From the sequence record MN850651.1: a stretch of 64,000 nucleotides of DNA, one strand, 5' to 3'. Source of the DNA: Escherichia phage moskry. The translations under genes were made by a program, and so were the position numbers. The notes under the pieces are model-generated. The model worked only from the letters and a program-made list of their open reading frames with translations, had not been told where the DNA came from and did no database searches. This document shows, piece by piece, positions 1 through 64,000 of the stretch (positions are counted from its first letter, which is position 1; every line of letters starts with the position of its first letter).

Positions 1-1944
1 CTTAATGACGACCCGAGGACCACTCCTATTGTCGATTCTGCTGATAAGGGTGTTTACGTTCTAGACCATGATGCTGGCACATTTAAACGTGTGTTTGGTA
101 ATACTGAAGAAGAACGCCGTCGTATTGAACCTGGGTACACCAGTATGTCTACTGATGGTGTTGAGTTATCTATTTCATCTAGTAATTTTAAATTTTTAGA
201 ATCAGATATTGTTGATGACCCAAAAACACAAATCAAGTACGGTTTAATCGGTGCTGTTAAATATGAGTATCCTCGCGAATGGTTGGCTGATAAACATTAT
301 CATATGATGGCATTTATTTCAACTGAAGACTCTCAATGGGAATCGTTCACTCCACAACCGATGGAATACTACGCCGAGCCATTCTTTAGTTATTCTAGAA
401 AGTCTGGTACTCGATGTTGGATTAATAACTCAGACAAGGCCGTTGTAATTTATTCTGATTTACTTTACACTAAGGTTATTGAGAATCATCCACTTAGTTC
501 TTCAGACCGTGAAGTTCATGAATATTGGAAAGACGGTGACTGTACAATAGTGATGCCTAACGTAGATTTCACCGGATTTAAAAAATATGCATCCGGCATG
601 ATTTTCTATAAATCATCAGGTGAGATTATTTCTTATTATGATTTTAGTTATCGTGTTAGAGATAATGTTTCTATAATTTGGAAGCCTACTAATATATTCT
701 TAACAGCATCGTTACAAAACCAAGAAAAAGATACCACATGGACTCCTGTAGAAGAGAACGGTATTGCAGACCCAGATTTACGACCATTGCTCACTACAAT
801 GATGCCGGAGTCTTATCTTTTAGATAATACAAACTTCGAAGCATTCTGCGAGGCTTATATTCAGTATCTTTCTGACGGTTATGGGACCCATTATAACAAC
901 CTTTTGAATCTTATTAAAAATCAGTATCCGCGAGAAGAACATGCGTGGGAATATTTATGGTCCGAGATTTATAAACGAAACATTTACTTAAACGCCGAAA
1001 AACGCGATTTAGTGTCTCGTTTCTTTGAATCAAGAAGTTATGACTTCTATTCAACTAAAGGAACTGAAGCATCATATAAATTCTTGTTTAAAGTGCTTTA
1101 TAACGAAGATGTTGAAATTGAAATTGAATCTAGTTCTGGGACCGAATATGATATCATCATTGAATCTGATTCGCTGACAGAAGATTTGGTCGGACAAACC
1201 ATATACACCGCGACAGGACGTTGTAATGTGACGTATATCGAGAGAAGTTACTCTAAAGGTAAATTACAATGGACTGTAACAATTCACAACCTCTTAGGAC
1301 GTTTAATCCAAGGACAGGAAGTTAAAGCTGAAAGACTCCCTGGTTTTGAAGGTGAAATTGTTCGTGGTATTAAAGGTAAAGAGCTTTCTCAGAACAACAT
1401 CGATTACATAAATCGTGGTAGAGCATACTACGTAATGAAGATTAAATCTAAACTTCCATCATCTCGTTGGAAATCAGACGTATTACGTTTTGTTCATCCG
1501 GTTGGATTTGGATTTATCGCAATTACCCTTCTCACAATGTTTATTAACACCGGATTAACACTTAAACATGTTGAAACCATTATTAATAAATACAAAAACT
1601 ATAAGTGGGATTCTGGATTACCGACTAAATATGCAGACCGAGTGGCTAAATTAGACCCACAAGGAAATGTTGAGTTTGACCCTATTACAGGTAAAGCGAT
1701 ATATGAAATAGGCCCTATGGCTGGTCAAGATTATCCATTACCTGAAGATTATAACGCTGAAAACAATAACTCCATATTTCAAGGTCAACTTCCATCGGAA
1801 CGACGTAAACTGATGAGCCCATTATTTGATGCGTCCGGAACAACATTCTCTAGATTTAGAGATTTGGTTGAACAGCGGTTAATCGATAATGTAGGAAATC
1901 CAAGAGACCCCGTGAATCCACCACAGGTTAAATTAGATGAATGA
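1..1944 (+). CDS. 7: Baseplate wedge protein gp7, 3' portion (5' end lies outside the window)
   Basis: Frame is open from nt 1; ORF ends at 1944 and is followed by gp8-gp12 in T4 order. Confidence 0.85.
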   Translation, partial: LNDDPRTTPIVDSADKGVYVLDHDAGTFKRVFGNTEEERRRIEPGYTSMSTDGVELSISSSNFKFLESDIVDDPKTQIKYGLIGAVKYEYPREWLADKHYHMMAFISTEDSQWESFTPQPMEYYAEPFFSYSRKSGTRCWINNSDKAVVIYSDLLYTKVIENHPLSSSDREVHEYWKDGDCTIVMPNVDFTGFKKYASGMIFYKSSGEIISYYDFSYRVRDNVSIIWKPTNIFLTASLQNQEKDTTWTPVEENGIADPDLRPLLTTMMPESYLLDNTNFEAFCEAYIQYLSDGYGTHYNNLLNLIKNQYPREEHAWEYLWSEIYKRNIYLNAEKRDLVSRFFESRSYDFYSTKGTEASYKFLFKVLYNEDVEIEIESSSGTEYDIIIESDSLTEDLVGQTIYTATGRCNVTYIERSYSKGKLQWTVTIHNLLGRLIQGQEVKAERLPGFEGEIVRGIKGKELSQNNIDYINRGRAYYVMKIKSKLPSSRWKSDVLRFVHPVGFGFIAITLLTMFINTGLTLKHVETIINKYKNYKWDSGLPTKYADRVAKLDPQGNVEFDPITGKAIYEIGPMAGQDYPLPEDYNAENNNSIFQGQLPSERRKLMSPLFDASGTTFSRFRDLVEQRLIDNVGNPRDPVNPPQVKLDE

Positions 1945-2941
1945 TTCAAGTGTTATCTATCGTGCAATAGTTACATCAAAATTTAGAACAGAGAAAATGC
2001 TGAATTTTTATAATTCAGTTGGGGATGGAGATGATAAGAACTCCATTTATATTACGTTTGGACGTTCAGAGCCTTGGGCGTCAAATGAAAATGAGGTGGG
2101 CTTCGCCCCACCTTATCCTACAGATTCTGTTCTTGGTGTTACTGATATGTGGACCCACATGATGGGTACCGTTAAAGTTTTACCTTCAATGTTAGATTCT
2201 GTTATTCCTAGACGTGATTGGGGAGATGTGCGATATCCAGACCCTTACACGTTTAGAATTAACGATATAGTCGCATGTAATACTGCTCCGTACAACGCGA
2301 CAGAAGTTGGAGCCGGTTGGTTAATTTACCGTTGTTTAGATGTCCCTGACGTAGGGCTCTGTTCAATAGAATCTTTAGATAATAAAGATGAATGTCTTAA
2401 ATTGGGTGGTAAATGGACTCCGTCTGTTCGTTCTATGTCTCCTCCTGAAGGCAGAGGCGATGCTAATGGGGTTATCGAAACCGGTGATGGATATATTTGG
2501 GAATATCTTTATGAGATTCCTGCCGATGTGTCAATTAACCGTTGCACTAATGAATATCTTGTAGTTCCGTGGCCGGAAGAAATTAAAGAAGACCCCACCC
2601 GTTGGGGATATGAAAATAACTTAACTTGGCAACAAGACGACTACGGCTTGATTTATCGTGTTAAAGCTAATACAATGCGGTTTAAAGCATATTTTGATTC
2701 TGTTTATTTCCCTGAGGCAGCTTTGCCTGGTAACAAGGGATTTAGACAGATATCAATTATCGCAAACCCATTAGAAGCTAAGAAAAATCCAAATGACCCT
2801 AATGTTAAAGCAGAAAAGGATTATTACGACCCTAGAGACCTGCAACGTCATTCTGGTGAAATGATTTATATGGAAAACCGACCACCTGTTATTATGGCAA
2901 TGGACCAAACAGAAGAAATTAACATTTTGTTTATGTTTTAA
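1937..2941 (+). CDS. 8: Baseplate wedge protein gp8
   Basis: 334 aa, same length as T4 gp8 and near-identical to its remembered sequence (MNDSSVIYRAIVTSKFRTEK...). Confidence 0.9.
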   Translation: MNDSSVIYRAIVTSKFRTEKMLNFYNSVGDGDDKNSIYITFGRSEPWASNENEVGFAPPYPTDSVLGVTDMWTHMMGTVKVLPSMLDSVIPRRDWGDVRYPDPYTFRINDIVACNTAPYNATEVGAGWLIYRCLDVPDVGLCSIESLDNKDECLKLGGKWTPSVRSMSPPEGRGDANGVIETGDGYIWEYLYEIPADVSINRCTNEYLVVPWPEEIKEDPTRWGYENNLTWQQDDYGLIYRVKANTMRFKAYFDSVYFPEAALPGNKGFRQISIIANPLEAKKNPNDPNVKAEKDYYDPRDLQRHSGEMIYMENRPPVIMAMDQTEEINILFMF

Positions 2942-2944
2942 TTA

Positions 2945-2969
2945 GGGAGCCTTCGGGCTCCCATTTTTG
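2945..2969 (+). terminator. Intrinsic terminator after gene 8
   Basis: Hairpin GGGAGCcuucggGCUCCC followed by a T-run. Confidence 0.6.
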
Positions 2970-2973
2970 TGTC

Positions 2974-2981
2974 TATAAATA
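2974..2981 (+). promoter_or_regulatory. T4-type late promoter TATAAATA upstream of gene 9
   Basis: Exact TATAAATA about 30 nt upstream of the gp9 ATG. Confidence 0.7.
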
Positions 2982-3013
2982 GAATATAATATCGGACAAC
3001 AAAAGGCAGAATT

Positions 3014-3886
3014 ATGGCATTTTTTAAGCAAACTCCTAAACAATTAATCGATACCGGCGAAATTGGTAATGCCTCAACAGGTGATATCTTATTCGACGGT
3101 GGTAATAAAATAAATGACGATATCAACGCTATTTACAATGCATTTGGCGATCAACGTAAAATGGCCGTAGCAGATGGAACCGGACCTACAGGTCAAACTA
3201 TTCATGCCACAGGTTATTATCAAAAAGGAAAGGCGGTCGATTATCAAACTCCTATTAAACCAGGCACTATGCATGATATTGATGCTTCTGATGGTGGTGT
3301 GATTGTTATTATTGACCGTCCTGAATTAGGTGACTCCGTAGAATTCATAAACTCTAATGGGTCTATTTCTGTTAACAATCCTTTAAGTATCCAAGTAACT
3401 GATGGTTCAATTAAAGGTGTTCTTAATAATCTTGTTATTTCCACCCCTTATACCCATGTTGTTCTTCGTTGTGTTGAAATTAATGGGCCGACTTCAGTAT
3501 GGAATTATTCTACTGATAGCATGTTTGGGCAGAAAGAATCTCCTGTCGATGGGACTTGGAGTCTTACAGGAAACACAGTTTCTATTCCTCTGTTTTATCG
3601 CACAGATTATAACATGGCTAAATTGCTTGTTACATGTCAATCCGCTGACGGTAGAAAAATAAAAACATGTGAAATAAATATTCTAATAGATACAATTAAC
3701 TCAGAAGTTCTTTCTACCGAATTTGCAGTAATGCGAGTTGGTAATGTAGATGAAACCGACGAGATTGCTAATATTAGCTTTAGTATTATTAACAACTTTG
3801 CTACTATGACGATTACATCCGATATTATTGGATTACGTTCGGCAGTTAAAATTATCTCAACTCAGAAAATTGGGGTCGCTCAATAA
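3014..3886 (+). CDS. 9: Baseplate wedge / long tail fibre attachment protein gp9
   Basis: 290 aa; N-terminus LIDTGEIGNASTGDILFDGGNKIN matches T4 gp9; late promoter upstream. Confidence 0.9.
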   Translation: MAFFKQTPKQLIDTGEIGNASTGDILFDGGNKINDDINAIYNAFGDQRKMAVADGTGPTGQTIHATGYYQKGKAVDYQTPIKPGTMHDIDASDGGVIVIIDRPELGDSVEFINSNGSISVNNPLSIQVTDGSIKGVLNNLVISTPYTHVVLRCVEINGPTSVWNYSTDSMFGQKESPVDGTWSLTGNTVSIPLFYRTDYNMAKLLVTCQSADGRKIKTCEINILIDTINSEVLSTEFAVMRVGNVDETDEIANISFSIINNFATMTITSDIIGLRSAVKIISTQKIGVAQ

Positions 3887-5691
3887 TGAAACAAAATATT
3901 AAAATTGGTAACGTCGTTGATGACGGACAAGGCGATTACCTTCGTCGAGGTGGTGAAAAAATAAATGAGAACTTTGACGAAATCTATTATGAATTAGGTG
4001 ATGGTGAAGTTCCTTATGCCGCTGGTGCATGGAAGACTTATGATGCGGCTGATGGTCTTAATCTTAAGGCTGCTTGGGGTAAATCTTATGCAATTAATAC
4101 TACTTCTGGGCGAGTTTCGGTAAATCTTCCTAAAGGGACAATTGCAGACTATAATAAAGTTATTCGTGCCCGTGACGTATTTGCAACTTGGAACATTAAC
4201 CCTGTTACTTTAATTCCGGCAAACGGAGACACGATTAAAGGTTCTTCATCTCCGGTGGAAATTAACGTTCAGTTCTCTGATTTAGAATTAGTTTATTGTG
4301 CTCCTGGACGTTGGGAATACATCAAGAACAAACAAATTGACAAAATAGTTAGCTCTGACATTAGTAACGTTGCTCGTAGAGAATATCTGGTTGAAACCCA
4401 AGGTCAGACCGATTTCATGGATGTTTTTAACGGGACCTCTTATAACGTTAACAACATTCGCGTAAAACATCGTGGCAACGAATTGTACTATGGTGATGTA
4501 TTCAGTGATAACAGTGATTTTGGTTCTCCAGGCGCTAATCCTGGTGAACTGGTTGCACTCGATGGATTTAATATTAGATTACGCCAACCGTGTAATGTTG
4601 GGGACACTGTACAAATTGAGACATTCCTAGATGGTGTTTCTCAGTGGCGTAGTTCATATACTCGTCGCCAAGTTCGCATTTTAGATAGTAAATTGACTGC
4701 TAAAAAGTCTATTGACGGAAGTATTTACGTCACTGATTTGAGTACGTTCCGGTCTATTCCATTTACAGCATTTGGTATTAATCCTACGGAACCACCTAAC
4801 CCTAATTCGTTAGAAGTTCGCTTCAATGGTATTCTCCAAGAATTAGCTGGTACTGTTGGAACTCCTATTTTCCGTTGTGAAGGTGTGGATGCTGATTCTG
4901 AAGAGTCATGCGCTAATCTCGGTGGGACGTGGACTCAATCGTATACAGATTATGCGATTGAATATACTGATAATATCCCTAGCGCAATTCTGTTTGACCG
5001 TCAATTTGAAGACCAAGACATTATTACCATCACATGGTTTAATAACGATTTAGGAACTCTTCTTGAAATGGAAGAAATCCTTGATGTCGCTGATGAGAAA
5101 TATGTTTCTCAAGGGTCTAACATTGAAATTACTGGTGACGTTGCATTAACCGATTTCGATAAAATTGGATGGCCTAATGTAGAACCTGTTCCTAAGTATG
5201 AACGTGAATTCTCGACTATCTCAGCAATATTTGATACAATTTATCCTGTCGGGACTATTTACGAAAATGCGGTTAACCCTAATAATCCGGCAACTTATTT
5301 AGGTTTTGGTTTGTGGAAAATTTGGGGACAAGGCAAAGTATTAGCAGGTTGGAATGACGACGCATCCGATCCTAATTTTGCATTAAATAATAATGACCTT
5401 GACGTCAATGGTAACCCTACTCATACCGCAGGTGGTACCGTTGGTGTAACAACCATCACATTAGAAAATGCTGATTTACCAGCTACACAAACCGATGAAA
5501 AGGTTCTTATTTCTGATGATAATGGTACAGTAATTATAGGCGGTTGCCAATATGACCCGGATGAAGAAGGTCCTATTTACACTAAATATCGTGAAGACCA
5601 TGCAAAGACTAATGGATCTCATGTTCCAGCGCGTTCTATAACTAATATTCAGCCATCTATAACTGTATACCGTTGGGTAAGGATTGCATAA
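3886..5691 (+). CDS. 10: Baseplate wedge protein gp10
   Basis: 601 aa (T4 gp10 is 602 aa); position between gp9 and gp11. Confidence 0.9.
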
Positions 5692-6350
5692 TGACTGTAC
5701 TTAATACAAAGGCGGGAGTTATTTCCCGTCATGCTGATTTTTTGAATTACAGAAAAAATCCAGCTCAAATTGATGTTTTAAACAACCAAGCTGTAGGTTC
5801 CGTGACTATTTCTCAGTTAGCTCGCGGTTTTTATGATGCTAACGTAGAATCTGCAATAAATGATGTCCATAATATGGCACGAGCTGATATTGGTACTGTT
5901 GTCACAAACACTTCAGGCGTATCGCCTGAAGGTACAGCACAAGTTGATTATTGGACTTTTTCTGGTGATGTTCTCGACGATACTTTGACCACTGGAACGC
6001 CAGTCGTTATTAACGTATTTGGACTTGCTGTTAAAGCAACAATCGGTATGACTGATAACGAATTAACGGCACAAGTTCGTATAGCTTTACAAGAAGCCAT
6101 TGCTAATCAAATCGCTATTTCTTCTTATAAAGACCATCCATCCGAAGGTAATAAACTTCAGGTGACATATTTAGATAACCAACGTCATGTGTTGCCAACA
6201 TATGCTTCGTTTGGTGTAACAATTTCGCAAGAAATTTTGTCTGAAGCAAAATCCGGATACGGAACATGGAATTTATTAGGTGCCCAAACGGTTACTCTTG
6301 ATAACCATGATACTCCTACCGTTTTCTACCACTTTGTGAGAGCCTCATGA
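5691..6350 (+). CDS. 11: Baseplate wedge / short tail fibre attachment protein gp11
   Basis: Start moved to the ATG overlapping the gp10 stop (TAATG); 219 aa as in T4 gp11; ends ...TVFYHF like T4. Confidence 0.9.
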
Positions 6351-7930
6351 GTAATAACAATACATACCAACACGTTTCAAATGAATCTATTTACGTTGAA
6401 TTCGACCCTACTGGGTCGAATTTTCCAGATACAGTCACTAATGTCCAAGCCGCATTAGCTGCTATTTCTCCTTCAGGTGTTAATGGCGTACCGGAAGCAA
6501 CAACTACTACACCTGGAATTATTCAAATAGCCACTCCACAAGAAGTTATTGATGGATTAGATAATAGTAAAGCTGTTACTCCGGCATCACTGAATGCTCG
6601 TCTACAATATCCTAATGCAACCGAAACTCAATATGGTTTAACTCGTTATGCTACTGAAGATGAAGCAGTAGCCGGAGCTATTGACGATGCATCAATTACT
6701 CCGCTTAAATTGAATCAAAAAATAGACAATGTATTCCAGACAAAAGTATCAACAGAAGCAACAAATGGTGTAATTAAAATTTCAACTTCTGCTGCGGCAT
6801 TAGCTGGTTCTGACGATACAACGGCAATGACCCCGTTAAAAACACAACAATTAGCAATTAAACTTATTTCACAAATTGCTCCAAATAATGGTGACGCCAC
6901 CGAATCTATTACCGGTGTTGTTCGTTTGGCTACAGTTGCTCAAGCACAACAAGGCACCCTGCGTGAAGGCTATGCAATTTCACCTTATACCTTTATGAAT
7001 TCAGTAGCATCAGAAACTAATAAAGGTGTCGTTAAACTAGGGACACAGACTGAAGTAAATAGTAACAACTCTTCAGTTGTAGTGACTGGCGCAACATTAA
7101 ACGGGCGTGGGGCTACAACTTCTTTACGTGGAGTTGTTCGTTTAACTACACAAGCGGGTAGCCAATCAGGTGGTGATGGTTCTTCTGCCCTTGCTTGGAA
7201 TGCTGATGTTATCCACCAACGAGGTGGACAAACTATTAATGGCACGCTTCGCATTAATAATACGTTGACGGTTGGTTCTGGTGGAGCTAATATAACTGGT
7301 AATGTCAATATGACTGGTGGTTATATTCAAGGCAATCGTATTGTGACTCAAAATGAATTAGACCGAATTCTTCCAGTTGGCGCTATTACAATGTGGGCTG
7401 CAGATAGTTTACCGAGTTCTGACTGGCGCTTCTGTCACGGTGGGACCGTTTCTGCTTCAGAATGTCCGGTATATGCTTCCAGAATTGGGACACGATATGG
7501 TGGTAGTTCTTCTAACCCAGGCTTGCCTGATATGCGTGGATTATTTGTTCGCGGCTCAGGTCGTGGTAACCATTTAACTAACCCTAATGTTAATGGTAAT
7601 GACCAATTCGGTAAGCCTCGTCTGGCGGTAGGTTGTACCGGTGGATATGTTGGTGAGGTGCAAAAACAACAGATGTCATATCATAAGCATGCTGGCGGTT
7701 TTGGTGAACATGACGATGCAGGAGCATTCGGTAATACTCGTCGTTCAAACTTTGTTGGTACTCGTAAAGGACTTGACTGGGATAACCGTTCGTATTTTAC
7801 TAACGATGGATATGAAATTGATCCAGCGTCTCAGCGTAACTCTAAATATACCCTGAATCGTCCTGAATTAATTGGAAATGAAACACGTCCATGGAACATT
7901 TCTTTAAACTATATCATTAAGGTAAAATAA
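6347..7930 (+). CDS. 12: Short tail fibre protein gp12
   Basis: 527 aa, same as T4 gp12; synteny. Confidence 0.9.
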
Positions 7931-9378
7931 TGGCTGATATAACTCTGGTAGATTTACCATATGTTGACGGCCCGCCAGACGCGGGTCAGAGTCGTATTGA
8001 ATGGATTAAAAACGATGAAGAAATAACAGGTGCTGACACAAAATACGGTTCTGAAGGTGTAATGAACCGTCCTATTGTTGAAGTTCAACGTAACGTAGAA
8101 GCGTTAGATGTTAATATTAAAACTATAGCATCTTCTTTGAATACGGCCAATGAAGATATCAAAGTTATTCAAGGTATTTTAGATGTTTCTGGGGATGTTG
8201 ATGCTCTTTCACAGATAGGTCAGAACACCCAAGATATCGATGTCATTAAAGTCACAGTTCAAACCCATGCCAGTGAATTGAATGATTTGAATGAACATAT
8301 TGATGCGAATACTGATGATATTGGTGTTTATAATCAGGAAACAGATTCAGTTTATAGAACGGTTCGTAACGACCTGCTTTGGATTAAAAATGAATTAGGA
8401 CAATATACCGGTCAAGATATTAATGGGGTTCCTACTCCAGGAAATGATAGCACTGGTATGAAACGCCGTATTATGACTAATAGCTCCGTAATTGTTGACC
8501 ACGGTGTTCGTTTAACCGATTTAGAAACTAAATTTGCTGATTCTGACGTCGGCTCTTTAACTATTGAAGTCGAACACTTGCGCGAAGAAATGGGACCTCG
8601 CACTTCTTTCACTACTCCAGTGTTTAGTCGTCTTTCCAGTATTGATTTAACTTTATCGCGTCAAAATGCTGACTTGGATGGCATTAAACAGTCTATTGGG
8701 TATCCTAATACGACTTCTATTATTACTACAACTAATGCGAATAGTTCAGCAATAAACGACATTAATCTTGAGCTCAATCAATCAGGCGGTATTAAACCTC
8801 GTTTGACTACAGTAGAAACTGCCATTGGCGCCGATGATTTGCCTACTACAATCCAAGGACGTATTAAACTCAATACTGATGCTATCGGAGCATTGAATAC
8901 TGTTGTCGGCTCTGATTCTTCGTCAGGATTGCGTTTTAATGTGTCATGGTTAAATAACGTAGTTGGTGTTGACGCTTCAGGTGGGAAACCGGAACCAGAC
9001 GGCTCTTTGCTTTATCGTACTCGAGAGCTTGAAGGAACTATCGGTGGGCTGAGTAATGACATTCAGAACATTCAAACTGATGTTGGGACTAATTCCACAG
9101 GAATTAAGGGTTCTGTAAACACATTAAATACTCTTATAAATGGCACCAACCCAAATGGTTCGACTGTTGAAGAACGCGGTATATTGCCTACAGTTAAAAG
9201 TCATGATACGACAATTAATGGTTTAACTTCTAGAATTGCTACTCTTGAAACTGATTTGGCCGCTGCAGAAGCTGAAATCCAAACTCTTAAGGACGCTGGA
9301 TATATTGAAGATGCTCCTTCAGACGGTAAATTCTATGTTCGCAAAGATGGTGCATGGGTTGAACTTCCTACAGCTTAA
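7930..9378 (+). CDS. wac: Fibritin (whisker antigen control)
   Basis: 482 aa; N-terminus LPYVDGPPDAGQSRIEWIKN and C-terminal foldon GYIEDAPSDGKFYVRKDGAWVEL. Confidence 0.9.
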   Translation: MADITLVDLPYVDGPPDAGQSRIEWIKNDEEITGADTKYGSEGVMNRPIVEVQRNVEALDVNIKTIASSLNTANEDIKVIQGILDVSGDVDALSQIGQNTQDIDVIKVTVQTHASELNDLNEHIDANTDDIGVYNQETDSVYRTVRNDLLWIKNELGQYTGQDINGVPTPGNDSTGMKRRIMTNSSVIVDHGVRLTDLETKFADSDVGSLTIEVEHLREEMGPRTSFTTPVFSRLSSIDLTLSRQNADLDGIKQSIGYPNTTSIITTTNANSSAINDINLELNQSGGIKPRLTTVETAIGADDLPTTIQGRIKLNTDAIGALNTVVGSDSSSGLRFNVSWLNNVVGVDASGGKPEPDGSLLYRTRELEGTIGGLSNDIQNIQTDVGTNSTGIKGSVNTLNTLINGTNPNGSTVEERGILPTVKSHDTTINGLTSRIATLETDLAAAEAEIQTLKDAGYIEDAPSDGKFYVRKDGAWVELPTA

Positions 9379-9410
9379 TGAAAAGGGCCTTCGGGCCCTA
9401 AAGGATTTAT

Positions 9411-10337
9411 ATGTCAGGTTATAATGCACAAAACCCTAAAGAATTAAAGGATGTAATATTACGTCGTTTAGGCGCTCCTATTGTAAATGTTGAATTAACT
9501 ACAGACCAAATTTATGATTGTATTTCACGAGCGTTAGAACTTTATGGCGAATACCATTTTGACGGGTTGAATAAAGGTTTCCATGTATTTTTTGTTGATG
9601 ACGAAGAAAAATACCGTCACGGCGTATTTGATATGCGTGGTTCTAACGTATTTGCTGTAACAAGAATTATAAGAACAAACGTTGGCTCTATTACTTCAAT
9701 GGATGGTAATGCAACTTATCCATGGTTCACTGATTTCCTTTTAGGAATGGCAGGTGTTTCAGGTGGTATGGGTAGTAATTGTGGTAAATTCTACGGCCCG
9801 AACGCTTTTGGCGCTGACCTCGGGTATTATTCTCAATTAGTATCTTATATGGGTATGCTTCAAGATATGATTGCTCCTCTTCCAGATTTTTGGTTTAACT
9901 CTGCAAACGAGCAATTAAAAGTAATGGGTAACTTTAGACAGAAAGATGTCATTATCGTTGAATCGTACGTTCGCTCTTATATCGAGACCCATAAGATGGT
10001 AGGAAATACAGTAGGGTACGGTCAGGTCGGTCCTCGTGATTCATGGTCTATTTCTGAACGTTATGATAATCCAGACCATAATTTGGTCGGACGTCGAGTT
10101 GGTGAAGATCCTGCAACTAAACAAGGCGCATATAACAACCGCTGGGTTAAAGATTATGCAACTGCATTAGCTAAAGAGCTTAATGGACAAATTCTTGCTA
10201 AACATCAAGGTATGATGTTACCGGGTGGCGTCACTGTTGATGGTGTTCGATTAATTGAAGAAGCTCGTTTAGAGAAAGAAGCTTTACGAGAAGAGTTATA
10301 TTTACTGGACCCTCCTGCAGGTATTTTGGTAGGTTAA
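9411..10337 (+). CDS. 13: Neck protein gp13
   Basis: 308 aa (T4 gp13 is 309 aa); synteny after wac. Confidence 0.85.
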
Positions 10338-10338
10338 T

Positions 10339-10974
10339 ATGGCAACATACTACAGATTGTATATTACAACATTTGAAACATCCACCGGTATAAAGATTTA
10401 TGGTGGTAAACACAAATCAGTTTACGAAGACCCTTCAAAAGACCCTTATACTGGGTCTGGTACCTTTATACGAAGGGCCAAAAGAAAATACGGTCCGTCT
10501 TGTATAAAAGAAATTATATGGTCTAAGCCATTTGAATCTAAAGCTCTAATGGATGAAGCTGAAGAGTTACTGGTAGATGAATTATCCATTTTAGAAAATT
10601 GCGCAAATCTTGTTAAAGGTGGTGCAGGCGGAAGGTCGTATATTAACCCAGAAGATAATCCATCTATAGGACAAAAACGTTCAGTCCAAACTAAAAAGAA
10701 AATGTCTGACGCCGCAAAATCAAGAAAATGGACTGAAGAAGGGTTAAGAAAACGTAAAGAATCTACAGCAAGAATGTGGAAAGATTTCAAACATAGACAT
10801 CCTGATTTTTCTGGTTCAAAAAATCCAGCAGCTCGAAAAGTTAGTGTAAATGGTAAAATATTTAACACCTGCAAAGAATGTGGTGAAGAATTTAATATCA
10901 CATCAAGCGCGGTTATAGGCCGATGCAAAAACAACAAACCTAAATGGGCAGGATGGAATTATGTCGACGTATAA
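10339..10974 (+). CDS. Putative Seg-like GIY-YIG homing endonuclease inserted between genes 13 and 14
   Basis: N-terminal degenerate GIY-YIG-like motif ([18 protein letters not shown]); basic middle region with NUMOD-like repeats; C-terminal [22 protein letters not shown] resembles the I-TevI/Seg DNA-binding module; T4 has no gene here. Confidence 0.55.
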
Positions 10975-11725
10975 TTCAAATTTATTTGCAAAGTTAGAAA
11001 ACCGAGAAGGCTATTCTAAAACTAATGAAACCGAGATTTTAAACAAATACGTGAACTTCAACAAATACGAAAATAGTCAGACATTAGCCGATGTTCTAGT
11101 GGCAGAAAGCATACAGATGCGCGGTATTGAATGTTTTTATGTTCCACGTGAATATGTTGCCGTGGACCTTATCTTTGGTGAGGACCTTAAAAATAAATTT
11201 ACTAAAGCATGGAAATTTGCGGCATATCTGAACTCATTTGAAGGTTATGAAGGAGCGAAATCGTTCTTCAGCAACTTCGGAATGCAAGTTCAAGACGAAG
11301 TTACATTATCTATTAACCCGGGTCTTTTCAAACACCAGGTCAACAATCAGGAGCCCAAGGAAGGTGATTTAATATACTTCCCAATGGACAACAGTTTGTT
11401 TGAGATTAACTGGGTTGAACCATATGACCCATTCTATCAAGTAGGTAAAAATGCGATTCGTAAAATTACTGCAGGCAAGTTTATTTACTCTGGCGAAGAA
11501 ATCAATCCGGTGCTTCAGAAAAATGAAGGTATCAATATACCTGAATTTAGTGACTTGGAACTTAACCCTGTTAGAAATCTTGACGGTATCCATGACATTA
11601 ATATCGATGAATATTCTGAAGTTGAGCAAATCAATTCAGAGGCAAGTGAATACGTTGAGCCGTATGTAGTAGTTAACAACCGTGGTAGACAAAATTCACC
11701 ATTTGACGATGGGTTTATGAATTAA
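10961..11725 (+). CDS. 14: Neck protein gp14
   Basis: 254 aa; [15 protein letters not shown] matches T4 gp14. Confidence 0.85.
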
Positions 11726-11774
11726 TAAATAGATAAGATAAAGCAAACACCGGTCGAAAGGCCGGTTAGGAGAA

Positions 11775-12599
11775 ATGATGTTTGGTTATTTTTACAACTC
11801 GTCGTTCAGGCGATATATCACAATGATGGGCGATTTGTTTTCAAATATCCAAGTTAACCGTCAATTGTCTACAGGCAATAAATTAATTAGAGTTCCTATT
11901 ACGTATGCATCTAAAGAGCACTTTATGATGAAACTTAATAAATGGACCTCTATAAACTCACAAGAAGATGTGGCTAAAGTCGAAACTATTCTACCACGTA
12001 TAAATCTCCAAATGGTAGATTTCGTTTATAACCCAACGTTTAAAACGAATATATTGAATAACTCTCTTTTGAGTAAATCGACTAAGGATATTGTAGACCA
12101 ATACAACCCATCACCAATTAAAATGATTTTTGAACTGAGCATCTTTACTCGTTATGAAGATGATATGTTCCAAATCGTTGAGCAAATTATTCCATATTTT
12201 CAGCCGCATTTTAATACGACTATGATTGAGCAATATGGGCAGGATATTCCATTTGAAAGGGATATTAAAGTCGTATGGATGGCAGCAGCAATGGATGAAC
12301 AAATAGACGGTGATAATTTATCCCGTCGACGTTTAGAGTGGTCATTAACATTTGAAGTAAATGGATGGATGTATCCTCCGGTAGGCGCAGCTGAAGGCCT
12401 TATTAAAACGACTTATCTTGATTTTCATGCTAATGAACGAGACCTTCAAACAGCCGCCAGTGTTTTTGAATCAGTTGATACAGAAATTAAACCGAGAGAC
12501 GTTGAAGCACAAGATTGGAATGGCGAAGTTGAACAAACTTATACTCATGATATTCCAATCCCGACTCCACCAACCCCTCCTGGTCCTAGAAAACAATAA
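11775..12599 (+). CDS. 15: Tail sheath stabiliser / tail completion protein gp15
   Basis: 274 aa; MFGYFYNSSFRRY matches T4 gp15; true start may be the second ATG at 11778. Confidence 0.85.
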   Translation: MMFGYFYNSSFRRYITMMGDLFSNIQVNRQLSTGNKLIRVPITYASKEHFMMKLNKWTSINSQEDVAKVETILPRINLQMVDFVYNPTFKTNILNNSLLSKSTKDIVDQYNPSPIKMIFELSIFTRYEDDMFQIVEQIIPYFQPHFNTTMIEQYGQDIPFERDIKVVWMAAAMDEQIDGDNLSRRRLEWSLTFEVNGWMYPPVGAAEGLIKTTYLDFHANERDLQTAASVFESVDTEIKPRDVEAQDWNGEVEQTYTHDIPIPTPPTPPGPRKQ

Positions 12600-14925
<2,326 letters not shown>

Positions 14926-14952
14926 AAATAAAGCAAATTAAGAGGAATTAAA

Positions 14953-16935
14953 ATGGCACTTCTCTCTCCGGGCGTTGAGCTCAAAGAAACTACCGTACAG
15001 AGTACTGTAGTTAATAACTCCACTGGTACTGCTGCCCTGGCTGGAAAATTCCAATGGGGACCTGCATTCCAGATTAAACAAATCACTGATGAAGTTGCAT
15101 TAGTTGATATGTTTGGTACTCCTAATACGGATACAGCAGATTATTTCATGTCTGCTATGAACTTCCTTCAATATGGTAATGACCTTCGTGTTGTACGCGC
15201 AGTTGATCGTGATACTGCTAAGAACTCATCTCCTGTAGCAGGCAATATTGAATTCACAATCTCTGCTACTGGTAGTAACTATGCAGTTGGTGATAAAATT
15301 ATCGTTAAGTATTTGACCGAAACTGTTGAAGCAGATGGTTATGTCACTTCAGTTGATGTCGATGGTAAAATTCTTAACATTTATATCCCAACCGGTAAAA
15401 TTATTGCTCGTGCAAAAGAAATTAATGAATATCCGGCATTGGGTTCTAACTGGACCGCCGAAGTTGCCAGTTCTTCTTCTGGTCTCTCTGGCGTTATTAC
15501 AATTGGTTCTATCGTAACCGATTCGGGTATTCTGTTAACTGAAGTTGAAACTTCTGAAGAAGCTATTACTTCTCTAACTTTCCAAGAATCTATTAAAAAA
15601 TATGGTGTCCCAGGCGTAGTTGCTCTTTATCCTGGTGAACTTGGCGACCAGCTCGAAATTGAAATCGTATCTAAAGCAGACTATGACAAAGGTGCTTCAG
15701 CCCAGTTAAAAATTTATCCTGATGGTGGTACTCGTGCATCTACTGCTAAAGCAATCTTTGGGTATGGCCCACAAACTGATGACCAATATGCAATTATCGT
15801 TCGTCGTAACGATGCTGTAGTTCAGAGCGTAGTTCTTTCTACTAAACGTGGTGAACGCGATATTTATGGTAGTAATATCTTTATTGATGATTTCTTTGCT
15901 AAAGGCGCAAGCAATTATATTTTCGCTACTGCACAAGGTTGGCCAAAAGGTTTCTCTGGCGTAATCAAACTGGGTGGTGGCTTATCATCTAATGAAACGG
16001 TTGACGCTGGTGATTTAATGGAAGCTTGGGATTTGTTTGCTGACCGTGAATCTGTTAATGCGCAGTTGTTTATTGCCGGTTCTTGTGCAGGTGAATCTTT
16101 AGAAGTTGCTTCTACAGTTCAGAAACATGTTGTAGCAATTGGTGATTCTCGCCAAGATTGCTTGGTTCTTTGCTCACCGCCACGTGCAACTATAGTCGGT
16201 ATTCCTGTTAATCGTGCAGTTGATAATCTGGTTGATTGGCGTACTGCGTCAGGAACTTACACCGATAATAACTTTAATGTAAGTTCTACTTATGCCGCTA
16301 TTGACGGTAACTATAAATATCAATATGACAAATATAATGATGTGAATCGTTGGGTTCCATTAGCCGCTGATATCGCTGGACTTTGTGCTCGTACAGACAA
16401 TATTTCTCAGCCTTGGATGTCTCCAGCCGGTTATAACCGTGGACAAATTCTTAACGTTATTAAGCTTGCAATTGAAACTCGCCAAGCACAACGTGATCGT
16501 TTGTATCAGGAAGCTATTAACCCTGTTACTGGTACCGGTGGTGATGGATATGTTCTGTACGGTGATAAAACTGCCACTTCTGTTCCTTCGCCATTTGACC
16601 GTATTAACGTACGTCGTTTGTTTAACATGGTTAAAACGAACATTGGTTCAGCATCTAAATATCGCCTGTTTGAATTGAACAACGCATTTACCCGTTCTTC
16701 TTTCCGTACAGAGACTTCTCAATATCTACAGGGTATTAAAGCTCTCGGTGGTGTATATAACTTTAAAGTTGTTTGTGATACTACCAATAACACTCCAGCA
16801 GTTATCGACCGTAATGAATTTGTAGCTACTTTCTACTTACAACCTGCCCGCTCGATAAATTATATTACGTTGAACTTTGTAGCAACAGCAACTGGTGCCG
16901 ATTTCGACGAACTAATTGGTGCTGTAGGTGGTTAA
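14953..16935 (+). CDS. 18: Tail sheath protein gp18
   Basis: 660 aa (T4 659 aa); late promoter overlapping the gp17 stop. Confidence 0.95.
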   Translation: MALLSPGVELKETTVQSTVVNNSTGTAALAGKFQWGPAFQIKQITDEVALVDMFGTPNTDTADYFMSAMNFLQYGNDLRVVRAVDRDTAKNSSPVAGNIEFTISATGSNYAVGDKIIVKYLTETVEADGYVTSVDVDGKILNIYIPTGKIIARAKEINEYPALGSNWTAEVASSSSGLSGVITIGSIVTDSGILLTEVETSEEAITSLTFQESIKKYGVPGVVALYPGELGDQLEIEIVSKADYDKGASAQLKIYPDGGTRASTAKAIFGYGPQTDDQYAIIVRRNDAVVQSVVLSTKRGERDIYGSNIFIDDFFAKGASNYIFATAQGWPKGFSGVIKLGGGLSSNETVDAGDLMEAWDLFADRESVNAQLFIAGSCAGESLEVASTVQKHVVAIGDSRQDCLVLCSPPRATIVGIPVNRAVDNLVDWRTASGTYTDNNFNVSSTYAAIDGNYKYQYDKYNDVNRWVPLAADIAGLCARTDNISQPWMSPAGYNRGQILNVIKLAIETRQAQRDRLYQEAINPVTGTGGDGYVLYGDKTATSVPSPFDRINVRRLFNMVKTNIGSASKYRLFELNNAFTRSSFRTETSQYLQGIKALGGVYNFKVVCDTTNNTPAVIDRNEFVATFYLQPARSINYITLNFVATATGADFDELIGAVGG

Positions 16936-16967
16936 TAAGACGCCTGATGGGCTATTTCGGTAGCCCA

Positions 16968-16975
16968 TATAAATA
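16968..16975 (+). promoter_or_regulatory. Late promoter TATAAATA for gene 19
   Basis: Exact match directly after the gp18 hairpin. Confidence 0.65.
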
Positions 16976-17047
16976 TACTATATCGTTTAAAAATTAATTC
17001 TATGGGCATCCGGTTAATCCTAGGCCCATATTACTACAGAGGCTAAT

Positions 17048-17539
17048 ATGTTTGTAGATGACGTAACTCGTGCCTTCGAATCTGGTGATTTCGCTCGCCC
17101 TAACCTGTTCGAAGTAGAAATCTCTTATCTTGGGCAAAACTTTAGCTTCCAGTGTCGTGCTACGGCTCTTCCTGCTGCGATAGTTGAAAAGGTTCCTGTT
17201 TCTTATATGAACCGTAAAATTAACGTGGCTGGTGATCGTACATTCGATGATTGGACTATTACAGTAATGAACGATGATGCTCATAGCATTCGTCAGAAAT
17301 TTGTTGATTGGCAAGGTATTGCAGCAGGACAAGGTAATGAAATTACCGGTGGTAAACCTGCTGAATATAAAAAGTCTGCTATCGTTCGTCAATTTGCTCG
17401 TGATGCTAAAACGGTCACTAAAGAAGTTGAAATTGTCGGCTTGTGGCCTACTAACGTTGGTGAAGTATCTCTTGATTGGGATTCTAATAACGAGATTGAA
17501 ACGTTCGAAGTAACTCTTGCTCTTGATTGGTGGGAATAA
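17048..17539 (+). CDS. 19: Tail tube protein gp19
   Basis: 163 aa as in T4; late promoter upstream. Confidence 0.9.
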   Translation: MFVDDVTRAFESGDFARPNLFEVEISYLGQNFSFQCRATALPAAIVEKVPVSYMNRKINVAGDRTFDDWTITVMNDDAHSIRQKFVDWQGIAAGQGNEITGGKPAEYKKSAIVRQFARDAKTVTKEVEIVGLWPTNVGEVSLDWDSNNEIETFEVTLALDWWE

Positions 17540-17587
17540 TCTGGTTGGGGAGAAATCCCCAGCTTCCCGTGATGACGGAGAAGTCCA

Positions 17588-17595
17588 TATAAATA
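17588..17595 (+). promoter_or_regulatory. Late promoter TATAAATA for gene 20
   Basis: Exact match about 30 nt upstream of the gp20 ATG. Confidence 0.7.
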
Positions 17596-17623
17596 TAACT
17601 ATAATTCCCATTCGGAGAATACA

Positions 17624-19195
17624 ATGAAATTTAATATCTTAAGTTTGTTTGCTCCATGGGCAAAAATGGACGAACGTGATTACAAAGACCAAGAAAAAGA
17701 AAATTTAGAATCTATCACCACACCAAAATTAGACGACGGCGCTAAAGAATACGAAGTATCTGAAAATGAAGCACAGCAAACATATAATGCTATGTTTCAG
17801 AGAATGTTTGGTAGTCAAGAACCAGGGCTCAAATCAACCCGTGAATTAATCGATACGTATCGAAATTTGATGACGAACTATGAAGTGGATAACGCGGTCT
17901 CTGAAATAGTTTCTGATGCTATCGTGTATGAAGATGATACAGAAGTCGTTTCTATAAATTTAGACAACACAAAATTTAGTCCAAATATAAAATCAATGAT
18001 GTTGGATGAATTTAACGAAGTGTTGAATCATTTATCTTTCCAACGTAAAGGTTCAGACCATTTTAGGCGTTGGTATGTAGATTCTCGAATTTTCTTCCAT
18101 AAAATTATTGACCCTAAACGCCCTAAAGAAGGTATTAAAGAGCTTCGTCGTTTAGACCCACGTCAAGTTCAATATGTCCGTGAAGTTATTACAACCACTG
18201 AAGCCGGTGTTAAAATAGTCAAGGGTTATAAAGAATATTTCATTTATGACACATCACACGAATCTTATGCTTGTGATGGTCGCATATATGAAGCTGGCAC
18301 AAAAATAAAAATCCCTAAAGCCGCGATTGTTTACGCCCATTCTGGTTTAGTTGATTGTTGTGGTAAAAATATCATCGGTTATTTGCATCGGGCTATTAAG
18401 CCAGCGAACCAATTAAAACTTCTTGAAGATGCTGTCGTAATTTATCGTATTACTCGTGCTCCCGATCGTCGTGTATGGTACGTTGATACAGGTAATATGC
18501 CTTCAAGAAAAGCAGCAGAACATATGCAACATGTTATGAATACGATGAAAAACCGTATTGCATATGATGCTACTACAGGCAAGATTAAAAACCAGCAGCA
18601 TATTATGTCGATGACCGAAGATTATTGGTTACAACGACGTGATGGTAAAGCAGTAACAGAAGTTGATACATTACCAGGCGCAGATAATACCGGAAATATG
18701 GAAGATGTACGTTGGTTCCGTAATGCGCTTTATATGGCTTTACGTATTCCTATTACCCGTATTCCAAGTGACCAAGGTGGTATACAGTTTGATGCTGGTA
18801 CTTCTATTACACGAGATGAATTGTCATTTGGTAAATTTATTCGTGAGCTGCAACATAAATTTGAAGAGATATTCCTAGACCCGCTTAAAACCAATTTAAT
18901 TCTTAAAGGAATTATTACAGAAGATGAGTGGAATGATGAAATAAATAATATTAAGATAAAATTTCATCGGGATAGTTATTTCTCGGAATTAAAGGATGCT
19001 GAGATTCTGGAGCGTCGCATTAATATGCTTCAGATGGCCGAACCATTTATTGGTAAATATATTTCTCACAGAACAGCTATGAAAGATATTCTTCAGATGT
19101 CTGACGAGGAAATTGAACAAGAGGCTAAGCAAATTGAAGAAGAGTCGAAAGAGGCTCGTTTCCAAGACCCCGACCAAGAACAAGAGGATTTTTAA
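17624..19195 (+). CDS. 20: Portal vertex protein gp20
   Basis: 523 aa (T4 524 aa); late promoter upstream. Confidence 0.9.
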
Positions 19196-19431
19196 TGGAC
19201 GATTTAATTCAAGCTATTAAATCAAACGACCTCGTTGCTACTCGAAAGTTTTTTGAAAGTGCAATGGCAGAAAAAACGGTTCGTTTGATTGAAGCACGCA
19301 AAGCAGAAATCGCTTCTCAATTTTTGATTGAAGGCGAAGAACCTGAAGAAGAAAAGAAAGCTAAAGCTTCGGAAGACGACGCTGATGAAGGCGATGACGA
19401 CGAAGACGAAGATGATGAGGACGATGAATAA
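19195..19431 (+). CDS. 67: Prohead core protein gp67
   Basis: 78 aa with acidic C-terminal tail; position after the portal gene. Confidence 0.75.
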
Positions 19432-19856
19432 TGTATCTTATCCCTGAATCTTATGAATTGGTACTCGAAAATGTCGAAGCACTTATTCCTGAAGCACAGG
19501 GCCGAATCGATGCATTGTCTTCTGCTCTCGATATTGACGATATAAATACTATTATCGAGAACATGCTTGAAACTGAAACGGATTTAGCTGTTGCAATGGC
19601 TTCCATTATTAATGAAGAACAGTTAAATGAGTTTATTGTTAAACATGTTTCTTCTCGTGGTGAAGTCACCCGCACTAAAGACCGTAAAACTCGTGAACGT
19701 AATGCGTTCCAAACCACTGGTCTTTCTAAAGCAAAACGTAGACAAATCGCTCGTAAGGTCGTTAAAGCTAAAAAAGCTAACCCTTCAGGCCAAGTTAAAG
19801 GCTTGCGTAAGCGTAAAAAGGCTCTTAAACGTCGTAAAGCATTAGGATTAAGCTAA
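19431..19856 (+). CDS. 68: Prohead core protein gp68
   Basis: 141 aa as in T4; synteny. Confidence 0.75.
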
Positions 19857-20497
19857 TGAATAAACCCGAGTTACTTATTGAAACTTGGGGTCAACCCGGT
19901 GAGATTATTGATGGCGTTCCAATGTTGGAATCTCATGATGGAAAAGATTCTGGCTTAAAACCAGGGCTTTATATAGAAGGTATTTTTCTTCAGGCAGAGG
20001 TTGTTAACCGAAATAAACGTTTATATCCTAAACGCGTTTTGGAAAAAGCAGTAAGTGACTATATTAAAGAACAAGTCGCAACCAAACAAGCCCTTGGAGA
20101 ATTAAACCATCCACCTCGTGCAAATGTTGACCCTATGCAAGCCGCTATCATTATTGAAGATATGTGGTGGAAAGGAAACGATGTATATGGACGTGCTAGA
20201 ATTATTGAAGGCGACCATGGTCCCGGCGATAAATTAGCTGCTAATATACGAGCTGGTTGGATTCCAGGTGTTTCCTCTCGTGGTCTTGGTTCTTTAACCG
20301 ACACCAATAAAGGGTACCGTATCGTGAACGAAGGATTTAAATTAACCGTCGGCGTAGATGCCGTATGGGGACCTTCTGCTCCAGATGCTTGGGTTACTCC
20401 TAAACAAATATCAGAATCAGAAAATTCGGTGGAAATCACCAAAAACAGTGCTGACGAAGCATTTAAAGCTCTCGCAGAGAGTTTAAAAGCATTATAA
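19856..20497 (+). CDS. 21: Prohead core protease gp21
   Basis: 213 aa (T4 212 aa); synteny. Confidence 0.85.
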   Translation: MNKPELLIETWGQPGEIIDGVPMLESHDGKDSGLKPGLYIEGIFLQAEVVNRNKRLYPKRVLEKAVSDYIKEQVATKQALGELNHPPRANVDPMQAAIIIEDMWWKGNDVYGRARIIEGDHGPGDKLAANIRAGWIPGVSSRGLGSLTDTNKGYRIVNEGFKLTVGVDAVWGPSAPDAWVTPKQISESENSVEITKNSADEAFKALAESLKAL

Positions 20498-20500
20498 ATA
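20493..20500 (+). promoter_or_regulatory. Late promoter TATAAATA for gene 22
   Basis: Exact match overlapping the gp21 stop codon. Confidence 0.7.
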
Positions 20501-20530
20501 ATAATGTAATCTAAACCACAGGACACTAAA

Positions 20531-21343
20531 ATGATCAAAGAACAACTTTTGAAAGAAGCTCAGAACATCGAGACTTCAGTTGCTCTTAATAGTGTTTTCG
20601 AATCAGTAGAACTGTCTCCGGACGTTAAAGCTAATTTCAGCACTGTATTCGAAGCCACCGTTAAGCAGGAAGCAGTCAAACTGGCTGAATCTCATATCAA
20701 AGCCATCGCCGAAAAGGCCGAAGAAGAAGTTGAAAAGGCTAAAGAAGATGCTGAAGAGAAAGCTGATAAAAAATTGGCTGAACAAGCTTCTAAATTCCTA
20801 GACCATCTTGCAAAAGAATGGCTCGCAGAAAACCAAATCGCAGTTGATAAAGGCATTAAAGCTGATTTGTTCGAATCCATGCTTGGTGGTCTGAAAGAAC
20901 TGTTTGTTGAACATAACGTTGTTGTTCCAGAAGAATCCGTAGATGTTGTAGCAGAAATGGAAGAAGAGCTGGCCGAACATAAAGAAGAAACCGCTCGTTT
21001 GTTCGAAGAAGTTACCAAACGTGATGCATATATCAATTACGTTCAGCGTGAAACCGCTATTAATGAAAGCGTAAAAGACCTGACTGAATCTCAGAAAGAA
21101 AAAGTTATTGGCCTGGTTGAAGGTATGGATTATTCTGACGCATTTGGTACTAAGTTAACTGCTATTGTAGAAATGGTTAAAGGTTCTACTAAAGAAGAAG
21201 CCGCTATTACCGAAAGTATAAATACAGTTGACAATGACGCTGCCGGTCTTAATTTTGTTGCCGAAGCAGTTGACACTACCACAACTCAGGTAGAACAGAA
21301 TTCTAATGTAAGTTTATATGCGAAAGTCGCATCTCGTTTCTAA
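20531..21343 (+). CDS. 22: Prohead core scaffold protein gp22
   Basis: 270 aa, acidic coiled-coil-like; late promoter overlapping the gp21 stop. Confidence 0.85.
   Translation: MIKEQLLKEAQNIETSVALNSVFESVELSPDVKANFSTVFEATVKQEAVKLAESHIKAIAEKAEEEVEKAKEDAEEKADKKLAEQASKFLDHLAKEWLAENQIAVDKGIKADLFESMLGGLKELFVEHNVVVPEESVDVVAEMEEELAEHKEETARLFEEVTKRDAYINYVQRETAINESVKDLTESQKEKVIGLVEGMDYSDAFGTKLTAIVEMVKGSTKEEAAITESINTVDNDAAGLNFVAEAVDTTTTQVEQNSNVSLYAKVASRF
21217..21224 (+). promoter_or_regulatory. Candidate late promoter for gene 23, inside the gene 22 3' region
   Basis: Exact TATAAATA about 137 nt upstream of the gp23 ATG; none closer. Confidence 0.35.
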
Positions 21344-21360
21344 TTTAAAGGTTAACACAA

Positions 21361-22929
21361 ATGACTACTATCAAAACTAAAGCTCAGCTCGTAGACAAAT
21401 GGAAAGAACTGCTGGAAGGTGAAGGCCTGCCGGAAATCGCTAATAGCAAGCAGGCTATTATCGCTAAAATCTTCGAAAACCAGGAAAAAGATTTCGAAGT
21501 ATCCCCTGAATATAAAGACGAGAAAATCGCTCAGGCATTTGGTTCTTTCTTGACCGAAGCTGAAATTGGTGGTGACCATGGTTATAATGCTCAGAACATC
21601 GCAGCAGGTCAAACCTCTGGTGCAGTAACCCAAATTGGGCCGGCAGTTATGGGTATGGTTCGTCGTGCTATTCCTAATCTGATTGCTTTTGATATTTGTG
21701 GTGTTCAGCCTATGAACAGCCCGACCGGTCAGGTATTTGCTCTCCGTGCAGTATATGGTAAAGACCCTATCGCTGCTGGCGCTAAAGAAGCTTTCCATCC
21801 GATGTATGCCCCAGACGCGATGTTCTCTGGTCAGGGTGCTGCTAAGAAATTCCCAGCTCTGGCTGCTGACACTACTACTGTTGTAGGTGATATCTATACT
21901 CACTTCTTCCAAGAAACTGGTACCGTATATCTGCAAGCTTCTGCTATCGTAACACTTGATTCTAGTGCAACTGATGCAGCTAAATTAGATGCAGAAGTTA
22001 AGAAACAAATGGAAGCTGGTGCACTGGTAGAAATCGCTGAAGGTATGGCTACTTCTATCGCTGAACTTCAGGAAGGTTTCAACGGTTCTACCGATAACCC
22101 ATGGAATGAAATGGGCTTCCGTATCGATAAACAAGTTATCGAAGCTAAATCTCGTCAGCTGAAAGCTGCTTACTCTATCGAATTAGCACAAGACCTCCGT
22201 GCAGTACACGGTATGGATGCTGATGCTGAACTGAGCGGTATTCTGGCTACAGAAATTATGCTAGAAATCAACCGTGAAGTTGTTGATTGGATTAACTACT
22301 CTGCACAGGTTGGTAAATCTGGTATGACCCTGACTCCGGGTTCTAAAGCTGGCGTATTTGACTTCCAGGACCCGATTGATATCCGTGGTGCTCGTTGGGC
22401 CGGTGAAAGCTTTAAATCTCTGTTGTTCCAGATTGATAAAGAAGCAGTTGAAATTGCTCGTCAAACCGGTCGTGGTGAAGGTAACTTCATTATCGCTTCC
22501 CGTAACGTAGTTAACGTACTGGCTTCAGTTGATACTGGTATTTCTTACGCTGCGCAGGGTCTGGCTTCTGGTTTTAATACCGACACTACTAAGTCTGTAT
22601 TTGCCGGTGTACTTGGTGGTAAATACCGCGTATACATCGACCAGTATGCTAAACAGGATTACTTCACCGTTGGTTACAAAGGCGCTAACGAAATGGATGC
22701 AGGTATTTACTATGCTCCTTACGTTGCACTTACCCCGCTGCGTGGTTCCGATCCTAAGAACTTCCAGCCGGTAATGGGCTTCAAAACTCGTTACGGTATC
22801 GGTGTTAACCCGTTTGCTGAAAGTTCCCTGCAGGCTCCAGGTGCTCGCATCCAGTCCGGTATGCCGTCTATCCTGAACAGCCTTGGTAAGAACGCTTACT
22901 TCCGCCGTGTATATGTAAAAGGCATCTAA
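21361..22929 (+). CDS. 23: Major capsid protein gp23
   Basis: 522 aa; near-identical to T4 gp23 along its length. Confidence 0.97.
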   Translation: MTTIKTKAQLVDKWKELLEGEGLPEIANSKQAIIAKIFENQEKDFEVSPEYKDEKIAQAFGSFLTEAEIGGDHGYNAQNIAAGQTSGAVTQIGPAVMGMVRRAIPNLIAFDICGVQPMNSPTGQVFALRAVYGKDPIAAGAKEAFHPMYAPDAMFSGQGAAKKFPALAADTTTVVGDIYTHFFQETGTVYLQASAIVTLDSSATDAAKLDAEVKKQMEAGALVEIAEGMATSIAELQEGFNGSTDNPWNEMGFRIDKQVIEAKSRQLKAAYSIELAQDLRAVHGMDADAELSGILATEIMLEINREVVDWINYSAQVGKSGMTLTPGSKAGVFDFQDPIDIRGARWAGESFKSLLFQIDKEAVEIARQTGRGEGNFIIASRNVVNVLASVDTGISYAAQGLASGFNTDTTKSVFAGVLGGKYRVYIDQYAKQDYFTVGYKGANEMDAGIYYAPYVALTPLRGSDPKNFQPVMGFKTRYGIGVNPFAESSLQAPGARIQSGMPSILNSLGKNAYFRRVYVKGI

Positions 22930-22953
22930 TCTTAATTGATTAAATCTTATTTT

Positions 22954-22980
22954 GGGAGACTTCGGTCTCCCATTTTTGGT
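22954..22980 (+). terminator. Intrinsic terminator after gene 23
   Basis: Hairpin GGGAGACuucgGUCUCCC followed by a T-run. Confidence 0.7.
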
Positions 22981-22981
22981 T

Positions 22982-23251
22982 TTATTTCTGTGCAATTTTG
23001 ATGTAAGTTTTCAAAATATTTTGCCAATTAGGCATACCTTCTTGGATATATGCTGGAGAACCGTCTTTGTTTTTGAATGATGCAAGTTTATCAGTGGCCC
23101 AATAACCTTTAGCTCGAGCTTCAGAATCAACTTTCATCCATACTTTGTTGAAGGCATTACCATTAACTTTTGCACCATATTTTTCTACTAACTTAACTGC
23201 TTCAGCTTCCAGAACTTTTAAAGTATCTCGTAAGAAACGTGCTTTAGTCAT
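22982..23251 (-). CDS. Hypothetical 89-aa protein, antisense to the late cluster, at the position of T4 segD
   Basis: RBS GAGGAG 7 nt upstream of ATG; own early-type promoter at 23282-23311; no recognisable motif. Confidence 0.5.
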   Translation of the reverse strand: MTKARFLRDTLKVLEAEAVKLVEKYGAKVNGNAFNKVWMKVDSEARAKGYWATDKLASFKNKDGSPAYIQEGMPNWQNILKTYIKIAQK

Positions 23252-23281
23252 TTTGTTTACTCCTCTGTAGTTGATAAGTCT

Positions 23282-23311
23282 ATAGTATCATATACCAAAT
23301 ACGTTGTAAAC
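23282..23311 (-). promoter_or_regulatory. Early sigma70-type promoter for the 89-aa ORF
   Basis: -35 GTTTAC, 18-nt spacer, -10 TACTAT. Confidence 0.55.
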
Positions 23312-23317
23312 AATCTT

Positions 23318-23325
23318 TATAAATA
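23318..23325 (+). promoter_or_regulatory. Late promoter TATAAATA for gene 24
   Basis: Exact match about 28 nt upstream of the gp24 ATG; abuts the divergent early promoter. Confidence 0.7.
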
Positions 23326-23352
23326 ATCTATATCACATAAGGAAAAAATGCA

Positions 23353-24636
23353 ATGAGTAAAATCCAAAAATTATTGCGTGAATCTACAACGTCTACTAGC
23401 AACTCAATTGGTCGCCCAAATCTCGTTGCTTTGACTCGCGCTACGACTAAATTAATATATTCTGACATTGTAGCAACACAAAGAACTAATCAACCTGTTG
23501 CTGCTTTTTATGGTATCAAATATCTTAACCCAGATAACGAATTCACATTTAAAACTGGCGCTACTTATGCGGGTGAAGCTGGATACGTAGACCGAGAAAA
23601 AATTACTGAGCTCACAGAAGAATCAAAAGTCACACTAAATAAAGGCGATTTTTTCAAATATAATAATATCGTCTATAAAGTGTTAGAAGATACACCATTT
23701 GCAGATATTCAAGAAAGTGATCTAGAATTAGCTCTTCAGATTGCAGTCGTTCATTTAAAGGTACGGTTATTTTCAGATGCAGCGGTAACAAGCAAATTTG
23801 AAAGCTCTGATAGCGAAATTTCTGATGCAAGATTCCAGATTAATAAATGGCAAACTTCAGTCAAATCTCGTAAACTTAAAACTGGTCTCACGGTTGAATT
23901 AGCGCAAGATTTGGAAGCGAATGGATTTGATGCCCCTAACTTCTTAGAAGATTTGCTTGCTACTGAAATGGCAGATGAAATTAATAAAGATATTCTTCAG
24001 TCTTTAATTACTGTATCGAAACGTTATAAAGTTACTGGAATTACTGACACTGGATTTATTGACTTGAGCTATGCGTCAGCTCCAGAAGCAGGTCGTTCAT
24101 TATATCGAATGGTGTGTGAAATGGTATCACACATTCAAAAAGAGACAACTTATACTGCAACGTTTTGTGTAGCCTCAGCTCGTGCAGCTGCTATTCTTGC
24201 TGCTTCTGGTTGGTTAAAACATAAGCCAGAAGATGACAAGTATCTTTCACAAAATGCTTATGGATTCTTGGCAAATGGATTACCTCTTTACTGCGATACC
24301 AACAGCCCGTTAGATTATGTTATTGTGGGTGTTGTAGAAAATCTCGGCGAAAAAGAAATTGTAGGGTCCATCTTTTATGCTCCATACACTGAAGGAGTAG
24401 ATTTAGATGACCCAGAACATGTCGGTGCTTTTAAAGTTGTAGTTGATCCAGAAAGCTTGCAACCGTCTATCGGATTATTGGTTAGATATGCTTTATCAGC
24501 AAATCCTTACACAGTAGCAAAAGACGAAAAAGAAGCGAGAATAATTGATGGTGGGGACATGGATAAAATGGCAGGACGTTCAGACTTGTCTGTTTTACTC
24601 GGTGTTAAATTGCCTAAAATTATTATAGATGAATAA
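23353..24636 (+). CDS. 24: Capsid vertex protein gp24
   Basis: 427 aa as in T4; gp23 paralogue; late promoter upstream. Confidence 0.9.
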   Translation: MSKIQKLLRESTTSTSNSIGRPNLVALTRATTKLIYSDIVATQRTNQPVAAFYGIKYLNPDNEFTFKTGATYAGEAGYVDREKITELTEESKVTLNKGDFFKYNNIVYKVLEDTPFADIQESDLELALQIAVVHLKVRLFSDAAVTSKFESSDSEISDARFQINKWQTSVKSRKLKTGLTVELAQDLEANGFDAPNFLEDLLATEMADEINKDILQSLITVSKRYKVTGITDTGFIDLSYASAPEAGRSLYRMVCEMVSHIQKETTYTATFCVASARAAAILAASGWLKHKPEDDKYLSQNAYGFLANGLPLYCDTNSPLDYVIVGVVENLGEKEIVGSIFYAPYTEGVDLDDPEHVGAFKVVVDPESLQPSIGLLVRYALSANPYTVAKDEKEARIIDGGDMDKMAGRSDLSVLLGVKLPKIIIDE

Positions 24637-24637
24637 A

Positions 24638-24669
24638 CAAAAAAAAAAGGGACCTTACGGTCCCTTTTT
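24638..24669. terminator. Bidirectional terminator between gene 24 (+) and rnlB (-)
   Basis: A-run, hairpin GGGACCuuacGGUCCC, T-run. Confidence 0.7.
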
Positions 24670-24671
24670 CG

Positions 24672-25670
24672 TTATGATACTAATTCAATCCATGCAGGAC
24701 GCAGAACATCTTGCACCATTCTGACTAATTCTTTCTTAACAAGATTCGGATTATCAGATGATGTTAATACAATACCTTCACGAGAAGTTTCTTCCAGAAT
24801 ATCTTGAACAGTCAATCCCATCACTTTGCCAAAATCTTTTGGCGTTACAGTCCCAATCTTAGAAATCACATTATTAATACGATTTAATGTAACATAACAA
24901 GCTAGAACATCAAGCAAGTTTTTGTCAGTTTCGGTTAATGGAACCTGAGTTTTAATAGGCTTATCAGACTTTTTCTTTTCACTGAATTTAGAGTTCTTGC
25001 ACTTAATAGCTACACGAGTACCGTTTGGCAGCCATTTAGGGAAACAGGGCTTCAGAACATAACCTTCTGCCGTATTATCGCCAATAACATTAGCATCAAA
25101 TACGCAATTATTTGCTTCGACAAGGTCTTCCGATGCCGTGGCGTTATAAGCGGCTAAGACGGAATCAAGGTCATTTGGAATCATGATAAGAGAATCAAAT
25201 GTTCCACGTCCAAGCATTGGTGCCATTTTAAAACCGAATTCATTACAGAAATCTTGCATTTCGTAATCGGTCAAATACGTATTATCACCACTTTCTGTAT
25301 TGATAAGGATATCGAACACGTAAAAATCTTTTTCACCGTAGTCAACACCTTTCTGGATTCCACCACCAGCGAATTCACCGAATACTTGATATGATACGGC
25401 TCGAGCTGTGTACATGAATTCCTGAACGGCTTTAATAGCTTTATCATACTTCTTGAGTATGATTTCATAACCATAAAAATCTTCTGCTGGAAGAATAGGG
25501 CCTGTGCGCTTGGCGCATGTGACGTTGTCACGTTCAATTATTAACGAGAAGTTAGTCCCATGGATTTTCTCACGTGCTACCCAAACACCAGTAGTCAAAC
25601 CATTAGTGTAGAGTTTTTCAATAAACTTAGAGTTGTAGTGGTTTTCAAGACTGCTGTATTTCTTAAACAT
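24672..25670 (-). CDS. rnlB: RNA ligase 2
   Basis: 332 aa; nucleotidyltransferase motif I KIHGTN; MotA-box middle promoter upstream. Confidence 0.85.
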
Positions 25671-25761
25671 AAATCACCATTATAAATAATAATATCAAAA
25701 TAATTAGCAGAGACTCTGTCTCCGACCAGATGTTTAATTTGAATGGATAGAACCTAGATTC

Positions 25762-25787
25762 ATTATACCATCAAAAAATGTAAAGCA
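25762..25787 (-). promoter_or_regulatory. MotA-dependent middle promoter for rnlB
   Basis: MotA box TGCTTTA, 13-nt spacer, -10 TATAAT. Confidence 0.55.
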
Positions 25788-25789
25788 TA

Positions 25790-26041
25790 TTAGAACTTGA
25801 TTTCTATCCAATGACCATCACGCTGGTCGTGATTAATTTTATACTGAAAGCCATTATCACGTAACCACTGCCCGACTTGCTCAGTGATAGTTAAATCATT
25901 CTTTGACGGATAGTATGTAAATTGTGTCTGGCCTTTATCAGCGGCTTTCTCTGCCATCACAGAGAAGTTAGTAATAAAATCACTCAACAAATTAGCTTTA
26001 GTGGCCAGAGCCCTTTCTCTTAATTCCTGTGCAAAACTCAT
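25790..26041 (-). CDS. Hypothetical protein (T4 24.2-like position)
   Basis: 83-aa ORF; position only. Confidence 0.45.
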   Translation of the reverse strand: MSFAQELRERALATKANLLSDFITNFSVMAEKAADKGQTQFTYYPSKNDLTITEQVGQWLRDNGFQYKINHDQRDGHWIEIKF

Positions 26042-26232
26042 TTCTTCACCTTTTTGTTAATCAAACGTTTACGGTATACAACTTTTTCTTTTGCTTTAAA
26101 CTTTGACCGAGCTGTCTCGGCTTTAGTCCATAGTAATCCAACTTCTTTAGGTTGTAAACCGATTTTTTGAGCAATTTCTACGAATGAAAATCCCGCCTCA
26201 TGTAATGTATAAACTTCAACTTCAGCTCTCAT
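26038..26232 (-). CDS. Small helix-turn-helix protein (T4 24.3-like position)
   Basis: ORF-track start is a TTG; ATG at 26232 preferred; HTH-like FSFVEIAQKIGLQPKEV. Confidence 0.4.
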   Translation of the reverse strand: MRAEVEVYTLHEAGFSFVEIAQKIGLQPKEVGLLWTKAETARSKFKAKEKVVYRKRLINKKVKK

Positions 26233-26295
26233 AATCAATCCCGTATTATTTGGTTTGTGCCATTATATACATCAATCTCAAGATGTGTTTTGTAT

Positions 26296-26327
26296 GCTTT
26301 AAAAACGAAGAAAGGGGCCGAAGCCCC
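26296..26327 (-). terminator. Terminator after hoc
   Basis: Hairpin GGGGCuucgGCCCC followed by a U-rich tract on the - strand. Confidence 0.6.
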
Positions 26328-26331
26328 TTGA

Positions 26332-27750
26332 TTATGGATATGTATAGATGATACCAGTTTCCAAAGCAGTTTTATGGATGATGTATCCATTACGTGATTC
26401 TTGAACATCAACTTCTGGATAATCTTTCATCATCTTCTGAAGAGTGTAACGATGCAGGTAGTATTTACTATCTGGATCTTCAGTTTTCCAATCTTTACCT
26501 TCTTCAGTCATTTTTTGGATTTCATCCATAACCCACCATCCGCACCAGATGTAAGCTGAAGTACGATGTGGAAGAGGATGAACATAAGGTAATTCACCTT
26601 CTGGTTCTGGAGCAACTTTATCGGTTACCTGAACTTGACCTTCTGCTGTAATAGTTTTGCTATCGTAATCAGTTGCAGTAATAGTTGCAGTAACTTCAAT
26701 AGTTTGACTTCCAATAGATGAGGTATCAACGGTATATACATTAGTTGACCCTTCTACAGGAGAAGAATCTTTCTTCCATGAATACTCAATTTGCGCTTCT
26801 TCTGGAGCATCAGTGACATTAGCGGTAAATGTAGCCGAAGCATCTTGCTGAACGTTAATAGAAGGAGGAGTCAATGTAACCCGTGGATTCATTGTCTTCT
26901 TATTAACCGTTAATGATACTTCATTCGAAGTAACTTCCTTTGCATCATAATCTGTCGCGGTTACTTGGGCTACACATTTAATTCTTTTTACCCCGCTTGT
27001 AGTCGGAGTATAGCTAAATGTAGAGTTAGTTTCTCCACCAACCTGTGAATCATCTACATACCACTGATACGTAGCAGACGCTCCAACCGGTTGAGAAGCT
27101 AAGGCAGCAGTAAATTGAACTGGGGTTCCAATTACTCCGGCTGAAGGACTATTGGGAGTTACTGCCAACGTAGTTGTCTGTGTCTTTTTATTAACAGTCA
27201 GTGACACTTCATTAGAAGTAACGCTTAGTGCGTCATAATCTGTTGCGGTTACTTGAGCCACACACTTAATTCTTTTTACCCCGCTTTCGGCAGGAGTGTA
27301 ATTGAACGTAGCGTTAGTTGCTTCACCAACAGGAGAATCATCTACATACCATTGATAAGTAGCGTTTGCGCCTGATGGCTGCGAAGCTAAAGCGGCAGTA
27401 AATTGAATAGCTGTTCCTATTACTCCAGCGTCAGGGCTATTAGGAGTTACAGCTAAGGTAGTCGTTTGTGTCTTGTTTTGAACTGTGATAGTTGTAGTAG
27501 CTTCTGCTGTTTCAGCTTCAGCTTCTGGAACTGTATTTGTTGCAACTACTTTAATAGTCTTTTGACCGGCAGGTCCTTTTAGTACATAACTAAAAGTTGC
27601 TTCAGCTCCATCTTGTGGAACATCATCCACAGACCAAGCATATGTAATAGGTCCATCTCCAGTTTGACCACTGGGTGTAGCAGTAAACTGCTTAGTCTCA
27701 TCTATAACTCCAGTAGGTGTTTTAGGAGTTATATCAACTGTAAAAGCCAT
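26332..27750 (-). CDS. hoc: Highly immunogenic outer capsid protein Hoc with an extra tandem Ig-like domain
   Basis: 472 aa versus 376 aa in T4; N- and C-terminal regions match T4 Hoc; a 96-aa Ig-like domain is present twice in tandem. Confidence 0.85.
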   Translation of the reverse strand: MAFTVDITPKTPTGVIDETKQFTATPSGQTGDGPITYAWSVDDVPQDGAEATFSYVLKGPAGQKTIKVVATNTVPEAEAETAEATTTITVQNKTQTTTLAVTPNSPDAGVIGTAIQFTAALASQPSGANATYQWYVDDSPVGEATNATFNYTPAESGVKRIKCVAQVTATDYDALSVTSNEVSLTVNKKTQTTTLAVTPNSPSAGVIGTPVQFTAALASQPVGASATYQWYVDDSQVGGETNSTFSYTPTTSGVKRIKCVAQVTATDYDAKEVTSNEVSLTVNKKTMNPRVTLTPPSINVQQDASATFTANVTDAPEEAQIEYSWKKDSSPVEGSTNVYTVDTSSIGSQTIEVTATITATDYDSKTITAEGQVQVTDKVAPEPEGELPYVHPLPHRTSAYIWCGWWVMDEIQKMTEEGKDWKTEDPDSKYYLHRYTLQKMMKDYPEVDVQESRNGYIIHKTALETGIIYTYP

Positions 27751-27759
27751 AACTTATCC

Positions 27760-28428
27760 TTATTTTAATGTTACGAAAGAAGAATTACGAGTTTCACGAA
27801 TTAGAACTGATCCATCGCGATTAATATAATAAATTAAGCTAAATAATGTTTGGTGAGCAGAAGCATGCACAAAACTAGTTGGGCGAGATTTCCAATCTGG
27901 GGTTTCGGCTATCCATTGATAAATCCACCAAGGAACAGTAACATATCCTGGGCCTTTGCCTAATTTAATGAGTGTAGGACTAAAATTTTCAGGCAGAACA
28001 AATTTTACTTCTTTATTTACCTCTGGTTCAGGCTCTTTTTCGGATTCAACAATCTGAGTAATTGCTTCTTCGAATTTATCATGGTCGAATTCTTTTTCTT
28101 GTTCGACAACTTCTAATACTTCAACTTGTTCTGTTGGAGAATCAAACAACAGAATAGCTTCTTCTTTAACTTCTTCGTTGGTGAAATTAACACCGTCCAC
28201 ATCATCTGCGGCAGTAATTAAATCGGTGATAGATAATCCATCAGTTTCAGGTAATGGTTCATCAGCCAGTGCGTTAAGAGCTTCTTCGATATCAATAACA
28301 ATATTATCGAATGATTTTGTTTTCTTAACACTAATGCCAAATTGTTCCGCGTATTCAAACAGTTTAGCTTTGGCTTCCTTTTTATCAGAAAGAGCACGTA
28401 ACTCTTCAATATAGTCTTTATCGATCAT
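27760..28428 (-). CDS. inh: Putative inhibitor of prohead protease
   Basis: 222-aa acidic protein directly after hoc as in T4; RBS GAGGAA. Confidence 0.5.
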   Translation of the reverse strand: MIDKDYIEELRALSDKKEAKAKLFEYAEQFGISVKKTKSFDNIVIDIEEALNALADEPLPETDGLSITDLITAADDVDGVNFTNEEVKEEAILLFDSPTEQVEVLEVVEQEKEFDHDKFEEAITQIVESEKEPEPEVNKEVKFVLPENFSPTLIKLGKGPGYVTVPWWIYQWIAETPDWKSRPTSFVHASAHQTLFSLIYYINRDGSVLIRETRNSSFVTLK

Positions 28429-28441
28429 GGTATTTCCTCAT

Positions 28442-28449
28442 TATAAATA
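28442..28449 (+). promoter_or_regulatory. Late promoter TATAAATA for uvsW
   Basis: Exact match about 30 nt upstream of the uvsW ATG. Confidence 0.65.
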
Positions 28450-28478
28450 TAACTATATTTATTACATGGTAATTTGAC

Positions 28479-29993
28479 ATGACTGACATTAAAGTACATT
28501 TTCATGATTTTAGTCACGTGCGCATTGAATGCGACGAAAGTACGTTTTACGAACTTCGTGACTTTTTTAGCTTTGAAGCTGACGGGTATAAATTTAACCC
28601 AAAATATCGCTATGGGCAATGGGATGGTAGAATTCGACTTTTAGATTACAATCGTTTGTTACCATATGGACTTGTAGGTCAAATAAAAAAGTTCTGTAAC
28701 AATATGAGTTATTCTGTATGGATTGACCCTAAAATCTTTGAGACTGAAGACCTTACCAGGGAAGATTTTGACGCATGGCTTTCTAAACAAGAAATTTATT
28801 CTGGCAACGCCAAAATTGAACCACATTGGTATCAAAAAGATGCAGTATATGAAGGACTAGTTAATCGTCGTCGAATTTTAAACCTTCCAACATCAGCAGG
28901 TAAATCACTAATCCAAGCACTTTTAGCTCGATATTATCTAGAGAACTATGAAGGTAAAATTCTCATTATCGTCCCTACAACGGCATTGACAACTCAGATG
29001 GCTAATGATTTTGTTGATTATCGCTTGTTTAGTCATTCGATGATTAAGAAAATTGGCGGTGGTGCTGATAAAGCGGACAGAGCTAAAAACGACGCTCCAA
29101 TTATTGTTGGCACATGGCAAACGGTAGTTAAGCAGCCTAAAGAATGGTTCTCTCAGTTCGGTATGATGATGAACGATGAATGCCACTTAGCAACAGGCAA
29201 AAGTATTTCTTCAATCATCTCAGGATTAAATAATTGCATGTTTAAATTCGGTTTATCCGGCTCATTAAGAGACGGAAAAGCCAATGTAATGCAGTATGTA
29301 GGCATGTTCGGCGAAATCTTCCGTCCTGTTAGCACGTCTAAATTAATGGAAGATGGACAGGTAACTGAGCTTAAGATTAATAGTATTTTCCTTCGTTATC
29401 CAGATGAATTCGCCATTAAATTAAAAGGTAAAACATACCAAGAAGAAGTTAAAATTATTACCGGACTAAAACGTCGTACAAAGTGGATTGCTCAACTTTC
29501 AGTCAAATTGGCTAAGAAAGACGAGAACGCCTTTGTAATGTTTAAACACGTTACACACGGTAAAGAAATATTTGAAGCTATTAAAGAGCTTGGATACGAA
29601 AAAGTTTATTACGTATCAGGTGAAGTTGATACTGAAACACGTAACGCGCTTAAAGTCATGGCAGAAAATGGTAAAGGCATTATTATTGTCGCATCATACG
29701 GAGTATTCTCTACTGGTATTTCAGTCAAGAATCTTCATCATGTTATTTTTGCTCATGGTGTTAAATCAAAAATTATCGTACTTCAAACCGTAGGTCGTGT
29801 GCTTCGTAAGCACGGTTCTAAAGCTGTTGCTACAGTTTGGGATCTCATAGATGACGCAGGTGTAAAACCTAAATCATTAAATACTAAAAAGAAGTATACT
29901 CATCTTAATTACTTGTTAAAACACGGTATTGATCGTATCCAACGTTACGCTGATGAGAAATTTAACTATGTAATGAAAACAATTAATTTATAA
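28479..29993 (+). CDS. uvsW: UvsW SF2 DNA/RNA helicase
   Basis: 504 aa; Walker A LPTSAGKS and DECH box; late promoter at 28442. Confidence 0.9.
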   Translation: MTDIKVHFHDFSHVRIECDESTFYELRDFFSFEADGYKFNPKYRYGQWDGRIRLLDYNRLLPYGLVGQIKKFCNNMSYSVWIDPKIFETEDLTREDFDAWLSKQEIYSGNAKIEPHWYQKDAVYEGLVNRRRILNLPTSAGKSLIQALLARYYLENYEGKILIIVPTTALTTQMANDFVDYRLFSHSMIKKIGGGADKADRAKNDAPIIVGTWQTVVKQPKEWFSQFGMMMNDECHLATGKSISSIISGLNNCMFKFGLSGSLRDGKANVMQYVGMFGEIFRPVSTSKLMEDGQVTELKINSIFLRYPDEFAIKLKGKTYQEEVKIITGLKRRTKWIAQLSVKLAKKDENAFVMFKHVTHGKEIFEAIKELGYEKVYYVSGEVDTETRNALKVMAENGKGIIIVASYGVFSTGISVKNLHHVIFAHGVKSKIIVLQTVGRVLRKHGSKAVATVWDLIDDAGVKPKSLNTKKKYTHLNYLLKHGIDRIQRYADEKFNYVMKTINL

Positions 29994-30018
29994 GGGCTTC
30001 GGCCCTTAGGAGATAAAA

Positions 30019-30249
30019 ATGGTACTTGAATTTAAACAATTTTTATACGAAGCATCTATTGACGAATTCATGGGTAAAATTGCTAGTTGTCATACCTTAG
30101 AAGGGCTTGAAGAATTGGAAGCTTATTATAAGAAACGTATAAAAGAAACGGAATTAAAAGATACAGATGATATTTCTGTCAGGGATGCCTTAGCAGGTAA
30201 GCGTGCCGAACTTGAAGGCGATGATGAGGATGTGGAAGAAGACTTCTAA
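30019..30249 (+). CDS. UvsW.1-like small acidic protein
   Basis: 76 aa; RBS GGAG; follows uvsW. Confidence 0.6.
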   Translation: MVLEFKQFLYEASIDEFMGKIASCHTLEGLEELEAYYKKRIKETELKDTDDISVRDALAGKRAELEGDDEDVEEDF

Positions 30250-30251
30250 TT

Positions 30252-30286
30252 AAAAAAAGGCCCGACCTTTTTGGAAGGGCCAAAAA
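30252..30286. terminator. Hairpin terminator between uvsW.1 (+) and the uvsY operon (-)
   Basis: GGCCC...GGGCC stem flanked by A-runs on both sides. Confidence 0.5.
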
Positions 30287-30307
30287 CCATAGGCAAAAAA
30301 GGTAACA

Positions 30308-30475
30308 CTATAGTAAAAGTTGGGTTTCGTTCAATTGCTCTTCTGAACTTTCTGAAACCGGCAATTGTTGGACATAATTATAACAAGGACCAGGATGTGC
30401 TGGACCTTTGTCTGTTTCAACAACCAATGCAGAATCGATTGGAGTTTTACAGACAACACAAATCTTATCTGACAT
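30308..30475 (-). CDS. Small 55-aa Cys-rich protein (uvsY.-2-like position), absent from the ORF track
   Basis: Hand translation: MSDKICVVCKTPIDSALVVETDKGPAHPGPCYNYVQQLPVSESSEEQLNETQLLL; RBS GGAGG 5 nt upstream; terminator downstream. Confidence 0.45.
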   Translation of the reverse strand: MSDKICVVCKTPIDSALVVETDKGPAHPGPCYNYVQQLPVSESSEEQLNETQLLL

Positions 30476-30507
30476 GATTGCCTCCTAAGTTGAAATTACA
30501 TATCTAT

Positions 30508-30732
30508 TTATACCACTCGCATGCACATATCGATACCCATATCTTTTGTATAAAAATACTCGTCGATGTACCCAGCAAACTTCCCTTTAATATAAAGGAC
30601 GTCTTCGCCACAAGGATGGTCTGCCAGGATACGAATATCCTGACGACGTAGACGATACTTTTCCATTAAGAATTTAATTTCAGTTTCAAATTCTTCATCA
30701 TTATTAAAGGCATCTTCAATTGAATAACGCAT
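30508..30732 (-). CDS. UvsY.-1-like protein
   Basis: 74 aa; start overlaps the uvsY stop (TAATG). Confidence 0.55.
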   Translation of the reverse strand: MRYSIEDAFNNDEEFETEIKFLMEKYRLRRQDIRILADHPCGEDVLYIKGKFAGYIDEYFYTKDMGIDMCMRVV

Positions 30733-31145
30733 TATTGCCCCGCTTCAAATTCTCGCATATCCTGGATATGTTTAAGTGCAAAACTACGAGATTTAACTGC
30801 GTCAAGTGCACCACTACAGAACTCAAGTAAAATTCCCCAGTATTGTAAAGTAGTCTCTATTTTAAGCACATCTTTATCTGCAGCCAGGACAGTTTTCATT
30901 TCAGATTTCTCGTATCGGTCCATACTGAATTCATCACCATCACCTCGTCCCGAGTAGTAGTCTAATCTCGCTTTTAGAGCAGTTTTCTTCTGAGTCTCTA
31001 TACGCAACATTTCTTTACGAATAAATGAGTGCTTACGTAACCATTTGCTGTATAACTTAACATTATTCGCCGTCTCGTATTGCAACTTTGTCGTATCAAT
31101 AACTAAGTCTGCGTCTAACTCTTCCTGTAAATCTTCCAGCTTCAT
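30732..31145 (-). CDS. uvsY: UvsY recombination mediator
   Basis: Start moved to MKLEDLQEEL (137 aa as in T4); the 27-codon extension in the ORF track overlaps the MotA-box promoter. Confidence 0.85.
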   Translation of the reverse strand: MKLEDLQEELDADLVIDTTKLQYETANNVKLYSKWLRKHSFIRKEMLRIETQKKTALKARLDYYSGRGDGDEFSMDRYEKSEMKTVLAADKDVLKIETTLQYWGILLEFCSGALDAVKSRSFALKHIQDMREFEAGQ

Positions 31146-31200
31146 AATATTCTCTCTTTTAACTAATAATCTCCCGGCTGTATCGGAAGGACCTAAAACC

Positions 31201-31226
31201 ATTATACATAGGTTGCCTTGAAGCAT
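31201..31226 (-). promoter_or_regulatory. MotA-dependent middle promoter for uvsY
   Basis: MotA box ATGCTTCA, 12-nt spacer, -10 TATAAT, about 55 nt upstream of the uvsY ATG. Confidence 0.65.
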
Positions 31227-31624
31227 TACACTCTATTGCTTGATGCTAACTGAAGTTTGATTTGTTCGATATCATCAGGGTTATCTACGACCGAAAATCT
31301 AATCTCTACTATAACTGTATAGTCATCATATACTGGCGTTACACTTACAGAAAGTTTGTCGATGCGCGGCTCATAGTTACGGACGGCTGCCTGGATATTA
31401 CGCTCAATCGTATCGGCTGTAAGTGGTGACATGTTCTCGAAAAGTTCATCAACCAAATCGCATCCAAATTCAGGGTCGAAGGGGCGTGAGCCTTTTCTAG
31501 TTGTCACTATGCCAAGAAGACTATTTTTAATAGAACGAAGTCCTACAGAACGAGCAACGTCCTTGTTCCAATCCATACGCATTTCTGGGTCGATATCTGA
31601 ATAAAGTTTATTGATATTAGACAT
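31226..31624 (-). CDS. 25: Baseplate wedge protein gp25
   Basis: 132 aa as in T4; synteny. Confidence 0.9.
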   Translation of the reverse strand: MSNINKLYSDIDPEMRMDWNKDVARSVGLRSIKNSLLGIVTTRKGSRPFDPEFGCDLVDELFENMSPLTADTIERNIQAAVRNYEPRIDKLSVSVTPVYDDYTVIVEIRFSVVDNPDDIEQIKLQLASSNRV

Positions 31625-32250
31625 TATAGTAACTCAAAGAATTCTTTGAGGCCTCGTATTGTGTGAACGTGTGACGCCCCACATTTGGGACATTTAATAG
31701 GGGTTGCCAGATAAATTGATGGCGACACCAAAAGATTTTTAATATTGATCATATCATCTTCTGTTATAAGGCCGTAAAGGTCGTTTATTTCTGCTTCAGT
31801 TAAATCTTCAACAGCGATGGACTCTCCATTTACAAAAACGGCCTCAATACATGAAGCAATCATTAATGCGATATTTTTATCGTCAAATAATTTAGGTTGA
31901 CGGAACTTAATTTTAATACCACTAAACGAATACCAGGGATCGGCCTGTTCATCTAATTGAGTGTGCAATAAATTCATATAGACTTGAAATGAATGCCCAC
32001 AGGAACAATTCCAGGTGTGTTCTTGATTCACTTCACCTAACGAATGTGCCCACAGATTTACCAACAATAACTCGGCTTCTTGTTTAGTCAAGTTTTTAGC
32101 GTTAGAGCAATTAGTGATAATATTGTTCACTGCTGATTCAATAGTACCGGTAGCCCGCGCACCTATGAGTCCTAAATATTCTTTTAAAGTAAAGGCTCTA
32201 CAATTCACTTCTTTATCGCCTAAACGTACGGTAAACGTATATTTGTACAT
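31624..32250 (-). CDS. 26: Baseplate hub protein gp26
   Basis: 208 aa as in T4; divergent from gene 51. Confidence 0.85.
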   Translation of the reverse strand: MYKYTFTVRLGDKEVNCRAFTLKEYLGLIGARATGTIESAVNNIITNCSNAKNLTKQEAELLLVNLWAHSLGEVNQEHTWNCSCGHSFQVYMNLLHTQLDEQADPWYSFSGIKIKFRQPKLFDDKNIALMIASCIEAVFVNGESIAVEDLTEAEINDLYGLITEDDMINIKNLLVSPSIYLATPIKCPKCGASHVHTIRGLKEFFELL

Positions 32251-32268
32251 GTTAACTCCTTTATTGTG

Positions 32269-32276
32269 TATTTATA
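32269..32276 (-). promoter_or_regulatory. Late promoter TATAAATA for genes 26/25
   Basis: Reverse-strand TATAAATA within the same 12-nt element. Confidence 0.65.
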
Positions 32277-32280
32277 AATA
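32273..32280 (+). promoter_or_regulatory. Late promoter TATAAATA for gene 51
   Basis: Within TATTTATAAATA; overlaps the divergent gene 26 late promoter. Confidence 0.7.
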
Positions 32281-32297
32281 ATAGAAAAGGAGTAATT

Positions 32298-33050
32298 ATG
32301 GCTAATATAATTCGTTGTAAATTACCGGATGGTGTTCATCGTTTTAAGCCGTTCACTGTGGCGGATTATAGAGACTTTTTACTAGTTAGAAATGATATCG
32401 AACATCGTTCGCCGCAAGAACAAAAAGAAATAATTGCTGATCTGATTGATGATTATTTTGGCGAGTACCCTAAAACATGGCAACCATTTATATTCCTGCA
32501 AGTTTTTGCAGGCTCTATAGGCAAAACAAAAGTTCCCGTTATTTTCACTTGCCCTAAATGCTCTAAAGAAAAAACTGCGCCATTTGAGATATATCAAAAA
32601 GAACTAGTCGAACCTGAACTTGATGTTGCTGGTATAAAAATACGGTTTTCTTTCCCTGAAAAGTTTTATGACAACAAGGCATTAATGATAAGTGAAAACA
32701 TAAAAGAAATATACTATAATGATGAATGGTACCCATGGAATGATTTGACTGAAGAGAACCAAATCCAAGTAATAGAAGCAATAGACATTGACTCGCTCGA
32801 GAAGGTTATTGCTTCTATGAACCCTATTAATTTGACCCTTAGATTAGGTTGTTGTGAACGTCATGTTAAAACATATACCGATATCTTAGAGGTTTTTAAA
32901 TTGTTAGTTAACCCTGATGAGATTTTTACATTCTATCAGATAAACCATTCACTGGTAAAGAGTCAATACACATTGGATTCTATTATGCAAATGATTCCTG
33001 TTGAACGTGGTATTGCTTTAACATTAGTAGAAAAGGACCATAAAAAATGA
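32298..33050 (+). CDS. 51: Baseplate hub assembly protein gp51
   Basis: 250 aa; late promoter and RBS AAGGAG upstream. Confidence 0.85.
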
Positions 33051-34219
33051 CAGTATTCCAACGTCCAGGATATCCTAACTTAAGCGTTAAATTATACCAA
33101 GATTATTCGGCTTGGCAAGAAAATAGATACGTTGAACTCGCAGCAACAATAACAACTTTAACCATGCGAGATTCGTTATATGGAAGAAATGAAGGGATTC
33201 TTCAATTTTATGACACTAAAAACATCCACACTAAAATGGACGGTAGACAGATAGTTCAAATCTCTGTTTCAAATTCAAACACACCTCTCCAAGTTAGAAC
33301 TCGAATTTATGGATGCAAACATTATTCTGTGTCTGTGGACTCAAAAGGTGACAATATTATTGCAATTGAGCTTGGAACAATACATTCTATAGAGAACCTT
33401 AAATTTGGGCGGCCATTCTTCCCGGACGCAGGAGAATCTATACGTGAAATGTTAGGTGTCATATACAAAGACCGTGCGTTAATTACTCCGCCAATAAACA
33501 CTATTAATGCTTATGTTCCTGATATCCCTTGGACAAGCACATTTGATGATTATTTGGCATATGTCAGAGAATTAGGACTTGCTACAGCGAGTGATAAGTT
33601 CGTATTCGTATGGCAAGATATTTTAGGCGTAAACATGATTGACTATGATACTCTTATTGGTCAGGAAGGCATTAAGATGATTGTAGGTGAGCCAAATACC
33701 GTAGGTCAGTATATTCAAGAGCTTGAGTATCCATTAGTATGGGATTTCACCTGGATGACTAAAGCCAACCAATTTACAAGAGACCCTATTAAAAACGCCA
33801 CAATATTCGCCCATTCATTTTTAGATACATCTATTCCGGTTATTGTTACAGGCGATGGTGATAATGCTATTGTTGTGTCAAGATCCGGTGGATATTCCGA
33901 AATGACCTATCGTAATGGATTTGAAGAAGCAAGTCGTCTTCAGACAATGGCTCAATATGACGGATATGCTAAATGCACTACTACAGGTAATTTTAACATA
34001 ACGCCTGCTACTAAAATTATATTTGTTGACCAAAAGAACCAATTCAAATCCGAATTTTACGTAGATGAAGTTATTCATGAGTTATCAAATAACAACTCAC
34101 AAACTCATCTGTACATGTTTACCAACTCAATGGTGTTAGAACCTGTTAACCCAGTTAAGGTTAAAAATGAACTTAAATCTGATTCTACCTCTAAAGAAAA
34201 TAATTCTACCACAGTCTAA
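33047..34219 (+). CDS. 27: Baseplate hub protein gp27
   Basis: 390 aa (T4 391 aa); synteny. Confidence 0.9.
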
Positions 34220-34700
34220 TAAAAATGTAATGATTCCCAAATTAGGGCTAAAACATTATAATCTTTTAAAGGACGTTAAAGGTCCTGATGAAAACATGAA
34301 AATCTTAGCTGATTCTATTTGTAAAAATATGAGTCCTGCAGATTTTGATTTTGCATGTCTACACATATTGGAATTTAATAACAAACTTAAGTCTGAAGTT
34401 GAAAAAGACGGATTCACGTATAAACTAGATGACGTCTATGTATGCCAACGAACAGAATTCCAATTCCAAGGCAATACTTTTTATTTTAGACCTCCAGGCA
34501 AATTTGAACAATTCGCTACAATCAGTGAAATGCTATCAAATTGCTTAATAAAAGTTAATGACGAAGAGAAAGAAATTTCTTTCCTTGAGATGCCTGCTTT
34601 TGTAATCAAATGGGCAGAAGACCTTTCGACAACTATTGCTATTCCAGGCCCTAATGGCCCTATTAAGGGTATAGCAGAAATTATTGGATTGCTTGAATGA
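34167..34700 (+). CDS. 28: Baseplate hub distal protein gp28
   Basis: 177 aa as in T4; overlaps the gp27 3' end. Confidence 0.8.
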
Positions 34701-36469
34701 AACCTGAAGAAATGAAATCCATGCGTAGAAATAAGGTCATTGCCGATAATAAACCACAAAAAGTAGCTGCAACAGCAGCTACCGATTCATTAGAAGCATT
34801 GAATGACATTTCAACAAAACTAGACGATGTCCAAGCCGCGTCTGAACTCACATCACAAAGTGTAGAAGATAAAGGCAATGGAATTATTGAATCAATTGGA
34901 GACTTAAAGAATTCGACAGATAATACTGCTGAAGGCACAGAGCTTATCGCAGAAGTTATTGAAAAACAAACTGAAGTCACTAAAAGTATAAACGAAGTTT
35001 CTAGTGCAATAAGCTCTAAGTTAGACCGATTAGCTACATTATTAGAGCAAAAATTACAAACATCTACCGCTATTCAAAATACAGGAGGCACCTCTCTTGA
35101 AGTAATTGAGAACGCAATACCTGTTAAAGTGGTTGAGAATGAAACTTCTGATGAGTTGTTTAAAGCATTACCTACACCTGAAAAGATTGATAATAAGCCA
35201 GACGAAGATTTCTTCCCAGCCCCGGTTCAAGAAAGTGCTAATTCTACTTCCGATTCTAAAGGCGGAATTAGCTTTAAATTGAGCGATAAAATTGCAATGC
35301 TCACCAAAACAGTTCAAACCGGGTTTAATAAATCAATATCAATTTCAGACAGAATTGCTGGAATGCTTTTCAAATACACTATAACGGCTGCTATTGAAGC
35401 AGCAAAAATGGCCGCACTTATTCTTGGTATTGTTATCGGTATTGATTTATTGATAGTCCATTTCAAATATTGGACAGACAAGTTCACTTCTGCCTGGGAT
35501 TTATTTGATGAAAACTTTACTAAATTCTCCGATGAAGCTAAAGAGTGGGGTAAATTCTTAAGTGATATATTCACTTCTATTGACTCGATAAAACAAATGT
35601 GGGAAGCTGGAGACTGGGGTGGTTTAACCGTTGCTATTGTCAAAGGTGTAGGAACAGCATTAATGAACTTAGGTGAACTAATTCAATTAGGAATGGCTAA
35701 ACTCTCCGCGTCTATATTGCGTGCTATAGGTTTTGGTGATACCGCGGACGAAATAGAAGGACGTGCTTTGGAAGGATTCCAAGAAACTACTGGGAACAAA
35801 TTAAAGAAAGAAGACCAAGAGAAAGTCGCTAAATATCAAATGAAGCGTGACGATGGGGAATTAGGAACCGTTTCTAAAGGTCTTGATATGTTACAACGCG
35901 GCAAAACATTCGTTACTAACTGGGTTCGTGGTAATGACAATAAAGAAGAGTTTAGTACAAGTGATGAGCGTGCTGCGGAATCAGCAAAATTAAAAGAGTT
36001 ACCTGAAGAGGAGCGTAAAGAGGCGTATATAAAAGCTAATGAAACTCGTGCGGCACTGGTTAGATTTGAGGATTATATCGATAAAATCGATATGACTAAT
36101 CCAGAAAATGCTAAAAACGTCGAGAAGTCTTATGCTGATTTAAGTAAACTTATTAAAGACCCTGAACTTAATAAAACTCCTGTTGTTAAAAAGGAAATAG
36201 ATGCTAGATTTGAAAAGCTAAATAATAAAATGGCTGAAGCCAAAAAGGCTCAGACAACAGTTAAGCCTGAATCTTCGACTAAATCTCCGGAAGCAAAACA
36301 AGTTCAGTCAATAGAGAAAGGACGTGCTTCTGAATCTAAACAACAGCAACCGGTAACGGCGATTAGTAACACAAATAATGTCGTCAAAAAGAATACCGTA
36401 GTCCAGAATATGACCCCTGTAACAAGTACAACGGCTCCTGGAATTTTCCATGCCACCGGTGTTAATTAA
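34697..36469 (+). CDS. 29: Baseplate hub / tail length determinator gp29
   Basis: 590 aa as in T4; synteny. Confidence 0.85.
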   Translation: MKPEEMKSMRRNKVIADNKPQKVAATAATDSLEALNDISTKLDDVQAASELTSQSVEDKGNGIIESIGDLKNSTDNTAEGTELIAEVIEKQTEVTKSINEVSSAISSKLDRLATLLEQKLQTSTAIQNTGGTSLEVIENAIPVKVVENETSDELFKALPTPEKIDNKPDEDFFPAPVQESANSTSDSKGGISFKLSDKIAMLTKTVQTGFNKSISISDRIAGMLFKYTITAAIEAAKMAALILGIVIGIDLLIVHFKYWTDKFTSAWDLFDENFTKFSDEAKEWGKFLSDIFTSIDSIKQMWEAGDWGGLTVAIVKGVGTALMNLGELIQLGMAKLSASILRAIGFGDTADEIEGRALEGFQETTGNKLKKEDQEKVAKYQMKRDDGELGTVSKGLDMLQRGKTFVTNWVRGNDNKEEFSTSDERAAESAKLKELPEEERKEAYIKANETRAALVRFEDYIDKIDMTNPENAKNVEKSYADLSKLIKDPELNKTPVVKKEIDARFEKLNNKMAEAKKAQTTVKPESSTKSPEAKQVQSIEKGRASESKQQQPVTAISNTNNVVKKNTVVQNMTPVTSTTAPGIFHATGVN

Positions 36470-36477
36470 GGATTATT

Positions 36478-37587
36478 ATGATTAGTGTAAAAGAAATAGT
36501 AGTAGATGCAAAGGATTTAAATAAAGCAATCCCAGTCTCAGAAAGTGCTGGGCAAAGCACTAAAACCGAAACAACTACTAAAACTTATGTTGCTCAATTT
36601 CCTACAGGAAGAGCAGCCGGAAATGACTCCACAGGAGACTTCCAGGTAACAGACCTTTATAAGAACGGATTATTATTTACCGCGTACAATATGTCTGCAC
36701 GCGATTCAGGATCCCTCAGGAATTTACGTCCGGCGTATGCCGGAACTTCATCTAATGGTATCATATCAGATTTAACTGATAATGTGAAAGATGCAGTGAC
36801 TAAATTCTCTAATGGGTTGCTTCCTGCCGGAGCTAATAAATCTACTATAAATAAAACTCCTGTTGCTAATATACTTTTGCCACGTTCCAAATCTGACGTT
36901 GATACAACTTCACATCGTTTTAATGATATCGGTGATAGCCTTATTACTAAAGGTGGAGGTACTGCTACAGGTGTTTTAAGTAACATTGCTTCTACTGCAG
37001 TCTTTGGTGCATTAGATTCTATTACTCAAGGGCTTATGGCTGATAACAACGAACAGATTTATACGACTTCTCGTAGTATGTATGGCGGTGCTGAGAACCG
37101 TACTAAAGTCTTTACATGGGATTTAACTCCACGTTCGACTGAAGACCTTATGGCTATTATAAACATTTACCAGTATTTTAACTATTTCTCATATGGCGAG
37201 ACCGGTAAATCACAGTACGCCCAAGAGATTAAAAGTTATTTAGACGAATGGTACCGTTCAACGTTTATTGAGCCTATGACGCCAGATGATGCAGTAAAAA
37301 ATAAGACATTGTTTGAAAAGATTACTGCGTCATTAACAAACGTATTAGTTGTAAGCAACCCTACAATTTGGATGGTTAAAAACTTTGGTTATACATCTAA
37401 ATTTGATGGATTAACTGACGTATTTGGCCCATGTCAAATTCAAAGCGTACGTTTTGATAAAACTCCAAATGGACAATTTAATGGTCTCGCTGTTGCTCCT
37501 AACTTACCATCAACATTTACGTTAGAGATAACAATGCGAGAAATTATTACATTAAACCGTTCTTCACTTTATGCGGGGACTTTCTAA
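36478..37587 (+). CDS. 48: Baseplate tail tube cap protein gp48
   Basis: 369 aa; synteny. Confidence 0.85.
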   Translation: MISVKEIVVDAKDLNKAIPVSESAGQSTKTETTTKTYVAQFPTGRAAGNDSTGDFQVTDLYKNGLLFTAYNMSARDSGSLRNLRPAYAGTSSNGIISDLTDNVKDAVTKFSNGLLPAGANKSTINKTPVANILLPRSKSDVDTTSHRFNDIGDSLITKGGGTATGVLSNIASTAVFGALDSITQGLMADNNEQIYTTSRSMYGGAENRTKVFTWDLTPRSTEDLMAIINIYQYFNYFSYGETGKSQYAQEIKSYLDEWYRSTFIEPMTPDDAVKNKTLFEKITASLTNVLVVSNPTIWMVKNFGYTSKFDGLTDVFGPCQIQSVRFDKTPNGQFNGLAVAPNLPSTFTLEITMREIITLNRSSLYAGTF

Positions 37588-38549
37588 TGTACTCTTTAGA
37601 AGAATTTAATAACCACGCTATAAATGCGGATTTCCAACGAAACAATATGTTTAGTTGTGTATTTGCTACTACCCCATCGACTAAATCATCTTCACTAATT
37701 TCGTCAATTGGTAGTTTTGCTTATAATAACTTAGGGTTGGATTCAGATTGGCTAGGATTGTCTCAAGGTGATATCAATCAGGGCGTAACAACCCTGATTA
37801 CAGCAGGAACACAGAAATTAATTCGAAAATCGGGTGCAAGTAAATATCTGATTGGAGCAATGAGTCAACGTACGGTACAAAGCTTGTTAGGTGAGTTCAC
37901 AGTAGGAACTTATCTGATAGACTTCTTCAATATGGCATATAATAATACAGGTTTAATGATTTATTCTGTAAAAATGCCTGAGAACCGATTATCTTATGAA
38001 ACGGATTTCAACTATAACTCCCCGAACATCCGAATTACCGGTCGTGAAATGGACCCGTTAGTAATAAGCTTTAGAATGGATTCCGAAGCATCTAACTTTA
38101 GAGCAATGCAAGACTGGGTAAACTCAGTCCAAGACCCTGTAACAGGTCTTCGTGCTTTACCACAAGACGTCGAAGCAGATATTCAGGTTAATTTACACGC
38201 ACGAAATGGTTTACCACATACCGCTGTCATGTTCACAGGATGTATTCCTGTTAGTGTCTCTTCTCCTGAGTTAACGTATGATGGTGATAATCAGATAACA
38301 GTTTTTGATGTAACATTTGCTTATCGCGTTATGCAATCAGGTGCTGTAAATAGACAGGCTGCTTTAGAATGGCTGGAATCAGGACTTATTAGTAGTGTTT
38401 CAGGAATGTTTGGAAATAATCAGAATGATTCTGGACTAGGAAGTGTAGTATCAAGACTTTCTAGATTAGGTGGGACTGCTGGTGGTGTGTCTAATATAAA
38501 CACATTGACAGGTGTGGTGAATTCTGCGTCAAGAGTTTTAGGACTATAA
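37587..38549 (+). CDS. 54: Baseplate tail tube initiator gp54
   Basis: 320 aa as in T4; synteny. Confidence 0.85.
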   Translation: MYSLEEFNNHAINADFQRNNMFSCVFATTPSTKSSSLISSIGSFAYNNLGLDSDWLGLSQGDINQGVTTLITAGTQKLIRKSGASKYLIGAMSQRTVQSLLGEFTVGTYLIDFFNMAYNNTGLMIYSVKMPENRLSYETDFNYNSPNIRITGREMDPLVISFRMDSEASNFRAMQDWVNSVQDPVTGLRALPQDVEADIQVNLHARNGLPHTAVMFTGCIPVSVSSPELTYDGDNQITVFDVTFAYRVMQSGAVNRQAALEWLESGLISSVSGMFGNNQNDSGLGSVVSRLSRLGGTAGGVSNINTLTGVVNSASRVLGL

Positions 38550-38550
38550 G

Positions 38551-38577
38551 AAAAAGGGAGACAACGTCTCCCTTTAT
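38551..38577. terminator. Bidirectional terminator between gene 54 (+) and the alt operon (-)
   Basis: A-run, hairpin GGGAGACaacgUCUCCC, T-run. Confidence 0.65.
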
Positions 38578-38581
38578 GGGT

Positions 38582-38875
38582 TTATTTACGGAATGAAAGG
38601 AATGCTGGTGCTCGGAATGGAGTATCATCTTTAGAGTATTTAACTAATACGACCATTGGTACCTCTGTTTCTAAATGACCTGTCACTACACCGATAAAAA
38701 TTTGATCAGTGTGCTCAGGGTCACGAAAGTTTTTAAGAGGTTCCATAGCAATATGGAATGCACCTGGGAATACTCGATTCAATTCGTCAATCACAGCTTC
38801 GTTAAAAGCATCATCCGCTGGGATAGCATCTTCAACTACTAGTTCTTGACCATTAAAGCGAAGCATAGATTTCAT
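38582..38875 (-). CDS. Hypothetical protein (alt.-1-like position)
   Basis: Start moved to MKSMLRFNGQ with RBS GAGGAA; longer ORF-track version runs into the promoter and the alt 3' end. Confidence 0.45.
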   Translation of the reverse strand: MKSMLRFNGQELVVEDAIPADDAFNEAVIDELNRVFPGAFHIAMEPLKNFRDPEHTDQIFIGVVTGHLETEVPMVVLVKYSKDDTPFRAPAFLSFRK

Positions 38876-38904
38876 AACGTTTTCCTCATGTTGTTGATGG
38901 GATG

Positions 38905-38934
38905 ATAGTATCACACATCCATGTGTTTGTAAAC
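38905..38934 (-). promoter_or_regulatory. Early promoter for the alt.-1-like ORF
   Basis: GTTTAC-N18-TACTAT; palindrome ACACATccATGTGT in the spacer. Confidence 0.55.
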
Positions 38935-41021
38935 TATCCTTGGACAAATTTAAACGGAACTGATTCTAAATCCATTAAAGATGCTAACAATTTCAATCCT
39001 TTAGGTGCACTAGTTTTTTCTACAAATGAAGAGAACGATACCGGCTCATCCGATTCGATTTCACCCGTCATAGCAACCACCTCGCCTGTTTCCATGAGAA
39101 CATCACCATCATAAATGACAGCTTCGTCCAACTGGTCCGAGGACATGACTTCAGCTTGAATAAATTTAAGGTTGGATTCTAAACCTGCACCAGTGTCAGA
39201 TGACGCATCTGTAATTTTATTTATTTGCAAGAGAATGCCTCTAGGCAAAATAATTTCTTGCTCATTAGGGTGATTACTCAACTGTCCTGGATAAATCACG
39301 TTAACTTTATGAGCGCCATCAATAGCCCATCCAACGTTAACACGGATTTGTTCTGGCGCATGCATAGCTGTTCTTACTTGACTAGGAGAAATAGTAACAC
39401 CTTCATCATTATTGTCAATGTTAAGCTCTTTGCGAACTTCTTCAGGAGCAAGTCCAAGGGCAACGTTCTCTTTAAACCCACCGAAAATAATAGGAGCTAG
39501 TGAAGTGGAAACATAGTTTCTGAAGTAGAATACCTTATTTTTAACCATTGCTTCGTAAATAGGCATTCTGATAGACTGAGCTCTATATAACGTTAGTCCT
39601 TCAGGTAAACGGTCTCCATTTAAAAACGCTGAATCAAGACCATCGATAGCGCGTTTAACTTCATCTTCATCTGCAACATCGTAAAAATCTGGTTTATAAC
39701 GACCTAACAACATATTATTGATATCGGTATACGCAGAAGAGGCATATTCGCGAATAGCTCGTTTTTCAGCAACAGAGTATTGTTTAGGGTCCCGATTCAT
39801 TGTTATATTAAAGGTGCCTCTAGCCGATTCTCGTGCATAAGTATACATCACATTAGACAAGAACGCTGATTTACGTTGTTTCCAAGTTTTTTCAGATACT
39901 TCAGCTAAAACGTCGTCAGCCAGTTGGAAATTATCTCGTCTAAAATCTTCAAACCATTCGTCTTTAATAGAGTCTGCAATTTCATTTGCAGCTTCAACAA
40001 AAGCAGCTAATGCTTTAACAGATGTTGTTTTTTCAGTTTTAATTTTCTTAGCAAACTTTTCTAAAGTTGGCTTAATAACACTACCATAAGAAACTTCATC
40101 GGCAAATCTAAAGGATTCATCAATACGATTATAAATCTTATTTTCGATATCAGCAACTAAAGTGCCTTTTGCTGTGGACGATGCTTGGGCTAGTACGATT
40201 TCATATGCTTCAGGAAGTAATTCGGCTGTAGCTGGGCCACTAACTTCTTTAGCAGAATTTTCGTATTTCTGGAATAACTCGCCTTCTTGGCGGTCAGCTT
40301 CTAAAGATTGACTTGCTGCAATAGCACGACGAGAAATTTTGGTGCGAGCAATAACCGGCTTATCTTTACGTTTTTCTTCTACCGCGGCAATAGAACCAGC
40401 GATAGCCGTTTCTTTGGTGACCTTTTCACCGGTCTTTTTACTCACATAAACTTCGCCAACATCAGAATCTACTTTCGTGTACAACTCTGTGTTAATGTTA
40501 GGGATGCCTTTAATATCCTCAATGTTGGCATTTTTACGAACCATCATCACATAGGTGTGTTTACCTGTGAATTGATACATTGCCGACAATACTTTAAAAC
40601 GACCACCGGTTTTAGTAGAAACTAAACGAGCAAGAAGAGTTTGAAGTTGTTGTCCGCGTCCTTTCAATTTCTTGGTAGGGAATCGGAACAGAACTGCATC
40701 CATACGAAGAGCTTTAACCTGTTCATATACTGTATTGAAAATGGTGTTGATTGCATCAATAGGAGCAGGACCAAGGCCGTTTTTCAATTCAGCGAGATTA
40801 CCCTTTTCAGACAGACTCATAATAACAACATGAGCGTATTTGTCGCCAAGTTTAACTTGTTTTACAGCGTCGCCTTCGGAAAGGTAAGAGAATAAACGAA
40901 CTACAATATTTGTATCAACATCACCAATTTTCCAGACTTGTGGAACTTTAGCTTTAGGGTTCAAATTGACGACAGGAAGACTGCCTTCAGATTCAAACAC
41001 TTCATTTAATTGTTCAGACAT
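38934..41021 (-). CDS. alt: Alt ADP-ribosyltransferase (packaged; modifies host RNA polymerase)
   Basis: 695 aa (T4 682 aa); C-terminal motifs YRAQ, VFYFRNYVSTSL, QAEV and ending PFKFVQG match T4 Alt. Confidence 0.8.
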   Translation of the reverse strand: MSEQLNEVFESEGSLPVVNLNPKAKVPQVWKIGDVDTNIVVRLFSYLSEGDAVKQVKLGDKYAHVVIMSLSEKGNLAELKNGLGPAPIDAINTIFNTVYEQVKALRMDAVLFRFPTKKLKGRGQQLQTLLARLVSTKTGGRFKVLSAMYQFTGKHTYVMMVRKNANIEDIKGIPNINTELYTKVDSDVGEVYVSKKTGEKVTKETAIAGSIAAVEEKRKDKPVIARTKISRRAIAASQSLEADRQEGELFQKYENSAKEVSGPATAELLPEAYEIVLAQASSTAKGTLVADIENKIYNRIDESFRFADEVSYGSVIKPTLEKFAKKIKTEKTTSVKALAAFVEAANEIADSIKDEWFEDFRRDNFQLADDVLAEVSEKTWKQRKSAFLSNVMYTYARESARGTFNITMNRDPKQYSVAEKRAIREYASSAYTDINNMLLGRYKPDFYDVADEDEVKRAIDGLDSAFLNGDRLPEGLTLYRAQSIRMPIYEAMVKNKVFYFRNYVSTSLAPIIFGGFKENVALGLAPEEVRKELNIDNNDEGVTISPSQVRTAMHAPEQIRVNVGWAIDGAHKVNVIYPGQLSNHPNEQEIILPRGILLQINKITDASSDTGAGLESNLKFIQAEVMSSDQLDEAVIYDGDVLMETGEVVAMTGEIESDEPVSFSSFVEKTSAPKGLKLLASLMDLESVPFKFVQG

Positions 41022-41055
41022 AGAGTTTTCCTTTTAGTAATAATTTATATTTATG

Positions 41056-41078
41056 CCAAAAAGAGCCCGAAGGCTCTT
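41056..41078 (-). terminator. Terminator-like hairpin between the ligase operon and alt
   Basis: AAGAGCCuucgGGCUCUU followed by a U-run on the - strand. Confidence 0.5.
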
Positions 41079-41265
41079 AATCCACAATCGGGAGCAAAGT
41101 ACGATAAACTTCAAAATTAGGGCCTTTTTCGTACGTATCAAAATTGTCCATAAAAATATTATAGGAATCGTTATTAGGAAAATCTAATATAATCTGAGAG
41201 CAAGAGGTGGAAACATCACCACCGTCTTTATTAGCGACAACTACTGTTTCTAAATAAGCTTTCAT
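41077..41265 (-). CDS. Hypothetical small protein
   Basis: Start taken at the ATG overlapping the ligase stop (TAATG); terminator hairpin downstream. Confidence 0.4.
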   Translation of the reverse strand: MKAYLETVVVANKDGGDVSTSCSQIILDFPNNDSYNIFMDNFDTYEKGPNFEVYRTLLPIVD

Positions 41266-42758
41266 TATAAACCTGTCTGGGACCACGGTCCAAATACGTC
41301 TTCAAATGAATCCGCTTCTGTTTTATCAAAACGGAACCCTTTAATAATTGGAAGGAAAATACCTACAGTACCTTCACGGCCTTTAGAATGAACCCAACCG
41401 TTACATTCACAATCAGCGATACGTCCAATTAATTTACCTTCACGAGCTTCGGTCATTAATCGTTCACGGTCTAAATCATGACGCTCGTCTAAAGGAATAA
41501 GAACCTTTACACCGTCAACTGTTTTATGAGTTGTATCTTTAAAACCTGAACCACAATCGGTTGTAATACGACGACAACGTGATACGAGTTCGACACCACC
41601 TAATTTGTTAGGGTCTTTAGAGTGTTCATAGTATCCTACAACTTCTAAAGCGATATCAATAACTTCTTTAAATTTAATTAGGTTCTTAGAGCGTTTGTTT
41701 TCCCAATATGAATCACGGTTTTTAAGGATAATACCTTCAAGACCTTGGTCAACATATTTTTTATAAACCACTTTAGCTTCGTCAAGATTACGAACTAACT
41801 GATTTTCAATTGGCTCAATTCGCTTAAAGCCTTCAGCCATATTTTCAAGAGCAGCAAAACGAACATCGTATTTCTGACCTTTAATTTTGCCATCAGAATA
41901 GACTTCATCTAAAGGAACATAGTCCCAGGCTTGAAGAACCATACCTTCCGCTTCTTTAGGAGAAATAGTCCCTTGAAGAGATTTATTTGCTAAACCATTT
42001 GAAGTGCTACGGTCTGCAACCTGTACTTCTTCGGATTCTTCATTATCACCAAATAAGAACGACAGGTCATTTCCTGAGCTCACGGCCTTTTTAATATCAA
42101 ATGAATGATAAACTAATTCACCGTCGATTAAAACCCCATTAGGGTGTCTTTCACGAGCTTCTTTAGTCATTTCCATTAGTTCATCCGCTAATAGAGTAAG
42201 ACCATGGTATTCATTACCAGCACGAGAAAAGAATTGAACACCATCATCGCGAACTTCAGCGAAACAACGAGCACCATCGGCTTTTAATTGAGCAAATGCA
42301 GGCCATTTAATATTTTTAGTAATCAATTTCTCATCATATGCAGATGCTAACATCTGTGGTTGCAATTGAATAAGACCAGGCCATACCTTATTCGCGATAG
42401 ACACTGAAGCACCTACTTCAAGGTCTCGCATCATTACACGGCGTAGTACTTCAACATCATCAGGTTTACCGTCGGCGATATAACCCATGAGCTCTTTAAT
42501 TGCTGCATTACCAGTGAGTTTACGAGTGGCCAATGTGAACTCAATAAAATCCAACATGTCATCTAATTCAAGAAGGCCATACGCTTGAGACCTTTCACCT
42601 GGCCCAGGCCATTTCTTAATATAATACTGAATGCCACGTGCATACGTTAAACGATATACACGTTCAAGTAATTTGTTGTCCTTATTTTTCTTAAGGATTT
42701 CCTGTTTTGTTTTAGTAGAACCGATCGCAGCTATTTGGTTTAAAATATCTAAAATCAT
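41265..42758 (-). CDS. 30: ATP-dependent DNA ligase gp30
   Basis: 497 aa; N-terminus matches T4 ligase; adenylation motif KADGARC. Confidence 0.95.
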   Translation of the reverse strand: MILDILNQIAAIGSTKTKQEILKKNKDNKLLERVYRLTYARGIQYYIKKWPGPGERSQAYGLLELDDMLDFIEFTLATRKLTGNAAIKELMGYIADGKPDDVEVLRRVMMRDLEVGASVSIANKVWPGLIQLQPQMLASAYDEKLITKNIKWPAFAQLKADGARCFAEVRDDGVQFFSRAGNEYHGLTLLADELMEMTKEARERHPNGVLIDGELVYHSFDIKKAVSSGNDLSFLFGDNEESEEVQVADRSTSNGLANKSLQGTISPKEAEGMVLQAWDYVPLDEVYSDGKIKGQKYDVRFAALENMAEGFKRIEPIENQLVRNLDEAKVVYKKYVDQGLEGIILKNRDSYWENKRSKNLIKFKEVIDIALEVVGYYEHSKDPNKLGGVELVSRCRRITTDCGSGFKDTTHKTVDGVKVLIPLDERHDLDRERLMTEAREGKLIGRIADCECNGWVHSKGREGTVGIFLPIIKGFRFDKTEADSFEDVFGPWSQTGL

Positions 42759-43024
42759 TTGATATCCTCGATTTTGGTTACGGTTCTATTATAAGCCACT
42801 TCATCTAGAAGCGATTTCAGCGTTTTCTGATAAGTGGTAATCCATTTACCGAGTCCTTCAACATAATATTCTGAAATGTAGATGAACCCTTGTTCAACAC
42901 ACTCTTTAAATATTTCTGCGTCTTTTACTGAACGAAACACCGGCCAGTCTCGAAAGAACATGTTAACATGACCGTAGTCACGCGTTGTGTTTTTGCCATC
43001 TGTAATATCATGAACTACAAACAT
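42755..43024 (-). CDS. Hypothetical protein (30.1-like position)
   Basis: 89-aa ORF coupled to gene 30. Confidence 0.5.
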   Translation of the reverse strand: MFVVHDITDGKNTTRDYGHVNMFFRDWPVFRSVKDAEIFKECVEQGFIYISEYYVEGLGKWITTYQKTLKSLLDEVAYNRTVTKIEDIK

Positions 43025-43033
43025 AATTAGCCC

Positions 43034-43849
43034 TTAACAATTTATAGACCAAGTCCATTTAGACGAATCTAAAGGAAAGTTTTGAATCGTCCACCATGGC
43101 TGCATATCGGTTGGTCCTGGGGTTCGCCAGGTATACGGATTCGACGGAGCGCCGATTTGATTAGGCCATGCGCCTGGACTTGTTGCACCAGATTCTTTAA
43201 GCAAATCTGCCAATCGTTTTAAAAGGTCTTCACGATCTGAATCTGAATTATGCTCTGGCGGAACCAATCGAGATTCAATATCATCCCACGTGTGTACACG
43301 TTGTGCAGTACGAGGAATGGCATCACGTTCACCACGAGCCAACCAATAAATTGGTACATTAAGAATTTCTGCTGCATGGTCACAGTGATGAGCTAAATCG
43401 TCAACGTAACAAATCACGTTATATTTTGTTTTAGCTAGTTCAAATAATTGTTCCTTTGAAGAATCATGACCACACATCATTACTTCAGAGAAAGCGCCTG
43501 GGAACAAAGCATTCAAATTAAATTGTCTATTCAATCTAGCATCAATTGAATCACCTAGCGCCGTCACGGCTACAAAATTATAGTCTTCTTTTAGTTTATT
43601 GATAACTCGAAGAGCATCCGAATAAGGCGCTAAGTAACGAATAAAATCAGAGCTATTATATTTTTCTATTAATTGTTTACCAAGGTTATCGTCGGTATTG
43701 AACAGTTTACCAGGAGAAATAAATTTTTCGTCCTGAATCATTTTTAAAATATGTTCTAATGGAAGATTATATTTTTGGGCAAAATAAGGAAGTCCAGATT
43801 GCCAGCTTAAACATACACCATCAATATCAGTCAAAATAGTAGGCTTCAT
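43034..43849 (-). CDS. Putative HAD-like hydrolase (30.2-like position)
   Basis: 271 aa; N-terminal DIDGV resembles HAD motif I; Trp/Pro-rich C-terminal tail. Confidence 0.45.
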   Translation of the reverse strand: MKPTILTDIDGVCLSWQSGLPYFAQKYNLPLEHILKMIQDEKFISPGKLFNTDDNLGKQLIEKYNSSDFIRYLAPYSDALRVINKLKEDYNFVAVTALGDSIDARLNRQFNLNALFPGAFSEVMMCGHDSSKEQLFELAKTKYNVICYVDDLAHHCDHAAEILNVPIYWLARGERDAIPRTAQRVHTWDDIESRLVPPEHNSDSDREDLLKRLADLLKESGATSPGAWPNQIGAPSNPYTWRTPGPTDMQPWWTIQNFPLDSSKWTWSINC

Positions 43850-44313
43850 AAAGAGTCTCTTAATAGGTTTAACACATCAATAAATTCAGCTTCGGTTAAT
43901 ATTGTATCATCTTTTGTTAGGTGGCTGGCCATGCTGTGCTTCAAAATTTTTCCTTTCGAAGCCTGTAATGCATCACGAAAGCCTTTGTTTTGGATCGCGG
44001 CTTCAAAATATGCATTTGTGTATAATTCTTTCCACGCTTCAGAGTATCTTGAAAATGGAACTCCTAACCAGAAGAGAGTCCCATGGTCCTGAGCTCTTGC
44101 ATAAGACCTTCCGGCTTGCTGTGCGGCCAGTCCTGACAGCCCAAATATACGTCTTTGTTGTTCAACATTTTTCACCTTACATCCTTGGAGAAATCCTTCA
44201 AGACCTCCGAATTGAATACCATCCATAACGAAAGGCCACTGGGCAAAATTACTTAATGCACATGACGGCCATCTAAAATTGCTTCTAATCTCTAACTCAG
44301 ACATCTTTAACAC
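43846..44313 (-). CDS. NADAR (YbiA/DUF1768)-like protein (30.3-like position)
   Basis: 155 aa; ALSNFAQWPFVMDGIQFGGLEGFLQGCKV resembles the YbiA core FSNFAAWP..DG..SEHYFQAQKF. Confidence 0.5.
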   Translation of the reverse strand: MLKMSELEIRSNFRWPSCALSNFAQWPFVMDGIQFGGLEGFLQGCKVKNVEQQRRIFGLSGLAAQQAGRSYARAQDHGTLFWLGVPFSRYSEAWKELYTNAYFEAAIQNKGFRDALQASKGKILKHSMASHLTKDDTILTEAEFIDVLNLLRDSL

Positions 44314-44509
44314 TTATAATTTCAACATCAGCCCAATGTCCATAAGCCGGTAGACGGTCTTTGATAGATAATCCACCGTCATATTTCAGCATTTTAATTG
44401 TTTTAGTATATGGTTCAACTTTTCGGGCCCATGGGCTTACATCAGTCACACGATACGTAACTTCAATCATTTCCATACCAAACAATTTCTGGATTAATTT
44501 ATTCAACAT
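44297..44509 (-). CDS. Hypothetical protein
   Basis: 70-aa ORF in an overlapping early operon. Confidence 0.4.
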   Translation of the reverse strand: MLNKLIQKLFGMEMIEVTYRVTDVSPWARKVEPYTKTIKMLKYDGGLSIKDRLPAYGHWADVEIISVKDV

Positions 44510-44696
44510 GTTTCAACCCTTTAATAGGAGATAACTCTTTACCCATACGTATGTCAGAAGTCCAATCAACCCATTGAACAGCATACGCTTCATTGATAAT
44601 TCCAGCGGCGGTTTTAAATTCAGGGAGAACTTTAAAAATCACCCCAGGAATTCCAACACCTTTTAATTGGACTGTTTGTGCTATTAAAAATTTCAT
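44499..44696 (-). CDS. Hypothetical protein
   Basis: 65-aa ORF; weak early promoter upstream. Confidence 0.4.
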   Translation of the reverse strand: MKFLIAQTVQLKGVGIPGVIFKVLPEFKTAAGIINEAYAVQWVDWTSDIRMGKELSPIKGLKHVE

Positions 44697-44720
44697 ATTT
44701 TTCCACTTACTAAAGAAATC

Positions 44721-44751
44721 GTTATACTCTAATCCGTTCTTGGATGTAAAC
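44721..44751 (-). promoter_or_regulatory. Weak candidate early promoter
   Basis: GTTTAC-N19-TATAAC; non-consensus -10 and long spacer. Confidence 0.3.
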
Positions 44752-45365
44752 TACTTAACGAAATTAATTTCTACCGGATGAACAACAGGTTGAGCAGTGA
44801 TATATTGAGTAATTGCTTTCATGACTAGAGCTTCAGAACCAGGATTTTTCTCAACGAATTCACGTGCTTGGTTATGGGCTTCAAGTTCACTTAGTAAACC
44901 GGAACGTTGGCATCCACGGTCTTGAGTACCCTGTTCAGATAAAAAGACGACTATGTATTTTTCATCGTCATACGGTTTAGACGGTTGAGCAAATGTTCCT
45001 TTACTTCCAAAAGGAGAGTTATGACGCCACATCACGCCGTGAGGAGTTTCAACCTTCGTATATTCGTGCGGGCCATTTTTCTTAGTTTCTTGATGTGGAA
45101 CTTCGTGGACCTTAGGGTTAGGACATTCAATAAAATGCTCATCTAAATCGGTCGAGAATATTAAAGTAAAACAATTACTAAATTTACCAACACCTGCCTG
45201 ATAAATTTTACCTTCAGAAGTTCTAATTTCACAAACTGAGCCAGCATCAGTAACTTCTAAAACTTCAAAAGGCTCGATAAGGTCATATGAGAACATGTTT
45301 TTAAGGCGTGGAGTAATATCCCCATTTTTAAAATTCATTTTATAAAAAGTATTAACTTTAAACAT
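44751..45365 (-). CDS. Hypothetical protein
   Basis: 204 aa; RBS GAGGA; UUCG hairpin immediately upstream. Confidence 0.5.
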   Translation of the reverse strand: MFKVNTFYKMNFKNGDITPRLKNMFSYDLIEPFEVLEVTDAGSVCEIRTSEGKIYQAGVGKFSNCFTLIFSTDLDEHFIECPNPKVHEVPHQETKKNGPHEYTKVETPHGVMWRHNSPFGSKGTFAQPSKPYDDEKYIVVFLSEQGTQDRGCQRSGLLSELEAHNQAREFVEKNPGSEALVMKAITQYITAQPVVHPVEINFVK

Positions 45366-45400
45366 AATTTCCTCAATGGGAGCCGAAGCTCCCAGTTAAA

Positions 45401-45766
45401 TTAGATATCAAATTCGTTAAGAACTACATCAAAGATTGCTTCGAGATGTTCAGGTTTAGCTCGGTTACTCAGGATATGACGAATCCAAGTTTTAACCAGA
45501 AGTTTACGATTAACACCATTCCAGCAAGGATGAGTACCTAAATCACGTTGACGGAAATCATCATCTAATGCAATTTTGAAGTTGGAACCTTCCATTGTGA
45601 TTGAAACCGTGATGCCATTTTCAAATCGCATATAAACATAATTAGGAGTCATATACTGCTCAATTTCACATACTGAACCATTTTTATGCTTCCACAAACA
45701 AACCATATCGATAGAACCAGCGATACCGTTAGAAACATATTTGCGTTCGAAGTTGGTGTAGTTCAT
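45401..45766 (-). CDS. Hypothetical protein
   Basis: 121 aa; RBS GGAG; own early promoter at 45808-45836. Confidence 0.5.
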   Translation of the reverse strand: MNYTNFERKYVSNGIAGSIDMVCLWKHKNGSVCEIEQYMTPNYVYMRFENGITVSITMEGSNFKIALDDDFRQRDLGTHPCWNGVNRKLLVKTWIRHILSNRAKPEHLEAIFDVVLNEFDI

Positions 45767-45807
45767 TTTATTCTCCAGATGTTTAAGTTGTTTGTTGGTA
45801 CAGGTCT

Positions 45808-45836
45808 ATAATAACATAACCTGTACCAAAGTAAAC
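45808..45836 (-). promoter_or_regulatory. Early promoter for ORF 45401-45766
   Basis: GTTTAC-N17-TATTAT; -10 sits in the loop of a 10-bp inverted repeat. Confidence 0.55.
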
Positions 45837-45840
45837 TGTT

Positions 45841-46209
45841 TTATGCAACTTTAATCCAATTGTCTAAATTTAAAACACCTTTGGCTTTCATTTTTTCGAT
45901 CAGGTTATCTGCTGTAATGCGTCCATTTTGATACCATGTAACATCTTCAGAGTAACCAGTTTCTTCGTCAACATATGTTTCTGAACGAATTTTACCGGTA
46001 ATAATAGTTTTTAATTCGTATGTGTCGCCTGTGAAAAAGTTTGCTAACACAATTTTCCAAGAGAAATCATCAGAAGGACCTTCAGGGGTCATACAACCTA
46101 CGAACTCAAATTGCTCTTTGTATAACATCCACTGGAATTCTTTAATTTCGATAGCTTTATAACCGTCATGGTCTTTACATTTGATGTATGAGTTCAGATT
46201 GATTTTCAT
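45841..46209 (-). CDS. Hypothetical protein
   Basis: 122 aa; RBS GGAG; own early promoter at 46251-46280. Confidence 0.5.
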   Translation of the reverse strand: MKINLNSYIKCKDHDGYKAIEIKEFQWMLYKEQFEFVGCMTPEGPSDDFSWKIVLANFFTGDTYELKTIITGKIRSETYVDEETGYSEDVTWYQNGRITADNLIEKMKAKGVLNLDNWIKVA

Positions 46210-46250
46210 TTTATTCTCCGATTGTTTTATTGATTAGGTGGTACAAGTCT

Positions 46251-46280
46251 ATAGTAACACCATCCTACAGGATAGTAAAC
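46251..46280 (-). promoter_or_regulatory. Early promoter for ORF 45841-46209
   Basis: GTTTAC-N18-TACTAT. Confidence 0.55.
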
Positions 46281-46311
46281 ATCTTTTTTAAACTTTTTCT
46301 GCCCTAAACGC

Positions 46312-46335
46312 ACAAAAGGGAGACCGAAGTCTCCC
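46312..46335 (-). terminator. Terminator after the 59-aa basic ORF
   Basis: Hairpin GGGAGACuucgGUCUCCC followed by UUUUGUG on the - strand. Confidence 0.6.
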
Positions 46336-46340
46336 TAAAA

Positions 46341-46520
46341 TTATGCAACAACCTTTCCAAAACGAGAAGCATCATCTCGAAGAACTGCACGTGCTCTGCG
46401 CATGATCTTCTCAACTGTTTGATTAATACGAGAGTTCGACCCACGCTTGTATCCAGCGCGTTTAGAGGTACCATCAACTTTCTTTTCAACTGCTTTCTTT
46501 GCTTTAGCTTGTTTTGCCAT
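46341..46520 (-). CDS. Small basic 59-aa protein, absent from the ORF track
   Basis: Hand translation MAKQAKAKKAVEKKVDGTSKRAGYKRGSNSR...; ends just before terminator hairpin 46318-46335; the ORF-track alternative runs through the hairpin. Confidence 0.4.
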   Translation of the reverse strand: MAKQAKAKKAVEKKVDGTSKRAGYKRGSNSRINQTVEKIMRRARAVLRDDASRFGKVVA

Positions 46521-46677
46521 TATAAATTCTCTTTAAATGAAAATGCAGGACTTATTGACATTGCCTGCGCAAGCCCTCAAGGGGAACATAGGTTTTGGAT
46601 ATTTAACGACAGGATAACCATAAACCTCGTCATCATACCAACCACGACTTAGACAGATAACCTTTTTCTGACGCGTG

Positions 46678-46706
46678 ATAGTATAAAATACATTCAAGAG
46701 GTACAC
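46678..46706 (-). promoter_or_regulatory. Candidate early promoter inside the rIII-30.9 non-coding region
   Basis: GTGTAC-N17-TACTAT, about 155 nt upstream of the 59-aa ORF. Confidence 0.4.
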
Positions 46707-46816
46707 CGTAAAACTGCCGGGGTCTTAAAACTATAATGATTCGCAAATCATTAATCAGACAGTTCGACGGCTCCTCGATTTTCTAGCCGCACTTAAGGTA
46801 GCGAATCACCTAAAAC

Positions 46817-47065
46817 TTATTTAAGGGTGATAACAAAATGACGTACTGCTTTACGAGCTGCAGAAGCCAAAGGCTTAGCATATTTCAGTTCATCTTTTGC
46901 TTCCAGTTCAGAAGCCAAAGCTGCCTGTACCGGGTTCAGATGTTTGAAATATCGCAGGATTTCAAGAGCTTCGGCTTCAACATCAATAGATGCGCCATAG
47001 TTTTCGTGGCCGTTATTCCATGCGTTTCGTTGCAGTTCAAGAGCGTGTTGTAATTGTTTAATCAT
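46817..47065 (-). CDS. rIII: Putative lysis-inhibition accessory protein rIII
   Basis: 82 aa as in T4 rIII; lies between the 30.x island and gene 31. Confidence 0.6.
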   Translation of the reverse strand: MIKQLQHALELQRNAWNNGHENYGASIDVEAEALEILRYFKHLNPVQAALASELEAKDELKYAKPLASAARKAVRHFVITLK

Positions 47066-47181
47066 TTTAAATTCTCAATTCGAGATAATATTTAGTAGCC
47101 ACGTTCGTCTGAATTTCACTTCCTTTCGACAAGTCTCTCAGTTGTAGGCTACCGCTTAGAAGAGTGTTCTCTTCATATAGT

Positions 47182-47189
47182 TATTTATA
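47182..47189 (-). promoter_or_regulatory. Candidate late promoter for rIII
   Basis: Reverse-strand TATAAATA immediately after the gene 31 stop, about 120 nt upstream of rIII. Confidence 0.4.
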
Positions 47190-47522
47190 TCACTTATAAA
47201 GACACGGAATAGCTTTATAGTGGCATGTTACGAATTTCTGTTTAATTTCTTTAGGATGTTTAAGTCCCAAAGCCACAAATGGATGTGGAACATTTCGAAT
47301 TTGTCCAACTGGTAGTGGAGTCAAATCACCGACTTCAACAAAACCTTTAGGAACATCAGGACCTACAGAATGAACTACACATAGTTCAGGAACTTCACCT
47401 TGAACACGTTTACCAATCACAAGTCCTGATTCGGTAACTTCTTCATCACCTGCTTGAGCGGGTTCAGAAACCAGAATAACATATTCACCAACAGCACGAA
47501 TTGGGAGTTGTACTTCAGACAT
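47190..47522 (-). CDS. 31: Co-chaperonin gp31 (GroES analogue)
   Basis: 110 aa; near-identical to T4 gp31; MotA-box middle promoter upstream. Confidence 0.95.
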
Positions 47523-47552
47523 CTTATTTCCTTGTTGTTTGACGATAGATTA

Positions 47553-47577
47553 ATAATACCATACTATTCGTAAAGCA
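47553..47577 (-). promoter_or_regulatory. MotA-dependent middle promoter for gene 31
   Basis: MotA box TGCTTTA, 12-nt spacer, -10 TATTAT; RBS AAGGA. Confidence 0.6.
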
Positions 47578-47579
47578 TA

Positions 47580-47888
47580 TTACATAAGAAGCAAACGTTC
47601 TACTGGAGTACCATCAACCGAAATTACTTTATCAAGGCGGAAAGAACGCCACTGACCTAACTCGGTATCGAATGCTCGAACTGATTCACGAGGTTCAGAA
47701 CGAACTTCTGTTGATGGGTTACTATTTTCATATTTGACTTCAAGTTCATCGCGGGAGGCAAACATCGTACGAACATCACCGTTAGCCTTTTCAAATACAA
47801 CACAATGAACGCCTACAGACAGAATAGTTTTAATACGTTCACGAAGAACCATAGTTTCTCGTTCAGTTAAAATCATATTATTCACCAC
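47580..47888 (-). CDS. Hypothetical protein (31.1-like position)
   Basis: 102-aa ORF upstream of gene 31. Confidence 0.5.
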   Translation of the reverse strand: MVNNMILTERETMVLRERIKTILSVGVHCVVFEKANGDVRTMFASRDELEVKYENSNPSTEVRSEPRESVRAFDTELGQWRSFRLDKVISVDGTPVERLLLM

Positions 47889-48459
47889 AAAAGTTTCGGA
47901 TTTGTTCCCAATTCAGAGAACGAAGATTATTACGAGAGTACTGAATTACTTCAATACCGGCTTGTTTTAGAATGTCGGCCCAATTTTCAGGAGATCTGTC
48001 ATATAATTCCGCGTATACAACCTTTTTAATACCTGACTGCGTAATAGCTTTAGTGCAATCAGGACACGGAGAAAGCGTAGTATATAACGTAGCACCTTCA
48101 ATAGAATTACCTTTACGAGCTGCAAACAAAATTGCGTTCAGTTCCGCATGGATTTCGTTATTAGCAGACCATGCACTATGAGCGGCCCGATGTTCTTTAG
48201 CCAAAACAAAATTATCCACCCGTCCAAATGCTGTAGTGCCTTCTTTATGCCCAGCAACGATGACCGGGCTTGGTTTATTCTTCAACCAACCGTTTTCGGA
48301 TGCATGTTCACAACAGTTAACACCACCGGCCGGGCTACCGTTATACCCAGTAGAAATAATGCGCCCATCTTTTTCAATGACGGCACCAACTTTCCATGAA
48401 CAACATTTTGATTCTTGAGAAATCAGATATGCAATCTGAAGGTATGTGCTAGCTTTCAT
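47878..48459 (-). CDS. cd: dCMP deaminase
   Basis: 193 aa as in T4; zinc-binding deaminase motifs HAELNAI and SPCPDC. Confidence 0.9.
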   Translation of the reverse strand: MKASTYLQIAYLISQESKCCSWKVGAVIEKDGRIISTGYNGSPAGGVNCCEHASENGWLKNKPSPVIVAGHKEGTTAFGRVDNFVLAKEHRAAHSAWSANNEIHAELNAILFAARKGNSIEGATLYTTLSPCPDCTKAITQSGIKKVVYAELYDRSPENWADILKQAGIEVIQYSRNNLRSLNWEQIRNFCGE

Positions 48460-49451
48460 TATTGAACCTTATTAATATAAGTTAACAGCTCTTTAGTTTG
48501 TTCCCAACTGATGCACGCATCGGTAACGGAAACGCCATAGGACATATTATCAGAAATTTTTTGATTTCCTTCATGTAGGAATGATTCTATCATAATTCCT
48601 TTGACCAAATCATTAGCTGCTAAATTTTTACCAATACCAATTTGATTGCTATAATGCCCATCAGCGTTTGCATGGCTACAGTCAACCATTACATAATGAT
48701 TCAGACCTACTGCACTTGCTTTGTTAGAAGCTTCTTGAATATCAGAAGAATGATAGTTCGGGCCGTTGGTCCCGCCACGCAATACGATATGCGTATTCTG
48801 ATTACCTTCAGCTTCAACAATGCCTACAGTACCATCGACGTCCATACCCATATACCGATGAGGCCAGGCGGCACTATACATCGCGTCTGTAGCTACTTTA
48901 ATAGAACCATTGGTTGCGTTCTTGAAGCCTACGCACATCGGTAGACCTGAAGCAATTTCACGATGTGTCTGACTTTCAGTCGTACGGGCGCCAATAGCAA
49001 CCCATGAGAAAATACCAGAAAGATACTTAATCGTGAATGGGTCTAATACTTCAGTTGCTAATGGAAGTCCCATACGTAGAAGTTTACGACACAATGTTCG
49101 TGCAACTATAAGACCGTGGTTCATATCAAAACTTCCGTCAAGATATGGATCATTTACAAGACCTTTCCAACCTACGGTAGTTCGAGGCTTTTCAAAATAA
49201 ACGCGCATCACTAACAGAACATTAGGAAGACGAGTTTGAAGTTCAGCCAAACGTTTGCCGTATTCAACAGCAGCAATAGGGTCATGAATTGAACAAGGAC
49301 CTACAACAATAAGTTTGCGTGGGTCTTCACCGTTCATAATCGAATTAACTTGTTCGCGATGAGAAGCCACTTGTGATGCGTAAGCTTCCGACAAAGGAAT
49401 AATCTCAGCCAGTTCTTTTGGAGAAATAAGTTTTCCGACGACAGGTAACAT
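48459..49451 (-). CDS. 3-deoxy-D-arabino-heptulosonate 7-phosphate (DAHP) synthase, type I-alpha (AroF/AroG/AroH family)
   Basis: 330 aa; motifs GPCSIHD, VMRVYFEKPRTTVGWKGL, GARTTESQTHRE, ILRGG, DCSHAN, ESFLHEGNQ, YGVSVTDACISWE; metal ligands Cys/His/Glu/Asp and PEP-binding Lys/Arg conserved; RBS AAGGA. Confidence 0.85.
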   Translation of the reverse strand: MLPVVGKLISPKELAEIIPLSEAYASQVASHREQVNSIMNGEDPRKLIVVGPCSIHDPIAAVEYGKRLAELQTRLPNVLLVMRVYFEKPRTTVGWKGLVNDPYLDGSFDMNHGLIVARTLCRKLLRMGLPLATEVLDPFTIKYLSGIFSWVAIGARTTESQTHREIASGLPMCVGFKNATNGSIKVATDAMYSAAWPHRYMGMDVDGTVGIVEAEGNQNTHIVLRGGTNGPNYHSSDIQEASNKASAVGLNHYVMVDCSHANADGHYSNQIGIGKNLAANDLVKGIMIESFLHEGNQKISDNMSYGVSVTDACISWEQTKELLTYINKVQ

Positions 49452-49571
49452 AACAATCCTTAGGAGATATAAACAGATTCTGATTCAACAATACCTTTAA
49501 CCGGATTAGACAGGCTAAGTTGGTAGTGCTCAGATTTATGACCATTCTCGATAGTAATGAGATAGCTCTCA

Positions 49572-49808
49572 TTATAGTGTTCCATATACTCGAGTTGCTT
49601 CAACAAGACCATCACTGCCTAATTTAAGATTAGTAATTTGGTCGCCATCTTTAGGATTTACAATTATGAGAAAAGAACGTGGAGATTCTTGAATAACTCG
49701 TAATGTTGCATCCTGGAAACGTTCAGACACTTTATTTATGAGTGCTTGAGCAAATTCTTTTACTTTAATCTGAAATTCGTGCACTGTAATTGGGTTTTCA
49801 CTTAGCAT
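49572..49808 (-). CDS. Hypothetical protein
   Basis: 78 aa; RBS GAGGAA; early promoter at 49838-49867. Confidence 0.5.
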   Translation of the reverse strand: MLSENPITVHEFQIKVKEFAQALINKVSERFQDATLRVIQESPRSFLIIVNPKDGDQITNLKLGSDGLVEATRVYGTL

Positions 49809-49837
49809 TCTGTTTTCCTCATTGTGTTGGTAGAGTT

Positions 49838-49867
49838 ATAGTATCACAACTCTACCATGTTGTAAAC
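49838..49867 (-). promoter_or_regulatory. Early promoter for ORF 49572-49808 and downstream DAHP synthase/cd
   Basis: GTTTAC-N18-TACTAT; -10 in the loop of a 9-bp inverted repeat. Confidence 0.55.
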
Positions 49868-49869
49868 CA

Positions 49870-50145
49870 TTAAATTGCTTTGCATTCAATTTTTTGTGTA
49901 CCGAAATTGATATCACATTGGATAACTAAATCGCCGTCAAGATCAAATACCACGATGACGTGTGCAGACCCAGGGAGAAGAGTAATAGCAATAGAATCTA
50001 CTTGGTTTGGGAGCAAAGCATTGAGTACATGAGTTACTTGAGCATGAACTCTGAGTTCGGCTGCATTATCAAGCACTTCAAACATATTATTAGCAATAAT
50101 CTGACTGAAGACTACCTTTACAATTTCAGAATAAGTTGGGAACAT
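49870..50145 (-). CDS. Hypothetical protein
   Basis: 91-aa ORF in the operon downstream of pseT. Confidence 0.45.
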   Translation of the reverse strand: MFPTYSEIVKVVFSQIIANNMFEVLDNAAELRVHAQVTHVLNALLPNQVDSIAITLLPGSAHVIVVFDLDGDLVIQCDINFGTQKIECKAI

Positions 50146-50152
50146 AATTACC

Positions 50153-50377
50153 TCAGTGCACAGTATTTACTTTAACTCGAACAACAAATCGCTCGGTTGG
50201 TTCACCTACAGGAACAAACTCTACATGATATTCGCCTTTGTAACGAGTATTCAGATCATTACGAATTCCTGCGAGTTTGTTGATTAATGTAGGACTCATA
50301 TTAAGTCCCACTAGTTTACGAAGCATTTTGTATGCTTCATCTTCGATTTCATGATGTTTATCGTACATAGTTTTCAT
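50153..50377 (-). CDS. Hypothetical protein
   Basis: 74-aa ORF. Confidence 0.45.
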   Translation of the reverse strand: MKTMYDKHHEIEDEAYKMLRKLVGLNMSPTLINKLAGIRNDLNTRYKGEYHVEFVPVGEPTERFVVRVKVNTVH

Positions 50378-50548
50378 TTAACCATTCAATTGCCTGGTCG
50401 ACGTTATCAAATATACCACCGTCCAACCATTCTTCATGTTCATAGTCCAGCACATCAATACCGAACCGTCCATTTACTAAAGGCCATACTACAAACAAAT
50501 ATTCTTTATGCTGTTCGATGACCTCAATCACTTCATATAATCGTTTCA

Positions 50549-50549
<1 letters not shown>
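50358..50549 (-). CDS. Hypothetical protein
   Basis: 63-aa ORF coupled to pseT. Confidence 0.4.
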
Positions 50550-51635
<1,086 letters not shown>

Positions 51636-51636
<1 letters not shown>

Positions 51637-51935
51637 TATTTGATTCCTAAGAAAGCTTCAAGAATACGAATGTTGAGTTCGCGCCGGTCTTTATTAATTT
51701 CAGCAACGTTTTTATTAATTGACGTACTTCTAACGTTTGAAGAAATAAATTTAATCATATGACTTTTGAGTTGTTGCAAATCCAACCCTTTTTCTTTAGC
51801 AGCTTTACGAAGAGCTTTACCTGCTTCATCTAGTGCTTTTGCCGCATCTTTATCATAATTGCCAAGTGACATTCCGCGGCAGATATCAATATACTCATCA
51901 GACCGTTTGATGTAATTCTCTAGTAATGTTTTCAT
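51636..51935 (-). CDS. Hypothetical protein
   Basis: 99 aa; RBS GAGGAA; early promoter at 51965-51993. Confidence 0.45.
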
Positions 51936-51964
51936 TTAGATTTCCTCAATTATCCATAGGAGCA

Positions 51965-51993
51965 TTATACTCTGCTCCCGAGAGTTTGTAAAC
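51965..51993 (-). promoter_or_regulatory. Early promoter for ORF 51636-51935
   Basis: GTTTAC-N17-TATAAT; flanking inverted repeat GGAGCA/TGCTCC. Confidence 0.55.
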
Positions 51994-52217
51994 TATTTTA
52001 CTAAAGATTCAATATACTCATGAAGAGCTTTAGTCGCTACTGCCCACTTATTCTGATATTCATTTTTCAGATTAGCACGAGACTGAACTAACAAGCGGTC
52101 ATTAGTCGGAGGCAAAGATTCTAATCGTTGAATCTGGCGTCCATAAATCATAGCCGCCATTTCAGATTCATAGATAAGCCCTTTAATGTATTCATGCTGT
52201 TCTTTAGTCATTGGCAT
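51993..52217 (-). CDS. Hypothetical protein
   Basis: 74-aa ORF. Confidence 0.45.
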   Translation of the reverse strand: MPMTKEQHEYIKGLIYESEMAAMIYGRQIQRLESLPPTNDRLLVQSRANLKNEYQNKWAVATKALHEYIESLVK

Positions 52218-52498
52218 TTTTCCTCTTTTAAACCACTACGATAATAACATAACATAGTCTTCTGGTCATGTATATATCTTTTTACGTCGTTTAACCAGAT
52301 ACGAAATTCTTGAGAGTCTTCAAATGGCATTCCAACCCACGGATTACCATCAATAACCTTTACTTGCCATTTCTGGTTGTATTCGGAAATAGGCGTAGGC
52401 CATGAAGGATGTAAAGTTTCTTTAGGGCTTACTGGCACATCCTGAGTACATCCAACTAGGAGACCAATAGATAATACAGCCACAGTTAATTTAATCAT
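52208..52498 (-). CDS. Putative outer-membrane spanin lipoprotein (Rz1 equivalent; T4 pseT.2-like)
   Basis: Signal peptide plus lipobox LLVGC; follows the candidate i-spanin. Confidence 0.6.
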   Translation of the reverse strand: MIKLTVAVLSIGLLVGCTQDVPVSPKETLHPSWPTPISEYNQKWQVKVIDGNPWVGMPFEDSQEFRIWLNDVKRYIHDQKTMLCYYRSGLKEEKCQ

Positions 52499-52851
52499 TC
52501 TGAGAGCTTCCTGAGGTCTTCTGCAAAGGAATCGAAGGACCTGTTGATTTGTTTTTCGACCAATCCTGGCTTACTTGCCACCACGTTCTTCTTCTTCGAA
52601 TCCTTACGGAGCTTTTCATTTTCAGCCTTAAGTTGGTCAACTAAAACACGGTTCTTATAAGTCATTTCTTCGATTGACTGATATTGAATCTTGAAGTCGT
52701 CTAATACTTTAGCATTGTTTTTAGCAGTCTCTTTAACAGAAGCCAATTCAGTATTCAGCGAATCGACTTTATGGTTCAGAAATGCTATTGTTACAGTAGC
52801 AACAACTGCAAAAGCTGCCACTACAATATATGATGCATTTACTTTAAGCAT
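52495..52851 (-). CDS. Putative inner-membrane spanin (Rz equivalent; T4 pseT.3-like)
   Basis: N-terminal transmembrane helix YIVVAAFAVVATVTIAFL followed by a coiled-coil-like region. Confidence 0.6.
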   Translation of the reverse strand: MLKVNASYIVVAAFAVVATVTIAFLNHKVDSLNTELASVKETAKNNAKVLDDFKIQYQSIEEMTYKNRVLVDQLKAENEKLRKDSKKKNVVASKPGLVEKQINRSFDSFAEDLRKLSE

Positions 52852-53339
52852 GTTTGAATAATCTCAATGATTTCGTCTCGGGATAATCCATTGATAAGAA
52901 CTGTTTTAGGCCCGTCAGTTTGGATTTTGTATGATTCAAACAATACACACAACTCTTCTGCTGTATGATATGGGCTTGAGATTCCGAGACGGTTGAATTT
53001 GTCGGTAAGAGGGTCGCAAATAATATAGAATTTGATACCTGCGATATGTACGTTTGGTTGACTAATATTAATGAACACATTAGCGTCATATTTAGTCAAA
53101 TTGTTTTGAAGAAATTCTACCATAGCATTAACTGCTTCTGGCATCGCTTCGCGTTTCTCTTCAGCGTATCGGGTTGAATACTCTTTTTGTTTTACTTTCT
53201 TTTTAAGATTTTTGGCCAGTGTAACACGTAGGTCAGTAAGATAACCAACTGGACGTCCTTTCTTAAAGACCCGGATTCCGTCAGTTGTGTCTCCAAAAGC
53301 GTTTACGACCATATCGTTAGTAATCAATTGCATATTCAT
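52839..53339 (-). CDS. alc: Putative Alc (inhibitor of host transcription on cytosine DNA)
   Basis: Start moved to MNMQLITND (166 aa; T4 Alc 167 aa) with RBS GAGGAG; ORF-track extension begins inside the promoter -10; assigned by position between rnlA and the pseT block. Confidence 0.55.
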   Translation of the reverse strand: MNMQLITNDMVVNAFGDTTDGIRVFKKGRPVGYLTDLRVTLAKNLKKKVKQKEYSTRYAEEKREAMPEAVNAMVEFLQNNLTKYDANVFINISQPNVHIAGIKFYIICDPLTDKFNRLGISSPYHTAEELCVLFESYKIQTDGPKTVLINGLSRDEIIEIIQTCLK

Positions 53340-53368
53340 AATTTTCTCCTCGTGTTGTTGATAAACCC

Positions 53369-53398
53369 ATAGTATCACCATCCTTGGTGTTTGTAAAC
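53369..53398 (-). promoter_or_regulatory. Early promoter for alc
   Basis: GTTTAC-N18-TACTAT about 30 nt upstream of the alc ATG. Confidence 0.55.
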
Positions 53399-53400
53399 CG

Positions 53401-54534
<1,134 letters not shown>

Positions 54535-54551
54535 TCAGTTAGTTTTTTTAA

Positions 54552-54581
54552 ATTGTACCACAATCCTTGTGGTATGTAAAC
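54552..54581 (-). promoter_or_regulatory. Early promoter for rnlA
   Basis: GTTTAC-N18-TACAAT; inverted repeat CCACAAtccTTGTGG in the spacer. Confidence 0.5.
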
Positions 54582-54991
54582 TACTTTTTCTTATGTTGGA
54601 TATTCCAAGGCGGGTTGAACTTTTTGATAAAAAGTGGTTCTTCAAGGTCCATTGTTGCGATGGTCATTGAACCAAGTTCGTTGGTGACTGAAAGGTCAAA
54701 ACATTGGCGGGCCCAGAATTCAACCTTTTTGCCTTGCATTAAGGCATCCAAAATCATAAGTGATTTTCTTGAATCTGAAGTCTGGTCTTTTCGATTTATG
54801 GCTGTTCGATAATAGTTAATGCGTTTCTTTAAATTCTTGGTTTTACCAATATACACAAGTTCGTCATCTATAGCAATAGCGTATATGACATTTTTCTTAT
54901 TAGGGACATCAACTGTTTTAATTGTTGCATCTTCTAATAGCTCCAATTCTGTATATTTAATAAAGGAATATTCGGCGGCAATATCTTTCAT
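54581..54991 (-). CDS. denA: Endonuclease II
   Basis: 136 aa as in T4 EndoII; GIY-YIG motif NVIYAIAIDDELVYIGKTKNLKKR. Confidence 0.75.
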   Translation of the reverse strand: MKDIAAEYSFIKYTELELLEDATIKTVDVPNKKNVIYAIAIDDELVYIGKTKNLKKRINYYRTAINRKDQTSDSRKSLMILDALMQGKKVEFWARQCFDLSVTNELGSMTIATMDLEEPLFIKKFNPPWNIQHKKK

Positions 54992-55017
54992 AATAAAGTG
55001 GGACCGAAGTCCCGTCC

Positions 55018-56196
55018 TTAGAAATATTTTTTGTATGAATTGATTACATTTTGGTCTACATCATTATCAATTTGTGCGACAAGATAAGAACTGATTTCAA
55101 CTTCCTGAGGAGCTGCTTGAACTAAATCAGAGTTCAGATATTCACGAATCCAAGGATACGGATGCTTGGTCGGAGCATCAGTGATTGGGCATGGCAAACC
55201 ACACTGTTTCATACGAGACACAGTCAAGTAATCAACAAAAGCACACATACTCTGCGTATTGATACCTGGACATGTACCATCTTTAAAGAGGTGTGCAGCC
55301 CATTCCTTCTCTTGACTATTTACTTCCATAAAAATGTCAACTGCTTCTTGTTCACATTCTTTAGCAATTTGAACCCACTCATCACCGTCAGTACCAGATT
55401 GAAGTTGACGGATAATGTACTGAGTACCCTTGAGATGGAGTTGTTCGTCACGAGCAATGAACTTCATAATCTTTGCATTGCCTTCCATAATTTCCATATT
55501 TTTATGGAAGTTGAAAGTACATGCAAATGATACATAAAAACGAATAGCTTCTAAGGCGTTGATAACATGCAAACAGAGATAAAGAGACTTCATTAGGTCA
55601 TGTTTACATTCTTCCATGTGCATAAGACTATTTGAATACGCATCTAAATCATATTCATTTTCGGAAAAACATTTAAAAATTTCTTTAGCATTTTCCCATT
55701 CACGGGTTTTAATCAGAACGTCATCATAATAACGTCCAATGGATTCAGCTCGTTTCATAATAGCTTCATCTAATACAATTTCATCAAATACCTTCGATGG
55801 ATCGGTATAAAGATTTCGCATAATATGAGTATACGAACGAGAGTGAATAGTTTCACTGAATGTCCATGTTGCGACCCATGTATCTAATGAAGGGTCAGAA
55901 ATCAGTGCCATAAGTACCGCAGATGGGGCCCTGCCTTGGATAGAATCTAATAATGATTGATACTTAAGATTGTTTGTAAAGATGTCCTGTTGGAACTGAG
56001 GAAGCTTATTGAACTGTGCAGAGTCCAACATCAAGTTTACCTCTTCTGGGCGCCAGAAAAATGACAAGGATTTTTCTATAAGTTCTTCGAAAACTTTATG
56101 ACGCTGAATATCATACCGTGCGAGGCCAAGACCAGAACCAAAGAACATCGGTTCATTCAAAACATCGACTTGTTGCGTGTTAAAAACTGTACTCAT
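55018..56196 (-). CDS. nrdB: Ribonucleotide reductase small subunit
   Basis: 392 aa; class Ia R2 fold; uninterrupted (no intron). Confidence 0.95.
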   Translation of the reverse strand: MSTVFNTQQVDVLNEPMFFGSGLGLARYDIQRHKVFEELIEKSLSFFWRPEEVNLMLDSAQFNKLPQFQQDIFTNNLKYQSLLDSIQGRAPSAVLMALISDPSLDTWVATWTFSETIHSRSYTHIMRNLYTDPSKVFDEIVLDEAIMKRAESIGRYYDDVLIKTREWENAKEIFKCFSENEYDLDAYSNSLMHMEECKHDLMKSLYLCLHVINALEAIRFYVSFACTFNFHKNMEIMEGNAKIMKFIARDEQLHLKGTQYIIRQLQSGTDGDEWVQIAKECEQEAVDIFMEVNSQEKEWAAHLFKDGTCPGINTQSMCAFVDYLTVSRMKQCGLPCPITDAPTKHPYPWIREYLNSDLVQAAPQEVEISSYLVAQIDNDVDQNVINSYKKYF

Positions 56197-56251
56197 TATA
56201 TTTTCTCACTTAGTTATTAACTCATCCATGAGTAAATTATAATCAAAAGTC

Positions 56252-58507
56252 TTAAAGCTTACAAGCAGAACAATCTTCAGCTTTAGGTGTTTCTAATTCA
56301 TAGTCATCTGTACCTGACCCATCACGAGTGTTATGATAGTAGAGGTTTTTTCCGCCAAAGTACCAGAAGTAAAGCAGATCGTCAAGCATTACAGACATTG
56401 GCACTTTGCCTTTCTCAAAGACTGAAGGGTCGTAGTATGTATTAGCAGAAGCAGATTGGCACACCCATTTTAACATGATAACAACTTGTGTCAGATAAGG
56501 CTTATTACCTTTCTTAGCGAGTTTCCACGCATAGTCATAAAGACCCATGTTGTGTTCAATATTAGGAACTACTTGACGGAAATTACCTTCTTTAGATTCT
56601 TTAATACTTACTGGGCCACGAGGTGGTTCAATACCATTTGTGCTATTTGAGACCTGGCTGCTTGATTCGCATGGCATGAGAGCACTGAGTGTACTGTTAC
56701 GAATCCCGTGTTCTTTAAGTTCGGCTCGTAGTTCTTCCCAATCACATACATAGTTTGGGGCTGCGATTTGGTCAATTTTTTTATTGTACCAGTCGATAGG
56801 TAATTCGCCTCGAGACCATTTAGTGTCTGAATAATACTCGCAACGTCCTTTTTCTTTGGCGAGTTTGATTGATGCTTTGATAAGGCCATATTGCAATCTC
56901 TCAAACAATTCATGAGTCAAATCGTTAGCGTCTTCATATGAAGCGAAGTTAGAAGCTAACCATGCAGCATAGTTCGTAACACCAACACCAAGATTACGAC
57001 GCTTTTTGGCTTTTAAAGCTTCTGGAACCGGATAATCTTGATAGTCTAACAGGTTATCAAGTGCACGTACTTGTACTTCGGCAAGTTCATTAATTTTATC
57101 TTGGTCTTGCCAATCAAATTTATCTAACACGAATGCAGATAATGTGCATAAACCAATTTCAGCATCAGGACCATTCACATCATTAGTTGGAATAGCGATT
57201 TCACAACATAAGTTACTCTGACGAATTGGAGCTTTTTCACGAATAAACGGAGTGTAGTTATTCGTGTTATCAACAAACTGTGGATAAATTCGAGCAGTAC
57301 CAGAGCGTTCAGTCATGAACAATTCAAAGAGTTCTAGTGCTTTGATTCTTTTCTTTCTGATTGTTGGGTCTTTTTCAGCTTTCTCATAAAGCTCACGGAA
57401 TTTATCTTGATCTTCAAAGAACGAGTAATATAGTTCGCCTGACATTTCGTGAGGGCTAAATAAAGTAATATAATCATTTTTGCCAAGGCGTTCCATCATA
57501 AGGTCATTAATCTGAATTCCGTAGTCCATATGACGAATACGGTTTTCATCCACACCTTTGTTATTTTTCAGAACTAATAGGTTCTCTACTTCTAAGTGCC
57601 ACATCGGATAATACGCTGTAGCAGCACCACCACGAATACCACCTTGAGAACAAGATTTTACTGCAGTTTGGAAATGTTTCCAGAATGGAATAACACCCGT
57701 ATGTCGAACTTCACCCATACCGATCTTAGAACCTTCTGCACGAAGCATACCAACGTTGATACCAATACCAGCTCGTTTAGAAATATATTCAATAATCGAT
57801 GCTGAAGTTTTGTTAATAGATTTTAACGAATCACCGGCTTCAATAACTACACAACTAGAGAACTGGCGAGTTGGAGTACGAGCACCTGCCATAATTGGGG
57901 TTGGCAATGAAACTTGATGAGTAGAAACGGCATCATAAAAACGAATAATATGTTTCAAACGGTCATGAGTTTCGTTTTGGTGTAAGGCCATGCCAATAGC
58001 CATGATAGCAAACTGGGGAGTTTCATAAATCTTCCCAGTTGTTTTATCTTTAACTAGATATTTTTCTTTAAGCTGCATAGCACCAGCATAAGTCAGGTCA
58101 AAGTCTCGTTCATGTTTAATCTGTGAATCGAGATAAATGATTTCTTCTGCTGAATATTGAGACAACAGCTCAGGGTCATATTTGCCTTCATTAACACAAT
58201 AAGAAATATGGTCGATAAAAGCAGGCGGTTCAAACTGCCCATATACATCTTTACGAAGTGCAAACATTAGCCCTTTGGCGGCGACATACTGATAATCAGG
58301 TTCTTCGACAGAAATCGAGTTAGCTGCAACTTTAATACAAATCTTCTGGATATCTTTGGTGCTCATCCCGTCGACAAGATGGGTCTTAATTTCTTCGTAC
58401 AATTCATATGGGTCAATTTGTGTTCCTTCACATTGCCAGGTCAGAACTTGGATAATTTTCTGTGCATCAAAATTTTGGGATACGCCACTGCTCTTAGTTA
58501 CTTGCAT
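56252..58507 (-). CDS. nrdA: Ribonucleotide reductase large subunit
   Basis: 751 aa; class Ia R1; C-terminal CSACKL-type tail. Confidence 0.95.
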   Translation of the reverse strand: MQVTKSSGVSQNFDAQKIIQVLTWQCEGTQIDPYELYEEIKTHLVDGMSTKDIQKICIKVAANSISVEEPDYQYVAAKGLMFALRKDVYGQFEPPAFIDHISYCVNEGKYDPELLSQYSAEEIIYLDSQIKHERDFDLTYAGAMQLKEKYLVKDKTTGKIYETPQFAIMAIGMALHQNETHDRLKHIIRFYDAVSTHQVSLPTPIMAGARTPTRQFSSCVVIEAGDSLKSINKTSASIIEYISKRAGIGINVGMLRAEGSKIGMGEVRHTGVIPFWKHFQTAVKSCSQGGIRGGAATAYYPMWHLEVENLLVLKNNKGVDENRIRHMDYGIQINDLMMERLGKNDYITLFSPHEMSGELYYSFFEDQDKFRELYEKAEKDPTIRKKRIKALELFELFMTERSGTARIYPQFVDNTNNYTPFIREKAPIRQSNLCCEIAIPTNDVNGPDAEIGLCTLSAFVLDKFDWQDQDKINELAEVQVRALDNLLDYQDYPVPEALKAKKRRNLGVGVTNYAAWLASNFASYEDANDLTHELFERLQYGLIKASIKLAKEKGRCEYYSDTKWSRGELPIDWYNKKIDQIAAPNYVCDWEELRAELKEHGIRNSTLSALMPCESSSQVSNSTNGIEPPRGPVSIKESKEGNFRQVVPNIEHNMGLYDYAWKLAKKGNKPYLTQVVIMLKWVCQSASANTYYDPSVFEKGKVPMSVMLDDLLYFWYFGGKNLYYHNTRDGSGTDDYELETPKAEDCSACKL

Positions 58508-58803
58508 ATGTCCTCTATATTAAATTCGTCTTTAAAAAGTTTATTAACCACTAGAGCTATTATATCACCATGACAGGCTTTTGGTTTACATGTGCATCCC
58601 AGACGCATACCACGTAAAGGTTCTAGATGAGCTTTTGTGATTTCTCCACACTTAATTCTCTTAATAAAATCCTTTTTGAAAAGCTCAATAGCTTCTTCTC
58701 GGGAAGAGGCATCCTTGCCTACATAATTTCCCCAGAATGTGCCACGATGAATATTAACATCAAAATCGGATTTATATTTATTCACAACGCGGCACATTTT
58801 CAT
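58498..58803 (-). CDS. Hypothetical Cys-rich protein (nrdA.x-like position)
   Basis: 101 aa with GCTCKPKACHGD; overlaps the nrdA start. Confidence 0.45.
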   Translation of the reverse strand: MKMCRVVNKYKSDFDVNIHRGTFWGNYVGKDASSREEAIELFKKDFIKRIKCGEITKAHLEPLRGMRLGCTCKPKACHGDIIALVVNKLFKDEFNIEDICK

Positions 58804-59057
58804 TACATGTCCTCTGCAATAATTTCTTCGTATTCTTTAGGAGTCAAGACCGTGATATTAAAATAAACCAACGGTTCTTTTTCTATACCGAATCCACCAC
58901 AGAATTCACGATATTCATAAATTCGTTCATGTGAATAACAAATGAATCGTTCACCTTTAACTGTGATTTCACTATTTGGTGAAGGGATATCCAGTTCACT
59001 TGGATTTTTCATTTCAAAAATTGTGGTGCCATATGAATTAATAAAACGTAAAATCAT
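58803..59057 (-). CDS. Hypothetical protein (nrdA.x-like position)
   Basis: 84-aa ORF between td and nrdA. Confidence 0.45.
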   Translation of the reverse strand: MILRFINSYGTTIFEMKNPSELDIPSPNSEITVKGERFICYSHERIYEYREFCGGFGIEKEPLVYFNITVLTPKEYEEIIAEDM

Positions 59058-59058
59058 T

Positions 59059-59919
59059 TTATACCGCCATTTTAGCTTTGATAGCTGGATGAGATTCGTA
59101 ATTTTTAAGAACGAAATCAGAATGTGTCATCGTTCCAGTAACCCAGTCCATTTGGATTTTTGTAGGCCAATTCTCAAAATTACTAGGCCAATTAATTTCA
59201 AGAGAACATAACTCTTTAGGTTCACGACGAAGAACTTCTTTGCATTGTTCTACATGATTGCTGTAGATATGCGTGTTGCCGCCTGAGAACACTAAATCAC
59301 CTGGGATAAGGTTACACATCTTCGCTACAATATGCGTCAAGGCAGCGTACGAGGCAATGTTGAACGGCAGGCCCAAGAAAACATCTACACTGCGTTGATA
59401 CCATTGTAAATCAAGATGCCCATTACGCACATTAAATTGATAGAACATATGACAAGGAGGAAGAGCCATTTGGTCAATTTCGGCAGGGTTCCATGCAGAA
59501 ACTATTTGACGACGATCATTAGGAAGAGCTTTAATACGGTCGATAGTTTTGACCAATTGGTCTACACCACCAAAATCACGCCATTGCTTACCATAAATAG
59601 GACCAAGTTCGCCGCTATGATATCCAAGGTCTTTTGCCTGATTTTCATAGTTGTCGTCCCAAATAGTTTTACCTTGAATAAGACTACCATGAGTACGAAT
59701 ACGCAAATCATTAACATTGGTAGAACCAGACATGAACCACAGTAACTCGGCAATACAAGCTTTCCATGCAAGCTTCTTGGTTGTTACTGCAGGAAATCCT
59801 TTAGTAAGGTCCCAACGCAATTTAGTTCCGAATAGAGCAATTGTTCCTGTGCCTGTTCGGTCGTCTGTTTCGTAGCCATTTTCTAAGATATCTTTAATCA
59901 GGTATTGGTATTGTTTCAT
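59059..59919 (-). CDS. td: Thymidylate synthase
   Basis: 286 aa as in T4 TS; catalytic region ALPPCH; uninterrupted (no intron). Confidence 0.95.
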   Translation of the reverse strand: MKQYQYLIKDILENGYETDDRTGTGTIALFGTKLRWDLTKGFPAVTTKKLAWKACIAELLWFMSGSTNVNDLRIRTHGSLIQGKTIWDDNYENQAKDLGYHSGELGPIYGKQWRDFGGVDQLVKTIDRIKALPNDRRQIVSAWNPAEIDQMALPPCHMFYQFNVRNGHLDLQWYQRSVDVFLGLPFNIASYAALTHIVAKMCNLIPGDLVFSGGNTHIYSNHVEQCKEVLRREPKELCSLEINWPSNFENWPTKIQMDWVTGTMTHSDFVLKNYESHPAIKAKMAV

Positions 59920-60503
59920 TTATAAACGCTCTCAGTAATTTCGGTGAGTTCATCGATTCTGTAGTAATGAGATTCTACCATAGAACGTTGAAGCATAATA
60001 TCTTGGATGAAATCTTTATCAAGTTGAACGTCTGAATTAACACGAGATTTCTTAATGATTTTAGTCATCACGATTTCATCGGCATAAGGCAGTGCTTGTT
60101 TCAACAGAGCTGGACCGCCAATAACCGAGACATCAACATGTTCAGTAGAAAGTTTAAACGGTACGTCAGTTGCAGGGCTAAACAGGTTAATTTCACCACC
60201 TGTTACCAAGGTAATAAATTCAGATTGGGTGATATAGAACCGTGCAAGTTCATCAGTTTTAGTCCTAGGCAGTTTTCTGGCCATATCAGTGACAACCACA
60301 TGAGTACGATCTGGGAGTAGACGAGGTAATGATGCAAAAGTCTTAGCACCCATAACCATTACAGTGTTTTTAGTGCGAGCAACAAAGTTACTCATATCTT
60401 GTTTGATATGCTTCCATGGAAGTCCATCACCTAATCCAAAAGCATATTCCAGTTTATCATCAACTGTTTTAGACGGTGCGCATGCGAATACTAATTTAAG
60501 CAT
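59916..60503 (-). CDS. frd: Dihydrofolate reductase
   Basis: 195 aa; GLGDGLPW and VIGGPALL motifs; overlaps the td start. Confidence 0.9.
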   Translation of the reverse strand: MLKLVFACAPSKTVDDKLEYAFGLGDGLPWKHIKQDMSNFVARTKNTVMVMGAKTFASLPRLLPDRTHVVVTDMARKLPRTKTDELARFYITQSEFITLVTGGEINLFSPATDVPFKLSTEHVDVSVIGGPALLKQALPYADEIVMTKIIKKSRVNSDVQLDKDFIQDIMLQRSMVESHYYRIDELTEITESVYK

Positions 60504-60505
60504 TT

Positions 60506-60754
60506 TTATTTCCTCAGATTTTTCTTAACAACTTTCCAATCAGCTTTAAATGATTCAACATCAGAGTGGTGAATCCAGAATCCTGCGCTTTCACCATCTT
60601 CGTAGAGTGGACATCCATCACATTCTTCGTTCCAACCCATTTCACGTAAAGCTTCTTCAGCTTGTTCAAGGAGTTCAGCGTCTTTACCGACGATGTTGAA
60701 GTACCATTTACCTCTAACTTCTGAATCTTTGATGCTCTGGCGTTGCAATCTCAT
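60506..60754 (-). CDS. Hypothetical protein (frd.1-like position)
   Basis: 82 aa; RBS GAGGAG; early promoter at 60789-60818. Confidence 0.45.
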   Translation of the reverse strand: MRLQRQSIKDSEVRGKWYFNIVGKDAELLEQAEEALREMGWNEECDGCPLYEDGESAGFWIHHSDVESFKADWKVVKKNLRK

Positions 60755-60788
60755 TTTATTCTCCTCTTCACTTTTATTTTATAGGGCT

Positions 60789-60818
60789 ACTATAACATAG
60801 CCCTATCTTGTTATAAAC
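60789..60818 (-). promoter_or_regulatory. Early promoter for the frd.1-like ORF
   Basis: GTTTAT-N18-TATAGT; 9-bp inverted repeat flanks the -10. Confidence 0.45.
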
Positions 60819-61210
60819 TACTTTTTAAAAGTTTTTTGCAAAAGTTTGATGATTTCGTCGACGTTAGTTTCATCCACGATACAATGGATTTTTGTTACAC
60901 CTAAAGTTATACCTTCGTTAGTAGGTTGAGGCTTTACTAAATCTACCTCAGTAAAGTATTTGAACTCGTCAGGATAAATCTCAAAATAAGTTTCAATTTC
61001 ACCACCGGCAGAACATACAGTACCATCTTCCATAGTTACACTTACTACGTTTGACGTATCGCTATCATAATCAGGTTCCATTCCGTTTACAACAAAACTA
61101 GGCCCGTGGAGTTCAATCAATTTTAACATCTTAGCGTTATTGTGTGGTGCTTCTTGAACAAAGTCGTCTTTAAATAAAGGGTTAATGATATAAGATTTTC
61201 CGATTTCCAT
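60818..61210 (-). CDS. Hypothetical protein (frd.2-like position)
   Basis: Start moved to MEIGKSY with RBS GAGGAA just after the upstream stop; ORF-track extension overlaps the upstream gene. Confidence 0.45.
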   Translation of the reverse strand: MEIGKSYIINPLFKDDFVQEAPHNNAKMLKLIELHGPSFVVNGMEPDYDSDTSNVVSVTMEDGTVCSAGGEIETYFEIYPDEFKYFTEVDLVKPQPTNEGITLGVTKIHCIVDETNVDEIIKLLQKTFKK

Positions 61211-61220
61211 TTTGATTTCC

Positions 61221-61472
61221 TCATTTGTTGATGTGTTGTAATAAAGATTCTGCAAACGTCTCATATGATTCCAGGTGTTCTTCTTTAATGCGAACTGCAT
61301 GATTATCACCCGAAGAATAGAACATCTGTACGATAAGAGCTTCGTAATCAGACGAAATACATGCTACGTTTTCCGACTTCAGGCATTCATTGTATGTCGC
61401 AACTGGGTCAGTGAAAGCTGCAACGTTTTTGCTACCGCAGTAATCCATACTTCTTTGAATAATAAAAATCAT
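61221..61472 (-). CDS. Hypothetical protein (frd.3-like position)
   Basis: 83 aa; RBS GAGAGG; early promoter at 61503-61531. Confidence 0.45.
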   Translation of the reverse strand: MIFIIQRSMDYCGSKNVAAFTDPVATYNECLKSENVACISSDYEALIVQMFYSSGDNHAVRIKEEHLESYETFAESLLQHINK

Positions 61473-61502
61473 TTTATTTTCCTCTCATTTGTCGATAAGT
61501 CT

Positions 61503-61531
61503 ATAGTATCATGTTTAAAGGAAAAGTAAAC
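61503..61531 (-). promoter_or_regulatory. Early promoter for ORF 61221-61472
   Basis: GTTTAC-N17-TACTAT; 19-nt core identical to the promoter at 23273-23291. Confidence 0.55.
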
Positions 61532-61556
61532 AACTTTTTCGGCAATTTACAGATAC

Positions 61557-61580
61557 TCAAAAGGGAGACCGAAGTCTCCC
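61557..61580 (-). terminator. Terminator after gene 32
   Basis: Same 18-nt hairpin followed by UUUUGAG on the - strand. Confidence 0.65.
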
Positions 61581-61586
61581 AATTTA

Positions 61587-62486
61587 TTATAGACCAGCTA
61601 ACAGGTCATCGAGGTCGCCATCGTCAGAAGACGAGGAACTCATGAAGTCATCTTCAGTTTTTGCAGAACCAAAGGCTTCCATGTCTTTATCAAAATCATC
61701 AAGGTCAGAAGCAACTTTATCTGCAACAGAAGCTGCTGCGGCTGCTGCACCACCAAGAGCGGCAGTACCAAGAACTTGATTAAATTTAGTATTCAATTCT
61801 TCAAACGATTTGAACTTATCTTTAGAAGTCATTTCAGAAAGGTCGACCATTTGTTCGAACAATTCTTTTTGGAAAGATTCATCATCAATGTTTGGAATCG
61901 CAGATTGATTCAGGAATTTAGATTCATCGTAGTTACTGAAACCAGAAACCTGTTTAACTTTCAGCACAAAGTTAGCACCTTCCCATGGGCAAGTTACATC
62001 AACAGGAGTTTCACCCATTTCAGTATCGACTGCAATCATTGCATTGATTTTGTCCCAAATCTTTTTACCGAAACGATATTTGAATACTTTACCTTCATTA
62101 TCTGGAGCTTGTGGGTCTTTAACAACCAGAATATTAGCCCAATAAGAAGTTTTACGTTTCAGTTGAGAATATTCAGTTTTGTTGGTATTGTACAGGTCAT
62201 TTTTACTAATGTACTGACATACAGGACAAGAGTCATAATCGCCGTGTGTAGATGAACAGGTTTCAATATACCATTTACCATTTTTCTTGAACCCGTGGTT
62301 AACAAGAATTGTAAACGGAAGTGCGTCATCTGTTTTTGCCGGCAGGAAACGAATTACCGCTTGACCATTACCGGATGCATCGAGTTTCAGCTTCCATTCA
62401 CCTTTATCTTCTGAAGAGAAACCTTTGTTACCATTCAGTTTAGCCATCTGAGCTGCGAGGTCTGCGGTACTTTTACGTTTAAACAT
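61587..62486 (-). CDS. 32: Single-stranded DNA-binding protein gp32
   Basis: 299 aa; near-identical to T4 gp32; autoregulatory leader upstream. Confidence 0.97.
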
Positions 62487-62565
62487 TTTATTTGCCTTTA
62501 TTTAGATTATTAATTAAATTTTACAGTTGGTTGCTACGACACTTATACCTCGTAGCTGGTATGTT
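62487..62565 (-). promoter_or_regulatory. Gene 32 autoregulatory translational operator (hairpin/pseudoknot plus A/U-rich unstructured tract)
   Basis: Leader has stem GCUACGA/UCGUAGC followed by AAAAUUUAAUUAAUAAUCUAAAUAAAGGCAAAUAAA-AUG, the layout known for the T4 gene 32 operator. Confidence 0.6.
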
Positions 62566-62566
62566 T

Positions 62567-62574
62567 TATTTATA
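62567..62574 (-). promoter_or_regulatory. Late promoter TATAAATA for gene 32
   Basis: Reverse-strand exact match upstream of the gene 32 leader. Confidence 0.6.
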
Positions 62575-62603
62575 TGGTAATTCTAACACAGATAAAATAA
62601 AGC

Positions 62604-63257
62604 TTAATACTTACATGATTTTATTGTTTCTATGAACAATTTCTTAGCAGCATTTACATCGATTTGAAGTATTTTTCGATATGCCTTTAATTTGGTAGAA
62701 TAATTTTGCCAGACTAAATTGTCAGTGAGTTCGTCGTGCTTATCTATAATATTCAAAAATGAGTCCAACAATAAGAAAGTCTCAAATGAAATTATATTGC
62801 TTTGTAGCAATTTGAATATGTAGCTCGACTGAACGTTGTTATTATAATCAAATATCTCTTGAAGCGCACTAACTTCAACTTTCTTACTGAAATAGTAGAT
62901 GTTACGTACGTCTTCAGCAAACGTCTCTTTAGCTTGTTTGAGACGTCCAATATATTCCCTATAGAAAACTAATGCATCAGCGTCTGATATCTCACCAATC
63001 CATGCGTCTTGGTTAGCAACTAAGTTGCTTATGAATATCAAGGTGAGTTCCTTCAATTTATATTTCTCTGCTAGTTTTTCAAAGAAATATTTATCTCGGC
63101 GTTTTTGATACGCATTATCCGAAACACGCATGCACCAGTTATATTTGATTACGTCATACCGACCATTAAAATGTTGTTTGCACATCAAGTATAGTTTGTA
63201 TACCGATTTTCCGTTAATATAACGTTCTCCATCAGGAGGCATGCGTATTTTAATCAT
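62604..63257 (-). CDS. 59: Helicase loader gp59
   Basis: 217 aa as in T4; near-identical N-terminus. Confidence 0.9.
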   Translation of the reverse strand: MIKIRMPPDGERYINGKSVYKLYLMCKQHFNGRYDVIKYNWCMRVSDNAYQKRRDKYFFEKLAEKYKLKELTLIFISNLVANQDAWIGEISDADALVFYREYIGRLKQAKETFAEDVRNIYYFSKKVEVSALQEIFDYNNNVQSSYIFKLLQSNIISFETFLLLDSFLNIIDKHDELTDNLVWQNYSTKLKAYRKILQIDVNAAKKLFIETIKSCKY

Positions 63258-63592
63258 AATAAGAAATCTAACGTATTAGTTTTTTCACCACGAGCAACTG
63301 ACGGGCGAAGCATGTTTTCGTCAATTGCTTCGCTTGTAATTTTTTCAACAATTCCTGTAGGAATAAATTTAGCAAATTGTGTTTCTGGAATAGAATTTTC
63401 TTCCAAGAAAGCAGTTGTTGCTTCTAAATAAGACATACCAAATTGTTCAACCATAGATTCGATAATGAATCCGTTTTCTTGACGGTCAAGCAATTTAGCG
63501 ATATCATCTTTATCATGTTTTACTGCTAATTCTTGTTCAGATAAACCGGCCTCATCAACCGGTTTAATATCACTTAGTGAAAACTGTGTCAT
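63254..63592 (-). CDS. 33: Late transcription co-activator gp33
   Basis: 112 aa as in T4; acidic; position between dsbA and 59. Confidence 0.7.
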   Translation of the reverse strand: MTQFSLSDIKPVDEAGLSEQELAVKHDKDDIAKLLDRQENGFIIESMVEQFGMSYLEATTAFLEENSIPETQFAKFIPTGIVEKITSEAIDENMLRPSVARGEKTNTLDFLL

Positions 63593-63839
63593 AAAGCTCG
63601 ACTACCTCTTCATTTTCAGCTTCAAATTGGTCACGAGCGTCTTTATGATAAAGAGCTAACAAACGATTAAACATTTTTCCATCAACGCCAAGCTCTTCTT
63701 TAGCACGAGTACGAATGTCTTTAATCAGTTCATTATAACCAGAAATTTTAAGTTTGTTATCGGAAGCTTCCTTGACTAGTTTAGCCAGTTCTTCACCATG
63801 CACATCTTGATTAAATTCAACTGCTTCTTTCTTAGCCAT
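63570..63839 (-). CDS. dsbA: Double-stranded DNA-binding protein DsbA
   Basis: Start moved to MAKKEAVEF (89 aa as in T4) with RBS GAGGT; matches T4 DsbA. Confidence 0.75.
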   Translation of the reverse strand: MAKKEAVEFNQDVHGEELAKLVKEASDNKLKISGYNELIKDIRTRAKEELGVDGKMFNRLLALYHKDARDQFEAENEEVVELYDTVFTK

Positions 63840-63846
63840 GTTTACC

Positions 63847-64000
63847 TCAGAATTCATTAATTACACTTGTTAATTTAGAAAGACCAGATTTTACAAAGTA
63901 TGAATAAATCTTGCCTTTAGGTTGTTGTTTATATGAGTTATAATACTCTATAATGGTTGAAGCAATATTATCAGGGATATAATCAAAATCAATGAGAACC
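63847..64000 (-). CDS. rnh: RNase H, 3' end only (5' end lies beyond the window)
   Basis: Open - strand frame from the window edge ending ...YSYFVKSGLSKLTSVINEF*; T4 order rnh-dsbA-33-59-32. Confidence 0.5.
   Translation of the reverse strand, partial: VLIDFDYIPDNIASTIIEYYNSYKQQPKGKIYSYFVKSGLSKLTSVINEF

Follow-up and report, generated by a model that had tools for sequence, protein, structure and literature searches.

Why should the -10 hexamer of an early phage promoter lie in the loop of an inverted repeat, and at which level, DNA or RNA, could such an arrangement act? The question is raised by a stretch of Escherichia phage moskry DNA (sequence record MN850651.1), called the window below and analysed over its whole length of 64,000 nucleotides, in which short inverted repeats had been noticed at several early promoters of the minus strand. 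The original prediction held that the repeats differ between sites and favoured a structural role, as an RNA 3'-end hairpin of the upstream gene, a cruciform or a pause signal, over recognition by a single operator protein. All of the repeats that it named were found, each of them after a GTTTAC or GTTTAT -35 element on the minus strand, and at four promoters, designated P2, P5, P6 and P8, the -10 box does lie in the loop.

A Megablast search with positions 44000-52000 returned 912 phage records, with Escherichia phage AV110 (98.7% identity) as the best match; the window belongs to a Mosigvirus, an RB69-like coliphage of the T4 type, as its close relatives are classified. According to the AV110 annotation, the early genes of the 38-64 kb region form a cluster on the minus strand, in the order alt - 30 - 30.x - rIII - 31 - cd - pseT - alc - rnlA, followed by denA - nrdB - nrdA - td - frd - 32 - 59. 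We catalogued 12 early-promoter-like sites in the window, P1-P12 (Table 1), with the pattern GTTTAC (GTTTAT once) followed 17-19 nt on by TAnnnT, which is the T4-type early promoter consensus. The sites are intergenic and co-oriented with the flanking ORFs, and the stop codon of the upstream early gene directly precedes the position of the hairpin; at P5, one G is common to the upstream TAG stop and the -35 hexamer. At P1-P11, an A-rich run stands before GTTTAC-N17-19-TAnnnT and a Shine-Dalgarno sequence and ATG come after it, with a GAGG or GGAG motif plus ATG 20-35 nt past the -10 box. Two further promoter sets were used, comprising 46 early promoters listed over the whole AV110 genome and 30 candidates in T4.

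Table 1 Early-promoter-like sites of the window and the repeat elements associated with them
Site	Extent	Strand	Feature	-35 element	-10 element	Repeat and other elements
P1	61477..61580	-		61531-61526	TACTAT 61508-61503	shared 19-mer 61512-61494; upstream canonical terminator GGGAGACTTCGGTCTCCC then TTTT, 61580-61563
P2	60781..60818	-	early promoter	GTTTAT 60818-60813	TATAGT 60794-60789	5' arm ATAGGGCTA 60806-60798; 3' arm TAGCCCTAT 60789-60781
P3	54552..54581	-	rnlA early promoter	from 54581	TACAAT 54557-54552	spacer palindrome TACCACAA-gga-TTGTGGTA 54574-54556, 3' arm reaching into the -10 box
P4	53369..53398	-	alc early promoter	from 53398		spacer palindrome CACCA-agga-TGGTG 53389-53376
P5	51959..51993	-	early promoter	51993-51988	TATAAT 51969-51964	5' arm GGAGCA 51978-51973; 3' arm TGCTCC 51964-51959
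P6	49828..49867	-	early promoter, cd.3-like/cd.2-like gene interval	49867-49862	TACTAT 49843-49838	5' arm TGGTAGAGTT 49857-49848; 3' arm AACTCTACCA 49837-49828
P7				from 46280		
P8	45795..45836	-	early promoter of 30.7-like gene	GTTTAC 45836-45831	TATTAT 45813-45808	5' arm TTGGTACAGGT 45829-45819; 3' arm ACCTGTACCAA 45805-45795; 13-nt loop with the -10 box
P9				from 44751		
P10	38905..38934	-	early promoter overlapping the alt stop codon	from 38934		spacer palindrome ACACATGGATGTGT 38927-38914
P11	23273..23311	-		23311-23306		shared 19-mer ATGATACTATAGACTTATC 23291-23273
P12				from 26159		

At P2, P5, P6 and P8, the spacer holds the 5' arm, the loop holds the -10 hexamer, and the 3' arm begins at or just past the last base of the -10 box. 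These main stems are 6-11 bp long with 3-5 G-C pairs, and their loops measure 8-15 nt if only Watson-Crick pairs are counted and 4-6 nt if G.U pairs are admitted. The P8 stem has 11 bp (p = 0.001 by spacer shuffling) and a predicted RNA folding energy of -17.9 kcal/mol (z -4.6), that of P6 has 10 bp, or 13 bp with G.U pairs (p < 0.001; z -5.8), with -17.2 kcal/mol for the sense against -12.7 kcal/mol for the antisense strand, and that of P2 has 9 bp (p = 0.001; -15.4 kcal/mol, z -5.4), while the P5 stem has only 6 bp, with p = 0.07 when taken alone (-11.4 kcal/mol, z -3.1). A different arrangement is found at P3, P4 and P10, where a short palindrome lies within the spacer, between the -35 and -10 elements. 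The one at P3 is of moderate strength (8 bp, p = 0.001; -8.3 kcal/mol, z -2.8), that at P4 has 5 bp (p = 0.22; -5.5 kcal/mol, z -2.1), and that at P10 is at chance level both by spacer shuffling (p = 0.43) and by folding (-3.7 kcal/mol, z -0.4); of the two spacer palindromes originally put forward, the one at 54561-54575 (54556-54574 in Table 1) is thus moderately supported and the one at 38914-38927 does not go beyond chance. At P1, TTTTCCT in the spacer (61525-61519) can pair, forming a weak structure, with AGGAAAA in the Shine-Dalgarno region (61483-61477; -8.2 kcal/mol, z -2.5). The imperfect stem of P7, the sites P9 and P11 (for P11 4 bp, p = 0.99; z +0.4; its upstream neighbour lies on the opposite strand) and a repeat after a middle-promoter-like site at 56251 were not significant, and an Rfam search with the whole window gave zero family matches.

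To establish how far such stems exceed expectation, each spacer of the window was shuffled 1000 times with the remaining sequence held fixed. The longest perfect stem between spacer and downstream sequence averages 6.5 bp, compared with 4.63 +/- 0.26 bp after shuffling, a value reached in none of the 1000 shuffles; stems of at least 8 bp occur at 4 of the 12 promoters where 0.13 are expected, and stems of at least 9 bp at three where 0.025 are expected. Of random genomic sites with matching geometry, 1.5% reach a stem length of 8 bp or more. The same excess is seen in AV110, with a mean stem of 6.22 bp against 4.62 +/- 0.14 bp shuffled and stems of at least 8 bp at 14 of the 46 promoters (0.45 expected, at most 4 in 300 shuffles), and in T4, with such stems at 8 of the 30 candidates (0.44 expected). 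For the four main stems, the predicted fold energies lie between -11 and -18 kcal/mol (z -3 to -6). A scan of IMG/VR with the pattern GTTTAC-N18-TATAGTAG gave mostly unrelated random matches, with about 10 extra family members gained; the unrelated random matches to the promoter pattern, which serve as a negative control, are without the repeat. The suspicion that inverted repeats are no more frequent at the promoters than in shuffled sequence is refuted for the strong sites, and holds only for the palindrome of P10. Any such stem is present at only about half of the early promoters.

Where the stems lie relative to the transcription start, which was predicted from the T4/RB69 promoter consensus, was surveyed in AV110 for stems of at least 7 bp. 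One class (class A, n = 10) consists of stems straddling the -10 box, with a 3' arm that ends between -2 and +6 of the predicted +1. In the other (class B, n = 8 in AV110, with several in T4), the spacer opens with TTCTCC... and forms its stem with the Shine-Dalgarno region of the gene that follows, as in TTCTCCTCTAGTTGT/ACAACTAGAGGAGAA and, at T4 ipII, TCTCCTGTAG/CTACAGGAGA. Not one of the AV110 stems of 7 bp or more lies entirely beyond the predicted start. At the four main sites of the window, the 3' arm spans about -7 to +2 and so ends approximately at the predicted start site, from which it follows that the hairpin could form only in RNA that is read through from upstream.

The arms do differ between sites, as first noted, but only inside the window: genome-wide, in AV110, arm sequences recur in families, of which TAGGACTA-N8-TAGTCCTA has about nine occurrences. 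The TATAGT family, which includes P2 of the window, contains the arm pairs TAGGACTA/TAGTCCTA, TAGGGCTA/TAGCCCTA and GGTAGGACT/AGTCCTACC and, in T4, CAAGACTA/TAGTCTTG and CAAGATTA/TAATCTTG. Spacer palindromes have the common motif CACCA-NGGAN-GGTG, with a 3' arm that forms part of the extended -10 region, which is GT-rich and conserved; the P10 palindrome is a member of this CACCA..GGTG family. In a covariation alignment of 21 distinct TATAGT members, 3 of them without the 5' arm, 84.9% of the cells are paired, compared with 78.4 +/- 1.1% after shuffling (reached in 0 of 500) and 23-59% in slid registers, and both-side changes are found in 8 of 12 pairs (reached by 4 of 500 shuffles), counts that do not represent independent events, the members being paralogues between which gene conversion could transfer whole arm pairs jointly. 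A paralogue of P5 at AV110 position 143327 has AGAGCA/TGCTCT for GGAGCA/TGCTCC, a compensatory change. At the P6 locus, the arms are GGTAGAGTT/AACTCTACC in the window and GGTAGAG/CTCTACC in the T4 orthologue Pe133331, while other relatives have GGTAGGACT/AGTCCTACC or a CACCA..GGTG spacer palindrome; at this orthologous site, the inverted repeat is retained while its sequence and even its class turn over. The P8 arms are unchanged in 15 relatives and in T4 Pe129918, with a variable loop and variable flanks on both sides. As judged from these alignments, it is the pairing, rather than the sequence of the arms, that appears to be conserved and under selection.

The type of mismatch carries information on the strand. 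Among interior mismatches of the TATAGT family that are flanked by Watson-Crick pairs, at least 7 are G.T on the sense strand and 0 are A.C, with one indel-shifted row (L039) excluded, and G.T variants of P6 are present in AV110 and WFK. The sense RNA also folds more stably than the antisense RNA at 4 of the 4 main window sites. Over all 46 AV110 promoter regions, the sense and antisense energies do not differ significantly (p = 0.33), the spacer-to-Shine-Dalgarno stems in AV110 lean towards the antisense strand, and a strict count of one-mismatch stems over all T4-like loci gives 3 G.T against 1 A.C, which are very small counts. Since the whole-region test is not significant, the strand claim concerns only the class that straddles the -10 box and the mismatch types; for class A, a sense-strand RNA is the favoured reading. 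The co-variation of the arms with pairing kept, together with interior mismatches that are G.T on the sense strand, agrees with the structural role that was originally preferred to a single operator protein.

The arrangement has a precedent. Promoter-early stem-loop (PeSL) cassettes, described in RB49 and phi1, combine an early promoter of the sigma-70-like kind with an A/T-rich region, with a stem-loop and with the Shine-Dalgarno sequence and ATG of the next gene (Arbiol 2010, PMC2839356); they fall into five positional subclasses, the commonest having the stem in the -35/-10 interval or overlapping the -10 box, and contain G-T pairs in their stems (PMC2839356). They were later extended to T4/PST and KVP40/nt-1 (Comeau 2014, PMC4122927). 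The window sites resemble them in the intergenic A/T-rich region, the sigma-70-type early promoter, the stem at the spacer or -10 box, the Shine-Dalgarno sequence and ATG, the G-T stem pairs and their location at junctions of insertion, replacement and divergence. The stem positions likewise correspond, lying over the -10 box at P2, P5, P6 and P8, in the spacer at P3, P4 and P10 (weakly at the latter two) and upstream of the -35 element at P1. With every sequence-level hallmark of PeSLs present, the window sites can be regarded as members of this known cassette, and we consider it very probable that they are of the PeSL type. There are also differences: the host genome is a Mosigvirus, analysed by neither of the two papers, and the stems are not of the polyG/polyC type of RB49. 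In T4/PST, the stem-loops were described just upstream of the promoter (Comeau 2014), whereas our analysis shows -10-straddling stems in T4 as well. The PeSL architecture as such was therefore already known, and what is new is its occurrence in the RB69-like genus, which those papers do not cover. Two reviews from 2010, including one on T4 transcription, and a survey of RB69 promoters (Nolan 2006) make no mention of inverted repeats in T4 early promoters, and no transcript-end maps for T4, RB69 or the present phage were found in the literature searched. The original prediction mentioned neither the identity of the architecture with PeSLs nor the spacer palindrome of P4 at 53376-53389.

PeSLs have been tied to indels and to mini-circles, the latter as products of recombination between PeSLs that are neighbours, and the crossover of one mini-circle was mapped within a PeSL loop (PMC2839356). 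In the window, BLAST blocks shared with T4 and IMG/VR relatives stop exactly at the -35 element of P8 (45836), and other blocks end at 44696 (near P9), 49808/49814 (P6), about 52000 (P5) and 60765/60777 (P2). Downstream of P8, the 30.7 block has 86% DNA identity to T4, while the upstream gene 30.8 has 37% protein identity, and the conserved P8 core is adjoined by three different upstream contexts. The association with indels and replacements known from PeSLs is thus seen at the P8, P9, P6, P5 and P2 boundaries and in an exchanged promoter core at P1, and on the evidence of these alignments the cassettes appear to mark points at which gene modules are exchanged between T4-type genomes.

One could place the function of the repeats in the DNA itself, either through a cruciform or hairpin with an effect on how the promoter opens, or as a target of structure-specific nucleases or of recombination that drives cassette exchange. 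Such an action would fit the coincidence of homology breakpoints with promoters, the mini-circle crossover inside the PeSL loop (PMC2839356), a note in the T4 RefSeq record according to which the inverted complement had at one time been given for the loop that the P6-orthologous arms enclose, and the non-significant outcome of the whole-region strand test. Homologous exchange, however, requires direct promoter repeats only and no inverted repeat, and G.T without A.C means that the complementary strand carries A.C mismatches, a misfit for a structure that has to form on two strands. With 6-11 bp in the stem and 8-15 nt in the loop, the repeats would, moreover, be poor substrates for cruciform extrusion. 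Loop length and mismatch asymmetry both disfavour the cruciform that had been offered as one option, and we regard an action at the DNA level as improbable.

At the RNA level, the nearest comparison is with intrinsic terminators, and one could speculate that the hairpins are genuine Rho-independent terminators of the upstream early genes, laid over the next promoter to save space. Like intrinsic terminators, they are stable, intergenic hairpins straight after a stop codon in an array of co-oriented genes, and for one RB49 stem-loop a terminator-like activity was measured, in that it lowered the expression of a lacZ gene placed downstream to the same degree as rrnB T1 did (PMC2839356). A canonical terminator with a GC stem and tetraloop is found just upstream, in place of the stem, at 6 AV110 promoters of the position survey, and a strong embedded stem accompanies none of the 5 promoters that have an upstream canonical terminator, compared with 14 of the other 41, a difference in the expected direction that is not significant with only 5 terminators. 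The hairpins themselves nevertheless look different. This phage's own terminators have a GC stem, a UUCG-type loop and a T-run, with 6-8 T in 10 nt, whereas P2, P5, P6 and P8 have 1-4 T in the 10 nt past the 3' arm and appear to have less GC-rich stems and, by Watson-Crick pairing, longer loops, of 8-15 nt and reduced to 4-6 nt only with G.U pairs; none of the four was flagged in a terminator scan of the minus strand. Having no U-tract, the four stems are not canonical terminators and classical intrinsic termination is unlikely, which makes this explanation a quite improbable one and suggests that the published label 'terminator' is probably incomplete.

A further explanation would make the palindromes operators at which a dimeric DNA-binding protein of the phage acts, for instance one engaged in the shut-off of early promoters. 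In its favour are the recurrent families, TAGGACTA-N8-TAGTCCTA with about nine copies in AV110 and CACCA-N4-TGGTG at several promoters, and the description of the shut-off mechanism as not completely understood (PMC3014915). We nevertheless hold it to be very improbable. The arms differ between sites, and no single conserved half-site common to the regulated promoters was found; arms vary between families and co-vary within a family, so that both half-sites are altered, one-sided changes are of the G.T type only, many early promoters have no repeat, and among the spacer palindromes the centre of symmetry moves relative to the -10 box. It is scarcely credible that the stems represent chance complementarity in A/T-rich promoters, or the by-product of two independently conserved motifs, since shuffling reproduces them neither in the window nor in AV110 or T4, random sites seldom and random pattern matches never show them, and covariation is present, even though the 3' arms fall on conserved promoter elements (extended -10 region, rich in GT, and discriminator ..CCTATC..) and the weakest sites, P10 and P4, can be so explained. 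For P2, P3, P6 and P8, chance was rejected by the shuffle tests.

The reading that we prefer is that of an RNA-level insulator built into a promoter cassette. The cassette is a compact intergenic unit in which an A/T-rich element lies upstream, a stem-loop overlaps a strong early promoter of the sigma-70 type, and the Shine-Dalgarno sequence and start codon belong to the next gene. At the four main sites, the arm on the 5' side takes up the spacer, which is functionally tolerant, and this forces the -10 box into the loop. Because the predicted start coincides with the end of the 3' arm, the promoter's own transcript would be without the hairpin, which, if it folds in vivo as predicted, would arise only in read-through RNA from an upstream promoter. 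Most likely, it would insulate each early cassette from its neighbour, post-transcriptionally or by attenuation, in that a stable hairpin closes the RNA of the upstream cistron and sets read-through apart from promoter-proximal RNA; it may do so by attenuating the upstream RNA, by protecting its 3' end or as a mark for processing. In class B, the hairpin would instead hide the Shine-Dalgarno site. The whole cassette could double as a recombination junction. Of the three structural options raised at the outset, an RNA 3'-end hairpin of the upstream gene fits best and matches the proposal made for PeSLs (PMC2839356). The effect on RNA, the folding in vivo and the position of the start are all inferred; we give the insulating role by itself an even chance, and judge the combined account, PeSL identity together with RNA-level insulation, to be somewhat more probable than that.

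The logic of a hairpin that only upstream-initiated RNA can fold is known from T4 e, soc, 49 and I-TevI, where hairpins that sequester the Shine-Dalgarno sequence contain an internal promoter (PMC3014915). As in those genes, the 5' arm is placed ahead of the internal start, here predicted from the consensus, and class B (in AV110 and T4, and weakly at P1) has the same geometry. The T4 genes, in contrast, have late promoters within hairpins that block early translation of late genes, whereas the internal promoters are early ones here, and the four main 3' arms end 20-29 nt before the ATG and leave the Shine-Dalgarno sequence uncovered. At the 3' side of a cistron, hairpins without a U-tract also occur in E. 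coli operons, as 3' exonuclease barriers of the REP type, and REP-like hairpins of this kind at the ends of cistrons could define stable decay intermediates. We know of no counterpart in REP elements to the overlap with a promoter.

More tentatively, and with less than even prospects, the promoter-embedded stems of T-even-type phages might form a genome-wide system that sorts transcripts by their start position. Read-through RNA would be folded beside the 5' UTR (class A) or across the Shine-Dalgarno sequence (class B), and the promoter's own mRNA would be unstructured. The stop codon of the upstream gene and the -35 box are frequently merged into TAGTTTAC, so that a terminating ribosome would sit on the 5' arm and folding would also depend on upstream translation. 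Such a system, if real, would tie the shut-off of early promoters to a silencing of translation or stability on later read-through transcripts. The statistics and covariation support a part of PeSL-type cassettes in the organisation of early regions in RB69-like phages as well as in T4 itself, and they refine the picture of these cassettes by conserved pairing, a G.T bias that points to the sense strand, a 3' arm ending at the predicted start, and the missing U-tract. If the hairpins do separate types of RNA, this would help to explain how dense tandem arrays of strong early promoters are insulated and shut off, and would make the hairpins useful parts for phage engineering.

Finally, an identical 19-nt core had been singled out at two promoters, P1 and P11. 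The identity at 23273-23291 and 61494-61512 is real, and the 19-mer consists of the extended -10 region, the -10 box and the conserved discriminator of this phage's early promoters; it represents the promoter consensus, which gene conversion may have spread, rather than a separate feature. The P1 promoter core of the window is unlike that of AV110, while both flanks are identical, and the replacement of a core between identical flanks suggests gene conversion between promoters, which would explain the 19-mer common to P1 and P11.

At the early promoters P2, P3, P5, P9 and P10 on the - strand of the window, the stop codon of the upstream open reading frame is fused to the promoter itself, in that the -35 hexamer begins with the G of the TAG (TAGTTTAC). 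If translation terminated at such a codon, the ribosome would sit over the 5' arm of the stem embedded in the promoter, the arm that lies in the spacer between the -35 and -10 elements.

We also observed a second class of early promoters, in which the spacer (GTTTAC TTCTCC...) and the Shine-Dalgarno region of the gene that follows share 7-15 bp of complementarity. With this arrangement, the ribosome-binding site would be sequestered only in read-through RNA, meaning transcripts that start at an upstream promoter and cross the local early one. Examples occur in T4 and in AV110, the Escherichia phage that was the best megablast match to 44000-52000 of the window (98.7% identity); within the window the class is represented only weakly, by P1 (61519-61525 with 61477-61483). 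When P1 is compared with its AV110 equivalent, about 33 nt of its core, comprising the spacer, the -10 box and the discriminator, have been replaced between flanks that are identical on both sides, a pattern suggestive of gene conversion, with paralogous promoters as the partners.

Coordinates of the early-promoter features
Feature	Sequence	Position
TAG/-35 overlap, P2	window	60818-60820
TAG/-35 overlap, P3	window	54581-54583
TAG/-35 overlap, P5	window	51993-51995
TAG/-35 overlap, P9	window	44751-44753
TAG/-35 overlap, P10	window	38934-38936
Spacer/Shine-Dalgarno class	AV110 record	132506, 92028, 136192, 128853, 78994
Spacer/Shine-Dalgarno class	T4	65413, 62797, 53943, 130310
Spacer/Shine-Dalgarno class, further example	L016	about 4900-5000
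P1 core	window	61494-61531
P1 core	AV110 record	about 49400-49438

Larger differences from AV110 were found as well. Its thymidylate synthase gene carries a 1017-bp insertion with a homing endonuclease ORF (window position 59370/59372), which is missing from the window, where td is uninterrupted; likewise missing, at 63254-63258, is a second AV110 insertion, about 670 bp long, which places a homing endonuclease gene between the ORFs resembling gene 59 and gene 33. Conversely, about 300 bp at 58510-58809, with an ORF at 58498-58803, have no AV110 counterpart, the AV110 interval spanning only about 90 bp.

The T4 orthologue of P6, the window promoter between the cd.3-like and cd.2-like genes, is the early promoter Pe133295, whose inverted-repeat arms enclose a 14-nt loop at 133300-133313 (14300-14313 of the T4 sequence L023); the T4 RefSeq record notes that this segment is the inverted complement of the sequence reported before.

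Further promoter-like sites lie on the - strand. Those at 47579, 25789 and 56251 resemble middle promoters, with a MotA box, GCTTTA, followed 11-13 nt on by a TATAAT or TATTAT hexamer; an imperfect repeat (TTACTCATGGATGAGTTA) 3' of the site at 56251 was not significant on folding. At 26159, inside the small ORF 26038-26238 and upstream of ORF 25790-26041, stands a perfect early-promoter consensus, GTTTAC-N18-TACTAT, without an associated inverted repeat. Finally, the stretch of roughly 300 nt that separates the 30.9-like gene from rIII (46521-46816), which has no ORF of more than 57 codons and no Rfam match, is 90-95% identical to many Tequatrovirus genomes, exceeding the conservation of the adjoining coding DNA.

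Follow-up and report, generated by a model that had tools for sequence, protein, structure and literature searches.

The 296-nt spacer between rIII and gene 30.9 in this Mosigvirus (T4-like) genome, at positions 46521..46816 of the 64-kb stretch of DNA that we analyzed (from here on, the window), is non-coding and conserved and carries helices and a pseudoknot that read in the sense of its neighboring genes, i.e. on the window minus strand. We propose that the spacer encodes a conserved multi-domain RNA, the intercistronic leader of a bicistronic rIII-30.9 mRNA, and we place the probability of this reading at about 0.5. The role of the spacer RNA is probably control of the next gene, 30.9. The spacer is bounded exactly by the rIII stop codon and the 30.9 ATG. 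The upstream cistron, rIII (46817..47065, minus strand; 82 aa in the ORF list), is 100% identical to annotated rIII genes, and the downstream cistron (46341..46520, minus strand) encodes a very basic protein of 59 aa, which belongs to phrog_1427, has no assigned function, and returned no Pfam or PDB relative. When gaps were compared across the 64 kb using the annotation of the 100%-identical phage vB_EQ1, the spacer proved to be the largest gene-free gap (other gaps being ≤130 bp). An initial reading of the window from its sequence only had called it the largest ORF-free interval, which is correct as to genes but not as to ORFs because a 57-codon GTG ORF lies at 46533..46706 on the minus strand.

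Several features of the locus suggest that rIII and 30.9 form one transcription unit. Promoter elements lie 5' of rIII (47085..47189, minus strand), where sequence reading and a promoter scan revealed a late-promoter box, TATAAATA, at 47182-47189 and a sigma70-like site, TTCAGA-17-TATTAT, at 47085-47113; early, middle, and late promoters have been reported for T4 rIII (PMC9409239). A scan of the minus strand of the rIII-30.9 gap found no terminator-like site, and a strong intrinsic terminator, GGGAGACUUCGGUCUCCC with a U-tract (46318..46339, minus strand; -14.1 kcal/mol, z = -3.75), is located directly 3' of 30.9 and is annotated as such in phages ATK47 and G53. The next early promoter, the canonical promoter of 30.8 (46251-46280, minus strand), lies beyond this terminator. 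Further, the 119-nt spacer of phage ECp13, which is the shortest natural version and contains RNA modules only, leaves no room for a promoter and thus also supports the rIII-30.9 unit. Transcription would run from the promoters 5' of rIII through the spacer to the terminator just after 30.9, and 30.9 would be cotranscribed with rIII.

To judge by its divergence from T4, the spacer is conserved far beyond neutral expectation. Outside the hairpin H1, ∼2% of its sites differ from T4; Domain 1 differs at 2/93 aligned sites, and the part that spans module A, hairpins D and E, and the Shine-Dalgarno (SD) region differs at 2/116 sites, plus four 1-nt indels. The third-codon-position divergence from T4 is 26% in gp31, 29% in rIII, 26% in 30.7, and 11% in 30.9, and a recombination tract shared with 30.9 may account in part for the low divergence of the spacer. 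From 5' to 3' on the minus strand, the order of elements is H1, Domain 1, hairpin C, pseudoknot A, D, E, and an anti-SD/SD pairing. We compared 49 rIII-30.9 spacers of T4-like phages, the first 43 of which came from several Tevenvirinae genera. The conservation extends well past the promoter that the sequence-only reading had placed inside the gap, and the helices and pseudoknots keep their pairing through compensatory changes, a pattern that fits its suggestion that the gap could house a leader acting in cis or a small RNA. The helices include invariant G·U pairs that would turn into C·A mismatches if the opposite strand were read, and this identifies the gene-sense strand as the one under structural constraint. 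The whole gap in the sense orientation folds no better than shuffles (z = -0.55), indicating that thermodynamics alone would have missed the structure; the plus strand folds at z = -2.0, but the G·U pairs speak for the minus strand. The covariation controls used here do not fully remove kinship, and the structures were derived from the same sequences that were used for testing.

The element nearest to rIII, H1 (46787..46811, minus strand), was delineated from the alignment and pair counts as a small hairpin, possibly an H-type pseudoknot, and is found in 26/49 spacers. It comprises S1 (AGGUG/UACCU), S2 (UUCGC/GCGG), and a conserved loop, UACCUUAAGU; S2 is 93% paired, with compensatory changes at two pairs (GC to AU; CG to UA/AU), and S1 is 79% paired, with one compensatory pair. 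Domain 1 (46698..46776, minus strand) consists of a 17-bp interrupted closing helix around an inner hairpin. In the closing helix, GAGG.GCCGU.GAACUGUC is paired with GGCAGUUU.ACGGU...CCUC, and three pairs show compensatory changes. The 84-nt Domain 1 folds at -25.9 kcal/mol (z = -3.53; 0/200 shuffles fold as well), the minimum free energy, centroid, and covariation structures are the same, and RNAalifold yields the same helix. Taken together, H1, Domain 1, and its inner hairpin are 99.3% paired, with 6 pairs changed on both sides compared with 1.9 in shuffles (0/500 as high), kinship not being fully removed from these values. In Gelderlandvirus, Domain 1 has shrunk to the closing helix only. 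A local hairpin, ACCCCG...CGGUGU, considered by analogy with helix Pd of module B (described below), was dropped in favor of the long-range helix because the changes in the L052/L054 and L058 spacers compensate in the long-range helix alone.

The inner hairpin of Domain 1 (46734..46753, minus strand) has the form UAAUGAUU-UGCG-AAUCAUUA, and its 8-bp stem is made up of seven A-U pairs and one G-C pair. In the Dhakavirus-type spacers L058 and L200, the stem reads UAUCGAUU/AAUCGGUA, with two pairs changed on both sides and the stem kept. This hairpin had been described as lying just after the rIII stop; it exists and is longer than described, but it begins 63 nt past the stop, and it is the inner arm of the 84-nt domain and no terminator. 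A GGAG at GAGGAGCC was considered as a RegB site and rejected, as it misfits the GGAGRAYARAA consensus and sits in a helix (PMC3014915).

Next to Domain 1, alignments delimit module C (46638..46689, minus strand), a 52-nt cassette that is absent from T4. Within it lies hairpin C (46654-46670), CAGA-AAAAGGUUA-UCUG, the local fold of which reaches a z of -1.2 only; the stem is CAGC/GCUG in three spacers (L005, L203, and L026), which is a compensatory change. At the same junction, relatives have a ∼150-nt module B in place of C, with a perfect four-way junction, a 6-bp kissing loop, and a GNRA hairpin, in which 23/46 pairs covary and which occurs as one copy per contig. The region is thus a mosaic in which none, C, or B is swapped at fixed junction sequences, even between near-identical phages, and the place of module A in the order with H1 and module B changes from lineage to lineage.

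Module A (46589..46635, minus strand) is an H-type pseudoknot, both stems of which, P1 and P2, covary. P1 pairs GAC-g-AGG with CCU-GUC (6-7 bp, bulged), P2 pairs UA-u-GG with CCUA, and the conserved 15-nt loop L3, GUUAAAUAUCCAAAA, holds a single UUAAA. The first 43 spacers each have a single copy of the module, and the six later ones, judged by eye, have it too (49/49). P1 and P2 are 82.8% paired compared with 64% in shuffles, with kinship not fully removed; the covariation score is 0.476 compared with 0.171 in shuffles (0/500 as high) and at most 0.137 in slid controls, and 8/11 pairs are changed on both sides. A covariance model of module A gave a single hit in the window, at 46583-46635 (70.3 bits, E = 4e-15), with no match in control contigs or elsewhere in the 64-kb window and one hit per phage locus. 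A dispersed repeat was rejected, as each module motif appears just once in the 64 kb. When metagenomes were scanned with a degenerate module A pattern, only 3 of 108 matches were genuine, all of them T4-like, and the scan widened neither the range of contexts nor the known diversity. In this window, 68 nt separate the end of module A from the 30.9 AUG, and in ECp13 about 68 nt; across lineages this distance ranges from ∼60 to ∼300 nt (∼300 in the L010 type). We note three further observations on the downstream gene. In a PspYZU05-like phage, the 30.9 homologue stands behind a short leader and module A is absent; in Yersinia phage TG1, the leader modules are kept and the body of 30.9 is lost; and in ATK47, a 10-bp "ori type 2 repeat" is annotated beside the 30.9 start.

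Between module A and 30.9 lie two hairpins. Hairpin D (46574..46584, minus strand), which was read by eye as CCCC-UUGA-GGG followed by a conserved CUUGCG, is seen (by eye) in 45/49 spacers, with the stem variants CCCU/AGGG, GCCU/AGGC, GCU/AGC, and CCUC/GAGG. Hairpin E (46545..46568, minus strand) has a GCAGG/CCUGC stem and a conserved 14-nt loop, CAAUGUCAAUAAGU; its stem is ACUGG/CCAGU in L023, L201, and L028, two pairs being changed on both sides. RNAalifold proposed a longer hairpin around E, AGGGCUUG/UAAGUCCU, which together with D would make an attenuator-like switch; this pairing was rejected because substitutions in L201 and L028 break it and compensate in the short E stem. Finally, a pyrimidine tract, AUUUUC, is predicted to pair with GAGAAU in the 30.9 SD region (46526..46544, minus strand; the SD itself is AAGAG at 46529-46533). 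SD-complementary tracts are present 5' of the 30.9 start in all lineages inspected, with the analogous pairings UCC/GGA, CCUC/GAGG (L071), and AUUCU/AGAAU (L060), although the modeled pairing, which spans 3-6 bp and is rich in A and U, is weak and might be trivial. Across the spacers compared, the invariant core is A, D, E, and the SD-proximal tract, and this core constitutes the entire ECp13 spacer. The spacer RNA may be pictured, under the leader reading, as a set of separately folding modules, of which the core would act in cis, occluding the 30.9 ribosome-binding site and setting 30.9 translation initiation, mRNA stability, or both. The pseudoknot might present a protein or the ribosome with a site for binding or nucleation, following the logic of the T4 gene 32 leader.

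The spacer RNA matches no catalogued family. A permissive cmscan of 46000-47400 against Rfam 15 (E up to 10) gave no hit inside 46521-46816 and only sub-threshold chance hits outside it, and twelve related loci gave 0 Rfam hits at E up to 1. ARAGORN found no tRNA or tmRNA in the whole window, in agreement with the earlier statement that the gap holds no tRNA-like cloverleaf. The closest precedent is the gene 32 leader of T4 and RB69, which, like the spacer, is an untranslated T-even leader with a phylogenetically conserved H-type pseudoknot. In T4, 67 nt separate the gene 32 pseudoknot from the AUG that follows it (PMC3014915), and a gene 32 leader pseudoknot of this kind is present in the same window at ∼62500-62560 (PMC3014915). 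However, the two leaders have no evident sequence resemblance; module A is larger, with its bulged 6-7-bp P1 and 15-nt conserved L3, and is followed by hairpins D and E rather than by an unstructured UUAA(A)-rich tract, its distance to the start codon is not fixed across lineages, and no binding protein is known. A second comparison is with the leaders of T4 genes e, soc, 49, and I-TevI, which pair with the SD on long read-through transcripts (PMC3014915), much as the spacer leader can pair with the 30.9 SD region. In these four genes, a late or middle promoter inside the hairpin yields a shorter, translatable mRNA; in contrast, the 30.9 ribosome-binding site has no visible TATAAATA or MotA-type promoter beside it, and the SD pairing is short and just the last element of a 296-nt structured region. 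Module A also resembles the preQ1-I, SAM-II, and guanidine-III aptamers in its order of P1, L1, P2, L2, P1', a long A-rich L3, and P2' and in its conserved loops, but it differs from these pseudoknot riboswitches in having no Rfam match, no ligand-related gene context, and a variable distance to the start codon. With respect to intrinsic terminators, defined by a GC-rich stem of ≥5 bp, a loop of 3-8 nt, and a U-tract after it, hairpin E differs in its 14-nt loop and the inner hairpin in being nearly all A-U.

The sequence-only reading had organized the gap around an internal early promoter, in which case 30.9 would have an mRNA with a ∼150-nt leader beginning at hairpin C. The hexamers themselves, GTGTAC (46701-46706), a 17-nt spacer, and TACTAT (46678-46683), are indeed present (46678..46706, minus strand), 157 nt before the 30.9 ATG. 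The window has ten canonical early promoters, and more of them use TACTAT as their -10 than any other hexamer; the candidate -35 is one mismatch from the GTTTAC that all ten share, and none of the ten lies inside the gap. When the 49 spacers were scored for a GTKTAC-type -35, a 16-18-nt spacer, and a TAnnAT -10, the arrangement was found in 15, i.e. in this window and in 14 other spacers with a full module C junction, and it was missing from 34/49, including T4, ECp13, and all Klebsiella/Enterobacter-type loci, so the promoter does not stand as the organizing feature of the spacer. T4 is without the -10 because of its 52-nt deletion, the T2-like L205 has a spacer 6 nt shorter and no promoter match, and L005 and L203 are without the -35; L007, which has the same 6-nt deletion as L205, gains an alternative match through a different -35, TTTTAC, with an 18-nt spacer to TACTAT. 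The -35 hexamer falls within the 3' strand of the covarying Domain 1 helix (ACGGUGUACCUC), which explains its conservation, and no AT-rich UP region was found 5' of it, the sequence there being GACCCCGGCAGTTTTACG, a part of the same helix. Further, a generic promoter scan did not report GTGTAC-N17-TACTAT, Table 1 of PMC2988021 lists no T4 middle promoter for this gap, and we found nothing specific in the literature on transcripts, promoters, or RNAs of the rIII-30.9 interval. A transcript from this site would start at the hairpin CAGA...UCUG, which could plausibly act as a 5' stabilizer, and yet ∼110 conserved, structured nucleotides upstream of the promoter, and their covariation, would be left unexplained. 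We therefore regard an internal early promoter as the origin of the 30.9 mRNA as rather improbable, although a weak, lineage-specific promoter at the hexamers is conceivable. It is far less probable still, in our view hardly credible, that the gap encodes one or more small proteins. The candidates are the 57-codon GTG ORF, the 37-codon TTG ORF (46633-46746, minus strand), and the earlier noted 19-codon upstream ORF, which is present as 18 aa plus stop at 46533-46589 (minus strand) in the same frame as the 57-codon ORF. Two GenBank annotations do call ORFs here (vB_EQ1 CDS0134, in which the 57-codon ORF is a hypothetical protein, and G53_00216), and the upstream ORF stops 12 nt before the 30.9 ATG. 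Against this, the 57-codon ORF, which we judge to be no gene, is intact only in this window, L018, L054, and L058; 1-nt indels throw it out of frame or cut it short in L001 and L002 (97-99% identical) and in L007, L205, L060, and T4, the last of which also has the 52-nt indel. The upstream ORF is restricted to the T4/Mosigvirus/Dhakavirus group and has lost its ATG in L008, and the start codons, including its own, have no SD. The ECp13 and L025 spacers contain no ORF of ≥20 aa, the gap ORFs match no Pfam or PHROG family, and the observed substitutions are compensatory in RNA helices and not synonymous-biased. The earlier view that the stretch is non-coding is thus borne out, as reading frames are broken among relatives.

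Very little weight can be given to an explanation at the DNA level, in which the spacer would consist of promoter/terminator cassette scars (degraded PeSLs) or an origin/repeat element devoid of RNA function. The mosaic of none, C, or B at fixed junctions recalls PeSL-mediated shuffling (PMC4122927, PMC2839356), and the repeat annotated in ATK47 would suit an origin. PeSLs are dispersed repeats made up of a stem-loop, an AT-rich region, and TTTACW-N17-TAYWAT, followed by an SD and a start codon (PMC4122927), and the spacer resembles them in being intergenic, in having cassettes swapped at conserved junctions, and in its TAYWAT -10-like element (PMC4122927). However, the features that define a PeSL are not those of the spacer: the -10 TACTAT fits but the -35 TGTACC misses 2/6 positions, the 8-bp hairpin ends 27 nt before the -35, which is itself inside the closing helix, and the start codon lies 157 nt downstream of the -10 instead of closing the cassette on its 3' side. 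The modules occur in one copy and are confined to this locus rather than dispersed, and the cassettes swapped are non-coding structured RNA. Scars would not stay at ∼2% divergence, nor would they give strand-specific G·U helices, pseudoknots, and GNRA loops with compensatory changes. A different possibility, which we consider unlikely but worth weighing, is that the spacer yields one or more stand-alone structured RNAs, cut from the rIII-30.9 transcript or, in this lineage, started at the candidate promoter, with 30.9 merely a neighbor. Such RNAs might act in trans or serve as a ligand- or protein-binding decoy, a scaffold, a riboswitch-like sensor, or an anti-defense RNA. The folds are kept despite the permuted order and the gain and loss of large domains, and module B in relatives is more elaborate than a leader needs. 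The variable distance from A to the start codon and the permuted module order are unsuited to an operator reaching the ribosome-binding site, and the gain and loss of C (52 nt) and B (∼150 nt) between near-identical phages is more like accessory cargo than a tuned leader. TG1, with RNA modules and no intact 30.9, argues against autoregulation by the 30.9 protein, and the PspYZU05-like 30.9 homologue without module A counts against the cis-leader model. T4, moreover, already processes the stable RNAs rnaC and rnaD (species 1 and 2), non-coding RNAs with no assigned function that, according to their annotation, are cut from a polycistronic transcript. These, however, map to another locus (the tRNA cluster) and show no similarity to the spacer beyond chance 9-12-mers. 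Nor does a terminator or an evident processing site bound a discrete RNA, and we identified no conserved single-stranded seed that would be complementary to a target. In every case the structured region reads in the sense direction and extends right up to the 30.9 ribosome-binding site, and it has no Rfam family. Overall, we favor the intercistronic leader, with putative cotranscription with rIII, putative action in cis on 30.9, and possible participation of a protein.

For phage gene regulation, T4 and its relatives serve as the reference system, and yet the T4 reference records carry no annotation for this interval (244-416 nt), which in some relatives is annotated with spurious ORFs. If the structures prove real, rIII, a lysis-inhibition accessory gene, and the gene for a conserved small basic protein are separated by a regulatory or functional RNA that has not been described before. 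After that of gene 32, it would be only the second leader with a pseudoknot known from T-even phages, and one could then test directly what 30.9 does and how this early/late operon is controlled after transcription. In practical terms, the ORFs that pipelines call in the gap should go, and the motifs could enter RNA family databases. More tentatively, the spacer may host a previously undescribed modular family of autonomous functional RNAs (A, H1, Domain 1, and, in relatives, B), which might be ligand or protein sensors, or RNAs that are processed to act in trans or as decoys and pass horizontally as non-coding cargo; if true, this would represent a new class of phage non-coding RNA in the best-studied phage group. 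With the swapping of structured modules, modular shuffling would become a concept for RNAs as well as for genes.

The rIII-30.9 region of the window, which belongs to Mosigvirus (T4-like, Tevenvirinae), is 100% identical to that of Escherichia phages vB_EQ1 and AV110. On the minus strand, cd (47878-48459), 31.1 (47580-47888), gene 31 (47190-47522) and rIII (46817-47065) precede a gap whose bounds, 46521-46816, the sequence-only reading gave exactly, and gene 30.9 (59 amino acids, 46341-46520), a terminator hairpin (46318-46339), 30.8 (45841-46209) and 30.7 (45401-45766) follow it. As that reading held, the gap is the largest gene-free interval of the window, because every other intergenic interval in the annotation of an identical phage is 130 bp or less. 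The T4 counterpart (244 bp, 130541-130784) is likewise unannotated. Adjoining cd, at 48459-49451 (minus strand), we noted an auxiliary metabolic gene for a 330-amino-acid DAHP synthase (AroG-like, first step of the shikimate pathway) that is not at that position in the T4 annotation. Elsewhere, the identical phage is annotated with an "RNA ligase" made of two coding sequences 118 bp apart (24664-24909 and 25028-25663, minus strand), which could mean that the gene is disrupted, that it holds an intron-like insertion or that the annotation is at fault. Gene 30.9 and its homologues are misnamed in many phage records ("1,4-alpha-glucan branching enzyme, GH-13-type" or "11.1 kDa protein"), and at the ribosome-binding site of 30.9 the ATK47 record has a 10-bp feature, "ori type 2 repeat", that is unexplained.

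The gap does not encode a protein. The sequence-only reading had called it free of ORFs; it contains no conserved gene, but a mechanical 57-codon GTG ORF does occur on the gene strand at 46533-46706 and is annotated in vB_EQ1 as a hypothetical protein. This ORF is intact in just 4 of the inspected sequences. Single-base indels shift its frame or cut it short in two loci 97-99% identical to the window (L001 and L002) and likewise in T2/T4-type phages, and in T4 it is missing 52 nt. The shortest spacers, those of ECp13 (119 nt) and L025 (120 nt), hold no ORF of at least 20 codons, and neither the 57-codon ORF nor a 37-codon ORF annotated in phage G53 matched a Pfam or PHROG family.

We compared 49 distinct spacers between rIII and 30.9 (119-416 nt), taken from phages in IMG/VR and GenBank and covering Tequatrovirus, Mosigvirus, Dhakavirus, Gelderlandvirus and Tegunavirus as well as Klebsiella-, Enterobacter-, Citrobacter- and Proteus-type relatives. 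Among them the spacer is strongly conserved, and its helices carry compensatory changes. Between the window phage and T4, third codon positions diverge by 26% in gene 31, 29% in rIII, 26% in 30.7 and 11% in 30.9; in the spacer, 2/93 aligned sites differ in the helical Domain 1, 2/116 sites (plus four 1-nt indels) from module A through hairpins D and E to the Shine-Dalgarno (SD) sequence, and 10/31 sites in the first 33 nt (H1). A recombination tract common to the spacer and 30.9 may explain part of this difference, but spacer divergence is still several-fold below that of 30.9 silent sites. Sequences of the T4/Mosigvirus group differ little from one another.

A selected RNA structure is very probably encoded in this region. 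The folded molecule is the sense (minus-strand) RNA, since several helices include invariant G·U pairs, which the opposite strand would render as C·A mismatches. Because the covariation tests rely on sequences that are related and on structures derived from those same sequences, the shuffle counts below are not probabilities, and slid controls are the fairer comparison. Reading 5' to 3', H1 (46787-46811) is a stem, UUCGC/GCGG, closing a conserved 10-nt loop, and the stem appears in different lineages as CGC/GCG, CAC/GUG, UGC/GCA or AGC/GCU. An upstream AGGUG is able to pair with UACCU of the loop, which would make H1 a small H-type pseudoknot; the additional pairing is AGUG/UACU in two lineages and imperfect in T4. 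Domain 1 (46698-46776) is a 17-bp interrupted helix (GAGG.GCCGU.GAACUGUC with GGCAGUUU.ACGGU...CCUC) that encloses the hairpin of the sequence-only reading. This 8-bp hairpin (46734-46753) is present, as are both promoter hexamers and the 19-codon upstream ORF at the positions proposed, but it begins 63 nt downstream of the rIII stop rather than just after it. The minimum free energy fold of Domain 1 equals the centroid (-25.9 kcal/mol, z = -3.53), and RNAalifold recovered the identical fold. Three pairs of the helix show compensatory changes (GC becomes AU in three phages; CG becomes UA at one pair in L058 and at another in L052 and L054), and two pairs of the inner hairpin are compensated in Dhakavirus (UAUCGAUU/AAUCGGUA). 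Overall, double-sided changes affect 6 pairs, compared with 1.9 in shuffles (0/500 as high) and no more than 1 in slid controls. Gelderlandvirus keeps only the closing helix. Module C (46638-46689) is a 52-nt cassette whose inner hairpin is CAGA/UCUG in the window and CAGC/GCUG elsewhere.

Module A (46589-46635) is an H-type pseudoknot. Its P1 is GAC-g-AGG/CCU-GUC; in P2 the hairpin loop pairs with a downstream tract (UA-u-GG/CCUA in the window; GUUGG/CCAAC, GGUAG/CUACU, GUGAG/CUCAC or GAUGG/CCAUC in other lineages), and an almost invariant L3, GUUAAAUAUCCAAAA, connects the two. Across 29 distinct sequences, 82.8% of cells are paired (64% in shuffles) and 8/11 pairs show double-sided changes; the covariation score is 0.476 against 0.171 in shuffles (0/500 as high) and at most 0.137 in slid controls. 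Exactly one copy occurs in each of the first 43 spacers, and, as judged by eye, the module is also present in six added later. A covariance model of module A gave a single match in the 64-kb window (46583-46635, 70.3 bits, E = 4e-15), one per T4-like locus and none in ~40 unrelated contigs sharing its sequence pattern; a pattern scan of metagenome contigs yielded only three genuine copies, all T4-like. Downstream lie hairpin D (46574-46584; CCCU/AGGG, GCCU/AGGC, GCU/AGC or CCUC/GAGG), hairpin E (46545-46568; GCAGG/CCUGC in the window, ACUGG/CCAGU in others) and a pyrimidine tract (46526-46544) able to pair with the 30.9 SD region, with analogous possible pairings in other lineages.

Module order and content are shuffled among lineages: H1-Domain 1-C-A-D-E in the window, H1-Domain 1-A-D-E in T4, A-D-E in ECp13, A-H1-B-D-E' in Klebsiella-type loci and D-A-H1-E'' in TG1. 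One junction is fixed (...CTCTTGAATGT before and ATGATGACG... after the insert) and holds nothing (T4), the 52-nt module C (window) or module B, a cassette of ~150 nt (L050, L051 and L061). Module B, found in relatives only (L010-L012, L014, L015, L017, L019-L022, L024, L027, L029, L050, L051, L061, L067-L069 and L071) and once per genome, folds as a perfect four-way junction with a GNRA-capped hairpin and a covarying 6-bp kissing loop, which is CGAUGG/CCAUCG, CUAUGG/CCAUAG or CAAUGA/UCAUUG; paired cells make up 98.2%, and 23/46 pairs show double-sided changes compared with 9.7 in shuffles. In Yersinia phage TG1 (L202, NC_028820, 642-1425), 30.9 is cut to its first 16 codons and fused in frame to an unrelated 208-amino-acid ORF, and the upstream modules D, A, H1 and E'' are kept. 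L070 (~650-900), an IMG/VR contig matching Pseudomonas phage PspYZU05, is without rIII and module A and carries an extended 30.9 homologue directly after gene 31, behind a canonical early promoter (GTTTAC-N17-TATTAT).

The early promoter proposed within the gap, GTGTAC-N17-TACTAT, resembles the phage's own: canonical GTTTAC-N16-18-TAnnAT occurs 10 times on the window minus strand (0.78 expected), mostly with TACTAT as the -10, at 46251-46280, 45808-45836 and eight other sites. As the reason for the spacer, it was not borne out. The arrangement is present in only 15/49 spacers, and its -35 lies inside the covarying Domain 1 helix. The -10 is missing from T4 and the -35 from L005 and L203; in L205, 11 nt separate the hexamers, and the ECp13 spacer has no room for any promoter. 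Mapped T4 middle promoters include none between P30.2 (128355) and P31 (131540) (PMC2988021). PeSL cassettes are defined by a stem-loop immediately before the promoter, an AT-rich region, and an SD and start codon immediately after it (PMC4122927); the candidate shows none of these features, its upstream region not being AT-rich. What resembles a typical PeSL cassette lies ahead of 30.8: the terminator at 46318-46339 and the promoter at 46251-46280. The candidate within the gap may be a weak, lineage-specific start accompanying the module C junction.

Upstream of rIII lie a late-promoter box, TATAAATA (47182-47189), and a sigma70-like site (47085-47113), and T4 rIII is reportedly under early, middle and late promoters (PMC9409239). 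The terminator scan gave no candidate within the gap. Behind 30.9 there is a strong terminator (-14.1 kcal/mol, z = -3.75), and the next canonical early promoter serves 30.8. Therefore, the spacer is most simply the intercistronic region of a predicted rIII-30.9 mRNA. As its role we favour that of a cis-acting structured leader, with a probability of about one-half. The nearest known parallel is the leader of gene 32, whose T4 pseudoknot lies 67 nt upstream of the AUG (PMC3014915); similarly, 68 nt separate the end of module A from the 30.9 AUG. The window's own gene 32 leader (62458-62574, minus strand), an internal comparison, has the known pseudoknot (AGCUACG...CGUAGC) and an AU-rich UUAA-repeat operator. 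In contrast, the sequence from module A to the 30.9 ribosome-binding site is structured and not AU-rich, and the distance and module order differ across lineages. The analogy is further weakened by TG1, which retains the leader modules and loses the 30.9 body, and by the PspYZU05-like phage, in which the 30.9 homologue has a short, ordinary promoter-proximal leader. Because of these points, and of the ornate, optional module B, the modules might instead be autonomous RNAs (processed, trans-acting or ligand/protein-binding), which we regard as somewhat unlikely.

Structured, pseudoknot-bearing mRNA leaders and phage non-coding RNAs are already known as kinds of feature. No family of Rfam 15 matches the window or its relatives, module B included, and the rIII-30.9 interval is not mentioned in the accessible T4 literature; the particular motifs of the spacer are in no RNA family library and appear undescribed. 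Hairpins C, E and E'' have in common a 3'-side motif, UAAG(U/A)C, beside the closing stem (46638-46689 and 46545-46568, minus strand; E'' of L014, L066 and L202), and the hairpin E loop, AAUAAGUC, is one base from the T4 gene 43 operator loop, AAUAACUC. These likenesses may reflect a common protein-binding motif or chance. If the spacer is a cis-acting leader, its invariant core, made up of pseudoknot A, the D and E hairpins and the anti-SD tract and placed immediately 5' of the 30.9 ribosome-binding site, would probably determine how 30.9 translation is initiated, how stable the mRNA is, or both; a bound protein may mediate this.

Follow-up and report, generated by a model that had tools for sequence, protein, structure and literature searches.

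The cd-pseT interval and its cassette

The window analysed here is a stretch of 64,000 nucleotides from Escherichia phage moskry (sequence record MN850651.1), a T4-like coliphage of the RB69 group. Its minus strand carries, at 48459..49451, an open reading frame that begins with ATG and codes for a protein of 330 aa, assigned to the type I-alpha DAHP synthases and to PHROG 5045 from Pfam, NCBIfam and PHROG matches. Directly downstream on the same strand lies cd (47878..48459), the gene for a dCMP deaminase of 193 aa (Pfam dCMP_cyt_deam_1, E=1.6e-26) that shares 96% DNA identity with RB69 up to its start codon, and the polynucleotide kinase gene pseT (50549-51448) flanks the locus. ORF calls and Pfam matches agree here with a preliminary description of the sequence, which had placed the gene between dCMP deaminase and polynucleotide kinase, and the T4 record shows cd.1-cd.5 in the same interval of T4. 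The stop codon of the DAHP synthase gene (48461-48459) and the start codon of cd (48459-48457) have one base in common, and the resulting TAATG overlap (48457..48461, minus strand), visible in the sequence itself, suggests that the two genes are co-transcribed and that their translation is coupled. Within the region examined, no further shikimate-pathway gene of the phage was found, which makes any benefit dependent on spare capacity among the host's downstream enzymes.

The presumed transcription unit opens with a cd.2 homologue of 78 aa (49572..49808, minus strand; DUF7320, Pfam E=1.5e-35), identical at 74 of 77 residues to RB69 cd.2 and at 49 of 75 to T4 cd.2. A promoter-like site of the sigma-70 or T4-early type was located by consensus scan at 49838..49866 (minus strand), with TTTACA and TACTAT separated by a 17-nt spacer that contains TG; the scan returned 14 sites where 14.3 were expected, so that the match alone is no better than chance, and the site lies between cd.3 and cd.2, the position of an early promoter in the T4 record (misc_feature).

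By blastn, the genomes of this phage and RB69 are colinear and 96% identical on either side of a 1,113-bp cassette (48463..49575, unstranded) that is absent from RB69 and comprises a foreign cd.2 fragment, the DAHP synthase gene and one copy of a repeat. Direct repeats of 13 bp mark the two boundaries of the cassette, namely copy 1, ATAATGAGAGCTA (49563..49575, minus strand), at the cd.2 stop and a pseudo-start, and copy 2, ATAATGAAAGCTA (48450..48462, minus strand), at the DAHP synthase stop and the cd start, which agree at 12 of 13 bases; the RB69 junction holds a single repeat copy. The foreign fragment is a 41-aa ORF (49460..49585, minus strand) that corresponds to the C-terminal part of cd.2 (positions 44-76 of the 78 in Pfam DUF7320, 28.8 bits), matching the cd.2 C-termini of Kanagawavirus at 20 of 39 residues and of Marfavirus at 18 of 33, against 10 of 33 for the phage's own cd.2. 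It is read here as a putative recombination scar within the cassette, the structure of which documents gene exchange among T4-like genera at a conserved hotspot.

Family assignment, catalytic residues and distribution

The 330-aa protein matches Pfam DAHP_synth_1 (PF00793) with E=7e-75 and 251.9 bits (cut-off 25.5), the NCBIfam equivalog TIGR00034 aroFGH with 427.2 bits against a curated cut-off of 173.2, which places it in type I-alpha, and PRK12755 with E=1.6e-136 and 454.7 bits (cut-off 343). All four of its NCBIfam matches are DAHP synthase models, and the scores for the AroG-specific NF006723 (363 bits, cut-off 568) and the AroH-specific NF009396 (385 bits, cut-off 463) stay under the respective cut-offs. 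The PHROG 5045 profile is matched over its full length (605.2 bits, E=5e-182), with residues 1-330 of the protein aligned to positions 8-337 of the 341 in the profile, and among PDB sequences E. coli AroF is matched best (6agm, E=6e-105). An AlphaFold2 model (pLDDT 90.7, pTM 0.91) predicts the (beta/alpha)8 barrel of DAHP synthases, and its top Foldseek matches are all DAHP synthases, among them AroG 8e0u (TM 0.95, rmsd 1.8 A). Pfam, NCBIfam and fold thus bear out the earlier identification as a 330-aa type I-alpha DAHP synthase.

Thirteen catalytic positions were checked in an alignment (C61, H268, E302, D326, R92, K97, P98, R99, T100, A164, R165, K186 and R234, in AroG numbering), and the window protein retains all 13, as does every member of the phage clade. 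The metal ligands of AroG, Cys61, His268, Glu302 and Asp326, correspond to C53, H260, E289 and D311 of the phage protein and are invariant across 20 of 20 aligned sequences. The PEP-binding residues R92, K97, A164, R165, K186 and R234 of AroG become R83, K88, A155, R156, K177 and R225, and the E4P-phosphate motif KPRT(T/S) is kept as K88-P89-R90-T91-T92. The alignment therefore confirms the metal ligands and PEP-binding Lys and Arg residues announced in the preliminary description, and the E4P-binding residues are likewise in place. Six of the seven motifs quoted there occur literally, GPCSIHD at residue 51, VMRVYFEKPRTTVGWKGL at 81, GARTTESQTHRE at 154, DCSHAN at 257, ESFLHEGNQ at 289 and YGVSVTDACISWE at 305, while the one given as ILRGG actually reads VLRGG, at residue 223. 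An assignment to KDO8P synthase (KdsA), a member of the same Pfam family, is not supported, since the NCBIfam matches are all to DAHP synthases and the KPRT motif that separates the two enzymes is present as KPRTT. Judged by its sequence, the gene is a genuine and intact type I-alpha DAHP synthase, and its product is probably catalytically active.

The presence of this gene in phages is already known, and earlier publications list it as a putative auxiliary metabolic gene. Dozens of GenBank/RefSeq phage records annotate a DAHP synthase or phospho-2-dehydro-3-deoxyheptonate aldolase, and the gene is listed among the suggested auxiliary metabolic genes of mosigviruses (bioRxiv 10.1101/2020.01.19.911818) and as one of a Klebsiella phage (PMC11845039). 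Any novelty of a phage DAHP synthase as such consequently falls away, with more than 200 annotated phage genomes, a PHROG (5045) and these listings, and gene presence by itself carries little weight, since it is so widely annotated. The literature search returned annotation-level mentions alone and found no functional study (assay, complementation or expression) of a phage DAHP synthase. What is new in the present analysis is the remodelling of the feedback site, the single phage clade and the structure of the cassette.

An identical or near-identical gene is found in about 139 Mosigvirus records, the window protein being 100% identical to that of Escherichia phage MM02 and sharing 99.7% identity with many more, and there are 212 phage records overall, each with a copy whose alignment covers at least 96% of the query. 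The phage copies invariably lie in the pseT-cd interval, a position shared by Mosigvirus, Marfavirus, Winklervirus, Bragavirus, Kanagawavirus and Kagamiyamavirus as well as by two metagenomic T4-like contigs. In a neighbour-joining (NJ) tree the phage copies, from T4-like phages of Enterobacterales, form one clade (200 of 200 bootstraps) on a long stem beside AroF-like gammaproteobacterial enzymes, and the subfamily is confined to T4-like phages (Straboviridae) of Enterobacterales. Between genera the proteins are 56-77% identical and dN/dS is 0.15-0.20, so that the DAHP synthase is under purifying selection; within Mosigvirus, the 2 synonymous and 1-8 non-synonymous substitutions are too few to inform dN/dS. 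With phage genes on both sides (cd; cd.2/pseT), a locus shared by at least six genera and this dN/dS, the gene has the features of an auxiliary metabolic gene. It is dispensable: RB69, moha, JK36, JK42, mar005P1 and ECO111 5-P are without a copy, and T4 has never carried one. No recent bacterial donor can be named, the nearest bacterial homologues being 50-55% identical and scattered over several phyla. The gene is also carried in 25 Klebsiella phage records.

Remodelling of the feedback-inhibitor site

Ahead of the column of AroG Leu17 the phage protein has 8 residues, compared with 16 in AroG, 17 in AroF and 15 in AroH, so that 7-9 N-terminal residues are missing and AroG D6 and D7 have no counterpart. 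This stretch counts 6-10 residues in 25 phage-type sequences, whereas it has at least 14 in 98 bacterial homologues. A start-codon artefact is ruled out by an in-frame TGA 36 nt upstream of the ATG, with no alternative start between them, and by a start position that is conserved from genus to genus; a Shine-Dalgarno sequence, AAGGA (49457..49461, minus strand, read from the sequence), precedes the ATG at 49451 with a 5-nt spacer. The N-terminus, described earlier as shorter than those of AroG and AroF, is indeed so, and the same holds for 25 of 25 clade members. The N-terminus of AroF and AroG reportedly has a role in inhibition, and presumably acts, through AroG D6, D7 and I10, as a cap that closes the inhibitor site.

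The changes extend to the site itself, for which the 25 phage-type sequences (56-100% identity) were compared with the 98 bacterial homologues over 329 aligned columns. Only six columns are conserved within both groups but differ between them, P150I, Q151K, D155G, S180P, F209Y and T223A in AroG numbering (I141, K142, G146, P171, Y200 and A214 in the window protein). Four of the six are listed inhibitor-site positions (hypergeometric P=1.5e-5), the D155 position reportedly and the T223 position presumably adjoin the AroG inhibitor site, and none of the six lies inside the active site. Positions 150-151 read I-K/R in 24 of 25 phage sequences and P-K in one (P0022 keeps Pro at 150, and P0020 has Arg at 151), against PQ in 91 of 98 bacterial ones; at position 180, all 25 phage-type sequences have P, and 97 of 98 bacterial homologues have S. 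In AroG, the substitutions P150L, S180F and F209A/S give feedback resistance, Q151 and S180 contact the inhibitor, and D155 stabilises the site (PMC9529685). The phage protein does not possess an intact amino-acid inhibitor site, made up of the N-terminal cap and P150, Q151, S180 and F209.

The inhibitor site is systematically remodelled and the catalytic core is unchanged. Because the inhibitor pocket is dismantled and the N-terminal cap is absent, the enzyme is predicted to be unresponsive to Phe, Tyr and Trp, and it is probably unregulated. Feedback insensitivity had been proposed from the truncation alone, and the replacement of P150, Q151 and S180 by I, K and P strengthens that proposal considerably at the sequence level. 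The listed pocket positions are at the same time highly constrained, 11 of 12 being at least 95% conserved in the phage clade compared with 134 of 329 columns overall (P=3e-4). This near-invariance speaks against simple loss, since loss alone would predict relaxed constraint there, and the rebuilt pocket may have acquired a new ligand or a structural role. The significance of the remodelling is that it is natural, involves multiple sites and is stable across at least six phage genera.

Proposed role, alternatives and known systems

The reading that we favour, with a probability of about 0.7, is that the gene codes for an early-expressed, feedback-insensitive, active DAHP synthase that feeds the shikimate pathway. 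It builds on the observed family, catalytic conservation, fold, inhibitor-site remodelling, purifying selection and conserved locus, and extends them by inference to activity, feedback insensitivity, early expression and physiological purpose. Transcription would run from the promoter through cd.2, the cd.2 fragment and the DAHP synthase gene to cd, together with the early genes of nucleotide metabolism, and translation of the DAHP synthase would be coupled to that of dCMP deaminase. Its product would combine an untouched catalytic core with a pocket in which P150, Q151, D155, S180, F209 and T223 have become I, K, G, P, Y and A, and after host shut-off would sustain carbon flow into shikimate and chorismate whatever the aromatic amino-acid pools, and would thereby provide virion protein with aromatic amino acids and/or yield cofactors derived from chorismate, such as folate.

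The constraint on the pocket can also be explained by an active enzyme in which the rebuilt site binds another effector, for example an anionic metabolite specific to infection, or a protein partner, so that shikimate entry is tied to the state of infection. The former amino-acid pocket would then have become a site of regulation or interaction that is both new and strictly conserved (I-K, G, P, Y, A), and the contribution would be other than bulk aromatic supply: folate and quinone synthesis could be kept up when Phe, Tyr and Trp shut the host isozymes, or E4P and PEP could be re-routed under an infection-specific signal. The replaced positions are near-invariant despite 56-77% identity between genera, which indicates constraint and not decay, the change of Q151 to K puts a positive charge in the former pocket, and a model is provided by the neighbouring T4 dCMP deaminase, allosterically controlled by hm-dCTP (according to the T4 record, hm-dCTP and dCTP activate cd). 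However, packing at the dimer interface or at beta6a/6b that locks the active conformation predicts equal invariance, the missing N-terminal cap leaves the cavity open and not closed, and a candidate ligand or partner is indicated by none of the data; we regard this explanation as unlikely.

Slightly more doubtful still is a benefit from consumption, in which draining E4P, PEP or both would shift the flux through the pentose-phosphate and glycolytic routes, perhaps to favour pentose phosphates for nucleotides and DNA arabinose, or perhaps to depress PEP-dependent host functions. The gene is placed among nucleotide-metabolism genes, and DAHP synthase co-occurs with arabinose-5-phosphate isomerase in mosigviruses, Winklervirus, Kagamiyamavirus, Kanagawavirus and some Proteus phages. 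This isomerase draws on ribulose-5-phosphate, which RB69-type phages divert to NDP-arabinose, and these phages attach arabinose to their DNA (PMC6024577, PMC13326640); the DAHP synthase gene is unmentioned in the papers on the arabinosylation pathway. Yet RB69 arabinosylates its DNA without a DAHP synthase gene, and removal of E4P would, by stoichiometry, also take carbon from the pentose pool. The isomerase is found in 57 Acinetobacter phage records, whereas Acinetobacter-named DAHP synthase matches are only four (from short contigs of one metagenome-derived record, 45-48% identity); conversely, the 25 Klebsiella phage records with DAHP synthase face at most three Klebsiella isomerase records, the name being outside the ten commonest. 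An obligatory link to DNA arabinosylation is rejected, since RB69 is without the gene and the tblastn distributions disagree both ways.

A shift of substrate is very improbable, whereby the enzyme would use PEP with arabinose-5-phosphate or another sugar phosphate, in the manner of KDO8P synthase, and release a product other than DAHP. Both synthases belong to Pfam PF00793, the phage that carries the gene makes arabinose-5-phosphate, and E. coli DAHP synthase accepts five-carbon phosphates, if poorly; but the E4P-specific KPRTT and all checked residues of the active-site region are unchanged, the active site contains none of the six clade-defining substitutions, and the NCBIfam matches are all DAHP synthases. 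A functionless passenger, captured recently and heading for decay, is suggested by the dispensability of the gene in several mosigviruses, its mobile 1.1-kb cassette and the few, mostly non-synonymous Mosigvirus substitutions (4-8 non-synonymous against 2 synonymous, tiny counts), but can be dismissed as contradicted by the conservation data, namely copies that cover at least 96% of the query in 212 of 212 phage records and span at least six genera, dN/dS of 0.15-0.20 between genera, invariant checked catalytic residues, and a phage clade that is monophyletic (200/200) and at most 55% identical to every bacterial homologue retrieved.

An active, feedback-insensitive enzyme expressed early thus remains the preferred reading, and mosigviruses with and without the natural cassette (the present phage versus RB69, moha and JK36) make it possible to test cleanly whether aromatic/chorismate reprogramming is of benefit to a lytic coliphage. 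The same gene, in the same locus and with 98-100% aa identity, is that of PHROG 5045 and of Mosigvirus phages such as JS09, ST0, HX01, phi25-307, APCEc01 and F2, where the records label it variously as hypothetical protein, 'aroF, Tyr-sensitive' or 'AroG'; the isozyme labels AroF and AroG are unjustified because the inhibitor site is remodelled. The phage protein is 51%, 47% and 43% identical to E. coli AroF (Tyr-sensitive, PDB 6agm/6agl), AroG and AroH, respectively, and the same reaction chemistry is expected from its TM of 0.95 to AroG and the identity of the checked metal, PEP and E4P residues. It is, however, 20-26 residues shorter overall than these enzymes, and two of its surface loops (AroG ~281-287 and 311-313) and its C-terminal tail are shortened.

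Engineered feedback-resistant AroG (P150L, S180F, D146N, F209A) and N-terminally engineered AroF and AroG offer a second comparison, since P150, Q151, S180, F209 and the N-terminus are altered in the phage protein too (PMC9529685). Like these enzymes, the phage enzyme is expected to give deregulated entry into the shikimate pathway and, if truly insensitive and active, would be a ready-made equivalent of what metabolic engineers obtain by mutagenesis. Unlike them, it is a natural combination of several changes, long fixed, in which D146 is retained and the residues I, K, P and Y are not the engineered ones. A further comparison is with other auxiliary metabolic genes carried by T4-like phages (for example cd, td, frd and nrd of nucleotide metabolism, or the NAD salvage genes of KVP40), where a host-type enzyme is likewise encoded within an early operon, presumably to overcome a bottleneck once the host has been shut off. 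In contrast to the nucleotide genes of this group, DAHP synthase acts on the supply of amino-acid and cofactor precursors, and it differs from these auxiliary genes in being a single enzyme of a seven-step pathway, dispensable and patchy in its distribution.

Gene, neighbours and predicted expression

The open reading frame at 48459-49451 on the minus strand has an ATG start and encodes 330 aa, as the preliminary description had stated. It is preceded by the Shine-Dalgarno sequence AAGGA, 5 nt before the ATG. An in-frame TGA stands 36 nt upstream, and the stretch from this TGA to the ATG offers no other start codon. Six of the seven motifs that had been quoted occur literally in the protein, while the one given as ILRGG is really VLRGG, at residue 223. 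The TAA stop shares a base with the ATG of the dCMP deaminase gene (a TAATG overlap), and downstream this gene, cd (dCMP_cyt_deam_1), is followed by those of a 31.1-like WYL_2 protein and of the gp31 co-chaperonin. On the upstream side come four small conserved ORFs (cd.2/DUF7320, cd.3/DUF7355, PHROG 3609 and PHROG 2360) and pseT (HAD_PNKP and AAA_33). The small ORFs cd.1-cd.5, given in the preliminary description as the T4 content of this interval, are indeed found there in the T4 record; the checks of reading frame, motifs, neighbours and T4 interval thus confirm the gene description. The GC content is 41.1% for the gene and 38.1% for the window.

Between cd.3 and cd.2, at 49866-49838, there is a promoter-like element, TTTACA-17-TACTAT, which has an upstream TG. 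The consensus scan that found it is by itself no better than chance (14 sites against 14.3 expected); the element coincides with the position of an early promoter in the T4 record, and no terminator-like minus-strand site was seen between it and the synthase gene. On these grounds the synthase gene is probably co-transcribed early with cd.

Two observations concern the surroundings. In the window, pseT (50549-51448, minus strand) encodes 299 aa from a GTG start, while in the near-identical phage vB_EQ1 (L001, 5750-6526) it is annotated at only 777 nt (258 aa), and other records label it 'AAA family ATPase' or 'zeta toxin'; these differences are annotation inconsistency, not biology. In the 30.x region, Pfam returned nothing at E<=0.01 for a 204-aa ORF (44751-45365, minus strand), whereas its neighbours match the gp30.3, gp30.7 and gp30.8 families.

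A known gene on a repeat-bounded cassette

The gene proved to be already known and annotated. By tblastn it was detected in 212 phage records. Identity is >=95% for 139 of these (a single record reaching 100%), 60-80% for 47 and less than 60% for 26, and many of the records name it phospho-2-dehydro-3-deoxyheptonate aldolase, DAHP synthase, 'aroF' or 'AroG'. The surrounding 3.7-kb region is 97.9-99.5% identical to many RB69-group Escherichia and Shigella phages, among them the mosigviruses JS09, HX01, ST0, phi25-307, APCEc01, F2 and SHSML-52-1, and in 139 records the match spans at least 80% of its length. The protein belongs to PHROG 5045 (605 bits), in the category 'moron, auxiliary metabolic gene and host takeover'. 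The mosigvirus synthase has been suggested to be an auxiliary metabolic gene (AMG) of unknown function (bioRxiv 10.1101/2020.01.19.911818), a DAHP synthase was reported as a domain match in phage phiC120 (PMC8022965), and in Klebsiella phage KLB31 one was hypothesised to be an aromatic-amino-acid AMG (PMC11845039). The searchable literature holds such passing mentions only, with no functional test or characterisation of a phage DAHP synthase found.

The gene is absent from RB69, the type mosigvirus, in which cd.2 abuts cd. The window is colinear with RB69, at 96% identity, on either side of an extra 1,113 bp (48463-49575). This cassette is bounded by 13-bp direct repeats, ATAATGAGAGCTA at 49575-49563 and ATAATGAAAGCTA at 48462-48450, which match at 12 of 13 bases. 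The RB69 junction carries a single copy (L010, around 6237-6255), as do about six other mosigviruses without the cassette. Inside the cassette, a 41-aa ORF (49460-49585, minus strand), 'hypothetical protein' in deposited genomes, corresponds to the C-terminal part of a cd.2-family protein (DUF7320). It looks like an import scar, since it resembles the cd.2 of Kanagawavirus (20/39 identities) and Marfavirus (18/33) rather than the phage's own (10/33); the closest DAHP synthase of another genus is also in Kanagawavirus (77%). The simplest reading is that the cassette entered an RB69-like ancestor from a different T4-like lineage, through recombination at microhomology, with a direction that is unprovable because deletion between the repeats would restore the RB69 arrangement.

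The cassette is present in about 139 records and the empty junction in 11 (RB69 twice, ECO111 5-P, mar005P1 five times, JK36, JK42 and moha). In a small sample of two genome pairs (window 48159-49751 against SHSML-52-1, L014, and JK45, L015), divergence is 0.6-0.8% in the cassette synthase gene and 5-7% in the first 300 bp of cd, a difference consistent with a recent spread, sweep or exchange of the cassette. Shigella phage JK45 (MK962757.1) has Tequatrovirus in its taxonomy line, and its region, cassette included, is mosigvirus-like (about 99% identity). Mosigvirus synthases differ by 4-8 non-synonymous and 2 synonymous changes, counts too small to interpret, some of them at the extreme N-terminus (MLPVVGK, MLPVIRK, MSPVVRK; residues 2-6; window 49436-49448).

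A rebuilt feedback-inhibition site

That the protein is a DAHP synthase is close to certain. It matches Pfam DAHP_synth_1 (E=7e-75), NCBIfam PRK12755 (455 bits, cut-off 343) and the aroFGH equivalog TIGR00034 (427 bits, cut-off 173), and it scores below the cut-offs of the AroG- and AroH-specific NCBIfam models. In a computed alignment with E. coli AroG, AroF and AroH (NC_000913), ten phage and six other bacterial homologues, 13 of the 13 catalytic positions checked are conserved, using a residue list based on AroG structures. They comprise (AroG numbering, here and below) C61/H268/E302/D326 as metal ligands, R92/K97/A164/R165/K186/R234 as PEP ligands, and the motif K97-P98-R99-T100. Profile searches and alignment both agree with the identity and catalytic residues first proposed.

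The best 120 of 8,000 database homologues begin with 23 clusters which, together with the protein P0029, share 56-99% identity and come from phages or T4-like contigs; the nearest bacterial proteins, only 50-55% identical, come from scattered phyla. A neighbour-joining tree (123 sequences) unites the 25 phage-type sequences in a monophyletic group (200/200 bootstraps), which adjoins, on a long stem, an AroF-like gammaproteobacterial group. In every locus checked (Mosigvirus, Marfavirus P545, Winklervirus X20, Bragavirus PM2, Kanagawavirus Entb_45, Kagamiyamavirus EcS1 and two metagenomic T4-like contigs), the gene occupies the pseT-cd interval and is separated from cd by at most two small ORFs.

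All members of this clade have 6-10 residues before the AroG L17 column, leaving D6 and D7 without counterpart, while all 98 bacterial homologues have at least 14. Only 6 of 329 aligned columns are clade-defining (>=95% conserved in phages, >=90% in bacteria, with a different residue): P150->I, Q151->K, D155->G, S180->P, F209->Y and T223->A, which are I141, K142, G146, P171, Y200 and A214 of the phage protein. Four of the six are on a list of 12 inhibitor-site positions fixed before the comparison (hypergeometric P=1.5e-5), and none is in the active site. T223 is two residues from V221, presumably on the same strand. In AroG, feedback resistance is complete with P150L and is also conferred by S180F, F209A/S, L175D, L179A and V221A; the bound amino acid is in contact with Q151 and S180, and a D155 salt bridge stabilises the inhibitor site (PMC9529685). 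Judged by these columns, the phage clade is set apart almost exclusively by an apparent loss of the canonical Phe/Tyr/Trp site. The rebuilt site is the main addition to the preliminary description, which had proposed feedback insensitivity from the shorter N-terminus; the six-column remodelling supports it far more strongly than truncation alone, and the enzyme is quite probably feedback-insensitive.

A basal clade member, P0022, from a T4-like contig in a crustacean metagenome (ENA; L011, 2517-3515), combines P-K at 150-151 and P at 180 with an N-terminus of 10 residues. Its inhibitor site looks intermediate and might record the succession of steps by which the site was taken apart. On this contig, no cd adjoins the synthase gene.

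Within the clade, the inhibitor-site positions are nearly invariant (11/12, against a background of 134/329; P=3e-4), and hence still constrained, structurally or for some new ligand. A new effector site in the former pocket would account for this pattern, yet it is unlikely, as structural constraint could produce the same.

Proposed role and comparison with AroG

The functional interpretation first offered is supported and sharpened by the sequence comparisons. We give a probability of about 70% to the reading that the DAHP synthase is active, expressed early and insensitive to feedback, and that it would feed chorismate after host shut-off, with PEP and E4P flowing into chorismate regardless of aromatic amino-acid pools. 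Sustained chorismate supply as the physiological purpose has roughly even odds. Since the host AroF/G/H isozymes are under both inhibition and repression by aromatic amino acids, the gain, when these are present externally, may lie in chorismate-derived cofactors such as folate, of which T4-type nucleotide metabolism is a heavy user.

Slightly less probable than a new effector site is an E4P/PEP sink tied to pentose metabolism, an idea weakened because RB69 arabinosylates its DNA without the gene and because arabinose-5-phosphate isomerase and DAHP synthase are discordantly distributed. The isomerase (RB69, L017, 5964-6599) occurs in 269 phage records, 57 of them Acinetobacter, with Klebsiella absent from its ten commonest names, whereas DAHP synthase has 25 Klebsiella records and four Acinetobacter-named ones, those listed being short contigs of a single metagenome-derived record. 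The two overlap in several genera, yet by these distributions are not linked. A changed substrate specificity is very improbable, given that every catalytic position checked is conserved and the six changes fall outside the active site, and a functionless passenger is scarcely credible with dN/dS at 0.15-0.20 between genera, where dS is near saturation.

By sequence, E. coli AroF (6agm, E=6e-105) is the closest solved structure, and Neisseria and E. coli AroG enzymes rank next. The AlphaFold2 model of the phage protein (pLDDT 90.7, pTM 0.91) superposes on E. coli AroG structures with a TM of 0.95 and an rmsd of 1.8 A.

Follow-up and report, generated by a model that had tools for sequence, protein, structure and literature searches.

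Between an early promoter and the DAHP synthase gene of Escherichia phage moskry (MN850651.1), a perfect 8-bp inverted repeat overlaps the end of a small ORF and a TATAAT string. Does this hairpin control how much transcription reaches the synthase gene, as had been proposed from the letters of the sequence, or does it have a different origin? We addressed the question within the window, i.e., the whole 64,000-nt stretch of phage DNA that was analyzed, by comparing the locus to its relatives. The hairpin is most likely an accidental by-product of the old recombination joint that brought the DAHP synthase into the cd-pseT region.

The cd-pseT early region and its promoter

The window comes from a Mosigvirus, i.e., an RB69-like T4-type phage of the Tevenvirinae, and the interval studied is its cd-pseT hyperplastic early region. 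In a megablast search with positions 48400-50600, 201 phage records were matched, 139 of them with at least 80% query coverage; nearly all of these 139 are Escherichia/Shigella Mosigvirus phages, with identity up to 99.6%. The genes of the interval (46817-51448) lie on the minus strand throughout (Table 1). Plus-strand ORFs of 43-71 aa were also considered, and were dismissed as antisense noise opposite conserved genes.

Table 1. Features of the cd-pseT interval, with positions numbered along the window.
Feature	Position	Strand	Remarks
rIII	46817-47065	-	
gp31	47190-47522	-	
31.1	47580-47888	-	
cd (dCMP deaminase)	47878-48459	-	ATG overlaps the synthase stop codon (TAATG)
DAHP synthase, type I-alpha (predicted), 330 aa	48459-49451	-	Pfam DAHP_synth_1, phrog_5045; auxiliary metabolic gene
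41-aa ORF	49460-49585	-	fills the Cd.2-synthase spacer; DUF7320 3' half, phrog_1504, phrog_15876
Cd.2, 78 aa	49572-49808	-	DUF7320, full-length RB69/T4-type gene
Cd.3, 91 aa	49870-50145	-	DUF7355
RB69ORF227c homologue, 74 aa	50153-50377	-	phrog_3609
Cd.4, 63 aa	50358-50549	-	phrog_2360; start overlaps the pseT stop
pseT	50549-51448	-	
Early promoter, G-TTTACA-N17-TACTAT	49838-49867	-	T4 Pe133295 homologue
13-bp stem-loop	49828-49857	-	-10 box in and around the loop; PeSL-type cassette with the promoter
8-bp hairpin	49555-49574	-	on the recombination joint
13-nt direct repeat, upstream copy ATAATGAGAGCTA	49563-49575	-	Cd.2 stop and vestigial cd start
13-nt direct repeat, downstream copy ATAATGAAAGCTA	48450-48462	-	synthase stop and genuine cd start

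The sequence-only reading had filled the interval up to pseT with four unknown ORFs of 63-91 aa. All four are present, but they are not unknown, being Cd.2, Cd.3, an RB69ORF227c homologue and Cd.4, all of them conserved hypothetical ORFs already recorded for the early cd-pseT region of T4-type phages. The 78-aa Cd.2 matches DUF7320 at 121.5 bits (cut-off 27) over profile positions 1-77 of 78, and is 96% identical to RB69 Cd.2. The inventory of ORFs given in that reading was likewise confirmed as far as it went, but a fifth ORF of 41 aa had been overlooked. The region is an ordinary T4-type early unit, the genes and promoter of which are already annotated in more than 100 GenBank genomes.

The synthase itself matches Pfam PF00793 (DAHP_synth_1) at 251.9 bits (E = 7e-75) and phrog_5045. 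Its N-terminus is ~9 residues shorter than that of E. coli AroF, in which the N-terminus contributes to tyrosine feedback inhibition. By analogy, the phage synthase might be less feedback-regulated than AroF, the closest solved relative (6agm, E = 6e-105), to which phage residues 8-327 were aligned with short gaps only. Both the family match and the full-length alignment to AroF/AroG identify the predicted enzyme as a type I-alpha DAHP synthase. The G+C content of the gene (40-45% vs ~38% for the window) would fit a gene that was acquired long ago and has largely been ameliorated. In the literature on the function of phage DAHP synthases, only mentions in genome descriptions were found, e.g., that of phiC120.

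The early promoter between Cd.3 and Cd.2 (49867-49838) matches the consensus TTTACW-N17-TAYWAT as TTTACA-17-TACTAT, and is homologous to Pe133295, which is located between cd.3 and cd.2 in T4. Pattern scans of the minus strand from 49838 to 47577 detected no other early, middle or late promoter. The synthase thus appears to lack a promoter of its own, as had been claimed, there being no recognizable early, middle or late consensus upstream of it; the further claim that it is co-transcribed from 49838-49867 through the 78-aa ORF is plausible in view of the consensus and the T4 homology. Given a T4-type early promoter upstream and no other consensus promoter, Cd.2, the 41-aa ORF, the synthase, cd and 31.1 are likely co-transcribed.

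The most stable structure discussed here is not the hairpin at the end of Cd.2. The -10 box of the promoter is enclosed by a 13-bp stem-loop (49857-49828; -17.2 kcal/mol, z = -3.7), which is far stronger than the weak hairpin and was missed when the latter was noted. It is intergenic, located in the hyperplastic region between the Cd.3 stop codon and the Cd.2 Shine-Dalgarno sequence, and is conserved in RB69 and T4; in OL960576 it is marked as a "terminator" overlapping the promoter. Promoter-early stem-loop (PeSL) cassettes, described from hyperplastic regions of T4-type phages, pair a strong early promoter with a stem-loop that often overlaps its -10 box (Arbiol et al. 2010, PMC2839356; Comeau et al. 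2014, PMC4122927), and TTTACW-N17-TAYWAT is the promoter consensus of the PST/T4-pair PeSLs (Comeau et al. 2014, PMC4122927). With this consensus and a stable, intergenic stem-loop overlapping the promoter, positions 49828-49867 are, as judged from sequence and predicted fold, a PeSL-type cassette. Transcripts from the promoter would start near 49831 and would be unable to form the 13-bp stem, which would be formed only in read-through RNA from upstream; such a restriction fits the insulator/attenuator role proposed for PeSLs. If any structure curbs upstream transcription here, the PeSL stem-loop is a better candidate than the hairpin.

The recombination joint and the cd.2 remnant

RB69 has no synthase, and its cd.2 abuts cd. 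When the window was compared to RB69 by blastn, two collinear blocks were obtained (window 47001-48462 and 49557-51600), and 19 RB69 nucleotides align to the inner ends of both blocks, which amounts to a 1113-bp indel. A 13-nt direct repeat, ATAATGA(G/A)AGCTA (12 of 13 nucleotides identical), is found at 49575-49563 and again at 48462-48450, the two copies being 1113 bp apart. The module between the copies holds a remnant of cd.2, i.e., the 41-aa ORF, together with the DAHP synthase, and it is exactly this module that RB69, moha and mar005P1 are without. At the cd.2|cd junction, RB69 and moha read ACACTATAATGAAAGCTAGCACAT, and the window reads ACACTATAATGAGAGCTATCTCATT ahead of the module and CAATAATGAAAGCTAGCACAT where the module ends downstream. 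The upstream repeat copy contains a vestigial cd start, ATGAGAGCTA, and the genuine cd start reads ATGAAAGCTA.

The two arms of the hairpin lie on either side of the upstream joint. The 5' arm, TAATGAGA, is made up of the Cd.2 stop codon and the vestigial cd start, its RB69 equivalent being TAATGAAAGCTAGC; the G at 49568 within this arm either was provided by the donor of the remnant or arose later. The 3' arm is made up of the remnant codons (TA)T-CTC-ATT-A(CT), which encode Y-L-I-T and have TAT CTT ATT ACT as their equivalent in Entb_45. Since the arms are two unrelated coding fragments that were joined, the inverted repeat is most likely a by-product of the joint. The unrearranged RB69 junction forms no structure (MFE 0).

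Within the 41-aa ORF, homology to cd.2 starts at ~49570, directly after the cd stub. The ORF matches DUF7320 in Pfam over positions 44-76 only (E = 1.2e-6, 28.8 bits), and it matches phrog_1504 (E = 1.6e-5) with its C-terminal half only, in addition to phrog_15876. The remnant, ESYLITIENGHK...VESESVY, is closer to the cd.2 of Kanagawavirus and Marfavirus (VSYLITIEKG...VESHSVY) than to the resident Cd.2 (RSFLIIVNPKDG...VEATRVY), and the pattern SYLITIE...VES.SVY is common to the remnant and to the cd.2 that precedes the synthase in these two genera. In a tblastn search against phages for a close donor of the remnant, the best match outside Mosigvirus was 54% identical and belongs to Pectobacterium phage PM2, which is without the synthase. 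In one record the 41-aa CDS is labeled "olfactory receptor-like protein."

As the sequence comparison shows, the first ~10 nt of cd (TAATGA.AGCTA), which follow right behind the Cd.2 stop, continue at the left joint midway into a cd.2 gene of the Kanagawavirus/Marfavirus type. The module consists of a foreign cd.2-type gene reduced to its 3' half and a type I-alpha synthase, placed between Cd.2 and cd, and it is because the left joint carries the cd start stub that a 13-nt direct repeat brackets it.

Could the 41-aa ORF instead be a genuine small gene, i.e., a shortened Cd.2 paralogue coupled to the synthase, with the hairpin located in its initiation region? Many records carry it as an annotated CDS, it has a PHROG family of its own (phrog_15876), and the synthase Shine-Dalgarno sequence shares nucleotides with its TAA stop (TAA-GG), as it does with the stop of the full-length cd.2 in Kanagawavirus. 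However, the N-terminal half of the domain is missing, its Shine-Dalgarno sequence is weak, and the frame has not been kept among relatives. When the spacer was compared among ten DAHP-synthase-positive Mosigvirus sequences, the start of the remnant was lost or its frame shifted in three: the start codon ATG is replaced by ACG in p000v and G2285, and a 2-nt insertion in GADS24 shifts the frame (+2). Most of the other changes in the remnant are non-synonymous (E>V, H>Y, P>L, S>Y). With neither a full-length DUF7320 domain nor an intact conserved frame found for the 41-aa ORF, a functional small gene seems unlikely to us, and we regard the CDS that appears in many Mosigvirus annotations as a probable pseudogene remnant. 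We also rejected a programmed frameshift that would fuse Cd.2 to the remnant, as there is no slippery motif and the frame of the remnant is broken in GADS24.

Structure and possible roles of the hairpin

The perfect 8-bp inverted repeat described from the sequence is indeed present on the minus strand, with arms TAATGAGA (49574-49567) and TCTCATTA (49562-49555) separated by the loop GCTA, or, as RNA, UAAUGAGA-GCUA-UCUCAUUA. It overlaps both the TAA stop codon of Cd.2 (49574-49572) and the TATAAT string (49576-49571), again as described. Its fold is weak and AU-rich (-7.4 kcal/mol), with z-scores of -4.7 for the 20 nt alone, -2.3 for 40 nt and 0.02 in a 141-nt context. Counting perfect 8-bp stems with loops of 3-8 nt over the 64 kb, we observed 26 such windows vs 10.3 ± 3.5 in dinucleotide-preserving shuffles. 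The surplus over the shuffles consists mostly of G+C-rich stems, therefore an AU-rich 8-bp stem is not beyond chance. The hairpin is real, though statistically unremarkable.

The TATAAT string had been referred to as an element. Pattern scans were performed for a -35 hexamer or GTTTAC at 17 ± 1 nt, a MotA box ~12 nt upstream, or the late motif TATAAATA; no -35 hexamer, TG extension or MotA box was found with the string, which also differs from TATAAATA. Its letters are just those of the codons CTA-TAA and the T that follows, and RB69 has the same string. A promoter element is thus not supported by any early, middle or late consensus, and the string is coding and stop sequence.

Several features would suit an attenuator or an RNA-processing site controlling the amount of early transcription, or of stable mRNA, that reaches the synthase: the hairpin is located on the transcribed strand between promoter and synthase, its 8-bp stem is perfect, and it is identical in nine of the ten synthase-positive relatives compared. 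This retention, however, is weak evidence either way because overall identity is at least 96%, and the one exception is informative against the proposal, since in phage a20 a C>A change in the 3' arm breaks a G-C pair and abolishes the stem without compensation (fold of -1.0 kcal/mol). Moreover, the G+C-rich stem and U run of an intrinsic terminator or attenuator are both lacking, as only two of the eight pairs are G-C and the sequence that follows, CUAUCGAGAAUGG, contains no U-tract, and the hairpin was not called in a terminator scan. No family was matched in an Rfam scan of 47000-52500 (E ≤ 1); with neither compensatory changes nor an Rfam match, the hairpin does not qualify as a conserved structured RNA. 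Its z-score vanishes in the 141-nt context, and ~10 such repeats are expected by chance in any case. In addition, ribosomes finishing Cd.2 must melt the 5' arm, and the hairpin is absent from the other synthase-bearing genera because the joint is absent there. The synthase Shine-Dalgarno sequence AAGGA (49461-49457, 5 nt before the ATG) is ~95 nt downstream of the hairpin, which is too far for direct occlusion. A regulatory role of this kind, which was the proposal of the sequence-only reading, is accordingly very unlikely.

A subtler possibility is that the hairpin was selected after the rearrangement for its effect on translation. The vestigial TAATG (ATG at 49572-49570) opens an out-of-frame ORF of 55 codons that runs past the synthase start and ends at 49405, and the vestigial ATG is located inside the 5' arm of the hairpin. 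With the RB69-type A instead of G at 49568, the stem has -2.3 rather than -7.4 kcal/mol; this single A>G change, which completes the stem relative to the RB69-type junction, could hint at selection, and would bury the leftover TAATG and block out-of-frame reinitiation across the ribosome-binding site and start of the synthase. If true, a phage would here have repaired, on a small scale, the translational side effects of a cassette insertion. Against it, the stem-completing G may simply come from the donor sequence, a20 has lost the stem, and the 55-codon frame has been cut by independent mutations in a20 (4 codons), in 308Ecol101PP and L012 (8 codons each) and in GADS24 (19 codons), although it is intact elsewhere. 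Such scattered truncation looks like drift, not like a controlled feature, and we regard selection for a translational device as very unlikely. A scan of IMG/VR for further Mosigvirus variants added only L011 and L012, the remaining matches being distant T4-likes and giant-virus contigs.

In the relatives aligned here, the pattern of change along the spacer is that of a drifting pseudogene, and of neither a gene nor a structured RNA. Under the preferred explanation, i.e., a hairpin left behind by the recombination joint, the synthase would be an early protein made from the polycistronic mRNA of the PeSL-type promoter, plus any read-through from upstream, with cd next in line. Its translation would rely on a ribosome-binding site of its own, AAGGA, with the hairpin and the remnant spacer of 120 nt being carried passively.

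Distribution of the module and comparison with known systems

The synthase was detected by tblastn in 212 phage records, the genera including Mosigvirus, Kanagawavirus, Kagamiyamavirus, Winklervirus, Marfavirus (Klebsiella phages) and Bragavirus. In the six relatives for which the neighborhood was examined, it is located between pseT and cd. The joint is carried by 139 Mosigvirus records (identity at least 95.9%), and ~11 Mosigvirus records are without the module, including RB69, moha, mar005P1 and ECO111 5-P. One record named Mosigvirus mar005p1 has the remnant, which the other mar005P1 records do not.

Within 388 nt of upstream flank, differences at 10-11 nt separate RB69 and moha from the synthase-positive phages a20 and F27, and differences at up to 43 nt separate synthase-positive phages from one another. 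The synthase-less phages are therefore nested inside the synthase-positive diversity, and this nesting favors one old joint, with secondary loss across the 13-nt repeat or exchange during co-infection as the later event. As far as these flanks can tell, deletion or recombination between the two copies of the 13-nt repeat is the probable route by which synthase-less Mosigviruses such as RB69 lost the module; the polarity of gain and loss is only suggestive because T4-type phages recombine freely. The explanation as a whole, comprising a scar hairpin, the structure of the module, a passive spacer, co-transcription and later loss, is one that we hold with fairly good confidence.

The locus has little regulatory significance and is a standard T4-type early transcription unit. 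It does provide a base-resolved example of an auxiliary metabolic gene seated in a T4-type hyperplastic region: the joint falls within the first codons of cd, half of a second copy of the neighboring gene is decaying alongside, and the 13-nt repeat could serve to excise the module again. What the DAHP synthase does for the phage is a more interesting question than the hairpin.

All elements of the locus are of known kinds, i.e., a T4 early unit, a PeSL cassette and an auxiliary metabolic gene. The cd-pseT region of T4 (NC_000866) has the same order of pseT, small cd.x ORFs, a promoter between cd.3 and cd.2, cd, 31.1, 31 and rIII, and its Pe133295 promoter and stem-loop are almost identical to those of the window. 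The cd.1-cd.5 interval of T4 had been pointed out earlier as a comparison worth making, and it both confirms the window's promoter as the homologue of Pe133295 and reveals cd.1, between cd.2 and cd, in the place occupied by the DAHP synthase in the window phage. The two phages differ further upstream, where T4 has cd.5 and cd.4 and the window phage has Cd.4 and the ORF227c homologue.

The closest parallel to the arrangement of the synthase is found in Kanagawavirus (PEi26, Entb_45), in which a synthase 77% identical to that of the window likewise lies directly upstream of cd, and the TAA stop of the preceding cd.2-type gene forms part of the synthase Shine-Dalgarno sequence. Unlike Kanagawavirus, the window keeps only the 3' half of that cd.2 copy, fused behind a complete Cd.2 and a 10-nt cd stub. 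In Marfavirus P545, cd.2 precedes the synthase after a longer spacer, and there is an extra ORF between the synthase and cd. As for the enzyme, the phage protein was aligned nearly end to end with E. coli AroF, from which it differs by the shortened N-terminus.

The cassette at 49828-49867 resembles the described PeSLs in sharing their promoter consensus and a stem-loop over the -10 box, and in its placement in a hyperplastic region, directly behind the stop of a small ORF, with the Shine-Dalgarno sequence of the following ORF coming after it (Arbiol et al. 2010, PMC2839356; Comeau et al. 2014, PMC4122927). It differs from them in that its stem-loop is without a U-tract and the terminator activity of the stem-loop is putative. 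Also, the indel containing the synthase is not bounded by PeSLs, its joints being the 13-nt repeat derived from the start of cd.

Deletions and illegitimate joins at short direct repeats are known in T4 from the classical studies of rII deletions. The situation here is similar in that a short repeat (13 nt, 12 of 13 identical) stands at both ends of precisely the segment whose presence varies among close relatives. It differs in that the event is reconstructed from comparison, and homologous exchange during co-infection could give rise to the same pattern.

Stem-loops at early promoters

The early promoter upstream of the DAHP synthase has its -10 box enclosed in a stable 13-bp stem-loop, which is also kept in RB69 and in T4 (Pe133295, the early promoter between cd.3 and cd.2). 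Together, this stem-loop and the early promoter match the published promoter-early stem-loop (PeSL) cassettes of T4-type phages. The sequence-only reading had proposed that the 8-bp hairpin overlapping the Cd.2 stop codon may be an attenuator or processing site; compared with that hairpin, the promoter stem-loop is much the stronger candidate for a structure that restricts read-through from upstream.

At a second early promoter, the -10 box lies in the loop of a 7-bp stem (GGGAGCA...UGCUCCU), which is weaker than the 13-bp stem-loop (z -1.7). The element is annotated in one GenBank record as an overlapping terminator and promoter, and looks like another PeSL-like cassette.

Coordinates of the principal features
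Feature	Position	Strand	Details
13-bp stem-loop	49828-49857	minus	-17.2 kcal/mol; encloses early promoter -10 box
Phage DAHP synthase	48459-49451	minus	
Second early promoter	51964-51993	minus	GTTTACA-N17-TATAAT

The DAHP synthase and its module

When the phage DAHP synthase was aligned to E. coli AroF, phage residue 8 fell opposite AroF residue 17, and the N-terminus is thus about nine residues shorter in the phage enzyme. Because the AroF N-terminus is involved in feedback inhibition, the phage enzyme may be feedback-insensitive. Homologues 40-47% identical to it were observed on many IMG/VR contigs binned as giant-virus MAGs (GVMAG contigs, loci L027-L085), which may be genuinely viral or may represent contaminating cellular DNA.

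Presence of the DAHP synthase module (the synthase plus a cd.2 remnant) differs among records all named Mosigvirus mar005p1 (GenBank OZ035759.1 versus LR027387.1 and LR027391.1), a sign that the module was gained or lost recently inside a single species. Many Mosigvirus records annotate the decaying cd.2 remnant (49460-49585) as a coding sequence; the RefSeq entry for HX01 (NC_018855.1) names it "olfactory receptor-like protein," very likely an annotation artefact.

Gene overlaps downstream of pseT

The start of Cd.4 overlaps the pseT stop at 50549, and the end of Cd.4 is overlapped over 20 nt (50358-50377) by the RB69ORF227c homologue. The PHROG match of this homologue begins at residue 4, so its second Met may be the true start. 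This is the close coupling of translation between neighbouring genes that is typical of T4.
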